The notes: generated by a model from the letters alone, not told the origin. DNA of 64,000 nt from an uncultured Thermoplasmata archaeon (GCA_963768855.1 CAVYJM010000021.1:47710-111709), one strand, 5' to 3'. Positions 1-64,000 are shown, numbered from the stretch's first letter. Numbers and translations: made by a program.

Positions 1-1179
1 AGGGGCGAGATCCGGGTCCATGAGGGAGGGGATCGTGATGTCCAGGAACGGGTCCTCCGAGGGCGCGCCGTATTTCGCGTCGTCGTACGCGTGCTCGAGG
101 TACTCCAGGGAAGGTGCGATCCGGAGATGCGGCGCGACCACGACGTCGTCGCCGGGAACAGACGGAGCGCCGTCCAGGGCGAAGTTCACCTTCGCGACGA
201 CGCCTTCCGTCTGGAAGTGGCGGATGTAGTCGAGGAAGTCCCGGGGTAGCTCCGCGGGGTCGACGAGCCGGAGGAACGTGCGCTTCGGGTCGGCGTTCGA
301 GAGGACGATCGGTGCGAGGAGGATCTCTCCGGAGACGAGCTGGACGCCGCTCGCACGCCCGTCCTTCGTGAGGACCTGCAGGACCTCCGCGTCGGTCCGG
401 ATGACGGCTCCGGATTCCTGGGCGGCGGACGCCAGGAGCCGGGTGAGGTTCCCCATCCCGCCGCGGACGAACCCCCAGCCTGTGCCGTGCACCGCGGGGG
501 CGTAGTGGTGGAGGAGACCGAACGCGGTCTCCGGGGAATACGGGCCGCGGAACGTCCCGGCCAGCGCGTCGACCGCGAGGCTGGCCTTGAGCCGCTCGCC
601 CTCGAACCACTCGTTGAGCACGGCCCGCAGGCTCATGGGCACCATGCGGATCGCCTGGTTCATCACGTCGACCCCGGATCGGCGCAGCTTGAGCCCGCGG
701 CGGAGGAGCGTCAGCTGGTCCACCCATCTCCAATCCGCCACCTCTGGGGGAGGCGCCACGAGGAGCGGGTCGATGATGCTCGCGAGGGTCGTGAGGAGGG
801 AGTGGAACGCGGGGAAGGCGGCGGCGTCGTGCTGCGAGGACGCGGCGATCTCCTGCGCCGAGCGCGCGGGGTCCCGCCAGATCCTCAGTGGCTTCCTTTC
901 CATGCCGAGGACGACGACCTCTGGGTCGATTGGGAGGATCTGCAGACCGCGCTGGGCCAGTCCGAGCTCCTGGACGATTTCAGGTCGCAGGTTTCCGCAG
1001 AGGCTCGCCCCCGGGAGGCCTCGGAACCCCGGATAGAACTCCTCCGTGGTCGCCGCCCCGCCGACGATGGGCCGGCGTTCCAGGACGAGGACGCGGTGCC
1101 CTGCACGAGCCAGGTACGCAGCGGCGACCAGCCCGTTGTGCCCGGCCCCGATGACGATCACATCGTACCCGGAGGGCAC
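1..1179 (-). CDS. Phytoene dehydrogenase/PYROXD2-like FAD-dependent oxidoreductase (3' end runs off the window)
   Basis: Not in the ORF track. Hand translation from GTG at 1179 (SD AGGAGGTGA-CC-GTG) gives VPSGYDVIVIGAGHNGLVAAAYLARAGHRVLVLERRPIVGGAATTEE...GWGFVRGGMG...DPKRTF...HAYDDAKYG. Clear paralog of 1182..2774; frame is open to base 1. Confidence 0.9.
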   Translation of the reverse strand, partial: MPSGYDVIVIGAGHNGLVAAAYLARAGHRVLVLERRPIVGGAATTEEFYPGFRGLPGASLCGNLRPEIVQELGLAQRGLQILPIDPEVVVLGMERKPLRIWRDPARSAQEIAASSQHDAAAFPAFHSLLTTLASIIDPLLVAPPPEVADWRWVDQLTLLRRGLKLRRSGVDVMNQAIRMVPMSLRAVLNEWFEGERLKASLAVDALAGTFRGPYSPETAFGLLHHYAPAVHGTGWGFVRGGMGNLTRLLASAAQESGAVIRTDAEVLQVLTKDGRASGVQLVSGEILLAPIVLSNADPKRTFLRLVDPAELPRDFLDYIRHFQTEGVVAKVNFALDGAPSVPGDDVVVAPHLRIAPSLEYLEHAYDDAKYGAPSEDPFLDITIPSLMDPDLAP

Positions 1180-1181
1180 GG

Positions 1182-2774
1182 TCACCTCCTCCACACGGAC
1201 CAGTCGTTGAGCATCTCCCGCGCGGCGTTGTAGCCCGGGGCGCCCATCACGCCGCCCCCGGGGTGGGCTCCGGAGCCGCAGAGGTACAGCCCCCGGACCG
1301 GGGTGCGGTACTGGGCCCAGCCGGCCACGGGCCGGAGGAAGAACAGCTGATTCGGCGTGAGCTCCCCGTGAAAGATGTTGCCCTCGGTGAGCCCGATTGT
1401 GCGCTCGAGGTCCAGCGGCGTGAGCACCTGCCGTCCCACAATCGCCTTCGGGAGGTTCGGGGCGAACTGGGCGAGCGTCTCGACGACCGTGTCGCCGAGT
1501 TCCTCCCGCTTGTCGTCCCACGTACCGTTCTTCAGATGGTAGGGGGCGTACTGGACGAAGATGGACATGATGTGGTTACCCGGCGGTGCCATGCCCGGGT
1601 CGATCGCGGAGGGCACCATGACGTCCATGTAGGGGTGCTGGGAGAAGTTCCCGTACTTCGCGTCGTCGTACGCCCGCTCGATGTACTCGACGCTCGGGCT
1701 GATTGAGACGGCCCCGTGGAGGTGCGCCCCTTCCCCCGGCAGGCACGTGAAATTCGGCGGCTCCTTGAGCGCGAGGTTCACCTTCGCACTGGACCCTTCG
1801 ATGTTGTACGCCTCGATGCCGCGGACGAAATCCCCCGGGAGGAGGTTGCGGTCGAGCATCTGGAGGAACGTGCGCTTGGGGTCGACGCCCGATGCGATGA
1901 TGTGCGAGGCGATCCGTTCGCCGCTCGCCAGTTCGACGCCGGTCACCCGGCCATCGGCGACGAGGATCTGGCGCACCTCGGCGTTCACGCGGATGTCCGC
2001 GCCGAATCCGCGTGCCGCGGAGGCGATCGACTCGCTGACCATGCCCATGCCGCCCTTCACGAAGCCCCAGGCGCGGAACGCGCCGTCGACTTCTCCCATG
2101 TAGTGGTGGATCAGGACGTACGCGGTCCCGGGAGACCGCGGCCCCAGAAAGGTCCCGATGATCCCGCTCGCGCACATCGTCCCCTTGAGCGCGTCCGTCT
2201 CGAACCATTCATCCAGGTAGTCCGCGCTCGACATCGTCATGAGCCGCGCGAAGGTGTACAGGGTCTCCTGGTCCGCGCTCCGGAACTGGCCGCGGAGCTC
2301 GAGCATCCTCCGCAGGTTCGCGGGGTTCATCGAGCCGAGGTCGGGCGGCGTCATGCCGATCTGCGGCTTGACAAATTTCGCGATCTTGACCATGAGCTGC
2401 CCGAACTTCGGGTACGCCTCCGCGTCACGCTTCGAGAATTTGGAGATCTCCTTGCGGTTCTCCTCCGGATCCGCTCCGCGGAACAGGTAGCGGCCGTCCT
2501 CGAGCGGCGTGAGCGTGGATTCGACCGGGATGATCTGGTAGCCATGGGCTGGAAGGTTCAGGTCCCGGATGATCTCCGGCCGGAGGAGGCTGCAGACGTA
2601 GGAGCAGACCGTGAACTTGAACCCGGGGACGATCTCCTCCGTGACGGCGGCGCCCCCGACCAAGTGGCGGCGCTCGAGCACGAGGACCTTCTTCCCCGCG
2701 CGTCCCAGGTACGCCGCGGTGACGAGTCCGTTGTGGCCTCCGCCGATGACGATCGCATCGTACGCCTGGGCCAT
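1182..2774 (-). CDS. Phytoene dehydrogenase/PYROXD2-like FAD-dependent oxidoreductase
   Basis: MAQAYDAIVIGGGHNG Rossmann motif, ERRxxxGGA, GGMG, C-terminal GLYLCGSGAHPGGGVMGAPGYNAA. Start set at ATG 2774 rather than the ORF-track 2831. Confidence 0.92.
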   Translation of the reverse strand: MAQAYDAIVIGGGHNGLVTAAYLGRAGKKVLVLERRHLVGGAAVTEEIVPGFKFTVCSYVCSLLRPEIIRDLNLPAHGYQIIPVESTLTPLEDGRYLFRGADPEENRKEISKFSKRDAEAYPKFGQLMVKIAKFVKPQIGMTPPDLGSMNPANLRRMLELRGQFRSADQETLYTFARLMTMSSADYLDEWFETDALKGTMCASGIIGTFLGPRSPGTAYVLIHHYMGEVDGAFRAWGFVKGGMGMVSESIASAARGFGADIRVNAEVRQILVADGRVTGVELASGERIASHIIASGVDPKRTFLQMLDRNLLPGDFVRGIEAYNIEGSSAKVNLALKEPPNFTCLPGEGAHLHGAVSISPSVEYIERAYDDAKYGNFSQHPYMDVMVPSAIDPGMAPPGNHIMSIFVQYAPYHLKNGTWDDKREELGDTVVETLAQFAPNLPKAIVGRQVLTPLDLERTIGLTEGNIFHGELTPNQLFFLRPVAGWAQYRTPVRGLYLCGSGAHPGGGVMGAPGYNAAREMLNDWSVWRR

Positions 2775-2828
2775 CCTCGCTCCGCCTCCCGCCGCCGCGA
2801 CCTCGAGCGATTCGGAATGAACGAGTTC

Positions 2829-2885
2829 CATTTAACAATTCGTCTCAAGGGGCTCCGAATTTCGCCGCTCCTAAAGCTTTAACCG
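2829..2885. promoter_or_regulatory. Probable divergent archaeal promoter region
   Basis: AT-rich TATA-like boxes (TTAAAT on the minus strand ~2831-2836; TTTAAC on the plus strand ~2879-2884) in an otherwise GC-rich gap between divergent genes. Confidence 0.45.
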
Positions 2886-2926
2886 AACTCGAGGCTTGCC
2901 CATCCGGCGTCGTCGGGAGGAGAGGC

Positions 2927-4114
2927 ATGCCGCGCGGGACCCCGTTCCACTCGAGGACCTCCGCCCTGTGCGAGAGCTACAGCTGGCGGAACTGGTCTGG
3001 ATACGTGTGCGCGAGCTCGTACCAGCTCGTCCCGGAGATGGAGTACCATGCGATCCGGGGGGCCACGGGACTCCTCGACGTCTCGCCGCTTTTCAAGTAC
3101 CACGTCCGCGGGACGGATGCGTTCCGGCTCTTGAACAAGGTCGTGACGCGGGATCTGGCGAAGTGCCGTCCCCATCAGGTCATGTACACGCCGTGGTGCG
3201 ACGACCGGGGCAAGACGATCGACGACGGGACGGTGTGGAACCTCGGGGATGGCACGTGGCGCCTGACGTCGGCCGAGTCGAACCTCGGGTGGCTCGAGGA
3301 GAACGCGTTCGGGATGAAGGTGGAGATCTCGGACGTGTCGGAGGATATCGCCACGGCGGCCCTCCAGGGACCGACCTCGAAGGCCATCCTGGAAGACGCC
3401 TGCGACGGTGCGGTCGAGGGTCTCCGGTACTACCGCTTCACCGAGACCAAGCTCGATGGCATCCCCGTGACCGTGTCCCGCACCGGGTACACCGGGGATC
3501 TCGGCTACGAGATCTGGACGGAGCGGGAGAACGCCGAGCGGCTGTGGGATGCCCTGATGGCGCACGGGAAGGGGCATGGGATCACGCCCGCAGGGCTCCT
3601 CGCGCTCGACATGGCGCGCATCGAGGCGGGGCTCATCCTCGCCGAGGTGGACTACATGCCCGCGCGGAAGGCGGTGATCGACTCGCAGGCCTATTCCCCG
3701 ATGGAGCTCGGCTTGGACTGGACGGTCGATTGGAGGAAGGAGTCGTTCACGGGCCGAGCCGCGCTCCGGGCCGAGCAGGCTCGCGGGGTGCCGAGGCGGA
3801 TCGTCGGCCTGGAGCTCGACTGGAGTGTTGCGGAGGCGTTCTACCAGAAACTCGGGTTGCCTCCCGAGCCACCGCGCGTCGCGTGGCGATCGAAGATCCC
3901 GGTGTACGGGAGCCTCCGCCAGATCGGCCACGCCACGAGCGGCGTGTGGTCCCCTCTCCTGAAGCGGTATCTGGCCCTGGCCACCGTCGACGCCGCGTAC
4001 GCCTCGCCGGGAACGGTCGTCGACATGGAGGTCACGATCGAGGACGAGCGCAAGCGCGTTCCCGCCGCGGTCGTGCCGCGCCCCTTCTTCGACCCACCGC
4101 GCAAGAAGGCATGA
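2927..4114 (+). CDS. GcvT-family aminomethyltransferase (folate-binding, GcvT/DmdA-like)
   Basis: GLLDVSPLFK, YTPWCDDRGKTIDDG, LQGP, SRTGYTGDLGYEIW, LDMARIEAGL and GHATSG motifs. No GcvH or GcvP gene nearby. Confidence 0.92.
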   Translation: MPRGTPFHSRTSALCESYSWRNWSGYVCASSYQLVPEMEYHAIRGATGLLDVSPLFKYHVRGTDAFRLLNKVVTRDLAKCRPHQVMYTPWCDDRGKTIDDGTVWNLGDGTWRLTSAESNLGWLEENAFGMKVEISDVSEDIATAALQGPTSKAILEDACDGAVEGLRYYRFTETKLDGIPVTVSRTGYTGDLGYEIWTERENAERLWDALMAHGKGHGITPAGLLALDMARIEAGLILAEVDYMPARKAVIDSQAYSPMELGLDWTVDWRKESFTGRAALRAEQARGVPRRIVGLELDWSVAEAFYQKLGLPPEPPRVAWRSKIPVYGSLRQIGHATSGVWSPLLKRYLALATVDAAYASPGTVVDMEVTIEDERKRVPAAVVPRPFFDPPRKKA

Positions 4115-4198
4115 TGGGTCTCGATCTCGGCAATGCATCCCCGTGAGCAGGTCGAGAGCAACGGATTTATCGGATGGACGGTTCTCGGAGCCGGGAGC

Positions 4199-5761
4199 AT
4201 GGTCTCGTACGATGCGATCGTGGTCGGGGCAGGTCACAACGGCCTGGTCGCGGGAGCCTATCTCGCGAAGGCCGGTCTGAGGACGCTCATCCTCGAGCGT
4301 CGCGGAATCGTCGGCGGCGCCTGCGTCACGGAGGAGGTCCTGCCCGGTTTCCGCGTCTCGAGCCTGTCCTACACCTGCGGCCTCTTCCGCCCGGAGATCA
4401 AGGAGGAGCTGCAGCTCGCGAAGTTCGGGCTCGAGGAGCACTCGCACGATCCCGGCCTGTTCCTCCCGTTCCCGGACCGCCGGTACATCATGTGGCGTCC
4501 CGACCCCGCGTGGAACCTCCGCGAAGTCGCGAAGTTCTCCGAGGCGGACGCGACGGCGCTCCCGAGGTACGAAGCGTTCTGGGAGCAGTTCGGGGAGCTC
4601 GTCGAGCCGACGATGCTCGCACCCCCGGTCAGCCTCGCGGACCTCGCCCAGCTCGTCACGACGCCGGAGGCGGAGGACTTCATCCGCAAGACCCTCCTCA
4701 TGTCCGTTCAGGACGTCCTGGACGACTTCTTCGAGTCCGACGAGGTCAAGGTCTCCCTGGGCACGAGCGCGGTCTCCGGCACGCTCGCAGGCCCGCGCAC
4801 CCCTGGCACAGCGTTCGTCCTCGGCCACCACAGCATCGGGACGATCAACGGCGAGAAAGGCGTCTGGGGGTGGGCGAAGGGAGGGATGGGCGGCATCACC
4901 CAGGCGACTGCAAGCGCGGCCCGCCATTTCGGCGCGGAGATCCGAACCCGGGCGGGTGTGGCCCGCGTGCGGATCGAAGACGGGAGGTCCACGGGCGTGG
5001 AACTCGAGGACGGCACGACGATCGAGTCGAAGGTCGTTCTGAGCAACCTCGATCCGAAGCGCACGTTCCTCGGGATCGTCGGGAAGGAACACCTTCCCGC
5101 GGACTTCGTGCACGCGATCGACCGTTACCGCATGGAGCCTTCCTCGTTCAAGCTCAACCTCGCGCTCAAGGACCTGCCCGACTTCTCCGCGATCCCCGGG
5201 ACGAACCTACAGCTCCATCACAAGGGGATCATCGACATCGCCCCGGACCTCGACTACCTGGAGCGAGCCTACGAGGACGCGATCCACGGCCGCTGGTCCA
5301 GGGAGCCCTACATCGAGTTCGTCCTCCAGTCGACGGTCGACCCGACCGTGGCACCGAAGGGGATGCACACCCTGACGGCGTCGTGCAAGTTCGCGCCGTA
5401 CGAACTCGAGGACGGGAGCTGGGACACGGAGGGCGAGAAGTTCGCGGAGGCGATCCTCGACTCCATCGAGGCCTACGCCCCGAACGTCCGCAAGATTATC
5501 CTGGGCCGGAACTGGATTACGCCGCTGGACATGGAGCGGGAGTACGGGCTGACCCGGGGCGACGTCTTTCACGGCGCGATCTTCCCGTACCAGATGTTCT
5601 CCTTCCGGCCTGTGCCGGGGTGGGCGCGTTACCGCACTCCGGTCGAGAGGCTCTACCTCTGCGGCGCGGGGGCCCATCCCGGTGGAGGTGTGCTCGGGGC
5701 GCCGGGCCACAACGCCGCCATGGCGGTCCTCGAGGACTGGCCGAAGTTCTCGTCGCCCTGA
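4199..5761 (+). CDS. Phytoene dehydrogenase/PYROXD2-like FAD-dependent oxidoreductase (third paralog)
   Basis: MVSYDAIVVGAGHNG, GGMG, DPKRTF, LYLCGAGAHPGGGVLGAPGHNAA; start ATG 4199 after GGGAGC. Confidence 0.92.
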   Translation: MVSYDAIVVGAGHNGLVAGAYLAKAGLRTLILERRGIVGGACVTEEVLPGFRVSSLSYTCGLFRPEIKEELQLAKFGLEEHSHDPGLFLPFPDRRYIMWRPDPAWNLREVAKFSEADATALPRYEAFWEQFGELVEPTMLAPPVSLADLAQLVTTPEAEDFIRKTLLMSVQDVLDDFFESDEVKVSLGTSAVSGTLAGPRTPGTAFVLGHHSIGTINGEKGVWGWAKGGMGGITQATASAARHFGAEIRTRAGVARVRIEDGRSTGVELEDGTTIESKVVLSNLDPKRTFLGIVGKEHLPADFVHAIDRYRMEPSSFKLNLALKDLPDFSAIPGTNLQLHHKGIIDIAPDLDYLERAYEDAIHGRWSREPYIEFVLQSTVDPTVAPKGMHTLTASCKFAPYELEDGSWDTEGEKFAEAILDSIEAYAPNVRKIILGRNWITPLDMEREYGLTRGDVFHGAIFPYQMFSFRPVPGWARYRTPVERLYLCGAGAHPGGGVLGAPGHNAAMAVLEDWPKFSSP

Positions 5762-5765
5762 CGAA

Positions 5766-6656
5766 TCAGCGGTCGCGGACCTGCGCGTCGTACGCATTCG
5801 CGAAACCAGCGTCCCCAGCCTCGAGGAAGTTCTTGAGGCAGACGAGGAGGTCCGACCAGCCGCCGCGGTGGTACAGGATTTCCGCCTGCTCTGCCGCACC
5901 GTATCCTGCGCTCGTCACGTAGATCGCGGTCCCGCTCGACTTGGGTTCAAGGGTGAATGTGACGTGGAGGTCGCCCTGCTCCCGGGGCCACCGCAGCACG
6001 AGGCGGTGCGGGGGCTCGAACTCCAGGATTCGGTCCGGACCGTGGTCCCAGCCCATCGAGAACGCTCCGCCCGCACGGGAATCGACTCGGGCCTTGCCGA
6101 GGGGAACGCCCCCGGTCGACCAATGGTCCACCTGCGGGGCGTCCGTGAGGGCCGCGAACAGGTTCTCCTGAGGCACCTCAATGAGGTTGGAGAGGCGTAG
6201 CTCGCGCGAGGCGACGGGCGCATGGTCCGGACGGACGCTGTCGCTCCGGCCCTCCCCGATGGACTTGAGGTTTCCGAGGCACATCCTCCATGCGTCTTGG
6301 ATCGTGCCGCACGTGCTGTCCTTCAACGGGACGCCCAGATGCCGGACCGTGAGCAGCGTGGCCTCCCCGCCCTGATCCTCAAGATCGTACGACACGCGGG
6401 TGGCGTTCCCACGGATCGGCCACGTGAAGGCGAAACGCTTCAGGGTCTCCCCCTCGTCGATCGTGGTCTCCCAGCCGCGGCCCTCGGGCAGGACGAGGCA
6501 CGTCTCCCCGCCGAACTGGAACTTGCCGCCCACCTTGGGTTCGATGCGGCACCAGCCGCAGAACCAGCGGGCCAGATGCTCGATGCGGAGCAGCTTCTCG
6601 AAGACGGTGGCCCGCGGGGCGTGGACCCGCAGGAGGAATTCGTAATCAGTCGTCAT
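5766..6656 (-). CDS. Tandem SRPBCC/AHSA1 (START-like) domain protein
   Basis: Two repeats of the pattern 'VF..L.....L..W ... D.RVGG.F...W ... P.RL...W ... V...LE ... GT.L...H ... GW...L..LK..LE'; start ATG 6656 (MTTDYEFLL). Confidence 0.8.
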   Translation of the reverse strand: MTTDYEFLLRVHAPRATVFEKLLRIEHLARWFCGWCRIEPKVGGKFQFGGETCLVLPEGRGWETTIDEGETLKRFAFTWPIRGNATRVSYDLEDQGGEATLLTVRHLGVPLKDSTCGTIQDAWRMCLGNLKSIGEGRSDSVRPDHAPVASRELRLSNLIEVPQENLFAALTDAPQVDHWSTGGVPLGKARVDSRAGGAFSMGWDHGPDRILEFEPPHRLVLRWPREQGDLHVTFTLEPKSSGTAIYVTSAGYGAAEQAEILYHRGGWSDLLVCLKNFLEAGDAGFANAYDAQVRDR

Positions 6657-6792
6657 CCCGACGCCCCGGCGCAAGGACTCGCGCCGTTTCAACTTGCCTC
6701 CTGTATTTACCGCCCGACCCGAACCTATTTGCCCGTTCCCCGCGTCCCACACATGCTGCTTCGGATCGGCGTGTGCGCAGGAGCGGAAGACG

Positions 6793-7959
6793 ATGGGATA
6801 CCGGTACGCGGTCATCGGCTCGGGCCGCCAGGGGACGGCCGCGGCCTACGACTTCGCGAAGTTCGGCGATGCGGACGACATCGTGATGGGCGACATGGTC
6901 CTCGGGCAGGCGAGGCGCGCGGCCGCGCGGGTGAACAAGCTCGCCGGACGCTCCGTGGCCCGCTCCGCCCAGGCCGACGTCACGAAGCCCGCGACGATCC
7001 TGAAGGTGATCAAAGAGGCGGACGTCCTGCTGAGCGGCGTCCCGTACTTCTTCAACCTGGGCCTCGCGAAACTCGCCTTGAAGGCGAGGGTCTCCATGGT
7101 CGACTTCGGCGGCAACACGGACCTCGTGCGGAAGCAGCTCGCCCTCGACGCGAGCGCGCGCAAGGCGGGGGTCGGGTTCGTCCCCGATTGCGGCATGGGT
7201 CCGGGGCTGAACATCACGATGGGCGTCTACGCGATGGAGCTCCTCGACGTTCCGGAACACATCTACATCTACGACGGGGGTCTGCCGCAGCATCCCCGGC
7301 CACCCTGGAACTACGAGCTCACGTTCAACGTGGAGGGCCTGACGAACGAGTATTTCGGCGACGCCACGTTCATCCGGGACGGGCGGGTCGCCCGGGTCCC
7401 GCTCTTCTCCGAGTTCGAGCTCGTGGACTTCCCGCCCCTCGGGACGCTCGAGGCGGTCGTCACGCCGGGAGGCCTGTCCACCGCCCCGTGGTCCTTCCAG
7501 GGCAAGTTGAAGACGTTCCAAAACAAGACCCTCCGATATCCGGGCCACTGGTCCCAGATGCAGGCATTCCAGGACCTCGGCCTCTTCGAGCTCGACCCGA
7601 TCGAGGTCGACGGCCGCAAGGTCATCCCGCGCCACGTCTTCCACGCGCTGTTCGAACCCAAGGTCACCCCCGAGGAGATCCGGGACGTCTGCGTCGAGCG
7701 CGTGCGTGCCCTCGGCATGAAGGATCAGCACACCGCGGAGGCGGTCGTCGAACTCGTCGACTACTACGACGAGGCCACGGGCTTCACGTCGATGGAGCGG
7801 CTCACCGGCTGGCATGCGGCGATCACGGCGGAGATGATCGCCCGCGGCGTCATCCCGCCCGGGGCGCACTCCGTCGAGCTCGGGATCCCCGCGAAGGCGT
7901 TCGTCCAGGAGGCGCGGAAGCGCGGCCTGAAAATCACGGAGCGCGTGAACGCGGTGTGA
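6793..7959 (+). CDS. Saccharopine dehydrogenase-like / lysine 6-dehydrogenase family NAD(P)-dependent oxidoreductase
   Basis: YAVIGSGRQG, VPYFFN, DCGMGPG, YDGGLPQHP, FNVEGLTNEY, KTLRYPGH, TSMERLTG motifs typical of the Sacchrp_dh family. Confidence 0.85.
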   Translation: MGYRYAVIGSGRQGTAAAYDFAKFGDADDIVMGDMVLGQARRAAARVNKLAGRSVARSAQADVTKPATILKVIKEADVLLSGVPYFFNLGLAKLALKARVSMVDFGGNTDLVRKQLALDASARKAGVGFVPDCGMGPGLNITMGVYAMELLDVPEHIYIYDGGLPQHPRPPWNYELTFNVEGLTNEYFGDATFIRDGRVARVPLFSEFELVDFPPLGTLEAVVTPGGLSTAPWSFQGKLKTFQNKTLRYPGHWSQMQAFQDLGLFELDPIEVDGRKVIPRHVFHALFEPKVTPEEIRDVCVERVRALGMKDQHTAEAVVELVDYYDEATGFTSMERLTGWHAAITAEMIARGVIPPGAHSVELGIPAKAFVQEARKRGLKITERVNAV

Positions 7960-8016
7960 GCCCGGCGCCCTGAGGACACGCACCTTCAAGTATACCGCGG
8001 CCATCGAAGGCGGAAC

Positions 8017-8439
8017 ATGAAGGCCACGAAGGGTCGCAAGGTGGCGGTGCACTACCGCGGCACCCTCGAAGACGGCGAGGAGTTCGACTCCAGCGAAGGC
8101 CGCGAGCCCCTCGAATTCGTCGTGGGGGACGGCGACCTCATCCCCGGGTTCGAGAAGGCGGTCATCGGGATGGAGCCCGGCCAGAGCAAGACGGTCACCC
8201 TGGACGTGGAGGACGCGTACGGTCCCTACGAGGACCAGCTCGTGGTCGAGGGGCCGCGGAATTCATTCCCCGACGGGGAGCTCAAGGTGGGCCAGAGCTA
8301 CACGGTCCATCTTCACGATGGGCAGGAGGCCGTCGGCCGCGTGCTGCGCATCGGGAAGGACGCGGTGGCCCTCGACTTCAACCACCCGCTCGCGGGGAAG
8401 CGGCTCACGTTCCACGTGCGCGTCGTTTCCGTGGCGTAG
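8017..8439 (+). CDS. slyD: FKBP-type peptidyl-prolyl isomerase (SlyD-like, no His-rich tail)
   Basis: VAVHYRGTLEDGEEFDSS, LIPGFEKA, AYG, LDFNHPLAGKRLTF. Confidence 0.92.
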   Translation: MKATKGRKVAVHYRGTLEDGEEFDSSEGREPLEFVVGDGDLIPGFEKAVIGMEPGQSKTVTLDVEDAYGPYEDQLVVEGPRNSFPDGELKVGQSYTVHLHDGQEAVGRVLRIGKDAVALDFNHPLAGKRLTFHVRVVSVA

Positions 8440-9634
8440 CCCGCTTCTTCCGCCCGGGCGCCTTCGTGTACAGGTCCGACCGGCCCGTCATCCGTTCCAT
8501 GTATGCCTTGTCCAGGTCGTACACGAGCGGTTCCTGATTGCTGAACCGTCCTCGGGCCCAGGCGCGGGACCGGACGCCGAGCTGGGTGCGTTCGCACACG
8601 GCCCAGTCCTGGCGGTTGATCTCGTCCCACATGTCGACGGCATCGCTCGGGTCGAAGTCGGGCCTCGCCATGGTCTCCGGTTCGAAGTACCACTCGCACT
8701 CGATCCGCGAGTGGGTCGGGCTCAGGGGCCAGTCGCGGTGAATCATCAGGTAGTCCGGGTGGACGCTGAAGAACATGTTCGGGAAGACGACCCAGTAGTA
8801 GATCCGCTTCCGGTCGTCGTCGGTCATCCCCTTCAGAGGCGGCCGTTTCGTGTAGCCGGACACGGTCATCGAGGTGTAGTCGCCCGCGAAGGTCTGGAAG
8901 CCGCCGTTGATGTAGCCCGGCGTCGTCCCCCGCGCCATCCAGGCGTCGTTGTCCCCGGTGAAGTACGGCGTCACGCGGTTCAGCCCGGGGTGGATTGGGG
9001 CGCAGTGGTAGCACTCCGAGTAGTTCTCCGCGAGGATCTTCCAGTTCGCGTTCACCTCGTACACGTGCTTCGCGCCGAGGCGCAGGTCTGCGATGTCCCA
9101 GCGCTCCGTGCGCGTCAGGAGCGGACCGATCTGGTCCTTGAGGGGTTGCGCCTCCGGGTCCATGTTGGCCCAGATGAAACTGCCCCAGGTCTCCGTCTTG
9201 ACGGGATAGAGCCCGAAGTCCTCCTTGTCGAAGTCCTCGAGCCCGTCCGTATGGGGAGCGCCGACGAGCTTGCCTTCCGTCGAGTACGTCCACGCGTGGT
9301 ACGGGCAGACGATCGAGCGGAGCTTCTCGCCGCGTTCCTCCGTGACGATGCGCGTGCCGCGATGGCGGCAGACGTTGTAGAATCCGCGGACGCGGCTGTC
9401 GTTGCCCCGCACGAAAAGCAGGCTCTCCGTCCCGATGTCCCGCGTGAAGAAGTCGCCGGGGTTCGGGATCTGGGTGACGTGCCCGACGTTGAGCCAATTA
9501 CGGAAGAAGAGCTTCTCCAACTCCTGCTGGAACACCCCCTCGTCGAAGTAGACAGCGCCGGGAGGGGTCCTCGCGGAGAGATGTTCATCTCCGGGTCTGG
9601 CGCGCGGGTTGTCACTGAACCGAACTCGCTCCAT
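8405..9634 (-). CDS. Rieske non-heme iron oxygenase alpha subunit (choline monooxygenase/betaine demethylase-like)
   Basis: Rieske ligands CRHRG and CPYHAWTY; mononuclear Fe motif NWK...ENYSECYHCAPIHPGL; QDWAVCERTQLG near the C-terminus. Confidence 0.92.
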   Translation of the reverse strand: MERVRFSDNPRARPGDEHLSARTPPGAVYFDEGVFQQELEKLFFRNWLNVGHVTQIPNPGDFFTRDIGTESLLFVRGNDSRVRGFYNVCRHRGTRIVTEERGEKLRSIVCPYHAWTYSTEGKLVGAPHTDGLEDFDKEDFGLYPVKTETWGSFIWANMDPEAQPLKDQIGPLLTRTERWDIADLRLGAKHVYEVNANWKILAENYSECYHCAPIHPGLNRVTPYFTGDNDAWMARGTTPGYINGGFQTFAGDYTSMTVSGYTKRPPLKGMTDDDRKRIYYWVVFPNMFFSVHPDYLMIHRDWPLSPTHSRIECEWYFEPETMARPDFDPSDAVDMWDEINRQDWAVCERTQLGVRSRAWARGRFSNQEPLVYDLDKAYMERMTGRSDLYTKAPGRKKRATPRKRRARGT

Positions 9635-9673
9635 AGGACTCCTCTGCTAGAGAGCGGAGGTAAAATTAAGAAC

Positions 9674-9689
9674 TTTCGGTGCACCGAAA
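9674..9689. promoter_or_regulatory. Perfect 16-bp palindrome, probable transcription-factor operator for the Rieske oxygenase gene
   Basis: TTTCGGTGCACCGAAA is its own reverse complement and lies immediately upstream of a minus-strand TATA-like TTAATTTTA (9660-9668) serving the ATG at 9634. Confidence 0.6.
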
Positions 9690-9758
9690 TCGGGCGAAAC
9701 GCTCCATGTCCCTCATCGAGCGTTGTCTTTTCGCCAACGCACGAACGTCAGGGGAGGA

Positions 9759-9863
9759 CTACCTTTTTCCGCCGGGGCGGGACCTTCGTCCTTTTCGACC
9801 GCCGTGCCGGAAACGCTTCTCCTTGGGGCGCGCGTCCTTCGGAGGACGCTCCTTGCGTTTCAT
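9759..9863 (-). CDS. Possible 34-aa highly basic small protein
   Basis: Hand translation MKRKERPPKDARPKEKRFRHGGRKGRRSRPGGKR*; fills an otherwise empty intergenic gap; no SD seen. Confidence 0.25.
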   Translation of the reverse strand: MKRKERPPKDARPKEKRFRHGGRKGRRSRPGGKR

Positions 9864-9898
9864 GCGGAGGAGACTACCGCGAGACTAGATGAACCCGC

Positions 9899-10270
9899 TC
9901 ACGCAGTCCGGGTCGGCTCACTGGGTTGGGCTGGGTTCTTGTGGTGGAGACGCTCAACCTCGTGGACCACGACTTCGAACTCCTTCTTCGCCTCCATCTC
10001 GGCCAGCACGGTGATCATGCGCAGCCACATCGCAGGGTAGGCGACGAGCCACACCGCGGAGGCGACCAGGATCGTGAGGACCGAGCTCGGCAGCAGGTTC
10101 CCGAGGCCGACGTAGCCGAGCGCGCTGTGCAGCACGACCTGGGTCGCGATGCTCGATGCGGCGAGGAACGCGAGCAGTCGGAGCCGCTTCACCCACCGGT
10201 CATGCATCGTCGTCTGGGCGACGCGGAAGAGGTCGTGGTACCAGTCCACCATCCGTCGGGCCAGGGCCAT
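9899..10270 (-). CDS. Hypothetical membrane protein (~123 aa, 2 TM)
   Basis: MALARRMVDWYHDLFR... with two hydrophobic stretches; fills the gap before the divergent GNAT gene. Confidence 0.55.
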   Translation of the reverse strand: MALARRMVDWYHDLFRVAQTTMHDRWVKRLRLLAFLAASSIATQVVLHSALGYVGLGNLLPSSVLTILVASAVWLVAYPAMWLRMITVLAEMEAKKEFEVVVHEVERLHHKNPAQPSEPTRTA

Positions 10271-10411
10271 GCCCTGCGCTACCCTTCCTCCGTAATAAAG
10301 CGTTCCAGTCGGATATCGTCTGCCGCCTGTTCGTCGACCCGAGGCGGTCCGGCTATTTCGTGCTTGTTCGGATGAAAGCCCATATGGCGGAGAGCCGTTC
10401 TCGGTCCGCCC

Positions 10412-11005
10412 ATGGACCCGCGCCGGCGTTCCGCACCGCCCTCGTTCCCCGTCCTCGAGACGGAGCGCCTCGTTCTCCGGGAGATCACCCCGGACGACGC
10501 GGGGTTCTGGCTCCGCAACTTCTCGGATCCCACGGTCGTGGAGCTGACCGCCTACGAGCCTCCCGCCGATCTCGAGGCGGCTAAGGCGGAGCTCATCCAG
10601 TACGGCGTCTGGCCGTTCGAGCAGGGCACGGGAATCCGGTGGGGCATCGCCCTCCGACCCTCCCCGGACCTCATCGGCACGCTCGGGTACCACCAGTGGA
10701 TGAAGGAGGGGGGTAACCATGCCCGGATCGGATACGACCTGCTCCCGGATTTCCGCCGCCGGGGCATCATGACCGAGGCGATGGAAGTGATCCTGGCTTA
10801 CGGGTTCGGGGCGATGAAGTTGAATCGCGCGGAGGTCCTCATCGATCCCGTGAACACGGCATCGATCCGACTCGTTGAGCGCCTGGGGTTCCACCGAGAC
10901 GGCGTGCTGCGCGAGAACACGTACTTCCGTGGCCGTTTCGTCGACGATGCGGTCTACTCCCTCCTCGCGCGGGAGTGGCGGTCGAGGCCCGACGCCAAGC
11001 GTTAA
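10412..11005 (+). CDS. RimJ/RimL-family GNAT N-acetyltransferase
   Basis: FPVLETERLVLR, IGYDLLPDFRRRGIMTEA, NTASIRLVERLGF. Confidence 0.9.
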   Translation: MDPRRRSAPPSFPVLETERLVLREITPDDAGFWLRNFSDPTVVELTAYEPPADLEAAKAELIQYGVWPFEQGTGIRWGIALRPSPDLIGTLGYHQWMKEGGNHARIGYDLLPDFRRRGIMTEAMEVILAYGFGAMKLNRAEVLIDPVNTASIRLVERLGFHRDGVLRENTYFRGRFVDDAVYSLLAREWRSRPDAKR

Positions 11006-11030
11006 GCTCGCCTCCCCCTGTCGCGGCCCG

Positions 11031-11600
11031 ATGGAGTTCGACCCGACGATCTCCGTCTCCGAGGACCCCGGGGTCTACCGCCCCGCAGAGGACTCGCTCC
11101 TCCTGCTCCGGGCCATCTCCCTCACTCCCGGCGAACGCTTCCTCGAGGTCGGCACGGGGAGCGGGCTCATCGCGTTGCATGCGGCGCGCCGCGGCCCGGC
11201 CGTGGCGACGGACGCGAACTCCGAGGCGGTCCGTCTCGCGCGGTCCAACGCCCGCCAGAACGGCCTCCCCCTCGAGGTCGTGCGGACGAACCTCATGGAG
11301 GGCATCCGCGGTCCCTTCGATGTAATCGCGTTCAACCCGCCCTACCTGGAAGGTGCGCCCGCGGATGACCTCGATCGATCCTGGGCCGGCGGTCACCAGG
11401 GGTCGGCCGTCTCCGTGCGGTTCCTCGCGGACCTCGACCGCCTCCTGGCTCGGGGAGGGCGCGCCTATGTTCTCCTGAGCCGGATGAACGAGGCCGCGAG
11501 GCGAGCCGCTGAACGGTTCCAGGTCCGTGTGGTATCCTCGCAGAAGCTCTTCTTCGAGGAGCTCGATGTGCTGGAGCTCAAGCCCCGAGATCCTTCATGA
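11031..11600 (+). CDS. HemK2/MTQ2-like SAM-dependent (N5-glutamine) methyltransferase
   Basis: VYRPAEDSLLL, FLEVGTGSG, FNPPYL, WAGG: archaeal HemK-related family pattern. Confidence 0.88.
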   Translation: MEFDPTISVSEDPGVYRPAEDSLLLLRAISLTPGERFLEVGTGSGLIALHAARRGPAVATDANSEAVRLARSNARQNGLPLEVVRTNLMEGIRGPFDVIAFNPPYLEGAPADDLDRSWAGGHQGSAVSVRFLADLDRLLARGGRAYVLLSRMNEAARRAAERFQVRVVSSQKLFFEELDVLELKPRDPS

Positions 11601-12831
11601 GTCTCCCGGATTTCCAGATCATCCGGACGTTCTCGGGCTTCGTCAGGACCGCGAGGTCCTGTGCGGGGTTCTTCGCGATGACGAGGATGTCCGCGTCGTA
11701 GCCCTCCTTGAGCTGTCCGGATTTCGGTGCCTGCGGGCCGAGGGTCAGCGGCCCCGTCGCGGTGGCGGCCTCGATGGCCTGCAGCGGTTTCATCCCCGCC
11801 TCCTGGAGGTTCGTCAGCTCGAAGGCGTTCTGGCCCCAGTCCGCATAGCCCGTGACGCCCGTCGTGATGATGTCCGTCCCCGCGGCGATCCGCACTCCCT
11901 TCCGGACCGCGAGCCGAAGCGCCTCCTCATGGCGTCCGACCACCGGGACGATTTTCCGGAGGATGTACTCGGGCGAGCCCATCGCCGCAGCGGACTTCGC
12001 GAGTCGGTCGATGATGAACCGCGTCGGCACGAGGATCGCCTTCTTCTGCAGAAGGAGGTCCGCGGCCTCCTCGTCCAGGTACGTCCCGTGCTCGATCGTC
12101 CTGCAGCCCGCCTCGAGGGCCGCCATGATGCCCGGCTTGCCGTGGCAGTGCGCGGCGACGATCCGCTCCGCGCGGCCCGCCTCCTCGACGATCGCGCGGA
12201 GCTCCTCCATCGAGAATTCCTGGTGGATCGGATGGTCCACCTCGCTCGCGACGCCGCCCGAGGCGCAGATCTTGATCACTCGCGCGTTGAGGCGCAGCAT
12301 GGACCGGACGGCCTTCAGGCACTCCGGCACGCCGTCGCACAGAGCGCTCATCATCGTGCGCTCGAGCACCTCCGTCGTGAAAGGAAGGGGCAGTGCGTGG
12401 AGGTCCCCGTGGCCTCCCGTCGGGCTGATCATCCCGCCCGCGGCGTAGACGTGAGGTCCCGGGATGCTCCCCTCGTCGATGGCCCGCGCGAGGTAGATGC
12501 CGAGCCCCGCGACCTCCCGTACGCTCGTGAATCCGGCCTGGAGGCACCGCCCCGCGTCGGCCGCGGCCCGGGCGGCGAGCACGGCGACCGGGGTGCGGGC
12601 GCCTTCCTCGACGTTCGTGGTCTTGAGCCCCATGAAGTGCCCGTGGCAGTCCCACATCCCCGGCATGACCGCAGGGACGCGGCGGGTCTTCGCGTCGGTG
12701 GGGGCCTTGGGGGCGCCCTCGATCGGGCCCGCATAGGTGATTGTGGTCCCCTCGAACACAACGCAGCCGTTCTTCACGACCTCCCCGCGGCCGGGGATCA
12801 GCACATCGGCCTCGATCCGCTCCAGACTCAT
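11578..12831 (-). CDS. Metal-dependent amidohydrolase (Xaa-Pro dipeptidase / Sgx9260-like)
   Basis: MPGMWDCHGH (HxH), AGFTSVRE, GHGD, IKICASGGV, AAHCHG, TIEHG, AAGTD, GYDADIL. Confidence 0.9.
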   Translation of the reverse strand: MSLERIEADVLIPGRGEVVKNGCVVFEGTTITYAGPIEGAPKAPTDAKTRRVPAVMPGMWDCHGHFMGLKTTNVEEGARTPVAVLAARAAADAGRCLQAGFTSVREVAGLGIYLARAIDEGSIPGPHVYAAGGMISPTGGHGDLHALPLPFTTEVLERTMMSALCDGVPECLKAVRSMLRLNARVIKICASGGVASEVDHPIHQEFSMEELRAIVEEAGRAERIVAAHCHGKPGIMAALEAGCRTIEHGTYLDEEAADLLLQKKAILVPTRFIIDRLAKSAAAMGSPEYILRKIVPVVGRHEEALRLAVRKGVRIAAGTDIITTGVTGYADWGQNAFELTNLQEAGMKPLQAIEAATATGPLTLGPQAPKSGQLKEGYDADILVIAKNPAQDLAVLTKPENVRMIWKSGRLMKDLGA

Positions 12832-12835
12832 TCCT

Positions 12836-12859
12836 CCCCCGCGGGGGAAACCGCGGGGG
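12836..12859 (-). promoter_or_regulatory. GC-rich inverted repeat overlapping the SD of the amidohydrolase gene
   Basis: Plus strand CCCCCGCGG-GGGAAA-CCGCGGGGG (9-bp perfect arms). On the minus strand the right arm runs straight into GGGGGAGGA-ATG. Confidence 0.4.
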
Positions 12860-12890
12860 TCAATAAGAATTCGCTGAATCCACGCGGACC

Positions 12891-13460
12891 TCAGGATTCG
12901 TCGGCCTGTTGCTGCTCCGCGACCAGGTCCGCGATGGTCGGGTGGCCTACCCCGCCTCCGAGGGACTCGATGCGGTCCCCCGCGCCGACCTCACCCTCTT
13001 CGAGGACCCGCAGGTAGAACCCGGTGCGTCCGCTCGCGAGGAAGCGGTCGATGAGGTCCTCCCGCCCGAACTTGATGCCGAGCTTGTAGCAGGGGAACCG
13101 CGGCTTCGTGACCGCGAGGAGCGCAGACCCGATGCGGTACGTGTCCCCCACCCGGACCGCCGCCTCGGAGAGACCGGAGACGGTCAGGTTCTCCCCGAAC
13201 GCGCCCCAGGGGAGCGGCGTCTCGGGCAGCTCGGCCTCCCAGAACGCGTAGTGCTCGCTCGGGTAGAGGTAGACCGCCTTGAGTGGGCCGCCATGGACCG
13301 CGAGATCAGCCTGTTCGTCGCCCTCGAGGCCGAGGGCCCGGACACGCACCCTCCGGGACACGGGCTCCTTGAAGATCCCCGTCCGGACGCTCCGTCCCTT
13401 CCACGGGACGGTTCGGCCGAGCGCGACGTTCACGGACAGGACTCGCCCTGCCTCGCTCAC
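12891..13460 (-). CDS. MOSC-domain protein (YiiM-like)
   Basis: VLSVNV, TGIFKEPV, GLEGDEQAD, HGGPLKAV, GAFGENLT, VTKPRFPCYKL, GRTGFYLRVLEEG; GTG start overlaps the upstream stop. Confidence 0.9.
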   Translation of the reverse strand: MSEAGRVLSVNVALGRTVPWKGRSVRTGIFKEPVSRRVRVRALGLEGDEQADLAVHGGPLKAVYLYPSEHYAFWEAELPETPLPWGAFGENLTVSGLSEAAVRVGDTYRIGSALLAVTKPRFPCYKLGIKFGREDLIDRFLASGRTGFYLRVLEEGEVGAGDRIESLGGGVGHPTIADLVAEQQQADES

Positions 13461-14431
13461 CGACCCAGCACCTTCTGGTCGAACGTGAACTTCGGGGAGC
13501 GGCCCCGGTCGTTCGCGAGATACCAGGCGTACGCCTCCGCGAGGCCCTTGGTCGGATCGGTGGGCTGGAAGCCCAGGCTCCGCTGCGCCTTTTCGATGCT
13601 GACGCGGAAGTCGACCTCCGCATCGAGGGTGGCGCCGAAGTACATCGAGGCCCCGATCGCGGTGCCGCCCGCCGCGCGGATCTTCTCGCGGGGCACGAAC
13701 ACCTTCTCGACGGGTCTCCCTGCCACGCGCGCGAGGAGGTCGATGAACTCGGCGTGGGTCACCGGTTCGGCGTCCGCGATATTGAACGCCTGCCCCTTGC
13801 CCGCGGGATTCTCGAGGCACTCGGCGAGCGCCCAGGCGACGTCCTTCGCGGCGGCCCAGTGGAAGAGGGTTCGCCCGCCGTCGGGTATGATCACGGGCCG
13901 TCCAGCCACGATGCGGTCCCAGAACCACGCCTCGCGCGGGATGTTGTTCCAGGGTCCATAGACGAAGGGCGGGCGGATCACGGACACGTCGAAGCGCCCG
14001 CCGCGGTGCGCGTCGAAGAGATAGTCCTCCGCGGCGATCTTGTCCTCGCTGTACGAACCGAGGGAGGGATCCCGTGGCCCGTCCTCGGTGAAGGGCAACG
14101 GGCCATCTCGGTACACGGACACGGAGCTGAGGTAGACGTACTTCCTCGTCGTGCCCTCGAGCGCGTCCGCGACGTAGCCGATCTCCCGGGCGCCCGTCCC
14201 GGAGTCCCAGGCGTACGCGACGTCCACGACGCCATCGTAGCGAGTCCCGTGCAGCGCGTGCGAGACGGAGGATACGTCGAGGCGATCTCCGAGGACTTCC
14301 GTCACCTGATCGCCGAACGGGCTGGGTGTCTTCCCGCGATGGAAGACCGTGACCTGATGGCCGCGTGCGAGGAGTTCCTGGACCGTGTGGCGACCGATGA
14401 ACCGCGTGCCCCCAATGACCAGGACCCGCAT
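13457..14431 (-). CDS. NAD-dependent epimerase/dehydratase family protein (extended/atypical SDR)
   Basis: MRVLVIGGTRFIG, YVYLSSVSVY, YxxxK (YSEDK), RPPFVYGP. Confidence 0.88.
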   Translation of the reverse strand: MRVLVIGGTRFIGRHTVQELLARGHQVTVFHRGKTPSPFGDQVTEVLGDRLDVSSVSHALHGTRYDGVVDVAYAWDSGTGAREIGYVADALEGTTRKYVYLSSVSVYRDGPLPFTEDGPRDPSLGSYSEDKIAAEDYLFDAHRGGRFDVSVIRPPFVYGPWNNIPREAWFWDRIVAGRPVIIPDGGRTLFHWAAAKDVAWALAECLENPAGKGQAFNIADAEPVTHAEFIDLLARVAGRPVEKVFVPREKIRAAGGTAIGASMYFGATLDAEVDFRVSIEKAQRSLGFQPTDPTKGLAEAYAWYLANDRGRSPKFTFDQKVLGR

Positions 14432-14472
14432 CGGCGATGGCAGACCGCGCGTCGCACATCAAGCTTCGTTGT

Positions 14473-14862
14473 TCAGGTCCGGATGGCGGCGGATCGGGCG
14501 GGCCGTCGCCCGGCTCGCGCGGAGCGGAGCAGTCGCTTCACCGCGTCGACCTCCCTGTCCGCCGTCACCAAGGACACCATGCGCTCACACGTGATCGTGC
14601 TGTCCTCGTCACAGACGATGGAGTACCCGCGGGCGCTCAGCTGGGCGAGGTGCTCGCTGTGGTCCGCGAGCCGCTGCGGGCTCACGGAGGGTCGCTCGGG
14701 GAAAGGATCCAGGACGACCTCGATGAAGACGGCCGGTTTCCGGGCGGGAACCGTCCGCGCTCCCAGCCCAATCCGGAATCCCGGCCCCCGCGCCACCGAG
14801 GCGTACGCCTCGCCTTCGTCCGAATGCCGCGCCCGCTCCAGGAGCGACTTAGCGTTCACCAT
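14473..14862 (-). CDS. Hypothetical protein (129 aa)
   Basis: ATG start, co-oriented in the minus-strand gene run, globular composition; no family recognised. Confidence 0.55.
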   Translation of the reverse strand: MVNAKSLLERARHSDEGEAYASVARGPGFRIGLGARTVPARKPAVFIEVVLDPFPERPSVSPQRLADHSEHLAQLSARGYSIVCDEDSTITCERMVSLVTADREVDAVKRLLRSARAGRRPARSAAIRT

Positions 14863-14889
14863 GGGATGCGCCTCCAGGGGATGTCGCGC

Positions 14890-16059
14890 TCAGTCCTTCC
14901 CGAATCTTCGGAACAGGAGGATGCCCACGGCGAGGATGACGGTGCTCGCAAGGCTCACCATGGCGAGGTCGCCGAGGACCACGGCGTTCGACGCAGGCAC
15001 GCCGCGGAGGAACAGGTTCGTGAGCGCGTCCGTCACGTAGTACGCGGGAACGAACCGACCCGCGGTCGCCGTGACCGTCGAGGGCGCCATCCCGGACACG
15101 AAGGTCCCGAGGAACATCTGCGGGATGATGAACAGGAAGGCGATGCCCGTGGCGGCCGAGGAGGACTTCGCGAGCGTCGCCGTGATCAGGCCGAAGCCCA
15201 CGCACGCCACTGCAAGGACCGACACGAGGAGGAAGGCCATCGCGAGTCCCGCGACGTCCGTGCTCGGGCGGTAGCCGATCGCGAAAGCCACCGCAAAGAC
15301 CAGTCCGACCTGGGCGACGCCAAGAACCATGTTCGACAGCACCTGGGAGGTCATGAACTCGGAGGGCGTCAGCGGAGTCGTGTTCAGTCGGCGGAGGCGC
15401 CCGTCCTCGCGGTCCGCGGAGAACGATCCGCCGACCGTCATTGTGATGAAGATGGCGCCGTAGGCGAAGACTCCGGGCACGAGGTAGTCGAAGGCGGCGC
15501 GGCGCGCGACGGCCACCAGGGCGGGGCTGCCGATCGTGATCGGCAGGGAGGCCGAGGCGCTCACGGTCCCTTCCAGGGTCCGCGCGAGGGCTTGGGCGAC
15601 GATGGGCGGGATCGCCTGCGTCGCGACCATGGAGCCCTGATCCACGTAGAGCGCGAGGCTCGTGTAGATCCACGTGCTCGTGTTCCCCGGTGCGGCGCGG
15701 TACGCGTCCGCACTTGCGCCAAATTCCGCGGGGATGACCAAGACGGCCTGCAGGTTCCCGACCTGGAGGTCCGCCTGGGCCGTGTCGTTGGCCGCATACG
15801 CACGGGTCTGGAGGATCTGGGTCGCGGTCAGGTTCGCGACCAAGGCCGTGGACCAGTGCGCCGAAGGACCGGCGGCGTTCAGGTCGACGATCCCCACCTG
15901 GTACGTGGTCGCACCGCTCCCGCCGATGCCGCCGAACGTGACGCCGAAGACGATCGTGAGCATCACGGGGAACAGGAGGATGATGAAGAGCGAGGCCGGC
16001 TCGCGCACGGTGTGCTTGAGATCCTTTCGGACGAGGGCGAAGACTCGCTGGCGGTTCAT
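14890..16059 (-). CDS. ABC-2 type exporter permease
   Basis: N-terminal TM, large extracytoplasmic loop, then LVPG...EREDGRLRRLNTTP and several TMs. Confidence 0.9.
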   Translation of the reverse strand: MNRQRVFALVRKDLKHTVREPASLFIILLFPVMLTIVFGVTFGGIGGSGATTYQVGIVDLNAAGPSAHWSTALVANLTATQILQTRAYAANDTAQADLQVGNLQAVLVIPAEFGASADAYRAAPGNTSTWIYTSLALYVDQGSMVATQAIPPIVAQALARTLEGTVSASASLPITIGSPALVAVARRAAFDYLVPGVFAYGAIFITMTVGGSFSADREDGRLRRLNTTPLTPSEFMTSQVLSNMVLGVAQVGLVFAVAFAIGYRPSTDVAGLAMAFLLVSVLAVACVGFGLITATLAKSSSAATGIAFLFIIPQMFLGTFVSGMAPSTVTATAGRFVPAYYVTDALTNLFLRGVPASNAVVLGDLAMVSLASTVILAVGILLFRRFGKD

Positions 16060-16060
16060 C

Positions 16061-16807
16061 TCACATCCCCTCCCGGATCCGGCGGCCCGTGAGCTTGAGG
16101 AAGACCTCCTCGAGATCCTTCGCGCCGTTCTGCTCCCGCAACTCGGCGGGCGTCCCGAGGGCGATGAGCTTCCCGTGGTCGATGATCGCGACGCGGTCGC
16201 ACAGGGCCTCGGCCTCCTCCATGTAGTGGGTCGTGAGGACGACGGTCCGCCGCCGCTCTTTGAGGCCGCGGATGAACTCCCAGACCGCGTGACGCGACTG
16301 GGGATCCAGGCCCGTCGTGGGCTCGTCGAGGAACGCGATCTGGGGGTCTCCGATGAGGGCGGTCGCCAGGCTGATGCGCCGCTTCATTCCGCCGCTGTAG
16401 CCCTTCACCTTCCGGTCCGCCTCCCCGTCGAGCCCCATCTGACCCAGGAGGGCCTCCGCCCGGCGCCGCAGTTCCTCCCGCGGCACGCCGTAGAGGTCGC
16501 CGAAGAGGAGGACGTTCTCGCGTCCAGTCAGGTACGGGAAGATGCTGAAGTCCTGAGGGCAGACTCCGATCATCTCCTTGACCGCGGGGGCTTCCTTCGG
16601 GAGGGGGTGGCCTCCCACGCTCGCGCTCCCCGCGGTGGGCTCCAGGAGTCCGCACAGGATGTTGATCATCGTGCTCTTCCCAGCCCCGTTGGGTCCGAGG
16701 AGGCCGAACAGCTCGCCCTCCGCGATCCGCAGGGTCAGTCCCTGGAGGGCCGCCGTCTCGCCGAACCGCTTCTCGAGGCCTTGAACCTCGATTGCCGCAC
16801 CGGACAT
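16061..16807 (-). CDS. ABC exporter ATP-binding protein (DrrA-like)
   Basis: GPNGAGKST, YSGGMKRR, FLDEPTTGLD, TTHYMEEAE. Confidence 0.95.
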   Translation of the reverse strand: MSGAAIEVQGLEKRFGETAALQGLTLRIAEGELFGLLGPNGAGKSTMINILCGLLEPTAGSASVGGHPLPKEAPAVKEMIGVCPQDFSIFPYLTGRENVLLFGDLYGVPREELRRRAEALLGQMGLDGEADRKVKGYSGGMKRRISLATALIGDPQIAFLDEPTTGLDPQSRHAVWEFIRGLKERRRTVVLTTHYMEEAEALCDRVAIIDHGKLIALGTPAELREQNGAKDLEEVFLKLTGRRIREGM

Positions 16808-16956
16808 GTTTCGCCTCGTCCGTCGCAAACAATCAGGAGGGGATAGTTGCGCGTTCGTCCCTGCCTCATGAAAGCGGTCTCTTGGACCCGGTCCCGTGTC
16901 CCATGCGTTCGGCGGTCACCGCGGAAAACGGACATCCGCCGGGAGAGAAACCCGCG

Positions 16957-17871
16957 TCAGCCCGATTGTTCCTTCGGCCCCGCCCACTTCATCAGAAGCG
17001 CGTCCCGCCACGTATCGAACAAGTGGCCCGTGTAGAGGACGTTCGGGACCGCCCGCGCGAACGGCTCTTCCTTCTGGATTCGCGCCTGGAGGTCCCGCAG
17101 GTCCTTCATCGAGCCGGTCCAAGTCGCGACGAGAAGAAGGCGCGGGAGGTTGCTCAGGGGCATCGCGAAAAGGAGGTTGCCCCCGTAGCGGTTCCAAAGG
17201 AGCGCGGAGGCCTGCTCCCGATTCGCAGCGGGCCGGAGTTCGAGCTCCCACATGCAGATGATGTCGTTCGCGACATCCGGATACCACTCCATCGAGAGCT
17301 CGGCGGACTGCTCCTGCACCATCCGCTGGAGCCGCCGGCCCACCGTCTTCGTGGAGATGCCCAACTCCTCCGCGACGTCCGCGATGGACTTCCGCGCGTC
17401 CCGGTGCAGGGCGCGGAGAATCCGGCAGTCCAGACGGTCCAGGACGGGCTCCTCCGGCAGGCCGGCTCCCATGGGCAGGAGGCCGATGACCGGATCGGCG
17501 ATTTCGGCCTCCTTCGCGATGAAGGAGACGACGGCATCGAGTTCGGCCGCCGAGCGGAGGTACGCGCCGACGTAGAGGACGCCCGCCCCCGCGACGGTAG
17601 CCCAGTAGATGTGGTCATCCCGCTTCAGGCGCTCCAGGATCGCCTCGGTGGGGGCCCCCCGTGACGTCCCCCAGACCAGGAGGGTGGTTGCCTGCAGCCG
17701 GAAGAGGCCGATCCTCGCCGTGAACGCCTTGATGATCCCTGCGGCCCGCAAGGACTCGATTCGACCGTGGACGGCCGCGACGGAGAGGCCGAGCTTGTCC
17801 CCGAGCTCCCGGACGGGCGTCCGCGAGTTCTGCAGGAGGAGGAGACACAGGGCGAGGTCTGTCTTGTCCAT
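16957..17871 (-). CDS. AsnC/Lrp-family regulator with two winged HTH domains
   Basis: MDKTDLALCLLLLQNSRTPVRELGDKLGLS and a second LDRLDCRILRALHRDARKSIADVAEELGIS; upstream of and co-oriented with the ABC exporter. Confidence 0.85.
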   Translation of the reverse strand: MDKTDLALCLLLLQNSRTPVRELGDKLGLSVAAVHGRIESLRAAGIIKAFTARIGLFRLQATTLLVWGTSRGAPTEAILERLKRDDHIYWATVAGAGVLYVGAYLRSAAELDAVVSFIAKEAEIADPVIGLLPMGAGLPEEPVLDRLDCRILRALHRDARKSIADVAEELGISTKTVGRRLQRMVQEQSAELSMEWYPDVANDIICMWELELRPAANREQASALLWNRYGGNLLFAMPLSNLPRLLLVATWTGSMKDLRDLQARIQKEEPFARAVPNVLYTGHLFDTWRDALLMKWAGPKEQSG

Positions 17872-17947
17872 GTCCGGCCCGCGAACAGTCGGCGGGCGGT
17901 TAAACCTCGCGCCTGGGCTATTCCTCCACGACGGGCGGCCCTCAAGC

Positions 17948-18760
17948 TCACGCGCCGTGCGGTGCCGCCCGCACGAGGGATCGGACGTTCTCCTCCGTGA
18001 CCTGGGAGACCGCCTCGCGGAACCATTCGATCGCCTTGCGGCACATCTCCGCAAGATCCTCGGGGGAGCGCACGAAGGAGAGCCCCTCGAGCCTCTGGAC
18101 GACGTCGGAAGGGAGTTCGAAGTAGACGTACCGCACGCTGTACCCGTGGTGCGCGGGGTAGTGGCGCATCCGCAGCACTTGGGTCAGGGAGTCCAGGACG
18201 ATCCGCTGGTATGCTTCTAGGGCGCCAAGCCAGTTGTGGCGGTGGAGTTCCTTGGACACGAAGGGGCCGAAGAGGGCCATCCGCAGGGCGAGGCGGTCGC
18301 GGCGCTCCAGGACCTTCTTCACGAACCCATCCACGTCGAGGGACGGCATCTTCACCGCATCTCCCTTATTGAAGGAGAAGATCGCGCGTCCATGGAGCTC
18401 CGGCTCCAGGAACTTGTCCGGCGCAGAACGCTTGAGGACCGCCAGGTCCACGAGGAGGTACTCGCTCGTGCGTTCGAGGCGGTAGAAAGCCTGGGCGATC
18501 CCGCTCTCCGCCGGCCATGCGGGCTCGTACTTCCGCCGGATCGGCGAGAGGCTGCCGAGCGCGTCCTCCACGGCCCGGAACGTCGCATCGACCCGGTCGT
18601 CCGCCGCCACGATATACAAGTCGATGTCGGACCATTCATCGAGCCGGTCGAACGCGGCCGCGCCGCCCTCCCACATCGCGTCCACGAAGGGAAGCGGCTC
18701 GAGCGCTGCGACGAGGGCGGAGAGGATTGCTTCGCGGTTCACGGGGTAGGTGTCGGGCAT
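17948..18760 (-). CDS. Pol-beta superfamily nucleotidyltransferase (LinB/Lnu-like)
   Basis: AMWEGGAAAFDRLDEWSDIDLYIV (G-[GS]...DxxSDxD) followed by a helical C-terminal domain. Confidence 0.75.
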   Translation of the reverse strand: MPDTYPVNREAILSALVAALEPLPFVDAMWEGGAAAFDRLDEWSDIDLYIVAADDRVDATFRAVEDALGSLSPIRRKYEPAWPAESGIAQAFYRLERTSEYLLVDLAVLKRSAPDKFLEPELHGRAIFSFNKGDAVKMPSLDVDGFVKKVLERRDRLALRMALFGPFVSKELHRHNWLGALEAYQRIVLDSLTQVLRMRHYPAHHGYSVRYVYFELPSDVVQRLEGLSFVRSPEDLAEMCRKAIEWFREAVSQVTEENVRSLVRAAPHGA

Positions 18761-18861
18761 GGGGTCCCACGGATGCGGGAGCCCCTGGCTCGGGATAAAG
18801 GATGCGAGGGATGTGGCTATATGTCCGCATCCGGCTTCCCGATTCGCGGGAAGGGACCATC

Positions 18862-19686
18862 GTGTCGAGCCTCGAGGGGAAGACCCTCTTCATCACGGGT
18901 GCGAGCCGCGGGATCGGGAAAGCCATCGCGCTCCGGGCGGCCCGAGACGGGGCGAACGTCGTGATCGCATCGAAGACGGTCGAGCCGCACCCGAAGCTGC
19001 CCGGGACGATCCACACCGCGGCGGCGGAGGTCGAGGCGGCGGGAGGACACGCCCTCCCCATCGCGACGGACATCCGGTTCGACGAGCAGGTCGAATCCGC
19101 CGTGGCGCACGCCGTGGAACGGTTCGGTGGCATCGACATCCTCGTGAACAACGCGTCCGCGATCTTCCTCGCGGGGACGCTCGACACCCCCATGAAGCGC
19201 TACGACCTGATGTTCGACATCAACGCACGGGGCGCCTTCGTCTGCGCGCAGGCCTGCCTTCCGCACCTCAAGAAGGCCGCGAACCCGCACGTGCTCAACC
19301 TCTCGCCTCCCCTCTCCCTGGAACGCCGATGGTTCGCGCCCCATGCGGCCTACACGCTGTCGAAGTACGCGATGAGCGCCTGGGTCCTCGGGATGGCGGA
19401 GGAGTTCCGCGACGATGGCATCGCCTTCAACGCGCTCTGGCCGCGGACCACGATCGACACGGAGGCCATCCGCCTGATCCTGGGCGCGGAGATGCGGCGC
19501 CGTTCGCGGAAGCCCGAGATCCTGGCGGATGCCGCGCACATCATCTTGACGAAGGACAGCCGCTCCTTCACCGGCCGTTTCTGCCTCGACGAAGAGGTGC
19601 TCCGGACCGCGGGCATCACGGATTTCTCGAAGTACCGCCACGAAGGCGTCTCCGAGGACGACCTGCTCCCGGACTACTTCGTCTAG
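18862..19686 (+). CDS. Short-chain dehydrogenase (HSDL2-like SDR)
   Basis: GKTLFITGASRGIG, KTVEPHPKLPGTI, LVNNASAI, YTLSKYAMS, NALWPRTTIDT. Confidence 0.92.
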   Translation: MSSLEGKTLFITGASRGIGKAIALRAARDGANVVIASKTVEPHPKLPGTIHTAAAEVEAAGGHALPIATDIRFDEQVESAVAHAVERFGGIDILVNNASAIFLAGTLDTPMKRYDLMFDINARGAFVCAQACLPHLKKAANPHVLNLSPPLSLERRWFAPHAAYTLSKYAMSAWVLGMAEEFRDDGIAFNALWPRTTIDTEAIRLILGAEMRRRSRKPEILADAAHIILTKDSRSFTGRFCLDEEVLRTAGITDFSKYRHEGVSEDDLLPDYFV

Positions 19687-19705
19687 ACGCAGGGTCCGAG
19701 GCCCG

Positions 19706-20233
19706 TCACCGCAGGACGTAGGCGCGGACGATCTGCGTCGACAAGTGCCGGAACGCGGCCTCGACGCTCTCCCCCGTCTTCGCGGAGGAGAGGAACGAGG
19801 GGCAGCCGAGCTGGGTCGCCTTCGCCGCCACGTCGGAGGGCGTGAGCGCCGCCTGGGCCGTGAGGTCCTTCTTGTTCGCCATCAGGACGAGGGGCACGGG
19901 ACCCGTCACATCCTGAACCGCCCGGATCCATGCGTCGATCCCCTCGAGAGTGCTCTTCCGCGTGAGATCGACCACGGCGAGAATCCCGCGGCTTCCGTGG
20001 AAGTAGGCCTCCTTCGCGAGCTCGCGGAAGCCCGCCTGACCCATGATGTCCCAGACGTTCAGCTCGAGGGAGACGTGGAGGTCATTGTCTGGGAGGTCGA
20101 CCGCCTCGACCTTCTTCGTGACCTTCGCGCCGAGCGTCAGGAGATACCGGTCATCGAACTGGTCCAGGACGTAGCGCCGGACGAGGGAGGTCTTCCCGAC
20201 GGCCTTGTCGCCGACGAGGACGGCCTTCGCCAT
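19706..20233 (-). CDS. Rab/Ras-like small GTPase
   Basis: G1 GDKAVGKTS, G2 TLG, G3 WDIMGQ, G4 NKKD, G5 SAK; ~175 aa; no C-terminal Cys lipidation motif. Confidence 0.9.
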   Translation of the reverse strand: MAKAVLVGDKAVGKTSLVRRYVLDQFDDRYLLTLGAKVTKKVEAVDLPDNDLHVSLELNVWDIMGQAGFRELAKEAYFHGSRGILAVVDLTRKSTLEGIDAWIRAVQDVTGPVPLVLMANKKDLTAQAALTPSDVAAKATQLGCPSFLSSAKTGESVEAAFRHLSTQIVRAYVLR

Positions 20234-20411
20234 GACTCGGTGCGTCTCGGGCATTGCCGTGCGCCCCCGCGGGCGCTTCCGGCCACGTCGCCTCTCCTCT
20301 TAACTCTTGCTCGGTGGCTACCCGCGGCGAGAGGCGGATGTCCTCGTCTGTATCGCGACCGATAGCCAAGCCCGTAAGTTCAAACCCCCCGAAGCGTGTC
20401 GTCCGCGTCGC

Positions 20412-20705
20412 ATGGCCGGAAAGGACGTCGCGGAGAAGCTCCTCCTCGTGGACCGCGATTTCATCGAGGCGCTCAAGCTCCACCTCCGCGCGAATCCCAA
20501 GGACAACGACGCCCTGGTCGCCCTGGGCCTCTTCATGCTCTCCCGCGGCGAGCCGGACAAGGCCCTCGACTGCTTCAACCGCGTGAGCCAGGCCGATCCG
20601 AAGTATCCCGGGATTTGGCGGTTCAAAGCCAAGGCGTTCGACGCGCTCGGGGACAAGGCCGCCGCCGAACAGAGCCGGTTGCGCGGCTCGGACCCGCGCT
20701 CCTGA
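20412..20705 (+). CDS. Small TPR-repeat protein
   Basis: DALVALGLFMLSRGEPDKALDCFNRVSQADPKYPGIWRFKAKAFDALG matches the TPR consensus. Confidence 0.8.
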   Translation: MAGKDVAEKLLLVDRDFIEALKLHLRANPKDNDALVALGLFMLSRGEPDKALDCFNRVSQADPKYPGIWRFKAKAFDALGDKAAAEQSRLRGSDPRS

Positions 20706-20870
20706 GGACCGCCTCGCCACAGCCTAATCGACCTGCGGCGGGCGGGGGCCATCGAGCTCACGCCGGGAGCCCATGGGCCGGCTTGTCCGCTCCAGGAGGC
20801 CGGCTTCCGGAGGCATCCCGACACATGCCGGGCGAAGGCATATCATCCGCGAGCGCGTTAGGCGACGGCT

Positions 20871-22055
20871 ATGACCGCATACCGCGTCACTCTCCGTGCT
20901 CCCGCCACCGGACCCATCGCGGAGCTGACGCGGGTGCATCCGGGGCTCTGCGTCGAGGGCACGCCGGTGGGGAACCTCCTCCTGCTCCGGCTCTCCGGCG
21001 ACTCGGGCACGATCGACGACGCCGAGCAGACCCTCGCCACGCACATGGTCACCCGGCACGAGACGAAAGAGTCGGATGTCCTGACGCTCGTCGTGGAGGC
21101 GCCGCCCTCCGACGTCGGAATCCTTGAGCGCTCGATCGCCGCGGACGCGCTCGTCCTGCCGCCGCTCCGGTGGTGCGGTTCGCAGGTCCTCATCCGGCTC
21201 CTGCTCTTCGAACAGGTCCGGATGGACGTGCTCTCGGAGATCCTTCCTGGCGCGCAGCTCGAGTCCAAGTCCGTTCTGCACGGCAACGAGGTCGAGCGGG
21301 AGCTGCTGGCCTCCGGACTCCTGCTGCCCTCCCTCACCCGACGGCAGGGCCAGGCCGTCCTCGCCGCCCTGGAGTCGGGCTACTACGATGCCCCGCGGAA
21401 GGTGACGACGGGCGAAGTCGCCTCGGATCTCGGCATCGCTCGCAGCACGTTCGAGGAGCACTTGAAGGCCGCTGAGTCCCAGCTCGTGCGGGCCCTCGCG
21501 CCCGTCGTGCGGATGCGGCTCCTCCAGGCGGAGCAGGGACCCGAGGCGGCCGGTGCGGAGGCCCTCCACCTCTACGCGAAGTTCTCCGAGGACCTCGGCC
21601 TCTTCGTGAACATGACCGTCCGCGGCGACCGCATCGCGGCCGTGACGATCGCGCCGAAGCCCCCGGTGGAGCCGCACGGCGAGGACCATCCCTATCTGTC
21701 GCGGATCCTCGAGCATCTCGCGACCGGCCGCGACGATCTGCAAGACATCCCGCTGGATCTCGATGTGACCCCCTTCGAGCAGAAGGTGCTCGAGTGCCTG
21801 CGCACGGTCCCCTCCGGCGAGGTCGTCACCTATGGCGACCTGGCGCGGCTCATCGGACGGCCGAAGGCCTCGAGGGCCGTCGGCCAGGTCTGCGCGAAGA
21901 ACCCCGCGATCCTGGTCGTGCCCTGCCACCGGGTCGTTCCGTCTGCGGGCGGCGTGGGGAACTACGGAGGAGCGGGCGGCTCTGCGACGAAGCGCAAGCT
22001 CCTCGAGAAAGAGGGCGCGCTCCCGAAGGTCGAAGGCGTGAAGCCTCTCGACTGA
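20871..22055 (+). CDS. Fusion: Bat-type HTH_10 regulator + O6-methylguanine-DNA methyltransferase domain
   Basis: LTRRQGQAVLAALESGYYDAPRKVTTGEVASDLGIARSTFEEHLKAAE (HTH_10) in frame with TPFEQKVLECLRTVPSGEVVTYGDLA...RAVG...NP...VPCHRVV...NYGG (Ogt with active-site PCHR at 21921-21932). Confidence 0.88.
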   Translation: MTAYRVTLRAPATGPIAELTRVHPGLCVEGTPVGNLLLLRLSGDSGTIDDAEQTLATHMVTRHETKESDVLTLVVEAPPSDVGILERSIAADALVLPPLRWCGSQVLIRLLLFEQVRMDVLSEILPGAQLESKSVLHGNEVERELLASGLLLPSLTRRQGQAVLAALESGYYDAPRKVTTGEVASDLGIARSTFEEHLKAAESQLVRALAPVVRMRLLQAEQGPEAAGAEALHLYAKFSEDLGLFVNMTVRGDRIAAVTIAPKPPVEPHGEDHPYLSRILEHLATGRDDLQDIPLDLDVTPFEQKVLECLRTVPSGEVVTYGDLARLIGRPKASRAVGQVCAKNPAILVVPCHRVVPSAGGVGNYGGAGGSATKRKLLEKEGALPKVEGVKPLD

Positions 22056-22171
22056 ATGGGATCTGCCACAGCGCCTCCGCACTTCTGGTTTGGCCCCCCG
22101 TACGACGGCTTCCGTCGCACCCGTCACATGCCGGCCCAATCCGTAAGGAGTCCGGAGGTCTCGTCGTTTCC

Positions 22172-22621
22172 ATGCTACCCATGCCTCCGAGCGGGACTTG
22201 GTTGTCCCGAGTGCGATACGACCGTTCCTCCCTGGAACTCAACGCCTACATGCGCGACGAGTGGAGATCGAACCCGGACTGGCTCGTCCGGCGTCCGCTG
22301 CGGCGGGATGGCTCCCTCTGGAGTCGGCTGCGCCGGTGGTTCGTTGTCCGTGCCAGGGAGCCGGCGCGATTGCGGGTGGGTCTTTCGGATCCCGCACCCT
22401 CGGACTGGCTCGCGCGCGCGGATGCCTGCCCGCACCTCGTGACGGAAGACCTCGGCCTCGGAACCCAGGCGCAGTTCCTGCGTTGCACGGAGTGCGGGGA
22501 CGTCCTGGTCCTCCATGCCGGGCGCGAGTGGCACGTCGGCTCTGCGGCTGAACCCTCTCCGAAGGAGCCGGCCGCTGGAGAACTCCGTCCCGCGTCGCTG
22601 GAGGAGCTGCCGGAATGCTAG
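22172..22621 (+). CDS. Hypothetical protein with putative Zn-binding motif
   Basis: CPH-x15-CTEC motif; co-oriented downstream of the HTH_10-Ogt gene; start uncertain. Confidence 0.5.
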   Translation: MLPMPPSGTWLSRVRYDRSSLELNAYMRDEWRSNPDWLVRRPLRRDGSLWSRLRRWFVVRAREPARLRVGLSDPAPSDWLARADACPHLVTEDLGLGTQAQFLRCTECGDVLVLHAGREWHVGSAAEPSPKEPAAGELRPASLEELPEC

Positions 22622-22637
22622 AGGCGGCGGTCCGGAC

Positions 22638-23843
22638 TCAAACGGCCCCGCTCGCGGCCCAGTAGGCGGCCAGGAAGTCCATCCAGCCGGCGCTCGGGAA
22701 CGCGAACGCTGCATAGTACCCCGGTACCTCCTTCGCATGGTTCGGGAGCGCGATGCCGATGCCGTTGAGCTGGTGGTCCGTCGTCTTCGTGGCCTGGAGG
22801 GCGACGACTGTGGCGTCCACATTGGCGGCCACGAGGGCGCACGCGTTCTGGATTGCCGCCGAGTTCGTTGCAGCTCCGAGCCGCTGCGCGAAGGTCTTGA
22901 GGTCCACGAGGTTGAGGGCGTTGGCCCCGTAGCTGTACACGGCGTCGGCCCGCGCCTTGGATATGAGGTCCGCGTTCGACTTCATGTCGGGCATCAGCAG
23001 GTTCCCGAGCCGGAGCACGGACGCGCCGAGGGCCGGAATCGTGCTCAGGTCAATGGCGGCGTGGGCGTTGATCTCCTCGCCGCTGTGCGGCGCGGCGCTC
23101 AGGAGCCGCTGGGTCTCCTCAATCATCATCGTCGCCGCCTGCCGGGCGCTCAGAGCCGGATGGTCCACGAGCGCCTGCAACGTCCAGTCGTAGGGGAATC
23201 CCCGCCACCCGGTGTACGTCTCCGCGGCGACCAGATAGTCTGTTCGGAGTCCGAGGGCGACGTATTCGTAGGCGACCTCGAGCTGCGCGACGAGGCACTC
23301 GTCCGCGGCGATCACGTCGACGTGGTATCCGTCGAGGGCCTGGACGACCTCCTGGTGTGTCAAGCGATCCGAGCCGCCGGCCGGTCCCGCGTGCTCATCG
23401 AAGGCCACGTAGTCCGGGGAACCGTGGTCCCAGAAGATCAGGAGCGTGTGGTCGGGCCGCGCCGCCGCGGATGCGTATGCGACGAAGCTGCGCAGGGTGC
23501 CCGGATCTCCCATGTTCGCCTCCTGGCCATCGAGGGCGAACGGAGTCTGTTCCACCAGGGCGCCTTTCTCGACCCGGAACAGGTTCGTGGGTCCGGCGTA
23601 GCGGTCCACCAGGACGTAGACGGCCACCTCGGGCGTCGATCCGACCGACATGAGCTCGTCGAGATCGCTCTGCACGACCGGCACATGGTGCGCGCCCGCG
23701 TACACATCCAGGCTGTTGTCGGCATCGAGGTATAGGAGGTACAGCCACTTCGCGTGCGGTTGTGTTGCGCTCGCCGCGGGGACGAACACGACCGCAGTCG
23801 CCAAGACCAGCACGACGAACGCCAACGCGATGCGCTTCGCCAT
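22638..23843 (-). CDS. Secreted clostripain-family (C11) cysteine peptidase
   Basis: Signal peptide MAKRIALAFVVLVLATAVVFVPAASA; WLYLLYLDADNSL, NMGDPGTL, FWDHG (catalytic His), ADECLVA (catalytic Cys). Confidence 0.9.
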   Translation of the reverse strand: MAKRIALAFVVLVLATAVVFVPAASATQPHAKWLYLLYLDADNSLDVYAGAHHVPVVQSDLDELMSVGSTPEVAVYVLVDRYAGPTNLFRVEKGALVEQTPFALDGQEANMGDPGTLRSFVAYASAAARPDHTLLIFWDHGSPDYVAFDEHAGPAGGSDRLTHQEVVQALDGYHVDVIAADECLVAQLEVAYEYVALGLRTDYLVAAETYTGWRGFPYDWTLQALVDHPALSARQAATMMIEETQRLLSAAPHSGEEINAHAAIDLSTIPALGASVLRLGNLLMPDMKSNADLISKARADAVYSYGANALNLVDLKTFAQRLGAATNSAAIQNACALVAANVDATVVALQATKTTDHQLNGIGIALPNHAKEVPGYYAAFAFPSAGWMDFLAAYWAASGAV

Positions 23844-24026
23844 CCGCCCCTTCCTCCTGCCGTTCGCACGGAAGGCGGATGCCCTCCGTACGGGTTGGCT
23901 GGGCATCGGGGTGGGCGTAGATGGTCCCTGCCTACTTACCGTACGGCGTCGGGTAGATGTCCGCGGCTTCCCCGGGGCGGGAGAGAACCTTTAACCTTCC
24001 ACTCCGAATCCCCAATAGGGGTGCAC

Positions 24027-25157
24027 ATGAAGATCGAACCGTTCACGATGGAGCGGTACCAGTCCGTCTACGAGTACATCGTCGAGTACGACCTCGCGGA
24101 GAGCGGCGTCCATCCCCTCACCCTGCGCGAACTCCTCGGATCCGAGGAGGCGGCTGAGACGCTCCTCGATGCGCGCCTCGGCTATCCCCAGTCCGAGGGG
24201 ACGCCGGAGTTGCGGGCGACGATCGCAGCCCTGTATCCCGGCGCGGCGACCGAGAACGTCCTCGCCACGAACGGGTCCTCCGAGGCGATCTTCTGCGCGG
24301 CGTGGCGGCTCCTCGAGAAGGGCGACGAGATCGTCCTGATGCAGCCGAACTACCAGCAGCTCTGGGGGCTCGCGAAGACGTGGGGCGTGAAGGTGAAGCC
24401 CCTGTGGCTCAAGGAGGAGCTTGGCTGGCAGTTCGACCCGGAGGAGCTGAAACGCCTCGTCACGAAGAAGACCAGGGCCGTCCAGGTCTGCAACCCGAAC
24501 AACCCGACCGGCGCGATCATGGCCGCGCCCCAGCGGAAGGCGCTGCTCGACGCGGTCGAGGACGCGGGCACCTGGCTCCTCTCCGACGAGGTGTACCAGG
24601 GAGCGGAGCGGGAGGCGCCCCGGACGAAGAGCCTCTGGGGCTCTCACGACCGGACGCTCGTCACGAACGGACTGAGCAAGGCGTACGGCCTCCCGGGCTT
24701 GCGGATCGGCTGGCTCGTCGGTCCTCCGAAGATGATCGAGGAGCTCATGGCCTACCACGACTACCTCACGCTCACGCCGACAATGTTGTCGGACCGCCTC
24801 GCGCGGACCGTCCTCGAGAGGCGGCGGCGGGAGGAGATCCTCCTCCGCACGCGCGACATCCTCCGCAAGAACTACCCGGCCGTGCGGGACTGGATCGAGG
24901 CTCATGGCTCCCTCTTCTCCCATGTGCCGCCCGCCGCGGGCGCGATCTGCTACCTCCGCTACGGGCTGAAGATCAACTCGACCGAGCTCGTCGAGCGCCT
25001 CCGAAAGGAGAAGTCCGTGCTCCTCGTGCCCGGCGACATGTTCGGGATGGACGGCTACGTGCGGATCGGGATCGGCCCGCCAACGGAGTACCTGCTCGCC
25101 GGGCTCGACCGGTTCGACGCTCTCCTGCGGGAGCTGAAGGCCGGCAAGACGAGGTGA
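24027..25157 (+). CDS. Class I/II PLP-dependent aminotransferase
   Basis: YDLAESG, NPNNPTG, SDEVY, GLSKAYGLPGLRIGW (PLP lysine), VPGDMFG. Confidence 0.92.
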   Translation: MKIEPFTMERYQSVYEYIVEYDLAESGVHPLTLRELLGSEEAAETLLDARLGYPQSEGTPELRATIAALYPGAATENVLATNGSSEAIFCAAWRLLEKGDEIVLMQPNYQQLWGLAKTWGVKVKPLWLKEELGWQFDPEELKRLVTKKTRAVQVCNPNNPTGAIMAAPQRKALLDAVEDAGTWLLSDEVYQGAEREAPRTKSLWGSHDRTLVTNGLSKAYGLPGLRIGWLVGPPKMIEELMAYHDYLTLTPTMLSDRLARTVLERRRREEILLRTRDILRKNYPAVRDWIEAHGSLFSHVPPAAGAICYLRYGLKINSTELVERLRKEKSVLLVPGDMFGMDGYVRIGIGPPTEYLLAGLDRFDALLRELKAGKTR

Positions 25158-25159
25158 CC

Positions 25160-26149
25160 ATGGTCGAGATCCGCCTTCTCCTCGAATCGGAGATCCGCAG
25201 CCTCCTGGGGCCGAAAGAAGCGTTCGAGGCCGTGCGCGAGGCGTTCGTGAAGCTCGCCCGCGGCGAGGTCGTCCTCCCGGGCATCCTCGGCATCGACATC
25301 CCCGAGACTCGGACGGAGGCCCACGTCAAGGGCGCGTTCCTCCGAGGAGCGCCGTACTTCTCGGTGAAGGCGGCCTCCGGATCCTACGACAACCCGACGC
25401 GGGGGCTCCCGGTGAGCGGCGGCCTCGTGATGGTCTTCGACTCGACGACGGGGCTTCCCCGGGCGATTCTCTTCGACAACGGTTACCTGACGGACGTGCG
25501 GACCGGGGCCGCGGGCGCGCTCGCCGCCGACCTTCTGGCCAAGAAGGAGGTGGACCGCGTCGGGATCATCGGGGTCGGGACCCAGGCGCGCTACCAGATG
25601 GCGGCCCTGCTCGGCGTGCGCCGCCCCAGGACCGTGCTCGCCTACGGCCGGTCGACCGTGAAGGCGGCCGCGTACGCGCGGGAGGTGGAAGCGCGCCATG
25701 GGGTCCGCGTCACGGTCGCGCCCACGATGGAGAAGGCCGTGCGCGGGTCGGATATCGTGATGACCGTGACCCCGTCGACCCAGCCTCTCGTCCAGGCGGA
25801 CTGGGTGCAGGACGGGACGCACATCACCGCGGTCGGCTCGGACGGGCCCAACAAACAGGAGCTCGACATCCGCGTCCTCCAGAAGGCGGACAAGATCGTC
25901 GCCGATCACCTGGAGCAGTGCCTCCAGTTCGGCGAGATCCACCATGCGGTCGAGGCGGGGGTCCTACGGAAGGAGGATGTCTACGGGGAACTGGGCGAGA
26001 TCGCCGCGGGGATGAAGCCCGGCCGCGAGTCCGACGACGAGATCACGATCGCGGACCTCACTGGAGTGGGCGTGCAGGACACGGCCGTGGCGAACCGGGT
26101 CGTCGAGGAAGCCATGCGCCGCGGCCTCGGCCGGATCCTCGAGGTCTGA
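25160..26149 (+). CDS. Ornithine cyclodeaminase/mu-crystallin family protein (EutC-like)
   Basis: DNPTRGLP, FDNGYLTDVRTGAAG, IGVGTQAR, HITAVGSD, ADLTGVGVQDTA; SD GAGGTGA-CC-ATG immediately after the aminotransferase stop. Confidence 0.92.
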   Translation: MVEIRLLLESEIRSLLGPKEAFEAVREAFVKLARGEVVLPGILGIDIPETRTEAHVKGAFLRGAPYFSVKAASGSYDNPTRGLPVSGGLVMVFDSTTGLPRAILFDNGYLTDVRTGAAGALAADLLAKKEVDRVGIIGVGTQARYQMAALLGVRRPRTVLAYGRSTVKAAAYAREVEARHGVRVTVAPTMEKAVRGSDIVMTVTPSTQPLVQADWVQDGTHITAVGSDGPNKQELDIRVLQKADKIVADHLEQCLQFGEIHHAVEAGVLRKEDVYGELGEIAAGMKPGRESDDEITIADLTGVGVQDTAVANRVVEEAMRRGLGRILEV

Positions 26150-26166
26150 TCCGCCGGATCACCGCT

Positions 26167-27513
26167 TCAGATCGCCGAGAGGCCGCGTGCCTTCAACGCC
26201 TCGCGGATCTCGCCCGCCGCGCGAACTCCGGAATCGAGCGCGCCATGCACCGTGGCGTATTCGCCCGCGAAGTGGGCAGACTCCCCGGCGAAGAAGAGCA
26301 CGCCCTCGATGGGTTCCGCCAGGATGCGACGTTGCTCGATCCCGCCGCCGACCTTCGGGAACGTGTAGCCGCCGCGGACGTCTGGGTCGGCGGACCAGTC
26401 GATGTACCTCGCGGCGATCAGGTGCGAGCGGAGCTCCGCTCCCGGGACCATGGACTCGAGTTCGCGGACGATGGCGTCGACGACTTCTGACTCGGGCCGG
26501 CCCGAGAGCGCGATCGCGCGCCGGCCCGACAGGAATCCCTCGAGGACCACGGGCAGGTCCTTCCTCCCGTGATACGGGAAGAAGAACCAGGATCCCTCCG
26601 TGGATGCGGCCGAGGTGGCCCGCCCGAGGACCGTGCGCCGGACCCCGGCGTCGAAAACGAGGAGGATCTTGTCCGCATGACCGAATCCGAGGGCATTCAC
26701 CGCGCCCAACTTCCGCTCCGGCAGTTCCGGGACGAAGTCGATGGCCTTGGCCTGGAGGACTCCGAGGGAGACCGTGACGACCACCGCGGCCCCTTCGAAC
26801 GTCTCCGGGCCCGCGGGTCCCGTGGCCTGCACCCGGACGCCTTCCTTCGTCCACTCGATCCGATGGACCCGCGTCTTCAGGCGGATCGCATCGGCGAAAT
26901 CCTTCGCGCGCCGTTTCGCGAGCTTCGCATAGCCTTCGAGGACCTGATAGTTGGCCCACGGGAGGCCGAAGGATTGCGCGTTGGCCTCTTCGGCGAGGCC
27001 CCGGACGCTGACCTCGTCCGGATCCGCCGCGTTGATGCTCGCGTACATCGCCCCGACGAACTTGCGGGCGGTAGGCAGGGCGTGCTCGGCCTCCAGGAAG
27101 CGGTCCAGGGTGATGTCCGGGCCGGCGTAACGCGCGACCGCCTTCGGGAGCCGGCGGAGGGTCTGGAAGGAGGACCGGAGCGGCTCGAGCCCACTCAGCG
27201 CGACGCCGAGGGAGCTGCGGAGCTTCCCCTTCAGGAAGAACCGCGCCCCGCGGAACTCGGGCACTTTCTTCGTCGTGAGGCCGAACTCCTCGATCCAGCG
27301 GAGCACGGAGGCGTCGCTGCCGTGCACCATCATCGCGCCGCCCTCGATCGGGTGGCCGTCGAGGAGATCGTACTCCGTCCGCACCCGGCCGCCGACGCGG
27401 TCCTTCGACTCGAGGATGACGAATGGGATGCCGGCCTGCTTCAGAGTATGGGCGCATCCGAGCCCGGCGAATCCGGCGCCGACGATGATGACCTTCGGCT
27501 TCTCGGCGGACGT
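26167..27513 (-). CDS. Flavin monoamine oxidase family protein (apparent ACG start)
   Basis: Frame extends upstream of the ORF-track start to KPKVIIVGAGFAGL...ILESKDRVGGRV; C-terminal GGY...LFFAGE...TVHGALDSG. No ATG/GTG/TTG between the in-frame TAA (27550-27552) and the FAD motif. Confidence 0.88.
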   Translation of the reverse strand, partial: TSAEKPKVIIVGAGFAGLGCAHTLKQAGIPFVILESKDRVGGRVRTEYDLLDGHPIEGGAMMVHGSDASVLRWIEEFGLTTKKVPEFRGARFFLKGKLRSSLGVALSGLEPLRSSFQTLRRLPKAVARYAGPDITLDRFLEAEHALPTARKFVGAMYASINAADPDEVSVRGLAEEANAQSFGLPWANYQVLEGYAKLAKRRAKDFADAIRLKTRVHRIEWTKEGVRVQATGPAGPETFEGAAVVVTVSLGVLQAKAIDFVPELPERKLGAVNALGFGHADKILLVFDAGVRRTVLGRATSAASTEGSWFFFPYHGRKDLPVVLEGFLSGRRAIALSGRPESEVVDAIVRELESMVPGAELRSHLIAARYIDWSADPDVRGGYTFPKVGGGIEQRRILAEPIEGVLFFAGESAHFAGEYATVHGALDSGVRAAGEIREALKARGLSAI

Positions 27514-27610
27514 GTTCTCCCTGCCGAGGCGGGAACGCGGATGGATGTATTACCTCTCCTGTCCGGGAGTCCCTCATCCCCCCTCACTGAAACGCGTGAG
27601 GTTTAAGTAG

Positions 27611-27634
27611 ATAATTCAACATGTGTTGAATTAT
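27611..27634. promoter_or_regulatory. Probable TetR operator
   Basis: Perfect inverted repeat ATAATTCAACA-TG-TGTTGAATTAT directly downstream of TATA-like TTTAAG (27602-27607), overlapping the ATG (27633) of an operon that encodes a TetR protein. Confidence 0.75.
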
Positions 27635-28124
27635 GTCCATATCCGACCGGGGAAAAGAACGCTCCCGTTCCCGGAACCGACTGCGGTCCCAGATTGCACC
27701 GTGGGCATGGGCGCTCCTCGCCCTGCTCCTGCTCCAGAACATCCTCGGAATCTACCTCAACCTGTTCGTTGCGCTGCCGGCGTCCCAGGACCTCGCCGCC
27801 CTCCTCGCCTCCTACTCGGTCCTGGCGATGCACGTGACCGTGGGGTTCCTGATTCTCGCCACCGCAGGTGTCATCCTCTTCCTCGGCGCCCGCACCCACC
27901 GCGGGGCCCTCTGGATCCCCGCCCTCGCCGCGCTCGTGTTCGCCCTCCTTGCGTTCTCGACCGGCGTCGAGTTCACCATCGGAGGTCAGGATGACGTCCT
28001 CTCCTTCCTCATGGAGATCGCGTTCCTCGGCGTCGTCGGGTCCGACGTCCTCGTGCTCTATGCAGCGAGCCGGTCCCGCTCGCCACGCGACGCGGCGACC
28101 TCATCGCTATCCGTCGAAGAGTGA
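27633..28124 (+). CDS. Hypothetical 4-TM membrane protein
   Basis: Four hydrophobic helices; His in the second (LAMHVTVGFL); stop overlaps the SD region of tetR. Confidence 0.75.
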   Translation: MSISDRGKERSRSRNRLRSQIAPWAWALLALLLLQNILGIYLNLFVALPASQDLAALLASYSVLAMHVTVGFLILATAGVILFLGARTHRGALWIPALAALVFALLAFSTGVEFTIGGQDDVLSFLMEIAFLGVVGSDVLVLYAASRSRSPRDAATSSLSVEE

Positions 28125-28132
28125 GGTGGATC

Positions 28133-28747
28133 ATGGGGGCGTCCTCGCGCACGCGGTCCGGGAAGCGCGGACGGAGGCCGAAGGGAACCGGGGATCCGCG
28201 GAAGGACATCCTGGATGCGGCCCTCCGGGAGTTCGCGAAGCGCGGCTACGATCAAGCGACCGTCCGCGCAATCGCAGAGGATGCCCAGGTCGACCCTGCC
28301 CTGGTGTATCACTACTTCGGATCGAAGGAGGGCCTGTTCCTCGAATCGATGCGAACCCAGATGCGCAGGCCGACCTCGTCGGAGTTGCCATCCTCCGAGC
28401 CGCCCGCGAAGCAGGCTCAGCGCGTCGTGGGCCTCTTCCTGGAGCGGTGGGGGGGTGCCCGGGAGCCGACGCCCCTCCTGGCGCTGCTACGGTCCGCCGC
28501 CTCCGACCCGAAGGCCGCAGCTCTCCTCCGGCGCCTGTTCGCCGAGCAGATCACCCCTCAGGTCTCCGCCTCCCTCCCGAGCAAGGATGTCGACCTGCGG
28601 GTGGCTCTCATCGGATCGACCCTGTTCGGCGTGGCTCTCCTTCGCGACATCGTGCGACTCGAGCCCCTCGTTTCCGCGTCCCCGGAGGATCTCGCACGAT
28701 GGATCGGGCCGGTCCTCACCCGGTACATGACCGAGCCCCTCGGCTAG
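28133..28747 (+). CDS. TetR/AcrR family transcriptional regulator
   Basis: RKDILDAALREFAKRGYDQATVRAIAEDAQVDPALVYHYFGSKEGLF. Confidence 0.93.
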   Translation: MGASSRTRSGKRGRRPKGTGDPRKDILDAALREFAKRGYDQATVRAIAEDAQVDPALVYHYFGSKEGLFLESMRTQMRRPTSSELPSSEPPAKQAQRVVGLFLERWGGAREPTPLLALLRSAASDPKAAALLRRLFAEQITPQVSASLPSKDVDLRVALIGSTLFGVALLRDIVRLEPLVSASPEDLARWIGPVLTRYMTEPLG

Positions 28748-28860
28748 CTGCGCGTCCCGCAAGAGGGCTTAGCACGTGGACCATCCCGCTCGTGTTCCCC
28801 GAGTCCCTGTGAGTCCTCGGGAAAAGGGTCATCTAGCGCAGCGGTTGTCCCTCTCCGGTC

Positions 28861-28983
28861 ATGGTCGCCCCTTCCGAGTCCCGGCCGCCTTCCGCCGTCG
28901 TGCTCTTCCTGCGGCAGAACTGGAAGTGGCTCCTGATTGTGGTCGCTGCGGCGGTCTTCGTGATGATGGTCGCATCGGACTGA
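28861..28983 (+). CDS. 40-aa single-TM small protein (not in ORF track)
   Basis: MVAPSESRPPSAVVLFLRQNWKWLLIVVAAAVFVMMVASD*; clean hydrophobic helix filling an intergenic gap. Confidence 0.45.
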   Translation: MVAPSESRPPSAVVLFLRQNWKWLLIVVAAAVFVMMVASD

Positions 28984-29027
28984 CCGTCGCGGGGTCGCCC
29001 CCGTGCGCACCCTCGGACGCAGGAGGC

Positions 29028-29306
29028 CTAGGGTCCCAGGTGCTTCATGCGCTCGTACTCGCGCTGGGCCGCGTGCTCGACGTAGCCCTCACCCGCGAAC
29101 ACGGCCACGAAGTGTCCCACGACACCGATGCCCCAGCCCGCCATCGGAATCCAGAACCAGGGGTATAGACCCAGGCCGCCCGTCATCCACCACATCAGGA
29201 CCAGGAAGGCGTTGACCGCCAGGTAGATCCCAAAGTGGATGAAGAAGCCGGCCTTGTCCTCGGCCCTTTTCCGGGCCTTCAGCCAGACCTTCTGGTCTTC
29301 CTCCAT
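29028..29306 (-). CDS. 2TM-domain protein
   Basis: ARKRAEDKAGFFIHFGIYLAVNAFL...WFWIPMAGWGIGVVGH...QREYERMK matches the 2TM family pattern. Confidence 0.85.
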   Translation of the reverse strand: MEEDQKVWLKARKRAEDKAGFFIHFGIYLAVNAFLVLMWWMTGGLGLYPWFWIPMAGWGIGVVGHFVAVFAGEGYVEHAAQREYERMKHLGP

Positions 29307-29410
29307 GATGCGCGCAACTTCGGAGCCCGAGAAAAAGAATCGCTATGTAGAAACCCTACGCGACCCGCCGCAGGGGCGGGATTCGTCGACCCTTCTCCGT
29401 TCGAGATCGG

Positions 29411-29671
29411 TCACGCTCGGAGCAGCACCGCGAGGAAGAGGGCCACGAACGCGACACATCCGACCAGGAACCACGGACGGCTGAACGGCGTCCCGGTCTT
29501 CTCCGAACGGTACAGGTAGGAGACGAGGGCGAAGGCCAGGAGATCCACTCCGAGGAGCGTGGCGAAGGCCGCCTGGCTCGCGGTGTCCGTGGGGTTGAGT
29601 GTATACAGGGTGATCGTCGCACTGACCTGCAGCAGGAGAAGGAGGAGGACGAGGCGATAGGCCAGCCTCAC
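29411..29671 (-). CDS. Small 3-TM membrane protein, last gene of the bc-complex operon
   Basis: GTG overlaps the cytochrome b stop (GTGA); three hydrophobic segments. Confidence 0.65.
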   Translation of the reverse strand: MRLAYRLVLLLLLLQVSATITLYTLNPTDTASQAAFATLLGVDLLAFALVSYLYRSEKTGTPFSRPWFLVGCVAFVALFLAVLLRA

Positions 29672-31002
29672 CCGGGCACCCCCTTTCCGTCGCGGGCCCG
29701 GACGAGCCGGAACAGGAAGAGGGTCCCCACGCCGACGATGGCCGCGGTGCCCCCGATGACGGCCGCGCCCTCCCAGGTCGGGATGACCTGGCCCGGCGTG
29801 AGCAGTCCCCAACCCGCGAGCACGGCCAGCTCAGCGATCAGAATCATCCCCGTCGTGACGAAAACGGGCCGATGCAGGATCTGCCTGGACTCGTTCACGT
29901 CGAGGAAGGGCAGGAGCGTGAGGATCGCCAGGAGCAACGTGACCGCTGCGAGGACCGTGATGGTGGCGGCGAGGACCGTGGCGATGCCCGCGGCGAGGAA
30001 TCCGAGGACCCACTTCTCCTTCCGGAAGAACCAGAACGACGCCAGGACAAGCAGCACGGACGCCCCTCCCGCGAGGATGCCTGGAATGCCGGTCAGGCCC
30101 GGTCCCTCGAATGCGGCGATCTTGAGGATCTGGTAGAGCCACAGGAAGTACCAGTCGGGCTGGGCGACATACTGGCCCGCGGTGGATGGCGAATACCCGG
30201 GCGGCAGGTTGAGCGGGAAGAGCGCGCCCAGGAGGAGCATCCCGGTCCCGAAGACGGCGGCGAGCTCGAGGAGGTAGAGGGTCACATCGGGGAAGACTGG
30301 TGCGGTCTTCTGTTTCTCCGCGGTTCGGCCCCGCTTGGTGATCGGGTCCGAGATTCCATGGGCCTCGAGCATGTACATCTTGACTGCGAGGAGCACGAGG
30401 AGCGCCGCGGGCAGTACGACCACGTGCAGGTCGTAGAACCTCAGCAGCTCGGCCGCGTCCCCTCCGGTTCCGACGACCAGGAAGCTCACTATGGGGGCGC
30501 CGAACGGCAGCGCATTGATCATCCCGACGGCCACATCCGTCGCGGACTTCGAGATCACCGTCCAGGGGAGCAGGTACCCCGTGAACGCGAATCCGAGCGT
30601 AAGCCCGCCCATGAGCATGCCGACCAGCCACATGACCTCTCGCGGCCTCTTGTGGACGGACGCGAAGAAGCCCCGCATCATGTGGGCGAACATGAGGAGG
30701 ACCATCGCGTACGCGGTGTACAGGTGGACCGTCTCGATGAATCGTCCGTACGCGACCTGGTTGAAGATGTAGGAGGTCGACGCGTACGCCTGGGAAGGTG
30801 TCGGCACGTAGTAGAGCATCATGATGATGCCCGTGACCGCGAGGATCGCGAACGCCACGACCGTCAGCGCGCCGAGCCATGCGAAGGGATTCAAGGAGTA
30901 CAGAGGGGCGTCCCGCAGCAGGGGGTACGAAAGGCCGAGCCGCGTGTCGACCCACTTCACGGCCCGCGTGATCAGGCCGTCCGACTCGGTTTCCGTGACC
31001 GT
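29668..31002 (-). CDS. Cytochrome b of a Rieske/cytochrome b complex (fused b6 + subunit IV; SoxN-like)
   Basis: Heme His pairs (ETVHLY...MFAHMMRG; YDLHVVVLP...LEAHG), FTGYLLPW, PDWYFLW (PEWY motif). Start at ACG 31002 or GTG 30960. Confidence 0.93.
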   Translation of the reverse strand, partial: TVTETESDGLITRAVKWVDTRLGLSYPLLRDAPLYSLNPFAWLGALTVVAFAILAVTGIIMMLYYVPTPSQAYASTSYIFNQVAYGRFIETVHLYTAYAMVLLMFAHMMRGFFASVHKRPREVMWLVGMLMGGLTLGFAFTGYLLPWTVISKSATDVAVGMINALPFGAPIVSFLVVGTGGDAAELLRFYDLHVVVLPAALLVLLAVKMYMLEAHGISDPITKRGRTAEKQKTAPVFPDVTLYLLELAAVFGTGMLLLGALFPLNLPPGYSPSTAGQYVAQPDWYFLWLYQILKIAAFEGPGLTGIPGILAGGASVLLVLASFWFFRKEKWVLGFLAAGIATVLAATITVLAAVTLLLAILTLLPFLDVNESRQILHRPVFVTTGMILIAELAVLAGWGLLTPGQVIPTWEGAAVIGGTAAIVGVGTLFLFRLVRARDGKGVPG

Positions 31003-31006
31003 GTGC

Positions 31007-31669
31007 TCACCCCACCAGCGTGCCGCCTTGGAGGTCCGCGCTCACGTCGCTCGATCCCGTGTTGTGCCCGAAGATCGTCGGGGTTCCCATCCCGACCGCG
31101 AAAATCGCGCCGGACGCGTCGACCTCGAGGGTCACCTGGGGCTGGGGTCGGGGTGAGGGTCCTCCGATCACCCGCGCGGCGCTCGTCAGGTCGAAGACGC
31201 TCCCGTGGCAGCAGCAGTATCCAACCGGCTCAGGCGCCTTGTAGGTGGGGCTGCACGGCGGCGAGCCTCCGGTCGGGAGGAATCCCCAGATGCACCCGAG
31301 GTGCTGGCAGATCAGGCTGAAGGCCACGATATCGCCGTCCGGTCCGATCCCGTTCGTCGCGGGCACGCCGAGCTTGACGAGGACGTTCGGCTCGTCGTCG
31401 AGGGGATAGTTGAAGATGATCGGCGCGCCCACGGCGAGGTCGGTCAGGTTCGCGACTTTCACCCGCGGGAACGTCGTCGGCGCGACTTGGCTCGGGGCCG
31501 CGGTGCTGATCACGGACCGCAGGATGGACCCCGCCGCCCCGGCGGCGAGGAGTCCGGAGGCCACGACGGCCACCTTGAGAAACACTCGCTTGCTGTCATC
31601 CTCGGGTGCGTCGGGCTTCTCGTTCTTCGCCCGGGTCGGCTCCGCCTCTCCCTTCGCCGCCACCCTCAC
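31007..31669 (-). CDS. Tat-exported Rieske Fe-S protein (SoxL/AioB-like)
   Basis: SKRVFLK + TM (Tat-like signal), GPDGDIVAFSLICQHLGC and CCCHGSVFD, GGPSPRP. Confidence 0.92.
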   Translation of the reverse strand: MRVAAKGEAEPTRAKNEKPDAPEDDSKRVFLKVAVVASGLLAAGAAGSILRSVISTAAPSQVAPTTFPRVKVANLTDLAVGAPIIFNYPLDDEPNVLVKLGVPATNGIGPDGDIVAFSLICQHLGCIWGFLPTGGSPPCSPTYKAPEPVGYCCCHGSVFDLTSAARVIGGPSPRPQPQVTLEVDASGAIFAVGMGTPTIFGHNTGSSDVSADLQGGTLVG

Positions 31670-31691
31670 GTCCTCCTCGCGCGAAGGCGTC

Positions 31692-32843
31692 TCACTTGTC
31701 CTCCCCCTTCCGGGAGGACCGCACGACCGCGCCGATCATGACGCCGACGAGGAGCATGCCGATCCCCACCCCCGTAGCAACGGTCAGCGAGATGCCGCCC
31801 TCCGGCGCGGGCGCCTGGGCTGCGGTCAGGTTCGAGATCGTCAGGGTGTACCACTGGGAGACGGACTTGTATGCGGAGGATTCGCCGAGGCGCCCGTTCC
31901 AGGTCGCGAAGGCGACGTAGTACGACACGCCCGACGTAAGCTGGACACAGTACGGGTTTGTCTGGGAGGTCGTGAAGGAGCGGACCATCTCGACGGTCCA
32001 CGTCTTGCTCGCGTTGTCGTAGAGGGAGCCCACGTGGATCAGGAACGGATCCGCCTCGGGCACCAGGTTCGGCGCCCCCGCGCCGAAGTTCCCGGGGACC
32101 GTGAAGAAGCCGGTCATGTTCGTGTAGTCGTCCTCCGCGAACGATAGGTTGTCCGCGGGGTAGATGGGGTTGCCCAGGGAATCCGTGTAGCCTCCGGGGA
32201 ACCCGGTGTCGAGCGCGTTGTTGTCCGTGGGGTTGGACTGCCAGTGCCAGATCTCCGCCGCCCCGCCGGAGAGCGCGCCATCCGAACCGAGGACCATCCG
32301 GGGCGTCTGGTCCCGCCCGAGGGACTGCGGCAGGAACCACAGGAGGGCGGCGCGGTCCTGGTAGTAGTACGTCGCATTGAAGTAGAGCTGCTTCACGTTC
32401 GCGGTGTCCGCGGAGTCGAAGGGCATGATCGTGCCGTTCGGCGCCTGCCAGACCTCGTCGTTCGACTCGAAGGAGGCACCCTGGCTGTCGTTCCAGCGGA
32501 ACAGGACGTAGACGTTGTAGCCGTCGTTGGCCGACTTGATCTGCACGTCGGGCGTGTGCCCTCCCCCGGGAGTGATCGAGGCGACCAGGGGAACGTCCGT
32601 CACGGGGATCGAGCTCCAGAACGACTCGCCTCCGGGATCCGTGTAGTTCACCGCACCGTCGACCCGGTGGGAGACGACGTTCGAATCGGAAGCCGCTGAG
32701 ACGGCCGGTGGGGAAATGAGGATTGCGAATGCGCTGAAACCGAGCAGCAACGTGAGGACCAGGACCGCCAGTCGACACCCGGACGATTGGGGCGGGCCTC
32801 GCCGCGAGCTCGTGGAATCGTGCGGAACCGACTCAGCGCTCAT
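31692..32843 (-). CDS. Membrane-anchored DOMON/ethylbenzene-dehydrogenase-gamma-like heme b protein (CbsA-like)
   Basis: Signal peptide; VQIKSANDG..VYVLFRWND, DRAALLW, EIWHWQS, WTVEMVR, VAFATWNG; C-terminal TM anchor; first gene of the Rieske/cyt b operon. Confidence 0.75.
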   Translation of the reverse strand: MSAESVPHDSTSSRRGPPQSSGCRLAVLVLTLLLGFSAFAILISPPAVSAASDSNVVSHRVDGAVNYTDPGGESFWSSIPVTDVPLVASITPGGGHTPDVQIKSANDGYNVYVLFRWNDSQGASFESNDEVWQAPNGTIMPFDSADTANVKQLYFNATYYYQDRAALLWFLPQSLGRDQTPRMVLGSDGALSGGAAEIWHWQSNPTDNNALDTGFPGGYTDSLGNPIYPADNLSFAEDDYTNMTGFFTVPGNFGAGAPNLVPEADPFLIHVGSLYDNASKTWTVEMVRSFTTSQTNPYCVQLTSGVSYYVAFATWNGRLGESSAYKSVSQWYTLTISNLTAAQAPAPEGGISLTVATGVGIGMLLVGVMIGAVVRSSRKGEDK

Positions 32844-33049
32844 CGCCTTCCCTCGCTCCCAATTCGCGGAGCGCGATGGTCCGACCGAGGTGATAAGGGT
32901 TTCTCGACGTGCTGATGCCTACGCGCGGCGGCCACCTGATGAATGTGCGAGGCGAGGACTCCCGATCTCGCGGGGGAGGCTCTTCGTACGACGTTCCGGC
33001 AGGGGCTACCACCCGCCGGGGCCTGCGTCCGCCGGATCAGCGCGGAGTC

Positions 33050-33508
33050 TCAAGGAGCGACGCCGGTTCCGACGGCGGTATGCGGGGTGCGGTGAAGCAA
33101 GCCGCCTCCCAGCCCCGTGACGATCATGGTGAGGATCGTGGCCCCCGCCCATGTGAGGGTGCCGACCGTCGTGGCGACGAAGACCGGCCCCATCCATCCG
33201 TAGACCATCAGATAGAAGGCGGCCGCGAGCAGGGCGAAGGCGAACAGGAACGAGAGGCCGCGGACCGTCCAGGCGAGGAGGCCGAAGACAACGATGCCGG
33301 CGAGGAGGATGCCCCCGGCGACGAGGACGCTGTGCAGGGACTGCCACTCTTGGTATGCGAAGGCCGCGACGGCGAGGACCCCCGCGACGAGCAGCATACG
33401 GCTGATTGCCCTCCCGAGGAGCCGCACGGCAATCCCTAGGCCGAGGAGCGCCAGCCCGACCCACTGGGCGTGCGCTAGGATGTACGGGATGATCTGGGAG
33501 AGATCCAA
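33050..33508 (-). CDS. Hypothetical multi-TM membrane protein
   Basis: About five hydrophobic helices; TTG start after GGAGCGG. Confidence 0.65.
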   Translation of the reverse strand: MDLSQIIPYILAHAQWVGLALLGLGIAVRLLGRAISRMLLVAGVLAVAAFAYQEWQSLHSVLVAGGILLAGIVVFGLLAWTVRGLSFLFAFALLAAAFYLMVYGWMGPVFVATTVGTLTWAGATILTMIVTGLGGGLLHRTPHTAVGTGVAP

Positions 33509-33663
33509 CTCTACCGCTCCTCCGCCTTGAACATGCCGCGATCGAGGTCTAATATCTTTGCACGGAACCCCGGGTTGACATCGCTCAGTCGTGGTCTGGT
33601 GACCGGATTCGCGGCCCCACCGCCAAGCGCGAGTCGCGCCCCCGAGGCCGCGAGCGGCCGCCC

Positions 33664-34440
33664 TCACACCTTCTGCCGGAATTCCATGCTCTGGAACAGG
33701 AACGTCGCCAGGACTAGCATGGCCAGGGAGAAGGCCAGAAGGATCCCCGCGGCAACGGGCGCGGACACATCCGTTGCGAAGCCCGACAGAGGACCCACGC
33801 CGATTGTCCCTTTGAGGACGGAGCGCAGGTAGTAGATCAGGCTCAGTTTGGGCACGCTCCCGGGGAGGGATCCGACGATGGACTCCCACACGAAACCGAT
33901 GAGCAACCCGATCGTCAGCGGTTTCCGGAAGGCTACGGAGAGGAAGAAGAACAGGGCGCCGTACGCGATCGCGGCGAGTGCAGTCGCGGCAAGGAATCCC
34001 GCGAGGACGTCCGCATCCGTCCCGAGCCCGCTGCCCGCGTACGCCTCCGTGACGGCGTAGGACGCGACCACGGGCGGCAGGAGCAGCACAAGGGCCGCAA
34101 CGACGTAGCCCACGTACTTGCTCACGGCGACGGTGGGTTTCGAGACGGGCCGGGTGAGGAGGAACGGCAGGGTGTTGTCCTCGATCTCTTCACGGATGAG
34201 GGCCGTCGCGTCGACGAGGGTCACGAAGATGAGGACGATCTGCAGGAAGAGGGGGACCATCAGCGTCTGGAACAGGAGGATGTCGAACGAAGCGACCCGT
34301 GCGACGGCGAGCGAGCCTACGAGCAGAAGGGGGATCCAGGACAGAGCGAGGGTCACGAGGCCGCGCCGAGTCGACAGGAGGTACCGGACAGTGAGGGTCA
34401 TCACGACCCAGCCTTTCCGGAATGTGTCACCGAGCCCCGT
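33664..34440 (-). CDS. ABC-2 type permease (apparent ACG start; alternative ATG 34401)
   Basis: EEIEDNTLPFLLTRPVSK...SKY motif, six TMs; in operon with two ATPases. Confidence 0.85.
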   Translation of the reverse strand, partial: TGLGDTFRKGWVVMTLTVRYLLSTRRGLVTLALSWIPLLLVGSLAVARVASFDILLFQTLMVPLFLQIVLIFVTLVDATALIREEIEDNTLPFLLTRPVSKPTVAVSKYVGYVVAALVLLLPPVVASYAVTEAYAGSGLGTDADVLAGFLAATALAAIAYGALFFFLSVAFRKPLTIGLLIGFVWESIVGSLPGSVPKLSLIYYLRSVLKGTIGVGPLSGFATDVSAPVAAGILLAFSLAMLVLATFLFQSMEFRQKV

Positions 34441-34444
34441 GTTC

Positions 34445-35365
34445 TCACCCCACCAGATAGCGGAAGACCGCCTCGAGGCTGTCGTCCGGGCTTTCAAGGC
34501 CGTGAATGTCGAGGTGCCGGTCCACGACGATCTCCGGGAGCTCCTTGTAGAACACGTCGGGCTTGCGGGTGCGAATGAGCAGGGTGTCCGCCCCGGGGAA
34601 TTCAACAGACACGACGTGGTCCATCGTGGCGAGCGCCTGCGCAAGGTCCCGCGGCTGGGTCGTCGCGATGCGCACCGCGTGCGGGTGCTCGTCGATGAGC
34701 GCGCGGATTGCGTGGAGGTCCCCCGATGCAATCGCCTTCCCGTTATGGATGAGGACGATGTTGCTCGTGACCCGCTCGACCTCGTAGAGGACGTGGGTCG
34801 ACATGATCACGTGGCCGCCGCGCTTCGCGAACTCGGTGATCGCACGCAGGATCTGGACGCGGGCCATCGGGTCGGCCCCGGACAGCGGCTCGTCCAGAAT
34901 CAGCAACTCAGGGGCGTGCGCAAGCGCCTGGGCGAGCTTGGCCCGCTGCCGCATCCCGCGGCTGTACGTCCGTAGCGGGCGGTCCTTCGCCCCCGTGAGT
35001 CCGACGAAGGCGAGGCTTTCCTCCGCGTTCTTGCGCGCGTCCCCCCCGTACATCCCGTTGAGCCGGAGGAGCATCTCGACGAACGCTTGGCCCGTGAGCC
35101 ATCCGTAGAGCTGGTTTGACTCCGGGCAGTATCCGATTCTCCGTTTCAGCTCGACGTTGTTCCACGGATCCTCCCCGAGGAGCCGGAGCTCGCCGCCGCT
35201 CGCCCGGAGCTGACCGATCAGTAGCTTGAACAGGGTGCTCTTGCCCGCGCCGTTCGGGCCGACGAGCCCGGTGATCCCCGGATTGAAGGACGCCGTGAAG
35301 CCGTTGAGGCCAAGGACCTCCCCGTACCACTTCATGATACCCTTCGCCTCGACGATCGAGGTCAT
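34445..35365 (-). CDS. ABC transporter ATP-binding protein
   Basis: GPNGAGKST, YSRGMRQR, LILDEPLSGAD, STH. Confidence 0.95.
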   Translation of the reverse strand: MTSIVEAKGIMKWYGEVLGLNGFTASFNPGITGLVGPNGAGKSTLFKLLIGQLRASGGELRLLGEDPWNNVELKRRIGYCPESNQLYGWLTGQAFVEMLLRLNGMYGGDARKNAEESLAFVGLTGAKDRPLRTYSRGMRQRAKLAQALAHAPELLILDEPLSGADPMARVQILRAITEFAKRGGHVIMSTHVLYEVERVTSNIVLIHNGKAIASGDLHAIRALIDEHPHAVRIATTQPRDLAQALATMDHVVSVEFPGADTLLIRTRKPDVFYKELPEIVVDRHLDIHGLESPDDSLEAVFRYLVG

Positions 35366-36204
35366 CCGGAGACCACCTCCACGGCCTTCATCCGAAGCCA
35401 CGTGGCGAGCGCGGTGAGGATCGTGGCGCCGAGCAGGATCGCCAGGGCGGGAACCCAGTCAATGGCTCCGCTCGACGCGCCGAATGCGGCCCGGGCGACC
35501 GCGAGGAAATCCTCCCAGGGAGAGAGGTAGAGGAGGGCGGAGTTGTTCACGGATCCCGGGGACGCGAGGATCTGTGCGGGGACCGTGAGTCCGAAGACGA
35601 TTGCGAACACGGCTGCGGCCGCATAGGCGCGGCGCCGCGTGAGGCTCGACAGGAAGAGGGCCAGCGCCGTGAAGAACCCCGTAATGAGCAGGCCCAGGGC
35701 GATCGAGATTCCGACGGCTTCCAGGGCGATGTCCCAGGGGAACAGGCCGAGGAGGGCCGCCGTGAGCGGCGTGATGACCAGGGGGAGGACCGCGATCATC
35801 GACGTGAGCGTCGCCAGGATGGCAGCCTTTGCGGTCAGGTAGTCCGCCGCCGTCAACGGCCGACTGAGGTACAGCGTGAGGGCCATCGAGTCGAGGTCGT
35901 CCGCGATGAGCCCCGCCCCTACCGTCGCGGCCATCAGGGTCACGAAGAAGAGCATCGCCGGGTTCGACGCGGGGGTCGTGAAGAAGGTCAGGTCGAGGCG
36001 CTGCCCGGCCAGGAGGAACGGTGCGAAGAATAGCAGGACGATCGACACGATCGTGGTGATCGCCGTGCCGACGCCCAGCGTGAAGATCGCGGCGGGTCGC
36101 CGGATCTCACGGCGCAGCCCCGTGCTGATGATCGCCCACATCCGGTGGCGGCGGCTCAGGAGCGGGATCTCCCGCCGCGTGTACGTCGGGAGGGAGATCG
36201 ACAT
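35362..36204 (-). CDS. ABC-2 type permease
   Basis: GAGLIADDLDSMALTLYLSRPL...YL.AK motif and six TMs. Confidence 0.88.
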   Translation of the reverse strand: MSISLPTYTRREIPLLSRRHRMWAIISTGLRREIRRPAAIFTLGVGTAITTIVSIVLLFFAPFLLAGQRLDLTFFTTPASNPAMLFFVTLMAATVGAGLIADDLDSMALTLYLSRPLTAADYLTAKAAILATLTSMIAVLPLVITPLTAALLGLFPWDIALEAVGISIALGLLITGFFTALALFLSSLTRRRAYAAAAVFAIVFGLTVPAQILASPGSVNNSALLYLSPWEDFLAVARAAFGASSGAIDWVPALAILLGATILTALATWLRMKAVEVVSG

Positions 36205-37125
36205 CTAGCGGCCTCCCGTGTTCCGCTCCACGAGTTCCAGGAAGAGCTCCTCGAGGCTCCGGATTTCCTGGCCCAAATAGCGCACCTCCACGCCGCTCGC
36301 CTTCGCAGCCCGGAAGATCTCGGCCTCGACTCCCGCCTTCCGGGCGATGTGCACCCCGGTCGGACCGGATTCGGCGTCGACCCCGGCTTCCTTGAGCGTC
36401 CGGAGGAACCCGACCCGATCGCCGCGCAGGTCGACCCGCAGGCGGTCCTGGGCCCCGCTGAGCAGCTTGGACAGCGGCCCGGCCGCAATCTGGTGGCCCC
36501 CGTCGAGGATCACGACGTACTTGCAGATCGTCTCGACGTCCGGGAGGAGATGGCTCGACAGGATCACGTTGCGGCCCTCCGAGACGGCGATCTTCCCGAC
36601 AAGGTCGAGCATCTCGGTCCGGCCGCGGGGATCCAGTCCCGTCGTGGGCTCGTCAAAGATGTACAGCTGGGGGTCGTGGACCATCGCCTGAGCGAGCTTC
36701 ACCTTCTGCTTCATGCCCGTCGAGTACTCCGCGACCTTGCGGTACCGCTCCTCCTCGACCCCGACGAACTGGAGCACGTCGTGCGCGCGGCTCATCGCCG
36801 TGCCGGCGTCCAGGCCGCTCACGCGGCCCATGTAGGAGACCAGACCGATCCCCGTCATGTCCGGGATGAGGCAGTCGTGCTCGGGCATGTAGCCCGTGCG
36901 CTCCCGCACCGGGATACCCTCTTCGATGCCGTGGCCGAGGACCCGGCCCGAGCCCGCCGTGGGCCGCAGGAGGCCGAGGAGGAGGCGGAGGAACGTGGTC
37001 TTGCCCGCTCCGTTCGGGCCGACGAGGCCGATGGCCCCCTCCGGGATGGACACACTCAGATCGTCGACGGCGCGGATCTCCCCGAACGCCTTCGTCAGTC
37101 CGGCGGTCTCCACGAGCGCGGTCAC
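36205..37125 (-). CDS. ABC transporter ATP-binding protein
   Basis: VTALVETAGLTK start, GPNGAGKTT, YSTGMKQK, FDEPTTGLD, SSHLL. Confidence 0.95.
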   Translation of the reverse strand: MTALVETAGLTKAFGEIRAVDDLSVSIPEGAIGLVGPNGAGKTTFLRLLLGLLRPTAGSGRVLGHGIEEGIPVRERTGYMPEHDCLIPDMTGIGLVSYMGRVSGLDAGTAMSRAHDVLQFVGVEEERYRKVAEYSTGMKQKVKLAQAMVHDPQLYIFDEPTTGLDPRGRTEMLDLVGKIAVSEGRNVILSSHLLPDVETICKYVVILDGGHQIAAGPLSKLLSGAQDRLRVDLRGDRVGFLRTLKEAGVDAESGPTGVHIARKAGVEAEIFRAAKASGVEVRYLGQEIRSLEELFLELVERNTGGR

Positions 37126-38189
37126 GGTTCGCCTCCCGGGTTCTTGGGCGGAAGCTCCCCGACGGGCCCCGCGCCGCTTGAGGTCTTCGCTGGTCCTTCC
37201 GTCCGCTTGCGTCGTCGGAGCAGGAGTAGGACGAGAAGCACCGCGACAATGGCGATCGGGAGGGCGAGAAGGATCGTGTCGAGCAGGGAGGCGCCCGTGG
37301 GAGCGGGATAGGTGTAGGACTTGAGCCGCATCTCCGCAACAGGAGTGCCGTTCACGTACGCAACGCGCCGCACGTAGGAGCCGACGTCGTTCGAGAACCA
37401 GGCGGTCTCGTTCGCTCCGCTCGCGGTCGCCACGCCCGCGAACCCGGGGAACGCCCCGAGGCTCTCGTTGAGGCGGTACGCGCTGAATGTCCCCGCCTCC
37501 ACGGTGACGTTCTCCACGCCTAGGACCTGGCGCATCCACGATCCCACGGCCACGCCGGAGGTCACGTTGTGCTGGGAGAACCCGAAGGAGGAGACGCTCG
37601 TGGCCAGCTGGACGTCCGAGGTGAAGGGCGCGGACGCCGAGTCGCCGACGCTCAGGTTGAACGGCGGGATCGACGTGTAGGCCGTCGTCGCGTTGAGCCA
37701 CATGCTCGCAGTGACCTTGGCCGTGATCACGAACGTCACGTCGATCCGGTAGGCCGTCGAGCTGTTCGAGGCGACGGGCAGGTAGCTCTGCCCCTCCCAC
37801 ACCTCGGACGCGTCCGAGGAGAAGGTGCCCGAGACGCCAATCGTGGCGTTGCCGGGGATCTGGAAGGTTCCGTTGAGGAAGCCGGACGAATGGGTCTCCG
37901 CCTGCACCCCGCCGGCCAGATTCGATGCCGGTCCCGTGATGTCCACCTCGACGATCCCGGTCAGGTCGAGACCGAAGAAGCCCCCCTGGCTCGCGTTCAT
38001 CCCCGGGAGGCCCTCGAGCGAACCCTGGACCACGTAGACCCAGCGATCGCCCGTGGTATACGCGGGCTTCGCGAGGGCGGCCCGAGCGGGCCTGGTGCTC
38101 GCGAAGAGGATCGCGAGTGCGATGAGGAGTGCGAAGACGACGGCACTCGCGCGGGCGGGGCGGATTTGGATCGACCTCGGCGCGGCCAT
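37122..38189 (-). CDS. Exported beta-rich protein with C-terminal membrane anchor, first gene of the ABC operon
   Basis: Signal peptide ending ARA/ALA, P.YTTGDRWVY, TVEAGTFSAY, WFSNDVGSYVR, C-terminal TM followed by RRRKR. Confidence 0.75.
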   Translation of the reverse strand: MAAPRSIQIRPARASAVVFALLIALAILFASTRPARAALAKPAYTTGDRWVYVVQGSLEGLPGMNASQGGFFGLDLTGIVEVDITGPASNLAGGVQAETHSSGFLNGTFQIPGNATIGVSGTFSSDASEVWEGQSYLPVASNSSTAYRIDVTFVITAKVTASMWLNATTAYTSIPPFNLSVGDSASAPFTSDVQLATSVSSFGFSQHNVTSGVAVGSWMRQVLGVENVTVEAGTFSAYRLNESLGAFPGFAGVATASGANETAWFSNDVGSYVRRVAYVNGTPVAEMRLKSYTYPAPTGASLLDTILLALPIAIVAVLLVLLLLRRRKRTEGPAKTSSGAGPVGELPPKNPGGEP

Positions 38190-38232
38190 GGCCACGCGGG
38201 AGAAAACGCTTTCCCAGGAAACCCCAGCGCGA

Positions 38233-39096
38233 TCAGGCTCCAGACAGCAAGAGGATCCCGAGCCCGAAGGCGACCAGAGCGGCCGCGATCCGCCAGTCGA
38301 GCTTCTCCTTGAGGAAAGCAGCCGCGCCGAGCGTGGCGATGATGGGATACGTGCCGGAAATGGGCGCGACGAGCGCTGCGGGCCCGAGGTCATACGCGAT
38401 CGTGAGGGCGACCGCGCTTAGCCCGCCTGCAAGGAACACGAAGAGGCCGAGCTGCCAGGTCTTCCGTGACGGCGGATCTCCAGGGACTCCGTGGCGCCTT
38501 CGAAGGACCGCATACGCGAGCGTGACGCCCAGGTACCCGGACGCGAGGAGCAGATCGAGGTTGCCCTCGCCGAGCGCGTCCACACTTGACTTAACGAGGA
38601 AGCCCCAGATTCCCCAAACGAAGAACCCGGCGAGGCTCAGGAGGACCGCCGCCCGACGGGAGGCGTCCCGGCGCTTCGGCTCGTACGCCAGGATGAGGAT
38701 GCAGAACATGATCAGGGCGACCCCGAGGATCTGGAAGAGCCCGAGGGTCTCGCCCAGGAAGGCGACGCTCAGGACGACCGTCAGCATGGGGCAGGCTGCG
38801 GAGATTGTGCCGACGAGGCCCACGCTCCCCACGCGCATCCCTTCGTAGAAGAAGAGGTAGCCGATCGCGCCCAGGGTGCCTGCGGAGACCGCGGCGGCCG
38901 CGAGGAGCGGGTCCGCGGGGATCGGACTGTGCGGGAGGAGGAGCCCGACGAGGCCGAAGGCCACGCCCTCGATCAGCGTCGTGCCGAGCCCCATCGTCCG
39001 CGGGCCAAGGCGGTCCGTGCTGGGTTTCGCGGCGAGCGTGCCCAGTCCCCAGATCACGGTGCCCCCGAGGACCCACGCGAGCCACTCCAGCGCCAT
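38233..39096 (-). CDS. EamA/DMT-family transporter
   Basis: Ten-TM pattern, GSVGLVGTISAACP, GPAALVAPI...LKEKL. Confidence 0.9.
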   Translation of the reverse strand: MALEWLAWVLGGTVIWGLGTLAAKPSTDRLGPRTMGLGTTLIEGVAFGLVGLLLPHSPIPADPLLAAAAVSAGTLGAIGYLFFYEGMRVGSVGLVGTISAACPMLTVVLSVAFLGETLGLFQILGVALIMFCILILAYEPKRRDASRRAAVLLSLAGFFVWGIWGFLVKSSVDALGEGNLDLLLASGYLGVTLAYAVLRRRHGVPGDPPSRKTWQLGLFVFLAGGLSAVALTIAYDLGPAALVAPISGTYPIIATLGAAAFLKEKLDWRIAAALVAFGLGILLLSGA

Positions 39097-39185
39097 TTCG
39101 CGCCGGGAGGGGGGCGCGGGTCATGAGGTTTGCCGTGAGGACGTGAGCCCCGGGGCTGCCGCGTTCGACCCGTTGCCGCGACGAA

Positions 39186-39665
39186 TCACACGGTGGTGAG
39201 CGCGTGCCCGCACCGGACGCACAGTCCGGTCCCTACCGTGGCGGGTGCGGCACACTCGGGGCAGCGCCATCGCGCGTCCTGCTCCCGCAGCCAAGCCGTG
39301 ACCCCGGCCTCATGGAGGCGGAGTGCGTCCCGGCACAGCGCGGGCAGGTACGGAGTCGATCGCAGCGCCTGACGGATCGCATCGCACGGGTAGTCCGCGC
39401 AGTCGGGGCAGAAGGCGACGCCGCGTCCTCGGGCGCACTGCTTAATCCCGCAGTCCCCGCCCAGGCAGAATGCCGCCGGGGTGCGGCAGCCCGTGCACAT
39501 CAGCCGTTCCACGGAGGTGCCCAGCTGGGCGGCGAGGGCCTCGAGGCGGGCCATGTCCCGGGAGGTCCACGCGCGGTACACTGGACAGGCACCGCAGTAC
39601 GCGCCGCAAACCGCGGCGAGGCTCGCGTCCAGCTCGCGGTCGTCGGGAACCATTCGGAGGGCCAT
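39186..39665 (-). CDS. DUF3795-like Cys-rich (Fe-S/Zn) protein
   Basis: CGAYCGACP, CTGCR, C..CGIKQCA, FCPDCADYPC, C-terminal CPEC...CVRCG. Confidence 0.75.
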   Translation of the reverse strand: MALRMVPDDRELDASLAAVCGAYCGACPVYRAWTSRDMARLEALAAQLGTSVERLMCTGCRTPAAFCLGGDCGIKQCARGRGVAFCPDCADYPCDAIRQALRSTPYLPALCRDALRLHEAGVTAWLREQDARWRCPECAAPATVGTGLCVRCGHALTTV

Positions 39666-39782
39666 GGGACTCGCATCCGTGGGTGGGTGTATGGTCCCTG
39701 CCTAAGGATTGTCGATACTCGCTCCACGGCGGCATCCGGGAGTGAGGTGCTTTATTGGGGTCCTGGGCGTTGGGGTTCCCAC

Positions 39783-40853
39783 GTGCGAGTGGGGTTTGTC
39801 ATCGCCCTGGGGATGCTTCTAACCCTTGGGGCCTTCGCCGGCATGTCAGCGCCGGCATCCGCGTGGGAGGTCGATCGAACCGATACGGTCACTCGGGTCA
39901 TCGACGGAGACACGTTCAACTGCTCGCTGCCCACGGGGGTCCGGCTCGCGGACATCGATGCGCCGGAGTACTATGAAGCCGGATACCAGGAGGCCAAGGA
40001 CTACCTCACCGGGTTGATCGCCGGCCAGGCCGTGTACCTGGACATCGACGACGTCTATGGCACGGACATATACGGCCGGTGGGTCGCCGTGGTCTACGTG
40101 CGGCACAACTCGACGCACCTCCTGAACGTGAACCAGGCGATGCTCGACGCCGGCCATGCAGTCATCTGGGACTTCCTGAATGAATTCAACCCGGCCACAT
40201 GGCCCCGGTATGCGTTCTACCCCATCGACGCCCCCGCGCCGACGGTCACGGCAACCGCGGATGTGACGGAGGGATTCGCCCCCTTGACCGTGGCCTTCAC
40301 ATCGACGGCCTCCGGAGGCATCCCGCCCTACACCTACGTCTGGACCTTCGACGACGGAGGGACGAGCTCCGCTCCAAGTCCTTCCCACTCGTTCCTGATC
40401 AGCGGGACGTTCTCCGTCGTGCTCACCGTTTCGGATTCCGCCCAGCGGTCCGGGTCGCACAGCATACTCGTCACGGTCCATGCCCCCGTGAGCGTCGCCT
40501 CCTCCGCGTATCCGATCCGTGGGGTCGCCCCGCTGACGGTGTCGTTCACCGCCACGGCGGCCGATGGCAGCCCGCCGTACACGTATCGATGGGCGTTCGG
40601 GGACGGAAACACGAGCACGAATCCGAAGCCTTCGCACACGTACACCGTCCCGGGGACCTACACGGCGACCGTGACCGTCACGGATTCCGAGAACCACACG
40701 GACACGGAATCGCTCCAGGTCACGGCCTCCGCGCCACCCCCGACCCCGACCAGTGTTCCCGCGGAGGCGATTGGAGCGGCTGCGGTGATCCTCATTGGAG
40801 TCGCAATCGTCGCGTACGTCCTCGTCCGGCGTAGTCGTCGCCACTCCAGGTAG
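39783..40853 (+). CDS. Surface-anchored thermonuclease (SNase) with two PKD domains
   Basis: Signal peptide; VIDGDTF, VRLADIDAPE, DIYGRW (SNase catalytic residues); two PKD repeats (APLTVxF...YxWxFxDG...PSHxY..PGTY..TVTVTDS); C-terminal TM + RRSRR. Confidence 0.9.
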   Translation: MRVGFVIALGMLLTLGAFAGMSAPASAWEVDRTDTVTRVIDGDTFNCSLPTGVRLADIDAPEYYEAGYQEAKDYLTGLIAGQAVYLDIDDVYGTDIYGRWVAVVYVRHNSTHLLNVNQAMLDAGHAVIWDFLNEFNPATWPRYAFYPIDAPAPTVTATADVTEGFAPLTVAFTSTASGGIPPYTYVWTFDDGGTSSAPSPSHSFLISGTFSVVLTVSDSAQRSGSHSILVTVHAPVSVASSAYPIRGVAPLTVSFTATAADGSPPYTYRWAFGDGNTSTNPKPSHTYTVPGTYTATVTVTDSENHTDTESLQVTASAPPPTPTSVPAEAIGAAAVILIGVAIVAYVLVRRSRRHSR

Positions 40854-40859
40854 GTTCCG

Positions 40860-41333
40860 CTACGGCGAGGTCTTCGGTCGCATCCGTTCGGGCATCTCCA
40901 CCGCGAGGATCTCGCCCTTCACGGTCACCTCTCCTGCGGCGAGGATGCGGGCTTCCACGGCGACCTTCCTCCCCTCGATCGACGTGGCCCGCCCGCGGAC
41001 CTCGAGCTCGATCCCCAGCGGAGTGGGCTTGAGGTACTCCACCCGGAGGGAGGCCGTCACGAAGCGATGGGCCGGGAGGGTGTCGGGTTCGCGGTCCTCC
41101 GCGCGGTACGCCGCGGCGGCCGCGGTGCCCGTGCCGTGGCAGTCCAGCAAGGAGGCCAGGAGCCCTCCGTTCACGTATCCGGGGATCGCGATGTGCCACG
41201 CCTGCGGCGTGTACCGCGTGACCGTCTCGTCCCCGTCCCAGGAGGTCCGCAGGTGGAGGCCGTGGTCGTTTAGGCGGCCGCAGCCGTAGCAGTGGGCAAT
41301 CTCGTCCGGGTAGAAATCCTGGATCGCGGACAT
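40860..41333 (-). CDS. PaaI-family hotdog thioesterase
   Basis: HCYGCGRLNDHGL, GYVNGGLLASLLDCH, VTASLRVEYLKPTP. Confidence 0.88.
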   Translation of the reverse strand: MSAIQDFYPDEIAHCYGCGRLNDHGLHLRTSWDGDETVTRYTPQAWHIAIPGYVNGGLLASLLDCHGTGTAAAAAYRAEDREPDTLPAHRFVTASLRVEYLKPTPLGIELEVRGRATSIEGRKVAVEARILAAGEVTVKGEILAVEMPERMRPKTSP

Positions 41334-41437
41334 GGGAACCGCCCGCGGGATGACGCACCCGACGCATGAGCGTTGCCCACGACGGGTGCGCAACGGTTAT
41401 CCTCCGGCCACCGCATCGTGGTGCCTCAGGGAGCCGC

Positions 41438-41602
41438 ATGCCGATCAACGTGACTTGGCACCGGGCCCACCCGATGCCGAAGAACTCCACCGTGGACGAG
41501 CGCATCCGGTGGCACGAGGATCACGCGGTGGAGTGCGGATGCCGGCCGATTCCCGAGGGGCTCAAGAAGGAGATCACAAAGAGGGCGAGGGCGGGCCGCT
41601 GA
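41438..41602 (+). CDS. 54-aa His/Cys-rich small protein
   Basis: MPINVTWHRAHPMPKNSTVDERIRWHEDHAVECGCRPIP; resembles a conserved small hypothetical family. Confidence 0.65.
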   Translation: MPINVTWHRAHPMPKNSTVDERIRWHEDHAVECGCRPIPEGLKKEITKRARAGR

Positions 41603-41794
41603 ACGGCGAACCGCCCCGTGGCCGCGCGGCGGATGCCGCAGGTCTACGTCCAAACGAGCGTCGGGACGGCCGGTGGGTTCGGATGAGCGCTGCCCGTAAC
41701 TCGAAATCGCGTTCCCGCCCCAGGGACCGGACTCACCGGACGAAAGACCGCAAAGGCTTCCCACTCCCGCACCCTTTCCCTCTGGGGATCCCGC

Positions 41795-42292
41795 TTGGCC
41801 GCAATCACCGATCCGCTGATTCAAGTCCTGGGCCTCGTCGTCTCGTTCGTCGGGACGTTTGCCGCCGCCGCGGTGGGAATCCGCTCGACGATGGCTTCCG
41901 TGAACACGTGGTACGTGCAACTGCGGAAGCCCAGCTGGGTCCCATCGGGTCGAACGATCGGCCTCGTCTGGACGGTCCTCTACGTGCTCATGGCCGTGTC
42001 CGCCTGGCTCGTGTGGCGAGAGCGGGGGCTCGATGCGTCGATCCCGCTCGCCCTGTTCGCGGTCCAGCTCGTCCTCAACTCGCTCTGGTCCATCTTGTTC
42101 TTCGGTCGTCGGGACCCGAGGTCCGCCCTCCTGGAAATCTGGGTTCTATGGGTCGCGATCCTGGCCACCTTGGTCTCGTTCTGGACCGCGACACCCCTCG
42201 CGGGCCTCCTGCTCGTGCCCTACCTGGCCTGGGTCACGTTCGCGGGGAACCTGAACCGGATCGTGGTGCGGATGAATCCGGGGACCGCGTGA
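41795..42292 (+). CDS. tspO: TspO/MBR tryptophan-rich sensory protein
   Basis: WYVQLRKPSWVP...VWTVLYVLMAVSAW...QLVLNSLWS.LFFG...LLVPYLAWV.FA..LN. Confidence 0.92.
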   Translation: MAAITDPLIQVLGLVVSFVGTFAAAAVGIRSTMASVNTWYVQLRKPSWVPSGRTIGLVWTVLYVLMAVSAWLVWRERGLDASIPLALFAVQLVLNSLWSILFFGRRDPRSALLEIWVLWVAILATLVSFWTATPLAGLLLVPYLAWVTFAGNLNRIVVRMNPGTA

Positions 42293-42350
42293 GGGCACAT
42301 CCGGGGCGGACGGGGTCCCCCGGCGCCTGTTTTCCGGCGACCGGTGCGGC

Positions 42351-42650
42351 CTACTTGTCGAACGTGACGACGTTGACCGTGGCATGCGGCTGGCCGGGGT
42401 AGTACGAGACCCGCACGAATCGCCGCCCCACGAGGAGGGCGAGTTGCACGAAGCCGTCGCTCCCGGTCTCCAGCTCCCCGATGGGTTCCAGTTCCTCGTC
42501 GACGACGTTCACGATCTTCTTCGTCGCGTCGACGGGGAACCATCCCGAGTAGGGATCGAGATGGAGGATCTTCTGGCGCAGGTCCTCAACCCGGATGTCC
42601 AGCGACTTGCGGGTCTTCGTGGCGGAGGACTTCTTCTTGGTCTCGCTCAT
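42351..42650 (-). CDS. Hypothetical protein (~99 aa)
   Basis: Lys-rich N-terminus then a globular-looking region; no family recognised. Confidence 0.55.
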   Translation of the reverse strand: MSETKKKSSATKTRKSLDIRVEDLRQKILHLDPYSGWFPVDATKKIVNVVDEELEPIGELETGSDGFVQLALLVGRRFVRVSYYPGQPHATVNVVTFDK

Positions 42651-42794
42651 CTGTTGCCTGACGCGCTCGCGGTACATAGGCTTGAGGGCCTTGCCCGCGA
42701 GGAGGTGTCGGAAAGCCCAAGCTGGGTCTTTCGATTCCCGGTTCTGGGCCAGGGAACCGCGTGGGGCCGAGCAAGGGAGCCGGTCTCTCGTTCC

Positions 42795-43184
42795 TTACAT
42801 CCTGCCCATGTCCCTGGCGATCCTCTCCGAGTCCGTGTAAAGCCGGTGGCTCTTGACCTTGCCCTCGTGGAGCTCGAAGACGTTCAGCGCCTTCTGCTTC
42901 GTTTCCTTCCCGTTCGCCAGCTTCCCTTCTTGCGTCCACTCCACGAACACGAGGTCCCCCGTCTCGTGGAGGTTCTCCACGTTCAGGCGCAGCCCTTCGG
43001 GCCAGGTCGTCCCGATCTTCTGCATCCATTCCTGGACGCCCTCTCGTCCCCGGAATGTGCCGCCCGCGATGGTCCCGCTTGATTCGATGTCGGCCGCGGG
43101 GTCGTACAGTTCCAGGACCGCGGGGATGTTCCGCCGGTTGAAGTGCTCGATGCCTTCCTTAATCCGCTCCGCGTTGTCTCCCAT
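42795..43184 (-). CDS. SnoaL/NTF2-like domain protein
   Basis: FNRRNIPAVLELYDPAA...FRGREGVQEW...GDLVFVEW...FELHEGKV...YTD. Confidence 0.85.
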   Translation of the reverse strand: MGDNAERIKEGIEHFNRRNIPAVLELYDPAADIESSGTIAGGTFRGREGVQEWMQKIGTTWPEGLRLNVENLHETGDLVFVEWTQEGKLANGKETKQKALNVFELHEGKVKSHRLYTDSERIARDMGRM

Positions 43185-43386
43185 TGTCTCACCCCCTCCG
43201 TGCAAGCCGGTGGTTCGAGAATTTGGCCAGGCGCCCTTTGTCGGCGCGATGATCAGGGCCCCGTACGACTACGCAAGAAATCCGAGTTCCCCGACCGTGT
43301 TACGCAATAGCATGCAAGGGTAAGAACCTGTCGACATCCCGCTTACCTCCGGCGAGGCCCCTGGAATCCTCCGGAGGAGCACGAAG

Positions 43387-43977
43387 CTAGGCATTGTGCC
43401 GCAGGACCTCGGTGGCCACGCCGTCCAGGCAAAGCGGGGACATCTTTCCGACCGAATCCTCTTGCTTGCAGACGCGACTGAGGTCGCATTCAGGGCAGAA
43501 GCGGGCATGGAGGTCGTCCTCCGTGACGCCGAGGACGTCCGCGTCGTCGAAGAGCTCGTAGAGAAGCTTGAGGTACTTCCCCTCGGCGAGGCGGGGGACG
43601 TCGTACTTGGCCGCCTTGAGGCCGCCCTTGGCCGTCGTGTAGTATTCGTAGAGGCGCCGCGGCCCCTTCGAGGCGTTGCAGGACCGGCAGACCCAGGCCG
43701 CGTTCTTCTCGTCCTGAGGACCGTGGAACGCCTTGGGCATGAGGTGATCTAGGGTCAGGTCCCCTGCGCGACCGCAGTAGAGGCAGCGGTGGAAGTCGTT
43801 GTGCTCCTTCACGTACTCCCGGATCGAGTCCCAGGCAATCTCCCCGGACTGGAGCTTCTTGAAGCGCTCCATGACGAAGGCCCACTGCTTCTTGCCGACG
43901 CCCGCGGAGTCGGCGATGATCTTGGCGTACTGCCAGTACATCAGGTCGCGGAGATCGCGGATCGCGGCGGGCGGCAT
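43387..43977 (-). CDS. Stand-alone HNH endonuclease
   Basis: CLYCG...LTLDHLMP...NAAWVCRSCNASKG (Zn-coordinated HNH); extra C-terminal Cys cluster. Confidence 0.85.
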   Translation of the reverse strand: MPPAAIRDLRDLMYWQYAKIIADSAGVGKKQWAFVMERFKKLQSGEIAWDSIREYVKEHNDFHRCLYCGRAGDLTLDHLMPKAFHGPQDEKNAAWVCRSCNASKGPRRLYEYYTTAKGGLKAAKYDVPRLAEGKYLKLLYELFDDADVLGVTEDDLHARFCPECDLSRVCKQEDSVGKMSPLCLDGVATEVLRHNA

Positions 43978-44242
43978 GCAGTTTCCCCGATGCGCGAGAC
44001 GAGGACGAGCGGCTATGAAGGCTCGGTACGCATTGTGACCACGTTTTGATGGTCCAGGCCGAGGGGTCGCGAGTTAGGATGACTACACCTCAGAGGCCTT
44101 TCACACCGAAGCTTGCGTCCCGTGGGGCTCAGGAAGTTACTTCTTTCCGAAGTCATTAGCCGCTCGCGAGAGCGGCAGGAACAGGACGCGGTGAGCCGTG
44201 AGGAAACGCCGAGCCGGTCGGTCGGACGCGAGGGGTCAGGGG

Positions 44243-45373
44243 ATGAAGGTGCGCAAGCCGCGACTGAACGACACGGCGTTCTTGGGCATCTGCTATCCGT
44301 CGAAGAGGCTCCTCCTGAATGAGAAACGCCTGTTCATGCCCGCGTCCACGACGAAGCTCTACACGTCCTGGCTCGCGTGCGAGTCCCTGGGCGAGGACTT
44401 CGTCTTCCACTCCGAGTACTCGGTTCAGGGCAGGACACTCTACCTGAGCCCCCGGGCCAACCCCCTGCTCTCCGAGGAGTCCTTCCGTGATCTCCTGCAG
44501 GATGTCGGAGGCCACCGGATCGAGGAGGTCGTCTTCGCCCCGCATTTCCCCCATGCCCCTCGCTATCCGTCCACGTGGGCGATCGGGGATGTGCGGGAAG
44601 CGTGGGGTGCACCCATTTCCGACGTCTGCTTCCGGGAGAACTTCATCACGGTCGACGGATCGAAGGATTGCGCGGTCACGCCGTCGAGCACGTACTACGT
44701 TCTCCGGAAGGTGCGGGGGCTCAAACGCCCCTTCGTCCGAGGCCGGGTGGTCTCGGTCCCGACGGGATACACGGGGACCTTCGAGTTCCCCATACGCAAC
44801 CCTGAGGACTTCCTCGCCTACTGGTTGGGAGAACGGATGGGTGGACGCCCCCTGAAAAACCGGAGCGGGAACTTGCGCGGGCCCGCGACGGCCTTCGCCC
44901 ATGTGCCGCTGAGGGACGTGCTGCGGACGATGAACAAGCGGTCCGTCAACATCCTCGCCGAGCTCCTCCTCCGCCATGCCTCGTCCGCGCGAAGCATCCC
45001 GCTCGACGACCAGCAGCCCCAGGCCGCGTTCACGCACGCGCTCCACCCCATCCACGTGGACGACGCCCTCCTGTACGACGGCTCGGGCGTCTCCCGGTAC
45101 AACCTCGTCTCGCCCGCGGGAACCGTGCGGCTCCTGGAGGCTTCGAAGAAATATCCCTCCATTCTGGACTCGCTGCCCATTGGCGGCCGGGATGGCACAC
45201 TCGCGGACCGGAAGCTTCCTCGGAGGATCCGTGCGAAGACCGGCTCCCTCACCGGGGTCCAAGCTCTCGCAGGCTACGATGGCGACGAGCCCTTCTCCAT
45301 CGTGATTAACCACGGCCCTCCCGACGAGCGGGTCATGGTGCAAGCCATCGACCGGATCGTTCGAGGTCACTGA
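44243..45373 (+). CDS. dacB: D-Ala-D-Ala carboxypeptidase/endopeptidase, peptidase S13 (DacB/PBP4-like), no signal peptide
   Basis: All three penicillin-binding motifs: PASTTK (SxxK), KRSVN (SxN), AKTGSL (KTG); also DGSGVSRYN and SLPIGGRDGTL. Confidence 0.88.
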   Translation: MKVRKPRLNDTAFLGICYPSKRLLLNEKRLFMPASTTKLYTSWLACESLGEDFVFHSEYSVQGRTLYLSPRANPLLSEESFRDLLQDVGGHRIEEVVFAPHFPHAPRYPSTWAIGDVREAWGAPISDVCFRENFITVDGSKDCAVTPSSTYYVLRKVRGLKRPFVRGRVVSVPTGYTGTFEFPIRNPEDFLAYWLGERMGGRPLKNRSGNLRGPATAFAHVPLRDVLRTMNKRSVNILAELLLRHASSARSIPLDDQQPQAAFTHALHPIHVDDALLYDGSGVSRYNLVSPAGTVRLLEASKKYPSILDSLPIGGRDGTLADRKLPRRIRAKTGSLTGVQALAGYDGDEPFSIVINHGPPDERVMVQAIDRIVRGH

Positions 45374-45386
45374 ACCGGTTCTGCGG

Positions 45387-45704
45387 CTACGCCCGCCTCT
45401 GCTGCGGTGCCTTCATCCTGCGGTAGAGGATGGACTCCGCGGCGAGGGCCGGCACGAGCAGGACGACGAACACGATCCACGAGAAGCCGCCCTCGACCAC
45501 CGAGGCGACCCACGGGAGGAGGATGCCGTCCGCGAGGACGCACGCAGACAGGTAGAGCGATTGCAGCGTCAGGGTCGACAGAGGCTCCTCGGCCAGGCTC
45601 ACCAGGCGCTCGCGCCTCCAGCGGCTGTATCGCCGCATGAGGCCATCGAGGCCCCCGGCCTCGGTTTCCGAGGCCGCGCGGTCCGAGGCTTCAGCCGTCC
45701 CCAC
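45387..45704 (-). CDS. Small 2-TM membrane protein at the end of the opp operon
   Basis: Strong SD GGAGGTGA-CCC-GTG overlapping the oppF 3' end; two hydrophobic segments. Confidence 0.6.
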   Translation of the reverse strand: MGTAEASDRAASETEAGGLDGLMRRYSRWRRERLVSLAEEPLSTLTLQSLYLSACVLADGILLPWVASVVEGGFSWIVFVVLLVPALAAESILYRRMKAPQQRRA

Positions 45705-46722
45705 GGGTCACCTCCGGGGCTGCCGGTGGACTCGAGGGACCGAAGACATGGCAGGCGACGTAGTGCCCCGGCTCCATCTCGACGAGTTCGGGTTCCACCT
45801 TGTCGCATGCGTCCACCTTGTAGGGGCATCGAGGATGGAAGTGGCATCCCGACGGGAGGGAGCGCAGGCTCGGCGGTTCTCCGGCCAGGGTGACCTCGAG
45901 GTCCGTCCCCTCGGCCTCCGCGATGCTGAGGAGGGCGCGGGTGTAGGGATGGAGGGGGTTCGTGTACAGGGACCGCGTCTCCGCCCGCTCGACCACCTTG
46001 CCCGCGTACATGACCATGATCAGGTCGCACATGTGGTATACCACGGCCATGTCATGGGAGATGAACAGGTACGTCAGGTCGAGCTCCTTCTGCAGGGTGG
46101 CGAGGAGCCGGAGGATCTGCGCCTGCACGGACACGTCCAGGTTCGAGGTGGGCTCGTCCAGGATGAGGAGCTTGGGCTTCAGGGCGATCGCGCGCGCGAT
46201 GCCGAGCCGCTGCTTCTGCCCGCCCGAGAACTCATGCGGGTAGCGGTAGAGCTGGGGCTTCTCGAGACCGACCTTTTTCATTAGGTCGGTAACCTCCCGG
46301 GTGAGTTCCTCCCCATGGAGCTTGAAGTGGATCTTGAGCGGTTCGCCGATGATGTCGACCGCCAGCTTCCGGGGGTTCAGGGAGGAGATGGGGTCCTGGA
46401 AGACCATCTGGAAGTTGACCCGGAACTTGCGCAGCTTCTTGCCGTGGAGCTCGACCAGGGGTTGTCCGAGGAGGGCCACGGATCCGCCGGTCGGATCGAT
46501 GAGGCGCGCGATCGTCCGAGCGAGGGTCGACTTCCCGCTCCCGGATTCGCCGACGATGCCGAGCGTCTTCCCGTGCTCGAGCTCGAAGGTCACACCGTCC
46601 AGGGCGCGGATGTAGCCTTTCAGGAGGGACAGGAGGCCCGACCGGATCGGGAAGTGCTTCTTGAGATCCTCGACGTCGAGCAGGCTCGCAGGTGCGGGTT
46701 CGGGTTCAGCCTGCATGGCCAC
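45691..46722 (-). CDS. oppF: Oligopeptide ABC transporter ATP-binding protein
   Basis: [39 protein letters not shown]...CHFHPRC. Confidence 0.95.
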   Translation of the reverse strand: MAMQAEPEPAPASLLDVEDLKKHFPIRSGLLSLLKGYIRALDGVTFELEHGKTLGIVGESGSGKSTLARTIARLIDPTGGSVALLGQPLVELHGKKLRKFRVNFQMVFQDPISSLNPRKLAVDIIGEPLKIHFKLHGEELTREVTDLMKKVGLEKPQLYRYPHEFSGGQKQRLGIARAIALKPKLLILDEPTSNLDVSVQAQILRLLATLQKELDLTYLFISHDMAVVYHMCDLIMVMYAGKVVERAETRSLYTNPLHPYTRALLSIAEAEGTDLEVTLAGEPPSLRSLPSGCHFHPRCPYKVDACDKVEPELVEMEPGHYVACHVFGPSSPPAAPEVTRGDG

Positions 46723-48991
46723 CTTCCCCCTTCAGCGGATGGAAGCACGCGGCGGAGCGTCCGGTCCCGAGGACCTCGAGCGGCGGATCCTTCTTGAGGC
46801 ACTCCTCCGTGGCGCGTTCGCAGCGGGGCGCGAACACGCACCCCACCGGGATCGCCTTCAGCTCGGGCAGGGAGCCCTGCATCGTGTAGTACTCGCCCTT
46901 CGGGACGAACGCGCCCCCGCTCCGCACCTTGGGCAGGGACTTGATGAGCCCGTTCGTGTACGGATGCCACGGGTCGGAGAAGATCTGGGCCAGGGGACCC
47001 TCCTCCACGAGCTTCCCCGCGTAGACCACTCCGACGCGGTCGCAGAACCGCCGGATCACGCTGAGGTCGTGGGAGATGAGGAGGACGGAGACGCCCAGTT
47101 CCTCCTTGAACTTCTTGATTAGGTCCAGGATGTTCCGCTCCGTGACCACGTCGAGCGCGGTGGTCGGCTCGTCGCAGATGAGCAGCTTCGGGTTCGAGGC
47201 CATCATCATCCCGATCATGACCCGTTGCTTCATGCCGCCGGACAGCTCGAAGGGATAGAGGTCGACCGTGCGCTCCGGATCGGGCACCAGCGCGCGCCGC
47301 AGGTCCCGGACCGCGAGCCTCCGGCAGATGTCCCGGGTCCGCGGGTCCGGGGGTCGGTCCGGGCCGAGCTTGCGCTTCTCGTAGGTCTGGTAGAGTTCCC
47401 GGTACTTGAGCAACTGGGACCGTTGCCTCCCGGAGAACTGCTCGGGCACGACGTCCGCGGGGGACCGTCTCGCCCCCTTGGGCGGCTCGACGATGGAAAG
47501 GCAGCCGGTGCAGATCCACGCACCCTCCTTCACGGTGGCGCCGCAGTAGTCGCACGGCCGCTCGATGAAGGACTGCTCCATCTCGCCCACCGCGATCTCG
47601 AGGACGAGTTCGAACTGGTGCAGGAGGTAGGTCTGCCCCATCTGGAACCCGACCTTGTACGAGGGATGGAGAGAGTCCGAGACCTCCTGGAAGATCATCG
47701 CGATGTCCTTCCCCCGAACCGCGTTCATCTCGTTCTCCTTGAGCAGGAGGAGGTTCGTGTACGTGGCGGCGTTCGCCCGGTCTCCCGCGAAGAAGATGTC
47801 GCCGGACGCGATCCGCGTCGAGCGCGGCGGGAGCAGTCCCATGATAGCCAGCGCGACGGTCGACTTTCCGCTCCCGCTCTCCCCGATGAGGCCGTACGCC
47901 TCCCCCGGCTTCACCTCGAAGCTCGCGTTCCTCACCGCATGGACCGGTCCCTCGTACGTGAGGTAGCTGATGGAGAGGTCGTCCACCTGGAGCAGGGCCC
48001 CGGGCGCCGCGGGCTCCGGGGATTCCTTGTGGACCACATCGGGCAGCCCGCGGATCGTCTGCGACAGCCACCGCCTCGAGGTCGGGTCGAACACGTCCCG
48101 CAGCCCGTCCCCGAGCAGGTTGAACGCGAGGGACGTCGTGATCAGGAAGATGCCCGGGAAGATCGGGTACCACCAGGCGACGAAGAGATAGCTCAGGCTC
48201 TGCGAGATGAGGAGCCCCCACTCGGCCGTCCCCGGGGTGGCGCCGAGGCCTAGGAAGCTCAGGGCGGCGATGGACAGAAGGACGCTCCCCAGGTCCGCGG
48301 TGGCCTGGATGATCGCGGGGGAGAGCACATTCGAAAGGATGTGGCGGAAGAAGATCGACGTCCCGCTGAGGCCCGAGCTCCGGGCGACTTCGACGAAGTC
48401 CCGGTGCTTCATCTTGCGGGTCTCGCCGTAGATGAGACGCGCGTACCACGCCCACCAGGTTGCGATCATCGCGTACACGATGTGCTCGAGGGACGGGCCC
48501 AGGGCGGCGGCGAGCGTGAGCGCGAGCACGATGCTCGGAACCGCGAGGAACACGTCCGTGATGCGCATGAGGACCTCGCCGAACGTCTTCTCGAAGTACC
48601 CCGCGATCCCGCCGATCACGATCCCGAGGAGGGCCGACGGGATCATCACCTCGAACGGGAGGACCATGTCGAGCTGCGCGGCGTAGACGGACTTGCTGAA
48701 GAGGTCGGTCCCGAGCTCGTCCGTCCCGAAGAGATGCTGCAAGGAGGGCGGCAGCAGGGCGATGTTCGTGTCCGTCGGCCACCGCTGTTGGAGCGCGCCA
48801 TTCACGTTGACGTACACCGGATGCTGGAGGGCGATGAAGGGCGCCAGGAGCGCGATCACGACGAACGCGAGGAGGAGGATGAGGCCCACCATGGAGAGCT
48901 TGCTCGTTCGGAGGGCCCTGAAGGTCAGGTTCCCTTCCCGGCCCATGACCCGGAGCCGCTCCATCGCACTGCCCCACCGGGCCGCCGCCAT
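46706..48991 (-). CDS. Fused oligopeptide permease + ATPase (OppC-OppD) with Zn-ribbon insertion
   Basis: N-terminal OppC (HLFGTDELGTD, EAA-like FVEVARSSG, NLLGDGLRDVFDP) continues in frame into OppD (GESGSGKST, LSGGMKQR, CDEPTTALD, HPYT, CVFAPRC); CDYC-x9-CTGC insert. Confidence 0.9.
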   Translation of the reverse strand: MAAARWGSAMERLRVMGREGNLTFRALRTSKLSMVGLILLLAFVVIALLAPFIALQHPVYVNVNGALQQRWPTDTNIALLPPSLQHLFGTDELGTDLFSKSVYAAQLDMVLPFEVMIPSALLGIVIGGIAGYFEKTFGEVLMRITDVFLAVPSIVLALTLAAALGPSLEHIVYAMIATWWAWYARLIYGETRKMKHRDFVEVARSSGLSGTSIFFRHILSNVLSPAIIQATADLGSVLLSIAALSFLGLGATPGTAEWGLLISQSLSYLFVAWWYPIFPGIFLITTSLAFNLLGDGLRDVFDPTSRRWLSQTIRGLPDVVHKESPEPAAPGALLQVDDLSISYLTYEGPVHAVRNASFEVKPGEAYGLIGESGSGKSTVALAIMGLLPPRSTRIASGDIFFAGDRANAATYTNLLLLKENEMNAVRGKDIAMIFQEVSDSLHPSYKVGFQMGQTYLLHQFELVLEIAVGEMEQSFIERPCDYCGATVKEGAWICTGCLSIVEPPKGARRSPADVVPEQFSGRQRSQLLKYRELYQTYEKRKLGPDRPPDPRTRDICRRLAVRDLRRALVPDPERTVDLYPFELSGGMKQRVMIGMMMASNPKLLICDEPTTALDVVTERNILDLIKKFKEELGVSVLLISHDLSVIRRFCDRVGVVYAGKLVEEGPLAQIFSDPWHPYTNGLIKSLPKVRSGGAFVPKGEYYTMQGSLPELKAIPVGCVFAPRCERATEECLKKDPPLEVLGTGRSAACFHPLKGEGGHAG

Positions 48992-48992
48992 C

Positions 48993-50021
48993 CTAACCAG
49001 CCCCCTCCTCGGAGAACCGGATGCGCGGTTCGATCCAAGCGTACGCCGCGTCCACGACAATGCTCCCGAGGACGTACGCCAGCGAGATGATGAGCGTGTA
49101 CGCGACGACGACGTTGTAGTCGAAGCCGATGATTGCCTGGTAGACCCAGTAGGAGAACCCGGCCATGCCGAAGATTTCCTCGATGAAGACCGTGCCGCCG
49201 AGCAGGCTCCCGAAGCTCAGGCCCACGATTGTCAGGGTCGGCCCCATGGCCGCGCGGAAGGCGTAGCGCCGTACGATGATCTTCTCCGGCACGCCCTTGG
49301 CCCGCAGCGCTTTGACGAAGGGCGACGACAGAATCTCGAGCATGCTCGACCGCGCCATGCGGAGCACGAGGGCGAACCCGGTGAAGCCGAGGGCAAATAC
49401 GGGGAGGATGAGGTGCACGCAGGCCGACACGAAGTCCGGCAGGTTCCCCGTGAGGAGCGAATCCAGGGGATAGAACCCGGTGATGTGGGTCGGGGGCGTG
49501 TTGGTCGGCCCGAGCAGCCCGGTCAACGGGAGGACGTGCAAGTTCACGGCGAACACGAGCTGGAGGATGACCGCCAGGAGGAACGAAGGGAAGGAAAGCC
49601 CGATGTAGGCGATCGTCCGCGAGACGACGTCCCCGAGCTTGTTCATTCGCGTGGCGGAGAGCATCCCCAGGAGGATGCCTACCGGGGTGGACCAGGCAAT
49701 CGCGAGGACGACCAGGCCCAGGGTAGCCGGGAGGAAGAGCTCGATGCCCGTGTTCACGCTCATCCGGAGGGAAAGGGAATAGCCCAGGTTCCCCTCGAAC
49801 AGGCTCGTGAGGTAGTACCAGAACTGGACAGGGATCGGATCGTTGAGGTGGAGCCGCTCCCGGATGGCATCGAGGGTCGCCGGAGACGCCTTGATGCCCG
49901 CGTAGAGCTTCACCGGGTCCGACGGCGCCACGTGGGTCACGAAGAAGATGAGTACGATGACCCCGAGGAGGACCGGAATCGCCGAGATGAGGCGCCGCAG
50001 GATAAACTCCCACATCTTCAT
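48993..50021 (-). CDS. oppB: Oligopeptide ABC transporter permease
   Basis: FILRRLISAIP, PSDPV, LFLPATL, RMARSSMLE...FVKALRAKG, FIEEIFGMAG, DAAYAWIEPRIR. Confidence 0.95.
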   Translation of the reverse strand: MKMWEFILRRLISAIPVLLGVIVLIFFVTHVAPSDPVKLYAGIKASPATLDAIRERLHLNDPIPVQFWYYLTSLFEGNLGYSLSLRMSVNTGIELFLPATLGLVVLAIAWSTPVGILLGMLSATRMNKLGDVVSRTIAYIGLSFPSFLLAVILQLVFAVNLHVLPLTGLLGPTNTPPTHITGFYPLDSLLTGNLPDFVSACVHLILPVFALGFTGFALVLRMARSSMLEILSSPFVKALRAKGVPEKIIVRRYAFRAAMGPTLTIVGLSFGSLLGGTVFIEEIFGMAGFSYWVYQAIIGFDYNVVVAYTLIISLAYVLGSIVVDAAYAWIEPRIRFSEEGAG

Positions 50022-50329
50022 CTCAGGTCACCCCATCCGGACTACCGAGCCCCTCTTCTCCCGGTATCGGGGTGCCGTTCGCCCCGCAACGCATGCCGCC
50101 GTCGCGTCTCGGTTCCCATTCCGGCGCGGCTCCTCCGCCCCTTCCCGCTGGGGAGCGGGCTTCTCGTACATAACCCTCTGGTACGTAGCGCGTGCCCGCC
50201 GCTCGTGCGTGCCTGCATCTGGAGAGAATCTCGTCACGGGTCGCGGACGGCGGTCCGCCACGGGCGGCCTCGGAACCCGTAAGTAGCGCCACGCGTTGCG
50301 CGGTGCGTCCGACGGAACGGGGGTTGGGT

Positions 50330-52903
50330 GTGCAGGACGCCCTGGACGGCTGCGGCGACGCGAGATGCGATTCGGCCGCCGATCATGCGTTCGCGCCTCT
50401 CGACACACCGCCGCAGTACGCACGGGAGCGGACGTTCCGAGAGTTGCATCTCAAGCTTGACATTTCCATCGATGGCGAAGCGCGGACCGTCTCCGGGACC
50501 GCGGTGCACCGCCTCGCGCCCATCAATGACGGCCTGCACGAGGTCGTCTTCGACCAGCAGGGACTCCGCATCCGCGGTGTGCGCGACGACGCGGGCCGCG
50601 CGATGGAGTGGGAGGTCCACGGCGACGTCCTGCTCGTGCGCCTCGCAAAGCCTCGCAAGGCCGGCGAGGCCTTTGAGCTCCGCATCCGTTACACCGGCAA
50701 GCCGCGGAAGGGCCTCTTCTTCACGGCCCCGGATGCCGGATATCCGCAGAAACCGCGCACGGTCTGGACCCAGGGAGAGGAGATGGACAATCGGTCCTGG
50801 TTCCCCTCGTACGACTATCCGAACCAGAAGTTCACGACCGAGATCATCGTCACCGTGAAGGAGGCGTACCGGGCCATCGCGAACGGCCACCTCGTCGCGG
50901 AGAAGCACGACCCGAAGAAGGGCACGCGGACGTTCCACTGGCTTCAGGACAAGCCCCACCCGAACTACCTGGTCGCCCTCGTCGTGGGCGAGTGGGACAG
51001 CAAGGAGTGGGACGCGGACGGCATCCCGGTCCAGGCGTACGTGGCCAAGGGCTACGGGAAGTACATCGACCTCGCCTTCTCCCGCGTGCCCGAGATGGTC
51101 CGGTTCTACGGGCGCGTCACGGGGCTGCGGTTTCCCTGGGACAAGTACGCCCAGGCGTGCGTTCCTGAGTTCATCTTCGGCGCGATGGAGAACACGACGA
51201 TCACGATCCTCAACGAGAGCTATCTGACGGACGAGCGGGCGTACCCCGACTACAACGCGGACTCCCACCTGGCCCACGAGCTCGTCCATCACTGGTTCGG
51301 CGACTGGATCACGATCAAGAGTTTCGGTCATGTGTGGCTCAAGGAAGGTTTCGCGAACTACTTCGAGTGCCTGTGGTGGGAGGAGCACTACGGGAAGGAC
51401 GAGTTCCTCGTCTACCTCGAGGAGATGCGGCAGCGCTACTTCGACGAGGCCGAGAAGGACTACCTGCGTCCCATCGTCACCCACGCCTTCGTCGACGCGA
51501 AGGAGATGTTCGACTCGCACACGTACAACAAGGGCGCCGCGGTGCTCCACATGCTCCGCTCCCTCCTGGGCGACGACCTGTGGTGGAAGGGGATCCGCGC
51601 CTACGTGGCGGCGCATGGGAGGGCCGCCGTGGAGACGGACGACTTCCGTGTGGCCATGGAGGCGGCGACCGGGAGGACGCTCGACGGATTCTTCGAGCAG
51701 TGGGTCTACCGACCCGGCCACCCCGAGTTCGAAGTCTCCTGGTCTTGGGACCCCGGGGCACGACAGGCCGAGGTCCGCGTGCGGCAAGTACAGGAGACAA
51801 AGGACGGTGTCCCCGTATTCCGGATGCCCGTGACCTTGGAGTTCGCCTCGGAGGACCGCACGTGGCGGGAGACCGTGCACCTGGAGAGGGCGGAGCACAT
51901 CTTCCGCTTTTCCTGCCGCGACCGACCCGAGGCGGTCCTGTTCGACCCCGACAGCGTCCTGCTCAAGCGTATCGTCTTCCGGCGGAGCGTAGCGGAATTG
52001 CGCTGGGTGCTCGCGCATTCGGCCAGCTCATGGGCGCGCATGGAGGCCTGTGCCGCCCTCGGCAGGTCCGTGGAAGCGATCGACGTGATCCCCGCACTCG
52101 AGGAGGCGCTCCGCGGGGATTCGCAATGGGCCGTGCGACGCGCCGCCGCGCTCGGCCTGGGCGATGTCGGAACGCCCGCGGCCCGGGACGCGCTGCTCCG
52201 GTCCCTCGCGGACTCTGACAGCCGCGTCCGCGTGGGGATTTACGAGGCGCTAGGCCGGTTCCGCAAGGATGAGACCGCCTTCAGGGCGCTCGCCAAGGCG
52301 TACGGGGATGACGACAAGTATTATCCCATGGCCGCCGCGGGAGCCGCCCTCGGATCGACCCGACACCTCCGAGCGTTCGAGACGATTGTCGCGGGGATGG
52401 ACCGTCTGTCCCACGTGGAGGCGATCGCGGCCCGTGCGGCAGACGGGCTGGTCGCGCTGCGGGACGAACGCGGCATCGAGGTCCTAGTGCAGAGGACGCG
52501 ATACGGGGAGCCCGAGATGCGGCGGTATGCCGCCGCGATCGCCCTGGGTCGGCTTGGGCGGGCGGTGGAGGGGCCGAGGCCCGATGTGCTGGAGCACCTG
52601 GTCGGCCTGACGAAGGACGTGAACATCCGCACGAAGCTCGGGGCCATCGAAGGCCTCGGCGAACTGGGCTCTCCCCTCGCCCTTCCGACCCTCGAGAAGG
52701 TGTACGAGGGCGAGGTCTTGTGGAGTTTCAAGAAGCGGGCACGCCGCGCCCTCCGCAAGATCCGCGAGGCGCAGGCGAACCGTGCGCCCTCGCTCGAGCA
52801 GCAGAAAGCGCTGGATGCCCTCGAGGAGGACGCCCGGGAGCTCCGGCGGCGTCTCGCCTCGCTCGAAGCGACGGTCGATGGGCTCGCGGAGTCGCGAAAG
52901 TGA
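50330..52903 (+). CDS. pepN: M1 family aminopeptidase N with C-terminal HEAT repeats and coiled-coil tail
   Basis: GAMEN exopeptidase motif, AHELVHHWFG...WLKEGFA (HExxH-x18-E), YNKGA; HEAT-like helical repeats; start uncertain. Confidence 0.92.
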   Translation: MQDALDGCGDARCDSAADHAFAPLDTPPQYARERTFRELHLKLDISIDGEARTVSGTAVHRLAPINDGLHEVVFDQQGLRIRGVRDDAGRAMEWEVHGDVLLVRLAKPRKAGEAFELRIRYTGKPRKGLFFTAPDAGYPQKPRTVWTQGEEMDNRSWFPSYDYPNQKFTTEIIVTVKEAYRAIANGHLVAEKHDPKKGTRTFHWLQDKPHPNYLVALVVGEWDSKEWDADGIPVQAYVAKGYGKYIDLAFSRVPEMVRFYGRVTGLRFPWDKYAQACVPEFIFGAMENTTITILNESYLTDERAYPDYNADSHLAHELVHHWFGDWITIKSFGHVWLKEGFANYFECLWWEEHYGKDEFLVYLEEMRQRYFDEAEKDYLRPIVTHAFVDAKEMFDSHTYNKGAAVLHMLRSLLGDDLWWKGIRAYVAAHGRAAVETDDFRVAMEAATGRTLDGFFEQWVYRPGHPEFEVSWSWDPGARQAEVRVRQVQETKDGVPVFRMPVTLEFASEDRTWRETVHLERAEHIFRFSCRDRPEAVLFDPDSVLLKRIVFRRSVAELRWVLAHSASSWARMEACAALGRSVEAIDVIPALEEALRGDSQWAVRRAAALGLGDVGTPAARDALLRSLADSDSRVRVGIYEALGRFRKDETAFRALAKAYGDDDKYYPMAAAGAALGSTRHLRAFETIVAGMDRLSHVEAIAARAADGLVALRDERGIEVLVQRTRYGEPEMRRYAAAIALGRLGRAVEGPRPDVLEHLVGLTKDVNIRTKLGAIEGLGELGSPLALPTLEKVYEGEVLWSFKKRARRALRKIREAQANRAPSLEQQKALDALEEDARELRRRLASLEATVDGLAESRK

Positions 52904-53011
52904 AAAGCGAAGGTGCAGGCTCCCGGTCTCCCGGGCGCCTGCGTTGGTCCGTCGGGACGGCAGGTCCCCTGGCCGCGATCGGCCCGTGTGGACTTCTCTC
53001 TCACCTGACCC

Positions 53012-54763
53012 TTAGGCGTGCAGGAGCTGCTGGTACACGTTCAGGAAGCTCCGGAACGGCTCGGCCGCAGACTGCGGAGCGACCGAAGTCCCGACCGACA
53101 GCGAGCTCGCTGCCGCGCTCGTGCTGGGCAGGTAGAACCAGAAGTTGTACGTGAGGATCGCGTTGTACGTGAAGTTCGTTAACGTCTTAGACACCGCGGC
53201 GATCGCCTGCGCCACGCACATGTAGATCAGGCTGGGGTTCTGGTTCTGCACGGTCCAGACCGTGTGGTAGTCCGCGATTTCCCGATTCAGGTCCGTGGTG
53301 CTCTGCGCGTCCGTGAGCGCGTTGTCGATCGTCGCGTTCGCGTACACGGTGTGGTACGTGTCCCCGCCGATCGCCGCACTCCCCACGAACGGGAGCGCGT
53401 AGTCGCTCGGGTCGTTGTAGTCCGGGCCCCACGTTTCAATCATCAGGTCCCACCCGTTCGTCTTCTGGGTCGCGCTGCGCACGGCGTCCGGAACCGAGTG
53501 GATGTCCAGGGTGATCCCGATCTGCTGGAGGGCCGCCTGGTACAGCTGGGCGACGGTCGGCTGCCACGCGATGGAGGAGATCGCGTAGAACGACACCGCG
53601 GCGCCTCCGAATCGCAGGCCGGCGCCGTTCTTGGTGAAGCCCGCGGCGTCCAGAATCGCTGCCGCCTTGGTCAGGTTATAGCTGTAGAACTTCGTGGGCA
53701 TCGACTCCGTTCCGAGGTAGATCTGCGTCGGAACCGGCCCGTTCAACGGAGTCGCGTAGCCCTGGAACGCGTTCGCGATGACCTGATCGTACGGGAAGGC
53801 CCAGCTGAGGGCCTGCCGCACGCTCGCGTTGGCCATGAACGTGTGGGTCGAGTTGATGTCGAACCCGACCATGTACGTCCGGGGGACCGGGGTCACCTTG
53901 AGCTGGACGTTCGTCGCGTTGGCCAGGGAGGCCGCCTGGGTGAACGGGATGTCCGCGATCGTCGCGTCCCCGCTCCTCGCCGCCGAGATGGCGGTCGAGG
54001 GTAGCTGGTTCAGGAGCATGACGACCTTGTCGTACCGCGCCCCGCTCGTGTCGCCCCAGTAGTTCGGGTTCCGGACCAGGACGACCTGCTGGGCCTTGGT
54101 CCAGGACTGGACCATGTACGGGCCCGTGCCCACCGTGTTGTTCGTCATCCACGCGTTGTCCTGCCCGTCCACGATGCCGCCGTTCGCCTCGACGGCCGCC
54201 TTGTCCACGATGGCGTTGGGCTCGGCCGTCGCCAAGGTCTGCAGGAACGGGTTGAAGACGTGGGTCAGTTTGAACTGGACCGTGTACGTGTCGATCTTCG
54301 TGATGCTCGACACGTTCAGTTCCTGGGAGTCGATCCAGGCCACGCCGGACGAGGGCGAGTTGATCCGGAGGACCCGCTGGAACGAGTAGACGACGTCGTC
54401 CGCGGTGAAAGGGTCGCCGTTGCTGAACTTCACGTTCTGCCGCAGGTGGAAGGTGTACGTCAGTCCGTCCGCGGAGATCCCGCCGTTAGCGACGGTCGGG
54501 ATCTGGAGGGCGAGGGCCGGAGCGAACTCGTTGATCGTGGTCAGCGGATAGGACAGGAGCGTGTCGTACGAGTTCTGGATCGGGATGAACGATCCGGAGT
54601 CGTACGCGTCGGCGGGATCCAGGGTCGAGATGTCGTACTGCGAATAGTACACGAGCGTTCGCTGCGTCGCCGCCGGAGGCGACAGCAGGATGAACGCCGC
54701 GACACCCGCAACAATCAGAATGATGACGACGGACACAACGAGAATCAACGTTCGGCGTAGCAT
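53012..54763 (-). CDS. oppA: Oligopeptide/dipeptide ABC substrate-binding protein (SBP family 5), N-terminal TM anchor
   Basis: STLDPADAYD, DGLTYTFHLRQNVKFSNG.PFTADDVVYS, VGTGPY, NPNYWG, VRQALSWA, WGPDYNDP. Confidence 0.93.
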   Translation of the reverse strand: MLRRTLILVVSVVIILIVAGVAAFILLSPPAATQRTLVYYSQYDISTLDPADAYDSGSFIPIQNSYDTLLSYPLTTINEFAPALALQIPTVANGGISADGLTYTFHLRQNVKFSNGDPFTADDVVYSFQRVLRINSPSSGVAWIDSQELNVSSITKIDTYTVQFKLTHVFNPFLQTLATAEPNAIVDKAAVEANGGIVDGQDNAWMTNNTVGTGPYMVQSWTKAQQVVLVRNPNYWGDTSGARYDKVVMLLNQLPSTAISAARSGDATIADIPFTQAASLANATNVQLKVTPVPRTYMVGFDINSTHTFMANASVRQALSWAFPYDQVIANAFQGYATPLNGPVPTQIYLGTESMPTKFYSYNLTKAAAILDAAGFTKNGAGLRFGGAAVSFYAISSIAWQPTVAQLYQAALQQIGITLDIHSVPDAVRSATQKTNGWDLMIETWGPDYNDPSDYALPFVGSAAIGGDTYHTVYANATIDNALTDAQSTTDLNREIADYHTVWTVQNQNPSLIYMCVAQAIAAVSKTLTNFTYNAILTYNFWFYLPSTSAAASSLSVGTSVAPQSAAEPFRSFLNVYQQLLHA

Positions 54764-55052
54764 GGTTCTCCCTCTCCCTCCCGACGCAGGACCGCATGCC
54801 GGCTATATACCCGTTTCTTAGAACTTCTGTCGAACTGAATCCGCGTTGTTGGCTCGTGCTTCACACTCCGGATTTCGCGCAATCCCGGTCGTGGCGGATG
54901 AGAGTTCTCGGGTTTTCTTCATCTCCGCGCCGTGTCCCGGGCGCGATGGACAATCCCTTAAGCTCGCGAGCCCCATCCTATCGCGAACAGCGAGGCGGTC
55001 GACCGTGATCTTGAAGAGCGCGTCCGTGAAGCTGGACGCGAGGATCGGCGAC

Positions 55053-56120
55053 GTGCGCCTCGCGTCGGCCAAGGTCCACCTCCTCCGCATCCCGCTCCGC
55101 CATCCCTTCGTGATCTCGCTCGGGGTCCAGCCCGCCTACGTGGGCACAATCGTGGAGCTCGAGTCCGACGAGCACACGGGATACGGGGAAGGGTCCACGA
55201 TTCAGCCGATTACCGGCGAATCGCCGGAGGGAGTGGCGGCCGCCGCGGAGCACATCCTGCGCGCCCTCGCGGACGGCACATTTGACGACCTCGAGGACTT
55301 CGGCTCCGCCGTGGATGCCGCGATCCCTGCGAACCCCACCGCGAAGTGCGCGATCGACATCGCAGTCCACGATCTCCTCGGGAAGCACCGGGGCCTCCAT
55401 GTGATCCAGATGCTGGGCGGACGCTTCGCCGATCTGCCGACGAGTCTTACGATCGGTCTTGTCCCGGTCGAGGAGAGTCTTCGGCAGCTCGAAGAGCTGC
55501 TGGCGGAGAAGTGCCAGGTCATCAAGGTCAAGGTCGGCGGCAAGGTCGAGGAGGACATCGAGCGGGTGCGGGCCGTGGCCGGGCACCTGCACGGCGAGCG
55601 GCTCTACGTCGACGCGAACCAGGGCTACTCCCTGCGGGATGCGCTCCGCCTGAGCCCGGTCCTCTCCGAGTGCGGCGCGCTGTTCTTCGAGCAGCCGCTG
55701 GACCGTCACGCGTTCGAGGACCTCCGCACCTTTCGGAAATCCTCCGACGTGCCTGTGATGCTCGACGAGAGCATCTTCTCACCCGGAGACGTCATCGAGG
55801 CCGTACGCCGCGAGGCTGCGGACTACGTGAACGTGAAGCTGACGAAGAGCGGCGGCATCCGGAATGCGATGAAGACGCTCCAAGCCGCGCAGGAATACGG
55901 CATCCAGGCCATGGTGGGCTGCATGGTTGAGGGGAAGCTGAGCACCGCGGCGGGTCTCTGCGTGGCCTGCTCCGCCCGCAACGTGAAGTTCACGGATCTG
56001 GACGGGTACACGTCCATGGTGACGCAGCCGTTCGAGGGCGGACTGACGTACAAGGACGGCATCAACAGCCCCGTGCGGGGCGTGGGGATGGCCGTGGAGA
56101 AGGTGGACGCGGGCTGGTGA
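55053..56120 (+). CDS. Dipeptide epimerase (enolase superfamily, L-Ala-D/L-Glu epimerase group)
   Basis: IKVK (KxK), YVDANQG, FFEQP, VMLDES, VNVKLTK and the epimerase-specific DLDG motif; start could be GTG 55005 or 55026 instead. Confidence 0.88.
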   Translation: MRLASAKVHLLRIPLRHPFVISLGVQPAYVGTIVELESDEHTGYGEGSTIQPITGESPEGVAAAAEHILRALADGTFDDLEDFGSAVDAAIPANPTAKCAIDIAVHDLLGKHRGLHVIQMLGGRFADLPTSLTIGLVPVEESLRQLEELLAEKCQVIKVKVGGKVEEDIERVRAVAGHLHGERLYVDANQGYSLRDALRLSPVLSECGALFFEQPLDRHAFEDLRTFRKSSDVPVMLDESIFSPGDVIEAVRREAADYVNVKLTKSGGIRNAMKTLQAAQEYGIQAMVGCMVEGKLSTAAGLCVACSARNVKFTDLDGYTSMVTQPFEGGLTYKDGINSPVRGVGMAVEKVDAGW

Positions 56121-56121
56121 C

Positions 56122-57408
56122 TCACCGAGCACCTGCGGGGATCGCCTGTCCTCGCAACAGGTCTTCCGGCTTCTCCCGCTCCCGCACGAGACGCGCCTGT
56201 CCCTCTTCGATGAGCACCTCGGCGGGCAGCGGCCTCGAGTTGTAGCGGCTCGCCATCGTGTACCCGTAGGAGCCGCAGTTGAGGAACGCGAGGAGGTCTC
56301 CCCGATCCAGCGCGGGCAGCCTCCGGTCCTTTCCCTGGATGTCCGTGTTCTCGCAGATCTGGCCGGTCACGTTCACCCGGACACTCTTCCTCGCATCGAG
56401 CTTGGTCGCCGGGAGAATCTCGTGGTAGGCGCCGTAGAGGGCGGGGCGGAGAAGGGTGTTCATCCCCGCGTCGCAGCCGACGAAGCGCTTGGCCGACGTC
56501 TTCACATGGGTGACCGAGGCCAGGAGGACGCCCGCGTCGCCGACGAGGTAGCGGCCGGGCTCGATCACGAGGGTCGGGTCGCCGATCTCCGGGGTCTTGG
56601 CGAGCCTCTCCTCGTAGGCGCCCACGACCTTCTTCGCGAGCTCCTGGATGGGCAGAGGCTTCTCGCCGAGCTTGTCGGGGACGCCGAAGCCACCGCCGAG
56701 GTCGATGAAGTCGAGCTCGATGTGGAGCGTCTTCGCGATCCGCGCTGCGATGCTCGTGAGGCGGTCCGTGATCGCGGCCCAGTACGGCGTCTCGAGGACG
56801 TTGGACCCGGCCATCATGTGCACCCCGAGGCGCTCGATGCCCGCCTCCTTCGCACGGCGATACGCCTTCAGGGCCTCTTGCTCCCGCATCCCGAACTTCG
56901 CCTCCGGTCCGGCCGTCACGACGCCGGGGAACTTCCCCTTGCCGAAGCCCGGGTTGATCCGGAAGCAGAGGGCCTCCGGCTTCCCGAACGTCAGGAGGCG
57001 GTCGAGGAGGGGGCCGTCATCCAGGTTCACGACCGCGCCGGACTCGAGGCCGTACTTCAGCTCCTCGTCCGAGTTGTAGTTCCCGGAGTAGATCAGCTTG
57101 TCCGCGGAGAAGCCCGCGGCCTTCGCGAGGAGGAGCTCCGCGGGACTCGCGCAGTCCGCTCCCGCGCCCTCCCTCCGCAGGAGATCGAGGACGGACAGGT
57201 TGTTGTTCGCCTTCACCGCGTAGTTCGCGTGGAAGTTGCCGCGCCGGGCGGCGAAGGCGTCATGGATCCGCCGGTAGTTGTCCCGGATGCGGCGCGCCGA
57301 GTACACGTAGAGGGGCGTGCCGAAGCGGGAGGCGAGCTCGACCGAGCTGATTCCGTCCACGGTCAGAATGCCGTCCTTGTCCTCCAGGTAATCGTAGATT
57401 CCGGGCAC
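56122..57408 (-). CDS. lysA: Diaminopimelate decarboxylase
   Basis: FGTPLYVY, YAVKAN (PLP lysine), DLGGGFG, EPGRYLV, GQICENTD, GSYGYTMASRYNSRPLPAEV. Confidence 0.88.
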   Translation of the reverse strand: MPGIYDYLEDKDGILTVDGISSVELASRFGTPLYVYSARRIRDNYRRIHDAFAARRGNFHANYAVKANNNLSVLDLLRREGAGADCASPAELLLAKAAGFSADKLIYSGNYNSDEELKYGLESGAVVNLDDGPLLDRLLTFGKPEALCFRINPGFGKGKFPGVVTAGPEAKFGMREQEALKAYRRAKEAGIERLGVHMMAGSNVLETPYWAAITDRLTSIAARIAKTLHIELDFIDLGGGFGVPDKLGEKPLPIQELAKKVVGAYEERLAKTPEIGDPTLVIEPGRYLVGDAGVLLASVTHVKTSAKRFVGCDAGMNTLLRPALYGAYHEILPATKLDARKSVRVNVTGQICENTDIQGKDRRLPALDRGDLLAFLNCGSYGYTMASRYNSRPLPAEVLIEEGQARLVREREKPEDLLRGQAIPAGAR

Positions 57409-57547
57409 GGGGATCCCTCTTTCCGTCTTCCGCGGCACTCCCGTGAGTTTCGGAGGAGGATATAATCCAGTCGTCCGTACCTTGGACCCGCGTGCATCAC
57501 AGGCCGTTCGCAATCCTGATGCGTCCGGTCCCGCTCCCCGGGCGACC

Positions 57548-58408
57548 ATGGCGCTCGAATGGCTCGGCCTCGCCCTGGCGGCCGCGGCCCTCAACGGTTG
57601 CAGCGTCCTCGCCGCGAAGCCGAGCGCGGACCGCCTCGGGACGTCGTTCATGTGGGTGGGCGCGATCGCGATGGAGGGGGCGACCTTCGGCGTGGCGGGC
57701 CTCCTCTTCCCGCGCGGACCCGGGACCGCGAACGCGGTCTTCGTGGTCGCCGCGGTCACGGCGGGGGTCCTGGGCGCGATGGGCTACCTCTTCTTCTTCG
57801 CGGGCATGCGGCTCGGGACGGTCGGTCTCGTCGGCACGATCTCCGCGACCACGCCGCTCCTGATCGTCGTCCTGAGTGTGGCCTTCCTGAGCGAGTCGCT
57901 TGGGAGTCTCCAGATTCTCGGCATCGCGATGACGATCGCGTGCGTCCTGCTCCTCACCATCGAACCGAGGCGGGGATCGGTCGCGCGACGCACGGCGGTG
58001 GCCCTGAGCCTGGGGAGTTTCGTGGTGTGGGGCCTCTGGGGCTTCCTCGTGAAGGCGAGCGTGGAGACCCTCGGCGAGGGCGACCTCTTTCTTCTCCTGG
58101 CGGTGGGGTACCTCGTCGTCGCGGGAATGGGCGCTGTCCTCCGGCGGAAGAGCATCGTGCCGCAAGACCGCTCCCTGCGGATGCGGGCGGTCGGCCTGTT
58201 CGTCTTCCTTTCCGGGTCCGTCGCCGGGGTCATCCTGGCGGCGGCGTACGACGTCGGTCCGGCGTCCCTCGTGGCTCCGGTGGCTGCCACCTACCCGGTC
58301 ATCGCGACCTTGGGCGCATGGGCTCTGCTGCGAGAGAAGCTGGACTGGCGGATCGGGGTGGCCCTGGTCCTCTTCGTCCTCGGGGTCAGCCTCCTTTCCG
58401 CGACGTGA
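57548..58408 (+). CDS. EamA/DMT-family transporter (paralog of 38233..39096)
   Basis: Same MALEWL start and KLDWRI end as the earlier EamA; ten-TM pattern. Confidence 0.9.
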   Translation: MALEWLGLALAAAALNGCSVLAAKPSADRLGTSFMWVGAIAMEGATFGVAGLLFPRGPGTANAVFVVAAVTAGVLGAMGYLFFFAGMRLGTVGLVGTISATTPLLIVVLSVAFLSESLGSLQILGIAMTIACVLLLTIEPRRGSVARRTAVALSLGSFVVWGLWGFLVKASVETLGEGDLFLLLAVGYLVVAGMGAVLRRKSIVPQDRSLRMRAVGLFVFLSGSVAGVILAAAYDVGPASLVAPVAATYPVIATLGAWALLREKLDWRIGVALVLFVLGVSLLSAT

Positions 58409-58428
58409 CGCGCCGCTCGCGACACGGA

Positions 58429-59463
58429 TTACGGCGGCAAAGGCGGCCCCGCGGGCCGCTGTTGCGTGATGCAATGGACGGCGCCGCCGCCGAGTTCGAT
58501 GTAGCGGGCGTCGATTCCGACGATCTCCCGGCCAGGGTGCACGGTGCCAAGGATCTCCAGGGCGACCTTGTCCTCTCGGATGCCGTACGTGGGCGCCACC
58601 AGGCCCCCGTTCGCGAGGTAGTGGTTCGCGTAGCCGGGCGTGATGGGGACGCCGTGCAGCGAGCGGGCCGCCGGCATGGGCAGCTGGACGACTTCCAGGG
58701 ATCGCCCGCGGGCGTCCGTGGCCGTCTCGAGCCGGGCGAGGTTCTCCGCCAAGGCGGCATGGTTGGGATCCGAGGCATCCGCCGTGGAGGCGGCGAGCAC
58801 GACGCCCGGAGCGGCGAAGGCCGCCACGCCGTCGACGTGGCCGTCCGTGAGGTCTCCGGCCTGTCCCCGGCCCAGCCAGATCACCTTCCGGATGCCCAGG
58901 TACTCGGCGAGGGCCGCCTCGATCCCTTCCCGGGACAGGTGGGGATTGCGGTTGGGGTTCAGGAGGCACTGCTCCGTCGTCAGGAGCGTCCCCTGGCCGT
59001 CGACGCTGACGGCTCCCCCTTCCAGGACCAGGGGGGCGTCGTAGCGCCGCATCCCGAGATGCTCCGCCACGCGGACGGGGGCGAGCTCGTCCCGGAGGCG
59101 GGGGAACTTGCCGCCCCAGCCGTTGAACCGGAACCGGACGGCGGCGACCCGGCCGTCGGACCGGCGGACGAAGAAGGGCCCGTTGTCCCGGATCCAGGCG
59201 TCATCCAGCTCCACGTCGAGGACGTCGACCCCCGGGCCCACGGTGGACCGCGCTCCCGCCAGGGTGGACGGATCGGAGAGGACCGTCACGGGCTCGAAGC
59301 GCCGGAGGGCCGCGATGACCTCGGCGTAGGCCCGCTTGGCCTCGCGGGCGTGGCCGTGCCACGTCGCCTCCCGGCACGGCCAGGAGACGTAGCACGCCGC
59401 GTGGTCCTCCCACTCCGCGGGCATCGCGAAGCCGTCCTGCTGGGGGGTCCGCAGCTCGGCCAT
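58429..59463 (-). CDS. aguA: Agmatine deiminase (peptidyl-arginine deiminase family)
   Basis: GFAMPAEW, DDAWIRDNGP, LEGG...DGQGT, CLLNPNRNP, TDGHVDG, GGGAVHCITQQ (catalytic Cys). Confidence 0.93.
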   Translation of the reverse strand: MAELRTPQQDGFAMPAEWEDHAACYVSWPCREATWHGHAREAKRAYAEVIAALRRFEPVTVLSDPSTLAGARSTVGPGVDVLDVELDDAWIRDNGPFFVRRSDGRVAAVRFRFNGWGGKFPRLRDELAPVRVAEHLGMRRYDAPLVLEGGAVSVDGQGTLLTTEQCLLNPNRNPHLSREGIEAALAEYLGIRKVIWLGRGQAGDLTDGHVDGVAAFAAPGVVLAASTADASDPNHAALAENLARLETATDARGRSLEVVQLPMPAARSLHGVPITPGYANHYLANGGLVAPTYGIREDKVALEILGTVHPGREIVGIDARYIELGGGAVHCITQQRPAGPPLPP

Positions 59464-59464
59464 G

Positions 59465-59826
59465 TCAGGTGGCCCCACCTTGGTTCCGGGGCTTTGCTCG
59501 CGGGGCCCGGGTGAGGGCTCCGTAGGTCTCCGGCCGCCGGTGTCGAGGAACCCGAAGAAGGACCGAGCCTCCCGGATCTGGGAGAGGTCCAGGTCCGCGA
59601 AGACGATCTCGGGGCGGCTCGTGGAGGCGCGTTTGATGACCTTGCCCCACGGGTCGGCGACGAAACTGCCTCCGTAGAACCGGATTCGCTCTTCCTGGCC
59701 GCCGTCGAAGCGACCGAAGAAGCCATCGTGGACTCCCTGTTCACCGCGGAGACCGTCGTCGGCCGGGATGGGAACACGTCGCCGGAGCTCCCGGTTCCCG
59801 ACGTGGTCGAGATTCTCCGTCACCAT
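59465..59826 (-). pseudogene. Collapsed/frameshifted carbon-nitrogen hydrolase (N-carbamoylputrescine amidase-like); possibly assembly error
   Basis: Only the C-terminus is recognisable (QEERIRFYGGSFVADPWG...ADLDL...R..FGFL, then -1 shift to RRPETY); a SAVNR remnant lies in another frame; ~200 N-terminal aa are missing. Confidence 0.6.
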
Positions 59827-59845
59827 CGTCGGATTGTCTGAGCCC

Positions 59846-61732
59846 TTATCCTCCCGCCACGTGCACCGACGGAAGAGGGGTGCCGCCCACCTCCACGTCT
59901 CCCGGTGGACCTTCAGGCCCCCAGACGGACTCGCCCTTCACGCCCGTCGGGAAGAGGAAACAGGCGCACTCGTGTCGTGGGGTCACCTCGATCATCTCCG
60001 GTTCGCGCGGAGGAAGGAACTCCAGGTCGATCGAGGAATCGTGGAGGGACACTCGGCGCACCGCTTGGAACATGATCTTGTAGGGGCCGTCTCCCTGCTG
60101 CTCTATCACGAGGGCCTCCACCAGCTTCCGCTCGCCGTCCGTCGGCTCCGTCTTCCCGAAGAGGAGGCGAAGCCTCTGTCCTTTGATGGATACCTCCTCC
60201 AGCGGCGGCAGCCCCACGGCCTTCGGGTTGCTCGAGGCGTCGAAGAGATGCCTCGCCAGGGGAGCCATGTCCTTCGGACCCCAGCCGCACACGGGGAGGA
60301 CCGCGGGGCATCGGGTGTGGAAGCGGCATCCCGAAGGCGGGTTCATCGGACTCGGGACGTCTCCCGGGAGGATGATCCGATCCCGCCGTCGTCTTGGGTC
60401 GGGAACGGGCACCGCGGAGAGCAAGGCTCTCGTATAGGGATGGAGGGGCGATTCGAAGAGCTCGGCCGTCGCCGCCTGCTCCGCGATCTTCCCCAGGTAC
60501 ATGACGGCGACGCGGTCCGCCATCTGCTTGACGACGCTGAGGTTGTGGGTGATCAGCAGATAGGTCAACCCCTGTTGCTGCTGGATGTCCTTCAGCAGGT
60601 TGAGGATCTGAGCTTGGACGGACACGTCTAGGGCCGACGTGGGCTCGTCCAGGAGGAGGAACTTGGGGCTGGGCGCCAAGGCCCGGGCGACCGCGATTCG
60701 CTGTCTCTGCCCTCCCGAGAATTCGTGGGGAAAGCGATACAGGTAATCCGGCCGGAGCCCGACTTGCTGAAGGAGGGCCGCCGCCCGTTCTTCGGCCTCC
60801 GCCCGTGCCATGAGCCGGTTGACCAGGATGGGTTCCATGACGATGTCCTTCACGAGCATCCGCGGGTCCAGGGAGGTGAACGGATCCTGGAAGACGGACT
60901 GCATGTCTCGGCGGATGGTCCGGAGCCGGTGATGGGTGGATCGCGCCGCGCGTCGCACGTACCTGAGGAAGACCCGGGCGCACGCGTCCGCAGCGATGGG
61001 AGCCAGGAGGATGGCGAGGATCATTCCGACGCTCCCCGCCTCCCACGCGGCTACATAGGCGGTCCCCGCATCGAATGGGCCTCCTCCAACGAGACCGGAA
61101 CCGATCCACTGCGCGAGGACGGTGTCCACATTCACCATCACGAGAGCAATCCCGGCGAGGATGGCGGGAAAGCGCGCCATGCTCGCGGTCAGGAGGAATG
61201 AACCTACGATCCCCGCGAGGACTCCTACGAGGATCCCGAAACCGATGACCGCCCAGAGATTGTCGAAGGGCAATCCCGCGACGACCATGAGAAGGGAAGG
61301 GACAACGAGGGAGGCGAGGGTCGCCGCGGCCAGCGCGAGCAGAAGCGACCGTCGAAGATGCCCGGCCTCCGTGAGGCGGTCCCTCCTCGTAATGGCATAC
61401 TTTTGTTCGAAGTCCTCGGACTGCGGGCCGGACCCCGTTTCCCTGGATCGTCTTCGACCGTCTCTGTACCGGAGGTACTCGTCCCCCGGAACGTCATAGA
61501 ACACATCCCCCTCGGTGGGCTCGATCACCCGGAGGAGGAGCCGGCCAAGCGTCGTCTTGCCGCAACCGCTCTCCCCGACGAGGGCCAAGGTCTCGCCTTG
61601 GTGGATCGCCAGGTTGACGCCATCCACCGCCCGGACGCGAGCCGTCTCCCGCTGGAGGAAGCCCCCCCGGACGGGGAAGTGTTTTCGCAGCCCTTCGGCA
61701 GCGATCAGCACCTCTCCCTGGACCTCACGCAT
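59846..61732 (-). CDS. Oligopeptide ABC ATP-binding protein (OppF-like) with an internal multi-TM insertion
   Basis: GESGCGKTT, then ~130 aa hydrophobic insert, then [38 protein letters not shown]...ECAC with a second insert in the C-terminal domain. Confidence 0.85.
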
Positions 61733-63474
61733 CAGGACCACGAGACCCTCCTTCCATCGTAGAGATGACACGCCACCTTGTGGACGCTGCCCCGGCCGAG
61801 GAGCTGGGGATCCTCGATTTTGCATCGTTCGAACGCGTACTTGCAGCGGGGATGGAAGCGGCAGCCCTTCGGCGGGTCGATCAGGTCGGGCACGGTCCCC
61901 GGGATCGTCGGGAGGTGGGCGCCCACCTCGACCTTCAACGAGTCCATGGAGACGATGGATTCGAGGAGACCCTGGGTGTACGGGTGAAGAGGGTGCGCGA
62001 ACAGCTCGTTCACCGGCGCGTCCTCGACGATCTTGCCCGCATACATCACGGCCACGCGATCGCACAGTTCGCGATCACGGCGAGGTCGTGAGTGATGTAC
62101 AGGATGGCGGAGTTGACCCTCGCGCGGAGGTCTCGGATGAGCTTCAGGATCTGCACCTGGGTCGTCACGTCCAGGGACGTCCGTCGGCTCGTCCGCGATC
62201 ATGAGGGCGGGGTCGCAAGCCAGGGCCATGGCGATGATCACCGTTCTGCATCCCGCCACTCAGTTCGTGGGGCAGACCGCGGACATCTTGCTGGGCTCCG
62301 GGATGCGCACGAGCTTGAGCAGGTCCAGAACCTGCCGCCGGGCCTCCTCTTCCAGGGTCTTCATGAGTCAGGCAGGAGGGGAATGAACATGAGGACGGTA
62401 CAGGAGGCTCCGGGATCGGTACTCCGTTTCACGCATGAAGCTGCGGCCCTCCCTCGGCGAAGGTCAGGTCGATGCCCTCTGCGGCGAGGGACACCTTCCG
62501 CACGAGTCGGAAGGCCGCCCCCTCCGCCGGCTCCTGCGCCACGTCCCTCACTGATTCTCGTCCACGAGCGACCGGTGCTCCTCCGTGGGCGGCACCCGGA
62601 ACGCCAAGCGGACGGCGTCCGCCTGCAAGGGCATTGGCCAGGGGTGGTAGGCCCGAGGCCTTCGGGTTGCGGGACGGGTCGAACGCCTGCATCTCGTGTT
62701 CTTCGCGAGGGTCGTGTGGGAGAGCGCTTGCCATTGGCGAGTCGCGCGTGCTTCGTCGAGGACACGTCGAGCCGCTTCATCAGGTTGATGAACCACCGGC
62801 TCCCCACGCGCCGGCGTTCCCCGAGCCGCTCCGGATCGCCTCGAGTTTCTCCTTCATCGAGCGCTTCGAATCGTTGGCGATCGCGGAGACCTTGTCCGCG
62901 GACAAGCCGCTCTCGACGGCAACCGCCAGGCGGTGCTCGCGGTCCTGCGGGATCGACCGCGGCCACCATTTGTTCGAACCGCTTGAGATTCTCAGGCCCC
63001 AGCTCCTTGCGTGAAAGGATGCCGTCGCAGATCTGCCTCCGCCGAGGGTAGAGGAGAACCTCCAACCCTGATAGCCGACAGGGCCCACGGGGTTCAAGGA
63101 CGACATGGGTTCCTGGAAGATCATGGAGATTTCCCGGCCTCGGACTCCGCTGATCTGGGCCCGGCGTCGGTCGATGAGGGCATCGCGACGAACGAGCTTC
63201 AGGCGACCCTTACGCCTCTTCGGTCACGACCTCGTCGGTCCCCCCCGCGAGGAGGTCGAAGTCGAGTCAGATCTCGCCGTCCGCACGCCGGCGGCTGGGG
63301 GATGAGGTACATGACCGGATACGCCGTGACGGACTTCCCGCATCCGCTTTCCCCCACGAGCCCGACCACCTCGCCTTCCCCGACTTCCAGGTCCACGCCG
63401 TCGACCGCGCGGACGGTGCCGTGGGTGGTCGCGAACTCGGTCTTCAGTCCGCGGACGGCGAGGAGCGGTTTCAT
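61732..63474 (-). pseudogene. OppD-like ABC ATPase with multiple frameshifts (probably sequence error) and a large helical-domain insertion
   Basis: Fragments in different frames: GESGCGKS; MIFQEPMSSLNP; [18 protein letters not shown]; [10 protein letters not shown]...HPYTQGLL...CRFHPRC. Confidence 0.8.
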
Positions 63475-64000
63475 GAAGATCACCTTTTTGGAGCCGCGGG
63501 TCCATCACATCGCGGAGGCCGTCACCCACGAGGTTGACGGACCTGCGGACGAAGAGCGCAAGACTCGGGAGGCAACAACGGTCCACGGATAGCTGAGAAA
63601 GCCACCGCTCCACCCCTTCTGGATGAGATTGCCCAGCTCACAGGTGCAAGCAAGGGATTCCCGGAATCTGAATCCGATGAAATTCAGGGAAGCCGCGAAA
63701 ACCTGCGCGACGACGCCCAGATCGAGTGAGACCTGGACAAGACGGGCGCCAGGGTGTTCGGGAGGACGTGCCGCATCATGATGCGCGCGTCCGATGCCCC
63801 GGCTGATCTTGGCCGCCTCCACGAATTTCATTTCCTTCACGGAAAGGGTCTGGACTCGCACCAGGCGCGCGAGGCGGCGACGCAGAGGATCAGGAGGACG
63901 ATGTTGACGGTTAGGAAGGTCCGCTGGTAAAAAGCAAAACCCACTGCCATGGCGAAGATGAGGAAGGGGATGGGAGTAGGTGACGTCGGTCGCACGCATG
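63475..64000 (-). pseudogene. OppC-like permease, 3' part, heavily indel-disrupted
   Basis: Fragments LARLVRVQTLSVKEMKFVEAAK and [14 protein letters not shown] in different frames. Confidence 0.7.

Follow-up and report, generated by a model that had tools for sequence, protein, structure and literature searches.

A Thermoplasmata gene cluster with a putative role in scavenging bacterial peptidoglycan peptides

Gene content of the locus

The window analysed here, a stretch of 64,000 nucleotides, lies on a 111.7-kb contig with the GC content of its source genome, a metagenome-assembled genome (MAG) of an uncultured Thermoplasmata archaeon from soil (93.6% complete, 7.7% contamination). A sequence-only reading had described eight genes on alternating strands between positions 44243 and 57408. 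Searches with Pfam and NCBIfam profiles and reading of motifs recovered each of these genes at its place, with intact catalytic motifs, and the gene calls bore out the alternation of strands. A small membrane-protein ORF between the S13 and OppF genes had been overlooked.

44243-45373, plus strand: S13 peptidase, short, signal-less, PBP4-type, 376 aa (PF02113, 132 bits)
45387-45704, minus strand: small two-helix membrane ORF, 105 codons (same position in genus relatives)
45691-46722, minus strand: OppF/DppF-type ABC ATPase (ABC_tran and oligo_HPY; NF008453, 363 bits)
46706-49060, minus strand: fusion of OppC permease and OppD ATPase, 784-aa ORF (OppC_N, BPD_transp_1, ABC_tran, oligo_HPY)
48993-50021, minus strand: OppB permease (BPD_transp_1_N and BPD_transp_1)
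50192-52903, plus strand: M1 aminopeptidase (PepN) with C-terminal HEAT repeats (Peptidase_M1_N, Peptidase_M1, HEAT_2)
53012-54763, minus strand: OppA-type substrate-binding protein (SBP_bac_5, 296 bits)
54846-56120 (ORF), plus strand: DxD-type dipeptide epimerase, enolase superfamily, MLE subgroup (MR_MLE_N/C)
56122-57408, minus strand: LysA, orphan diaminopimelate (DAP) decarboxylase (TIGR01048, 391 bits)

The 105-codon ORF showed only a weak match to DUF3099 and is kept between the S13 and OppF genes in the genus, with copies of 55-62% identity at the same position in loci L008-L011. The entire locus recurs, in syntenic form, on a different contig of this assembly, and this second copy had been overlooked too. 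The window further encodes a clostripain-type peptidase and an HTH_10 regulator. TATA-like boxes were present in the intergenic regions, and comparison of four promoter regions revealed no common sequence motif.

Among the products of the eight genes, only OppA contained a membrane or signal segment. Its hydrophobic N-terminus predicts an extracellular binding protein with an N-terminal membrane anchor. The M1 aminopeptidase (motifs GAMEN330 and HELVH362) is proposed to be a cytoplasmic hydrolase of L,L-peptides. Its gene is also linked to Opp genes in a second member of the genus (G014), and linkage of PepN to the cluster was confined to this genus.

Enzymes of the cluster and lysine routes of the genome

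The S13 protein matched PF02113 far above the cut-off (132 versus 22.8 bits) and scored 100.4 bits against the equivalog TIGR00666, under its cut-off of 107.8. All penicillin-binding motifs previously claimed for it, SxxK, SxN and KTG, were present (STTK35, SVN234 and KTG332, with DGSG279). STTK, SVN and KTG were invariant in 27 archaeal sequences (23 of the short-form clade and four from families f24 and f34) and 34 bacterial sequences, as well as in a 21-member clade set; D116, W121 and R285 were also conserved. An AlphaFold model (pLDDT 91.5), whose best PDB matches were PBP4a (1w5d, Foldseek E 4.5e-25, TMq 0.80), R39 and E. coli PBP4, indicated that the three-domain fold of class C penicillin-binding proteins (PBPs) is retained, with no whole-domain deletions. 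The description of this protein as signal-less was upheld, since its reading frame cannot extend beyond 48 nt ahead of the ATG and its N-terminus lacks a hydrophobic stretch (maximum 15-residue hydropathy 0.91, versus 3.43 for OppA). Neither the window protein nor 20 further clade members showed a signal peptide or hydrophobic N-terminus. The protein thus departs from the secreted or periplasmic location typical of its family and is predicted to be cytoplasmic. Short archaeal S13 forms from families f1, f14 and f25 constitute one clade, the named members of which are Thermoplasmata MAGs.

Homology of the epimerase begins near position 55050, inside the annotated ORF, and its true start probably lies near 55030. 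The protein carried the motifs KVK159, DAN188, EQP214, DES239, KSGG266 and DLD316, and the catalytic set of the MLE subgroup (K159/K161, D188, E214, D239, K263) was invariant. DLD316-318 aligned with the DxD of the dipeptide epimerases 3rit, 3jva, 1jpm and 2zad (154-166 bits), a motif after the eighth strand that binds the ammonium group of the dipeptide; the N-succinyl-amino-acid racemase 2p88 has no DxD. The best NCBIfam match was the L-Ala-D/L-Glu epimerase NF041118 (187 bits, cut-off 500), and NF011708 scored 93 bits (cut-off 343). Neither this score level nor Arg24 of YkfB, the two markers of L-Ala-D/L-Glu specificity, was found. The sequence-only reading had correctly noted that the 20s loop lacks this Arg, a Gly occupying its position. 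The same Gly occurred in epimerase orthologues adjoining YkfC-like genes and is therefore neutral with respect to Ala-Glu specificity. Characterised relatives of the enzyme act on many dipeptides and include a D-Ala-D-Ala epimerase (3q45).

LysA exceeded the cut-off of TIGR01048 (391 versus 297.9 bits). Its motifs KAN66, EPGR283, RPALYGAYH321 and CENTD352 aligned with the DAP decarboxylase of Aquifex (2p3e); they comprise the PLP lysine and the DAP-binding motifs EPGR, RPxxYxxxH and CExxD. The best PDB matches were true DAP decarboxylases (2p3e, 254 bits; 1twi, 244 bits), versus 124 bits for a D-Orn/D-Lys decarboxylase. A search of the whole 93.6%-complete genome did not recover dapA, dapB or dapF, so these three are missing from the window too, in keeping with the claim that lysA stands there without other dap genes. 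LysX of the LysW/aminoadipate route scored over its cut-off. With dapA, dapB and dapF not found and LysX present, LysA is an orphan; the missing pathway context touches the role of the gene, not its family membership.

LysA could instead be the final enzyme of a de novo lysine pathway, whose upstream dap genes would be lost to MAG incompleteness or replaced by non-orthologous ones. The completeness of 93.6% leaves some room for this reading, and two other members of the order, G001 and G038, have dapB directly adjoining lysA. Their LysA, however, is of a different lineage (~50% identity), whereas the window type (83-87% identity) occurs within the genus in G009, G013, G014 and G023; a dapB scan that covered G009, G013 and G023 gave no match in these three. 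With three independent dap families missing at once and LysX present, this explanation is very unlikely. LysA was found in 12/12 S13-positive genomes and 23/23 genomes with a cluster-type epimerase (score of at least 465 bits), as compared to 132/401 overall. G013 keeps LysA without S13, Opp or a cluster-type epimerase. A dapB or dapB-like gene was present in family f14 and part of f24, and LysA is thus not an orphan everywhere.

Elsewhere, the genome encodes an LD-carboxypeptidase (LdcA, S66), an M55 peptidase and a single gamma-glutamyltranspeptidase (GGT); the first two had been overlooked. Together with Opp, S13, the epimerase and M1 in the window, they represent import, DD- and LD-trimming, epimerisation and L-peptide hydrolysis, as in a recycling pathway. 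The earlier remark that no gamma-D-Glu-DAP peptidase of the MpaA/YkfC type is visible held genome-wide, with neither PF00877 (NlpC/P60) nor PF00246 (M14/MpaA) finding a match. Genes for the sugar branch of peptidoglycan recycling were sought in the genome and none was found. As to re-use of products in the cell's own murein through Mpl and Mur ligases, a single Mur-ligase-domain gene was present (Mur_ligase_M, 55 bits), which implies that the organism does not synthesise murein itself.

Related clusters and a proposed scavenging pathway

The cluster is an accessory feature of its genus, with S13 detected in 4/36 genomes there and in 0/24 others of the order. Linkage was nevertheless conserved well beyond close kin. 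Related loci, with protein identities of 24-46% and GC contents of 33-52%, occurred in four further Thermoplasmata families, and the linkage epimerase-S13-LysA recurred in f25, f34 and f24, usually with an OppA-type gene. In f25 (L106, L107, L014), OppA, epimerase and S13 genes are consecutive, with a 4-bp epimerase/S13 overlap; LysA is convergent on this set in L106 and L107, and L014 ends at S13. The f34 locus L120 has epimerase-S13-LysA adjoining OppA, NamZ, a sugar kinase and GH3. In f24, S13 lies next to LysA in L121 and L110, while L108/L123 combine LysA, NamZ, LdcA, a binding protein, S13, an amidase, M20, the epimerase, MurQ, NagA and NlpC/P60. In f14, 3-5 kb separate S13 from the epimerase, with LysA on another contig, and in L104 of this family S13 is surrounded by Opp, NagB, a kinase, NagA, GH3, SH3+NlpC/P60, the epimerase, MurQ and AnmK. 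SBP_bac_5 genes adjoin the epimerase or S13 in L014, L106, L108 and L120, and a YkfC-like SH3+NlpC/P60 protein is encoded in L104, L106, L107, L121, L122 and L123. By sequence, the genes of these families (YkfC-like NlpC/P60, LdcA, M55, NagZ, NamZ, MurQ, AnmK, NagA/NagB) make up a bacterial-type peptidoglycan recycling set, of which the window, from a soil lineage with 66% GC, carries a reduced, peptide-only version.

This distribution bears on two further explanations. Bacterial contamination of the bin would fit the estimated 7.7% contamination and the bacterial type of the gene families, but it is hardly credible for a 111.7-kb contig with the genome's GC, TATA-like boxes between genes, an HTH_10 regulator, an S13 clade whose named members are Thermoplasmata MAGs, and syntenic loci elsewhere in the genus as well as in four additional families of Thermoplasmata. 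The region might also be a general locus for oligopeptide uptake and hydrolysis (Opp and PepN) with S13, epimerase and LysA as unrelated neighbours. Protein-degrading archaea commonly have Opp and M1 genes; here, the strands alternate without a shared motif in the four promoter regions, a clostripain-type peptidase lies in the window and PepN linkage is limited to the genus. Against this, three other families again place S13, epimerase and LysA side by side at 24-46% identity, a fourth has S13 within 3-5 kb of the epimerase, the two genes overlap by 4 bp in f25, and in the relatives all three sit with dedicated murein enzymes, which makes a chance neighbourhood improbable.

A somewhat less remote alternative, still unlikely, is that the D-amino-acid peptides processed by the locus come from other sources (D-Ala-D-Ala, non-ribosomal peptides, aged racemised protein) and that the LysA-like enzyme works with agmatine deiminase in making polyamines, a D-amino acid being the compound it decarboxylates. 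A gene for the latter lies 1 kb from LysA, the DAP decarboxylase relative D-Orn/D-Lys decarboxylase (DokD) was detected at 124-156 bits, and the broad dipeptide range of the epimerase's relatives, 3q45 included, would suit such substrates. However, LysA passed the lysA equivalog cut-off, matched true DAP decarboxylases twice as well as DokD and retains EPGR, RPxxYxxYH and CExxD. Moreover, in no other lineage examined did agmatine deiminase turn up next to the cluster, and the related clusters contain MurNAc- and GlcNAc-specific enzymes.

Because the core genes recur inside full recycling clusters of distant relatives, feeding on bacterial wall peptides is the most likely function. We estimate a probability of roughly 0.7 that the region constitutes the peptide branch of a Thermoplasmata system that scavenges bacterial peptidoglycan and converts DAP to lysine. 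This estimate builds on the observed gene identities, intact motifs, cytoplasmic or external location, absence of a DAP pathway and conserved linkage; the substrates, without exception, and the sequence of steps are our reconstruction. Anchored OppA, with OppB, OppC-D and OppF, would take up free stem peptides that bacteria release, from tripeptides to pentapeptides and perhaps cross-linked dimers as well. Cytoplasmic S13 would then take off terminal D-Ala and/or cut D-Ala-(D)meso-DAP cross-bridges, and the S66 LD-carboxypeptidase and M55 D-aminopeptidase encoded outside the window would trim remaining D-Ala. Subsequently, meso-DAP would be freed from gamma-D-Glu, for which relatives may use the YkfC-like NlpC/P60 protein; in this genome, where NlpC/P60 and M14/MpaA gave no match, the single GGT is a possible candidate. 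The epimerase would turn an L-Xaa-D-Yaa dipeptide (L-Ala-D-Glu in the bacterial model) into its L,L form, the M1 aminopeptidase would split the latter, and LysA would decarboxylate meso-DAP to L-lysine. If so, the pathway would serve catabolic salvage rather than murein re-use.

The scavenging interpretation first advanced from the sequence was thus largely supported by the missing dapA/B/F and the conserved linkage, and fell short in the gamma-D-Glu-DAP cutter, which was not found in the genome. Also weighed against it were the missing sugar-branch genes, the epimerase score under the equivalog cut-off and its lack of YkfB Arg24, the accessory nature of the cluster, LysA without the cluster in G013, dapB in f14 and part of f24, and the 7.7% MAG contamination.

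Comparison with known systems

The window S13 shares its fold (TMq 0.73-0.80), the SxxK/SxN/KTG motifs and conserved Asp, aromatic and Arg positions with class C low-molecular-mass PBPs (E. coli PBP4/DacB, Actinomadura R39, B. subtilis PBP4a). It is ~110 residues shorter than these, having lost the signal peptide and, at many points, short pieces of loop, and it further differs in its identity of only 19-25%, its membership of a separate archaeal clade and its predicted cytoplasmic location.

Murein peptide recycling in B. subtilis involves ykfABCD and dppA-E, encoding an LD-carboxypeptidase (YkfA), an L-Ala-D/L-Glu epimerase (YkfB), a gamma-D-Glu-diamino-acid endopeptidase (YkfC), an Opp-type ATPase (YkfD) and a D-aminopeptidase (DppA). 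The archaeon has in common with it an Opp/Dpp-type importer, an MLE-subgroup DxD epimerase and genome-encoded S66 and M55 enzymes. The YkfC architecture is matched by the SH3+NlpC/P60 protein of related archaeal loci and is missing from this genome. Unlike the B. subtilis system, the archaeal module includes a cytoplasmic S13 and LysA, with the M1 aminopeptidase inside the Opp genes, and because its host is an archaeon without murein it would serve scavenging, not recycling.

The E. coli route proceeds via Opp/MppA, LdcA, MpaA, YcjG and PepD, with LysA as meso-DAP sink. The proposed archaeal pathway would follow the same logic of importing stem peptides, removing D-Ala, freeing meso-DAP, epimerising L-Ala-D-Glu, hydrolysing the dipeptide and decarboxylating DAP. 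In contrast to E. coli, no M14 MpaA was found in the archaeon, its epimerase is distant from YcjG (93 bits to NF011708), its DD-peptidase is predicted to be cytoplasmic, and its LysA is physically linked with no DAP pathway behind it.

A close archaeal parallel is the 'CubicO' S12 peptidase Pab87 of Pyrococcus abyssi, an intracellular enzyme with a penicillin-binding fold that is encoded beside a dipeptide ABC transporter and was shown to take D-Ala off muropeptide pentapeptides (PMC2651629). Pab87 belongs to a different family (S12, with a lipocalin domain and an octameric cage) and a different phylum-level lineage from the window S13; neither an epimerase nor LysA is linked to it, and its description mentions no murein-sugar genes. 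The use of bacterial wall debris by archaea is already known as an idea, since digestion of bacterial cell debris was proposed for Pab87 by its authors in 2009 (PMC2651629).

Gene content of the locus and its second copy

The contig that carries the window (111.7 kb) belongs to a 2.87-Mb assembly with a GC content of 66%, a completeness of 93.6% and a contamination of 7.7%. Because of the high GC content, many spurious open reading frames overlie real genes; the gene map was built from third-position GC content and profile searches.

Genes of the locus (window positions, strand, product)
43387-43977, minus, HNH endonuclease
44243-45373, plus, S13 peptidase
45387-45704, minus, 105-codon membrane ORF
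45691-46722, minus, OppF
46706-49060, minus, OppC-OppD fusion
48993-50021, minus, OppB
50192-52903, plus, M1 aminopeptidase (PepN) with HEAT repeats
53012-54763, minus, OppA
54846-56120, plus, MR/MLE epimerase (homology from approximately 55050)
56122-57408, minus, LysA
approximately 57549-58408, plus, EamA transporter
58429-59826, minus, agmatine deiminase

Profile searches and motif reading bore out all items observed in the sequence-only reading, including the penicillin-binding motifs of the short PBP4-type DD-peptidase (S13) and the DxD motif of the dipeptide epimerase. S13 was also found, as had been stated, to lack a signal peptide; among the locus proteins, a hydrophobic N-terminus occurred in OppA only.

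In the agmatine deiminase ORF (58429-59937, minus strand), 45 residues encoded in frame upstream of the AguA domain match the C-terminus of N-carbamoylputrescine amidase (CN_hydrolase positions 211-255 of 256), whose N-terminal portion was not detected; the stretch represents either an aguB remnant or a fusion. On its right, the region holds a second gene for an Opp/Dpp-type ATPase (59846-62065, minus strand), and ABC-domain insertions of approximately 100-200 residues occur in this ATPase and in the OppD part of the OppC-OppD fusion. Each divergent intergenic region (50022-50191, 54764-54846 and 57409-57548) contains one A/T-rich, TATA-like element (TACATAACCC, GGCTATATACCC and GGATATAATCC, respectively) in surrounding sequence of 66% GC. 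A search of four promoter regions for a shared operator yielded no 8-10 base k-mer common to three of them and no motif in common. Upstream in the window are genes for a clostripain-family C11 peptidase (22638-23990, minus strand) and a PKD-domain staphylococcal-type nuclease (39204-40853, plus strand), which fit an extracellular-polymer-degrading lifestyle.

The locus occurs a second time in the assembly, in full synteny, on a contig of 19.8 kb (C22; L008:1-19786), and this copy corresponds to window positions 42351-58408. Identities between the copies were 99% for OppB, 96% for OppA and HNH, 94% for PepN, 91% for OppCD, 87% for LysA, 86% for OppF, 82% for the epimerase, 68% for S13 and 62% for the small membrane ORF; S13 and its small membrane neighbour have diverged much faster than the surrounding genes. 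In C22, OppA is interrupted near residue 81 and continues in another frame. This copy probably derives from a co-binned related population (contamination 7.7%).

Occurrence of the gene grouping in Thermoplasmata

Within the genus, S13 showed a patchy distribution (4 of 36 genomes), and it was not detected in 24 further genomes of the order; the cluster is an accessory element. Where S13 was present in the genus, gene order was constant (S13-small ORF-OppF-OppCD-OppB-PepN); an M1 aminopeptidase in the cluster was confined to this genus. A class-wide scan of 401 genomes detected S13 in 12 genomes from four families, and additional loci were taken from an epimerase scan.

Related loci in further Thermoplasmata families (family, locus, genes)
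f25 (33-35% GC; L106, L107, L014): OppA-epimerase-S13, epimerase and S13 overlapping by 4 bp
f34 (L120): OppA, NamZ, BadF/G-type sugar kinase, GH3, epimerase, S13, LysA
f24 (L121): NagA, MurQ, S13, LysA, NlpC/P60, binding protein, GH3, epimerase, NamZ
f24 (L110): Opp genes, S13, LysA
f24 (L123 and L108, one closed 1.94-Mb genome): NagA, MurQ, epimerase, kinase, GH3, NamZ, NlpC/P60, LysA, NamZ, LdcA, binding protein, S13, GNAT, amidase, M20, non-DxD MR/MLE enzyme
f14 (L104, 52% GC): OppFDCB, OppA, NagB, kinase, S13, NagA, GH3, SH3+NlpC/P60, GNAT, epimerase, MurQ, AnmK

In L106 and L107, LysA converges on epimerase-S13 and a YkfC-like SH3+NlpC/P60 protein is encoded next door, while L014 ends at S13; in L107, LysA is additionally overlapped by an M55 D-aminopeptidase gene. 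Proteins encoded by these loci shared 24-46% (S13), 34-37% (epimerase) and 40-44% (LysA) identity with those of the window. Each of the 12 S13-positive genomes, and each of the 23 with a cluster-type epimerase (at least 465 bits), has LysA, against a baseline of 132 of 401 genomes; these are plain counts, to which no statistical test was applied because related genomes are not independent. Members of the epimerase/S13/LysA/Opp grouping that the sequence-only reading had seen in the window recur together in f25, f34, f24 and f14 (in f14, LysA sits on another contig), and we regard this conservation of linkage as the decisive evidence for the predicted module.

One relative, G013, carries LysA by the same HNH flank, without S13 and a cluster-type epimerase. 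In this 98% complete genome (L114, G013:C11:8517-17382), approximately 7 kb of other sequence take the place of the 12-kb epimerase-to-S13 block and contain two genes without Pfam match, one sub-threshold HVO_A0261-type match and a pyridine-nucleotide-disulphide oxidoreductase gene.

In f25 and f34, LysA adjoins a 427-aa protein (L107:6883-8166 and L120:11135-12367) with weak Phospholipase_B and AAT (Ntn-hydrolase-like) matches. The two proteins are 54% identical to each other, above the conservation of S13 or LysA, and their counterpart in the assembly under study is a 24% match only (C6:207461-208372). This protein could be an amidase or peptidase of the pathway. In the closed f24 genome (G143), L108:10609-18560 groups a GNAT, an amidase, an M20 peptidase, a non-DxD MR/MLE enzyme (IDYPG for DLDG) and a second GNAT-like gene. 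This group resembles the N-succinyl-amino-acid racemase route, which is known from Geobacillus and converts D- to L-amino acids, and would fit a use of murein D-Ala and D-Glu.

Predicted functions of LysA, the epimerase and S13

LysA scored 391 bits against a cut-off of 297.9 for diaminopimelate (DAP) decarboxylase, and its nearest solved relatives were the DAP decarboxylases of Aquifex (254 bits) and Methanocaldococcus (244 bits), with D-ornithine/D-lysine decarboxylase at 124 bits. It retains the EPGR, RPxxYxxYH and CExxD motifs and, judged by sequence, is a good DAP decarboxylase. We discarded the idea of a D-Orn/D-Lys/D-Arg decarboxylase that acts with the nearby agmatine deiminase, given the scores, the motifs and the absence of conserved linkage. 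Searches of the genome for dapA, dapB and dapF, whose absence elsewhere had been proposed as support for scavenging, gave no match to any of the three families, while the same searches gave matches in control genomes. LysX of the LysW/aminoadipate route was present (318.5 bits against a cut-off of 275.6). Only one gene with a Mur-ligase domain was found, so that LysA would be the only consumer of meso-DAP in the cell.

Within the genus, LysA of the window type (83-87% identity) occurred in G009, G013, G014 and G023, and dapB was not found in the three of these that were scanned (G009, G013 and G023). G001 and G038 carry another LysA (approximately 50% identity), directly adjoining dapB. Some f14 and f24 genomes also have a dapB or dapB-like gene, which in f14 adjoins LysA.

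In the window epimerase, the catalytic set is complete and the DxD motif typical of dipeptide epimerases is present. As noted from the sequence earlier, the Arg of the 20s loop is absent, with Gly at the position of YkfB Arg24. This Gly is shared with orthologues adjoining YkfC-like genes, and the missing Arg24 therefore does not settle the substrate. A second DxD-family paralogue is encoded in the assembly under study (G000:C6:360839-361867; 284 bits to the cluster-type profile), occurred in 25 of 28 sampled genus genomes regardless of S13, and might serve as a housekeeping dipeptide epimerase.

A search of 5.8 billion proteins with S13 retrieved approximately 50 clusters of 344-423 residues (238-864 bits), separated by a sharp score break from bacterial PBP4s of 445-620 residues (at most 100 bits). 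In the alignment of 21 proteins from the short group, none has a signal peptide, and the SxxK, SxN, KTG and DGSG motifs are retained throughout. An AlphaFold model of S13 (pLDDT 91.5, pTM 0.91) matched PBP4a, R39 and PBP4 at TMq 0.73-0.80; its shortness reflects the absent signal peptide and numerous small deletions in loops, with no domain lost. Asp116, an aromatic residue at 121 (W121) and Arg285 showed family-wide conservation in archaeal and bacterial sequences. Presumably, these positions correspond to those with a proposed role in binding the free end of meso-DAP in E. coli PBP4, whose subsite we take to comprise Asp155, Phe160, Arg361 and Gln422. A quick maximum-likelihood tree placed the short forms from f1, f14 and f25 in one clade (SH-aLRT 97) apart from the sampled bacterial PBP4s, and the f24 forms on a long branch of their own. 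Most matches listed from a genome-contig scan with the S13 alignment were bacterial PBP4s, and they included at least two Thermoplasmata loci.

The proposed salvage pathway and known systems

Comparative genomics gives good support to the putative salvage module, and the window would carry the peptide half of this Thermoplasmata wall-salvage system. Elsewhere in the genome, a full-length S66 LD-carboxypeptidase (C6:661869-662816) and an M55 D-aminopeptidase (C6:199439-200248) are encoded, each among unrelated neighbours. Genome-wide tblastn with AnmK, MurQ, NamZ, NagA, NagB, BadF/G kinase, NlpC/P60, GNAT and amidase sequences from relatives found no counterpart. The earlier remark that no gamma-D-Glu-DAP peptidase was visible proved valid for the whole genome, in which neither NlpC/P60 nor M14 was detected. 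Given these results, the archaeon would rely on stem peptides that are no longer attached to glycan. The bond between gamma-D-Glu and meso-DAP might be split by the product of the single gamma-glutamyltranspeptidase gene, and the M1 aminopeptidase would stand in for PepD, or for the f24 M20 enzyme beside the non-DxD MR/MLE gene.

In the broadest reading, the cytoplasmic PBP4 form, the epimerase and the orphan LysA would constitute, in several Thermoplasmata lineages including this soil genus, a fixed three-enzyme core that dismantles imported cross-linked stem peptides of bacteria to yield lysine. Debris of bacterial walls would then be a regular source of amino acids and nitrogen for wall-less archaea, which would harbour an intracellular beta-lactam target. 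We give this reading a probability of about 45%, slightly below even odds.

Soils and sediments hold a large stock of organic nitrogen and carbon in the form of peptidoglycan and, to our knowledge, consumers of its D-amino-acid peptides are poorly known. A conserved archaeal module that combines a bacterial-type importer, a PBP4 that is predicted to have moved into the cytoplasm, a dipeptide epimerase and a stand-alone DAP decarboxylase would, if confirmed, connect archaea trophically to bacterial necromass in a concrete and testable way. The retention of penicillin-binding-fold enzymes and of a LysA without DAP pathway in murein-less archaea would also be accounted for, and the genes of the module can serve as markers in metagenomic surveys.

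In the literature collection that was searched, no publication dealt with Thermoplasmata clusters for peptidoglycan recycling, a cytoplasmic S13 clade or orphan LysA linkage. Pab87, an S12 peptidase of Pyrococcus abyssi, cleaves D-Ala off muropeptides and is encoded beside a dipeptide transporter, and archaeal digestion of D-amino-acid peptides from bacterial walls has already been proposed for this enzyme (PMC2651629). The logic of the pathway proposed here is that of bacterial murein-peptide recycling, as represented by ykfABCD/dpp in Bacillus and by Opp/MppA-LdcA-MpaA-YcjG-PepD in E. coli.
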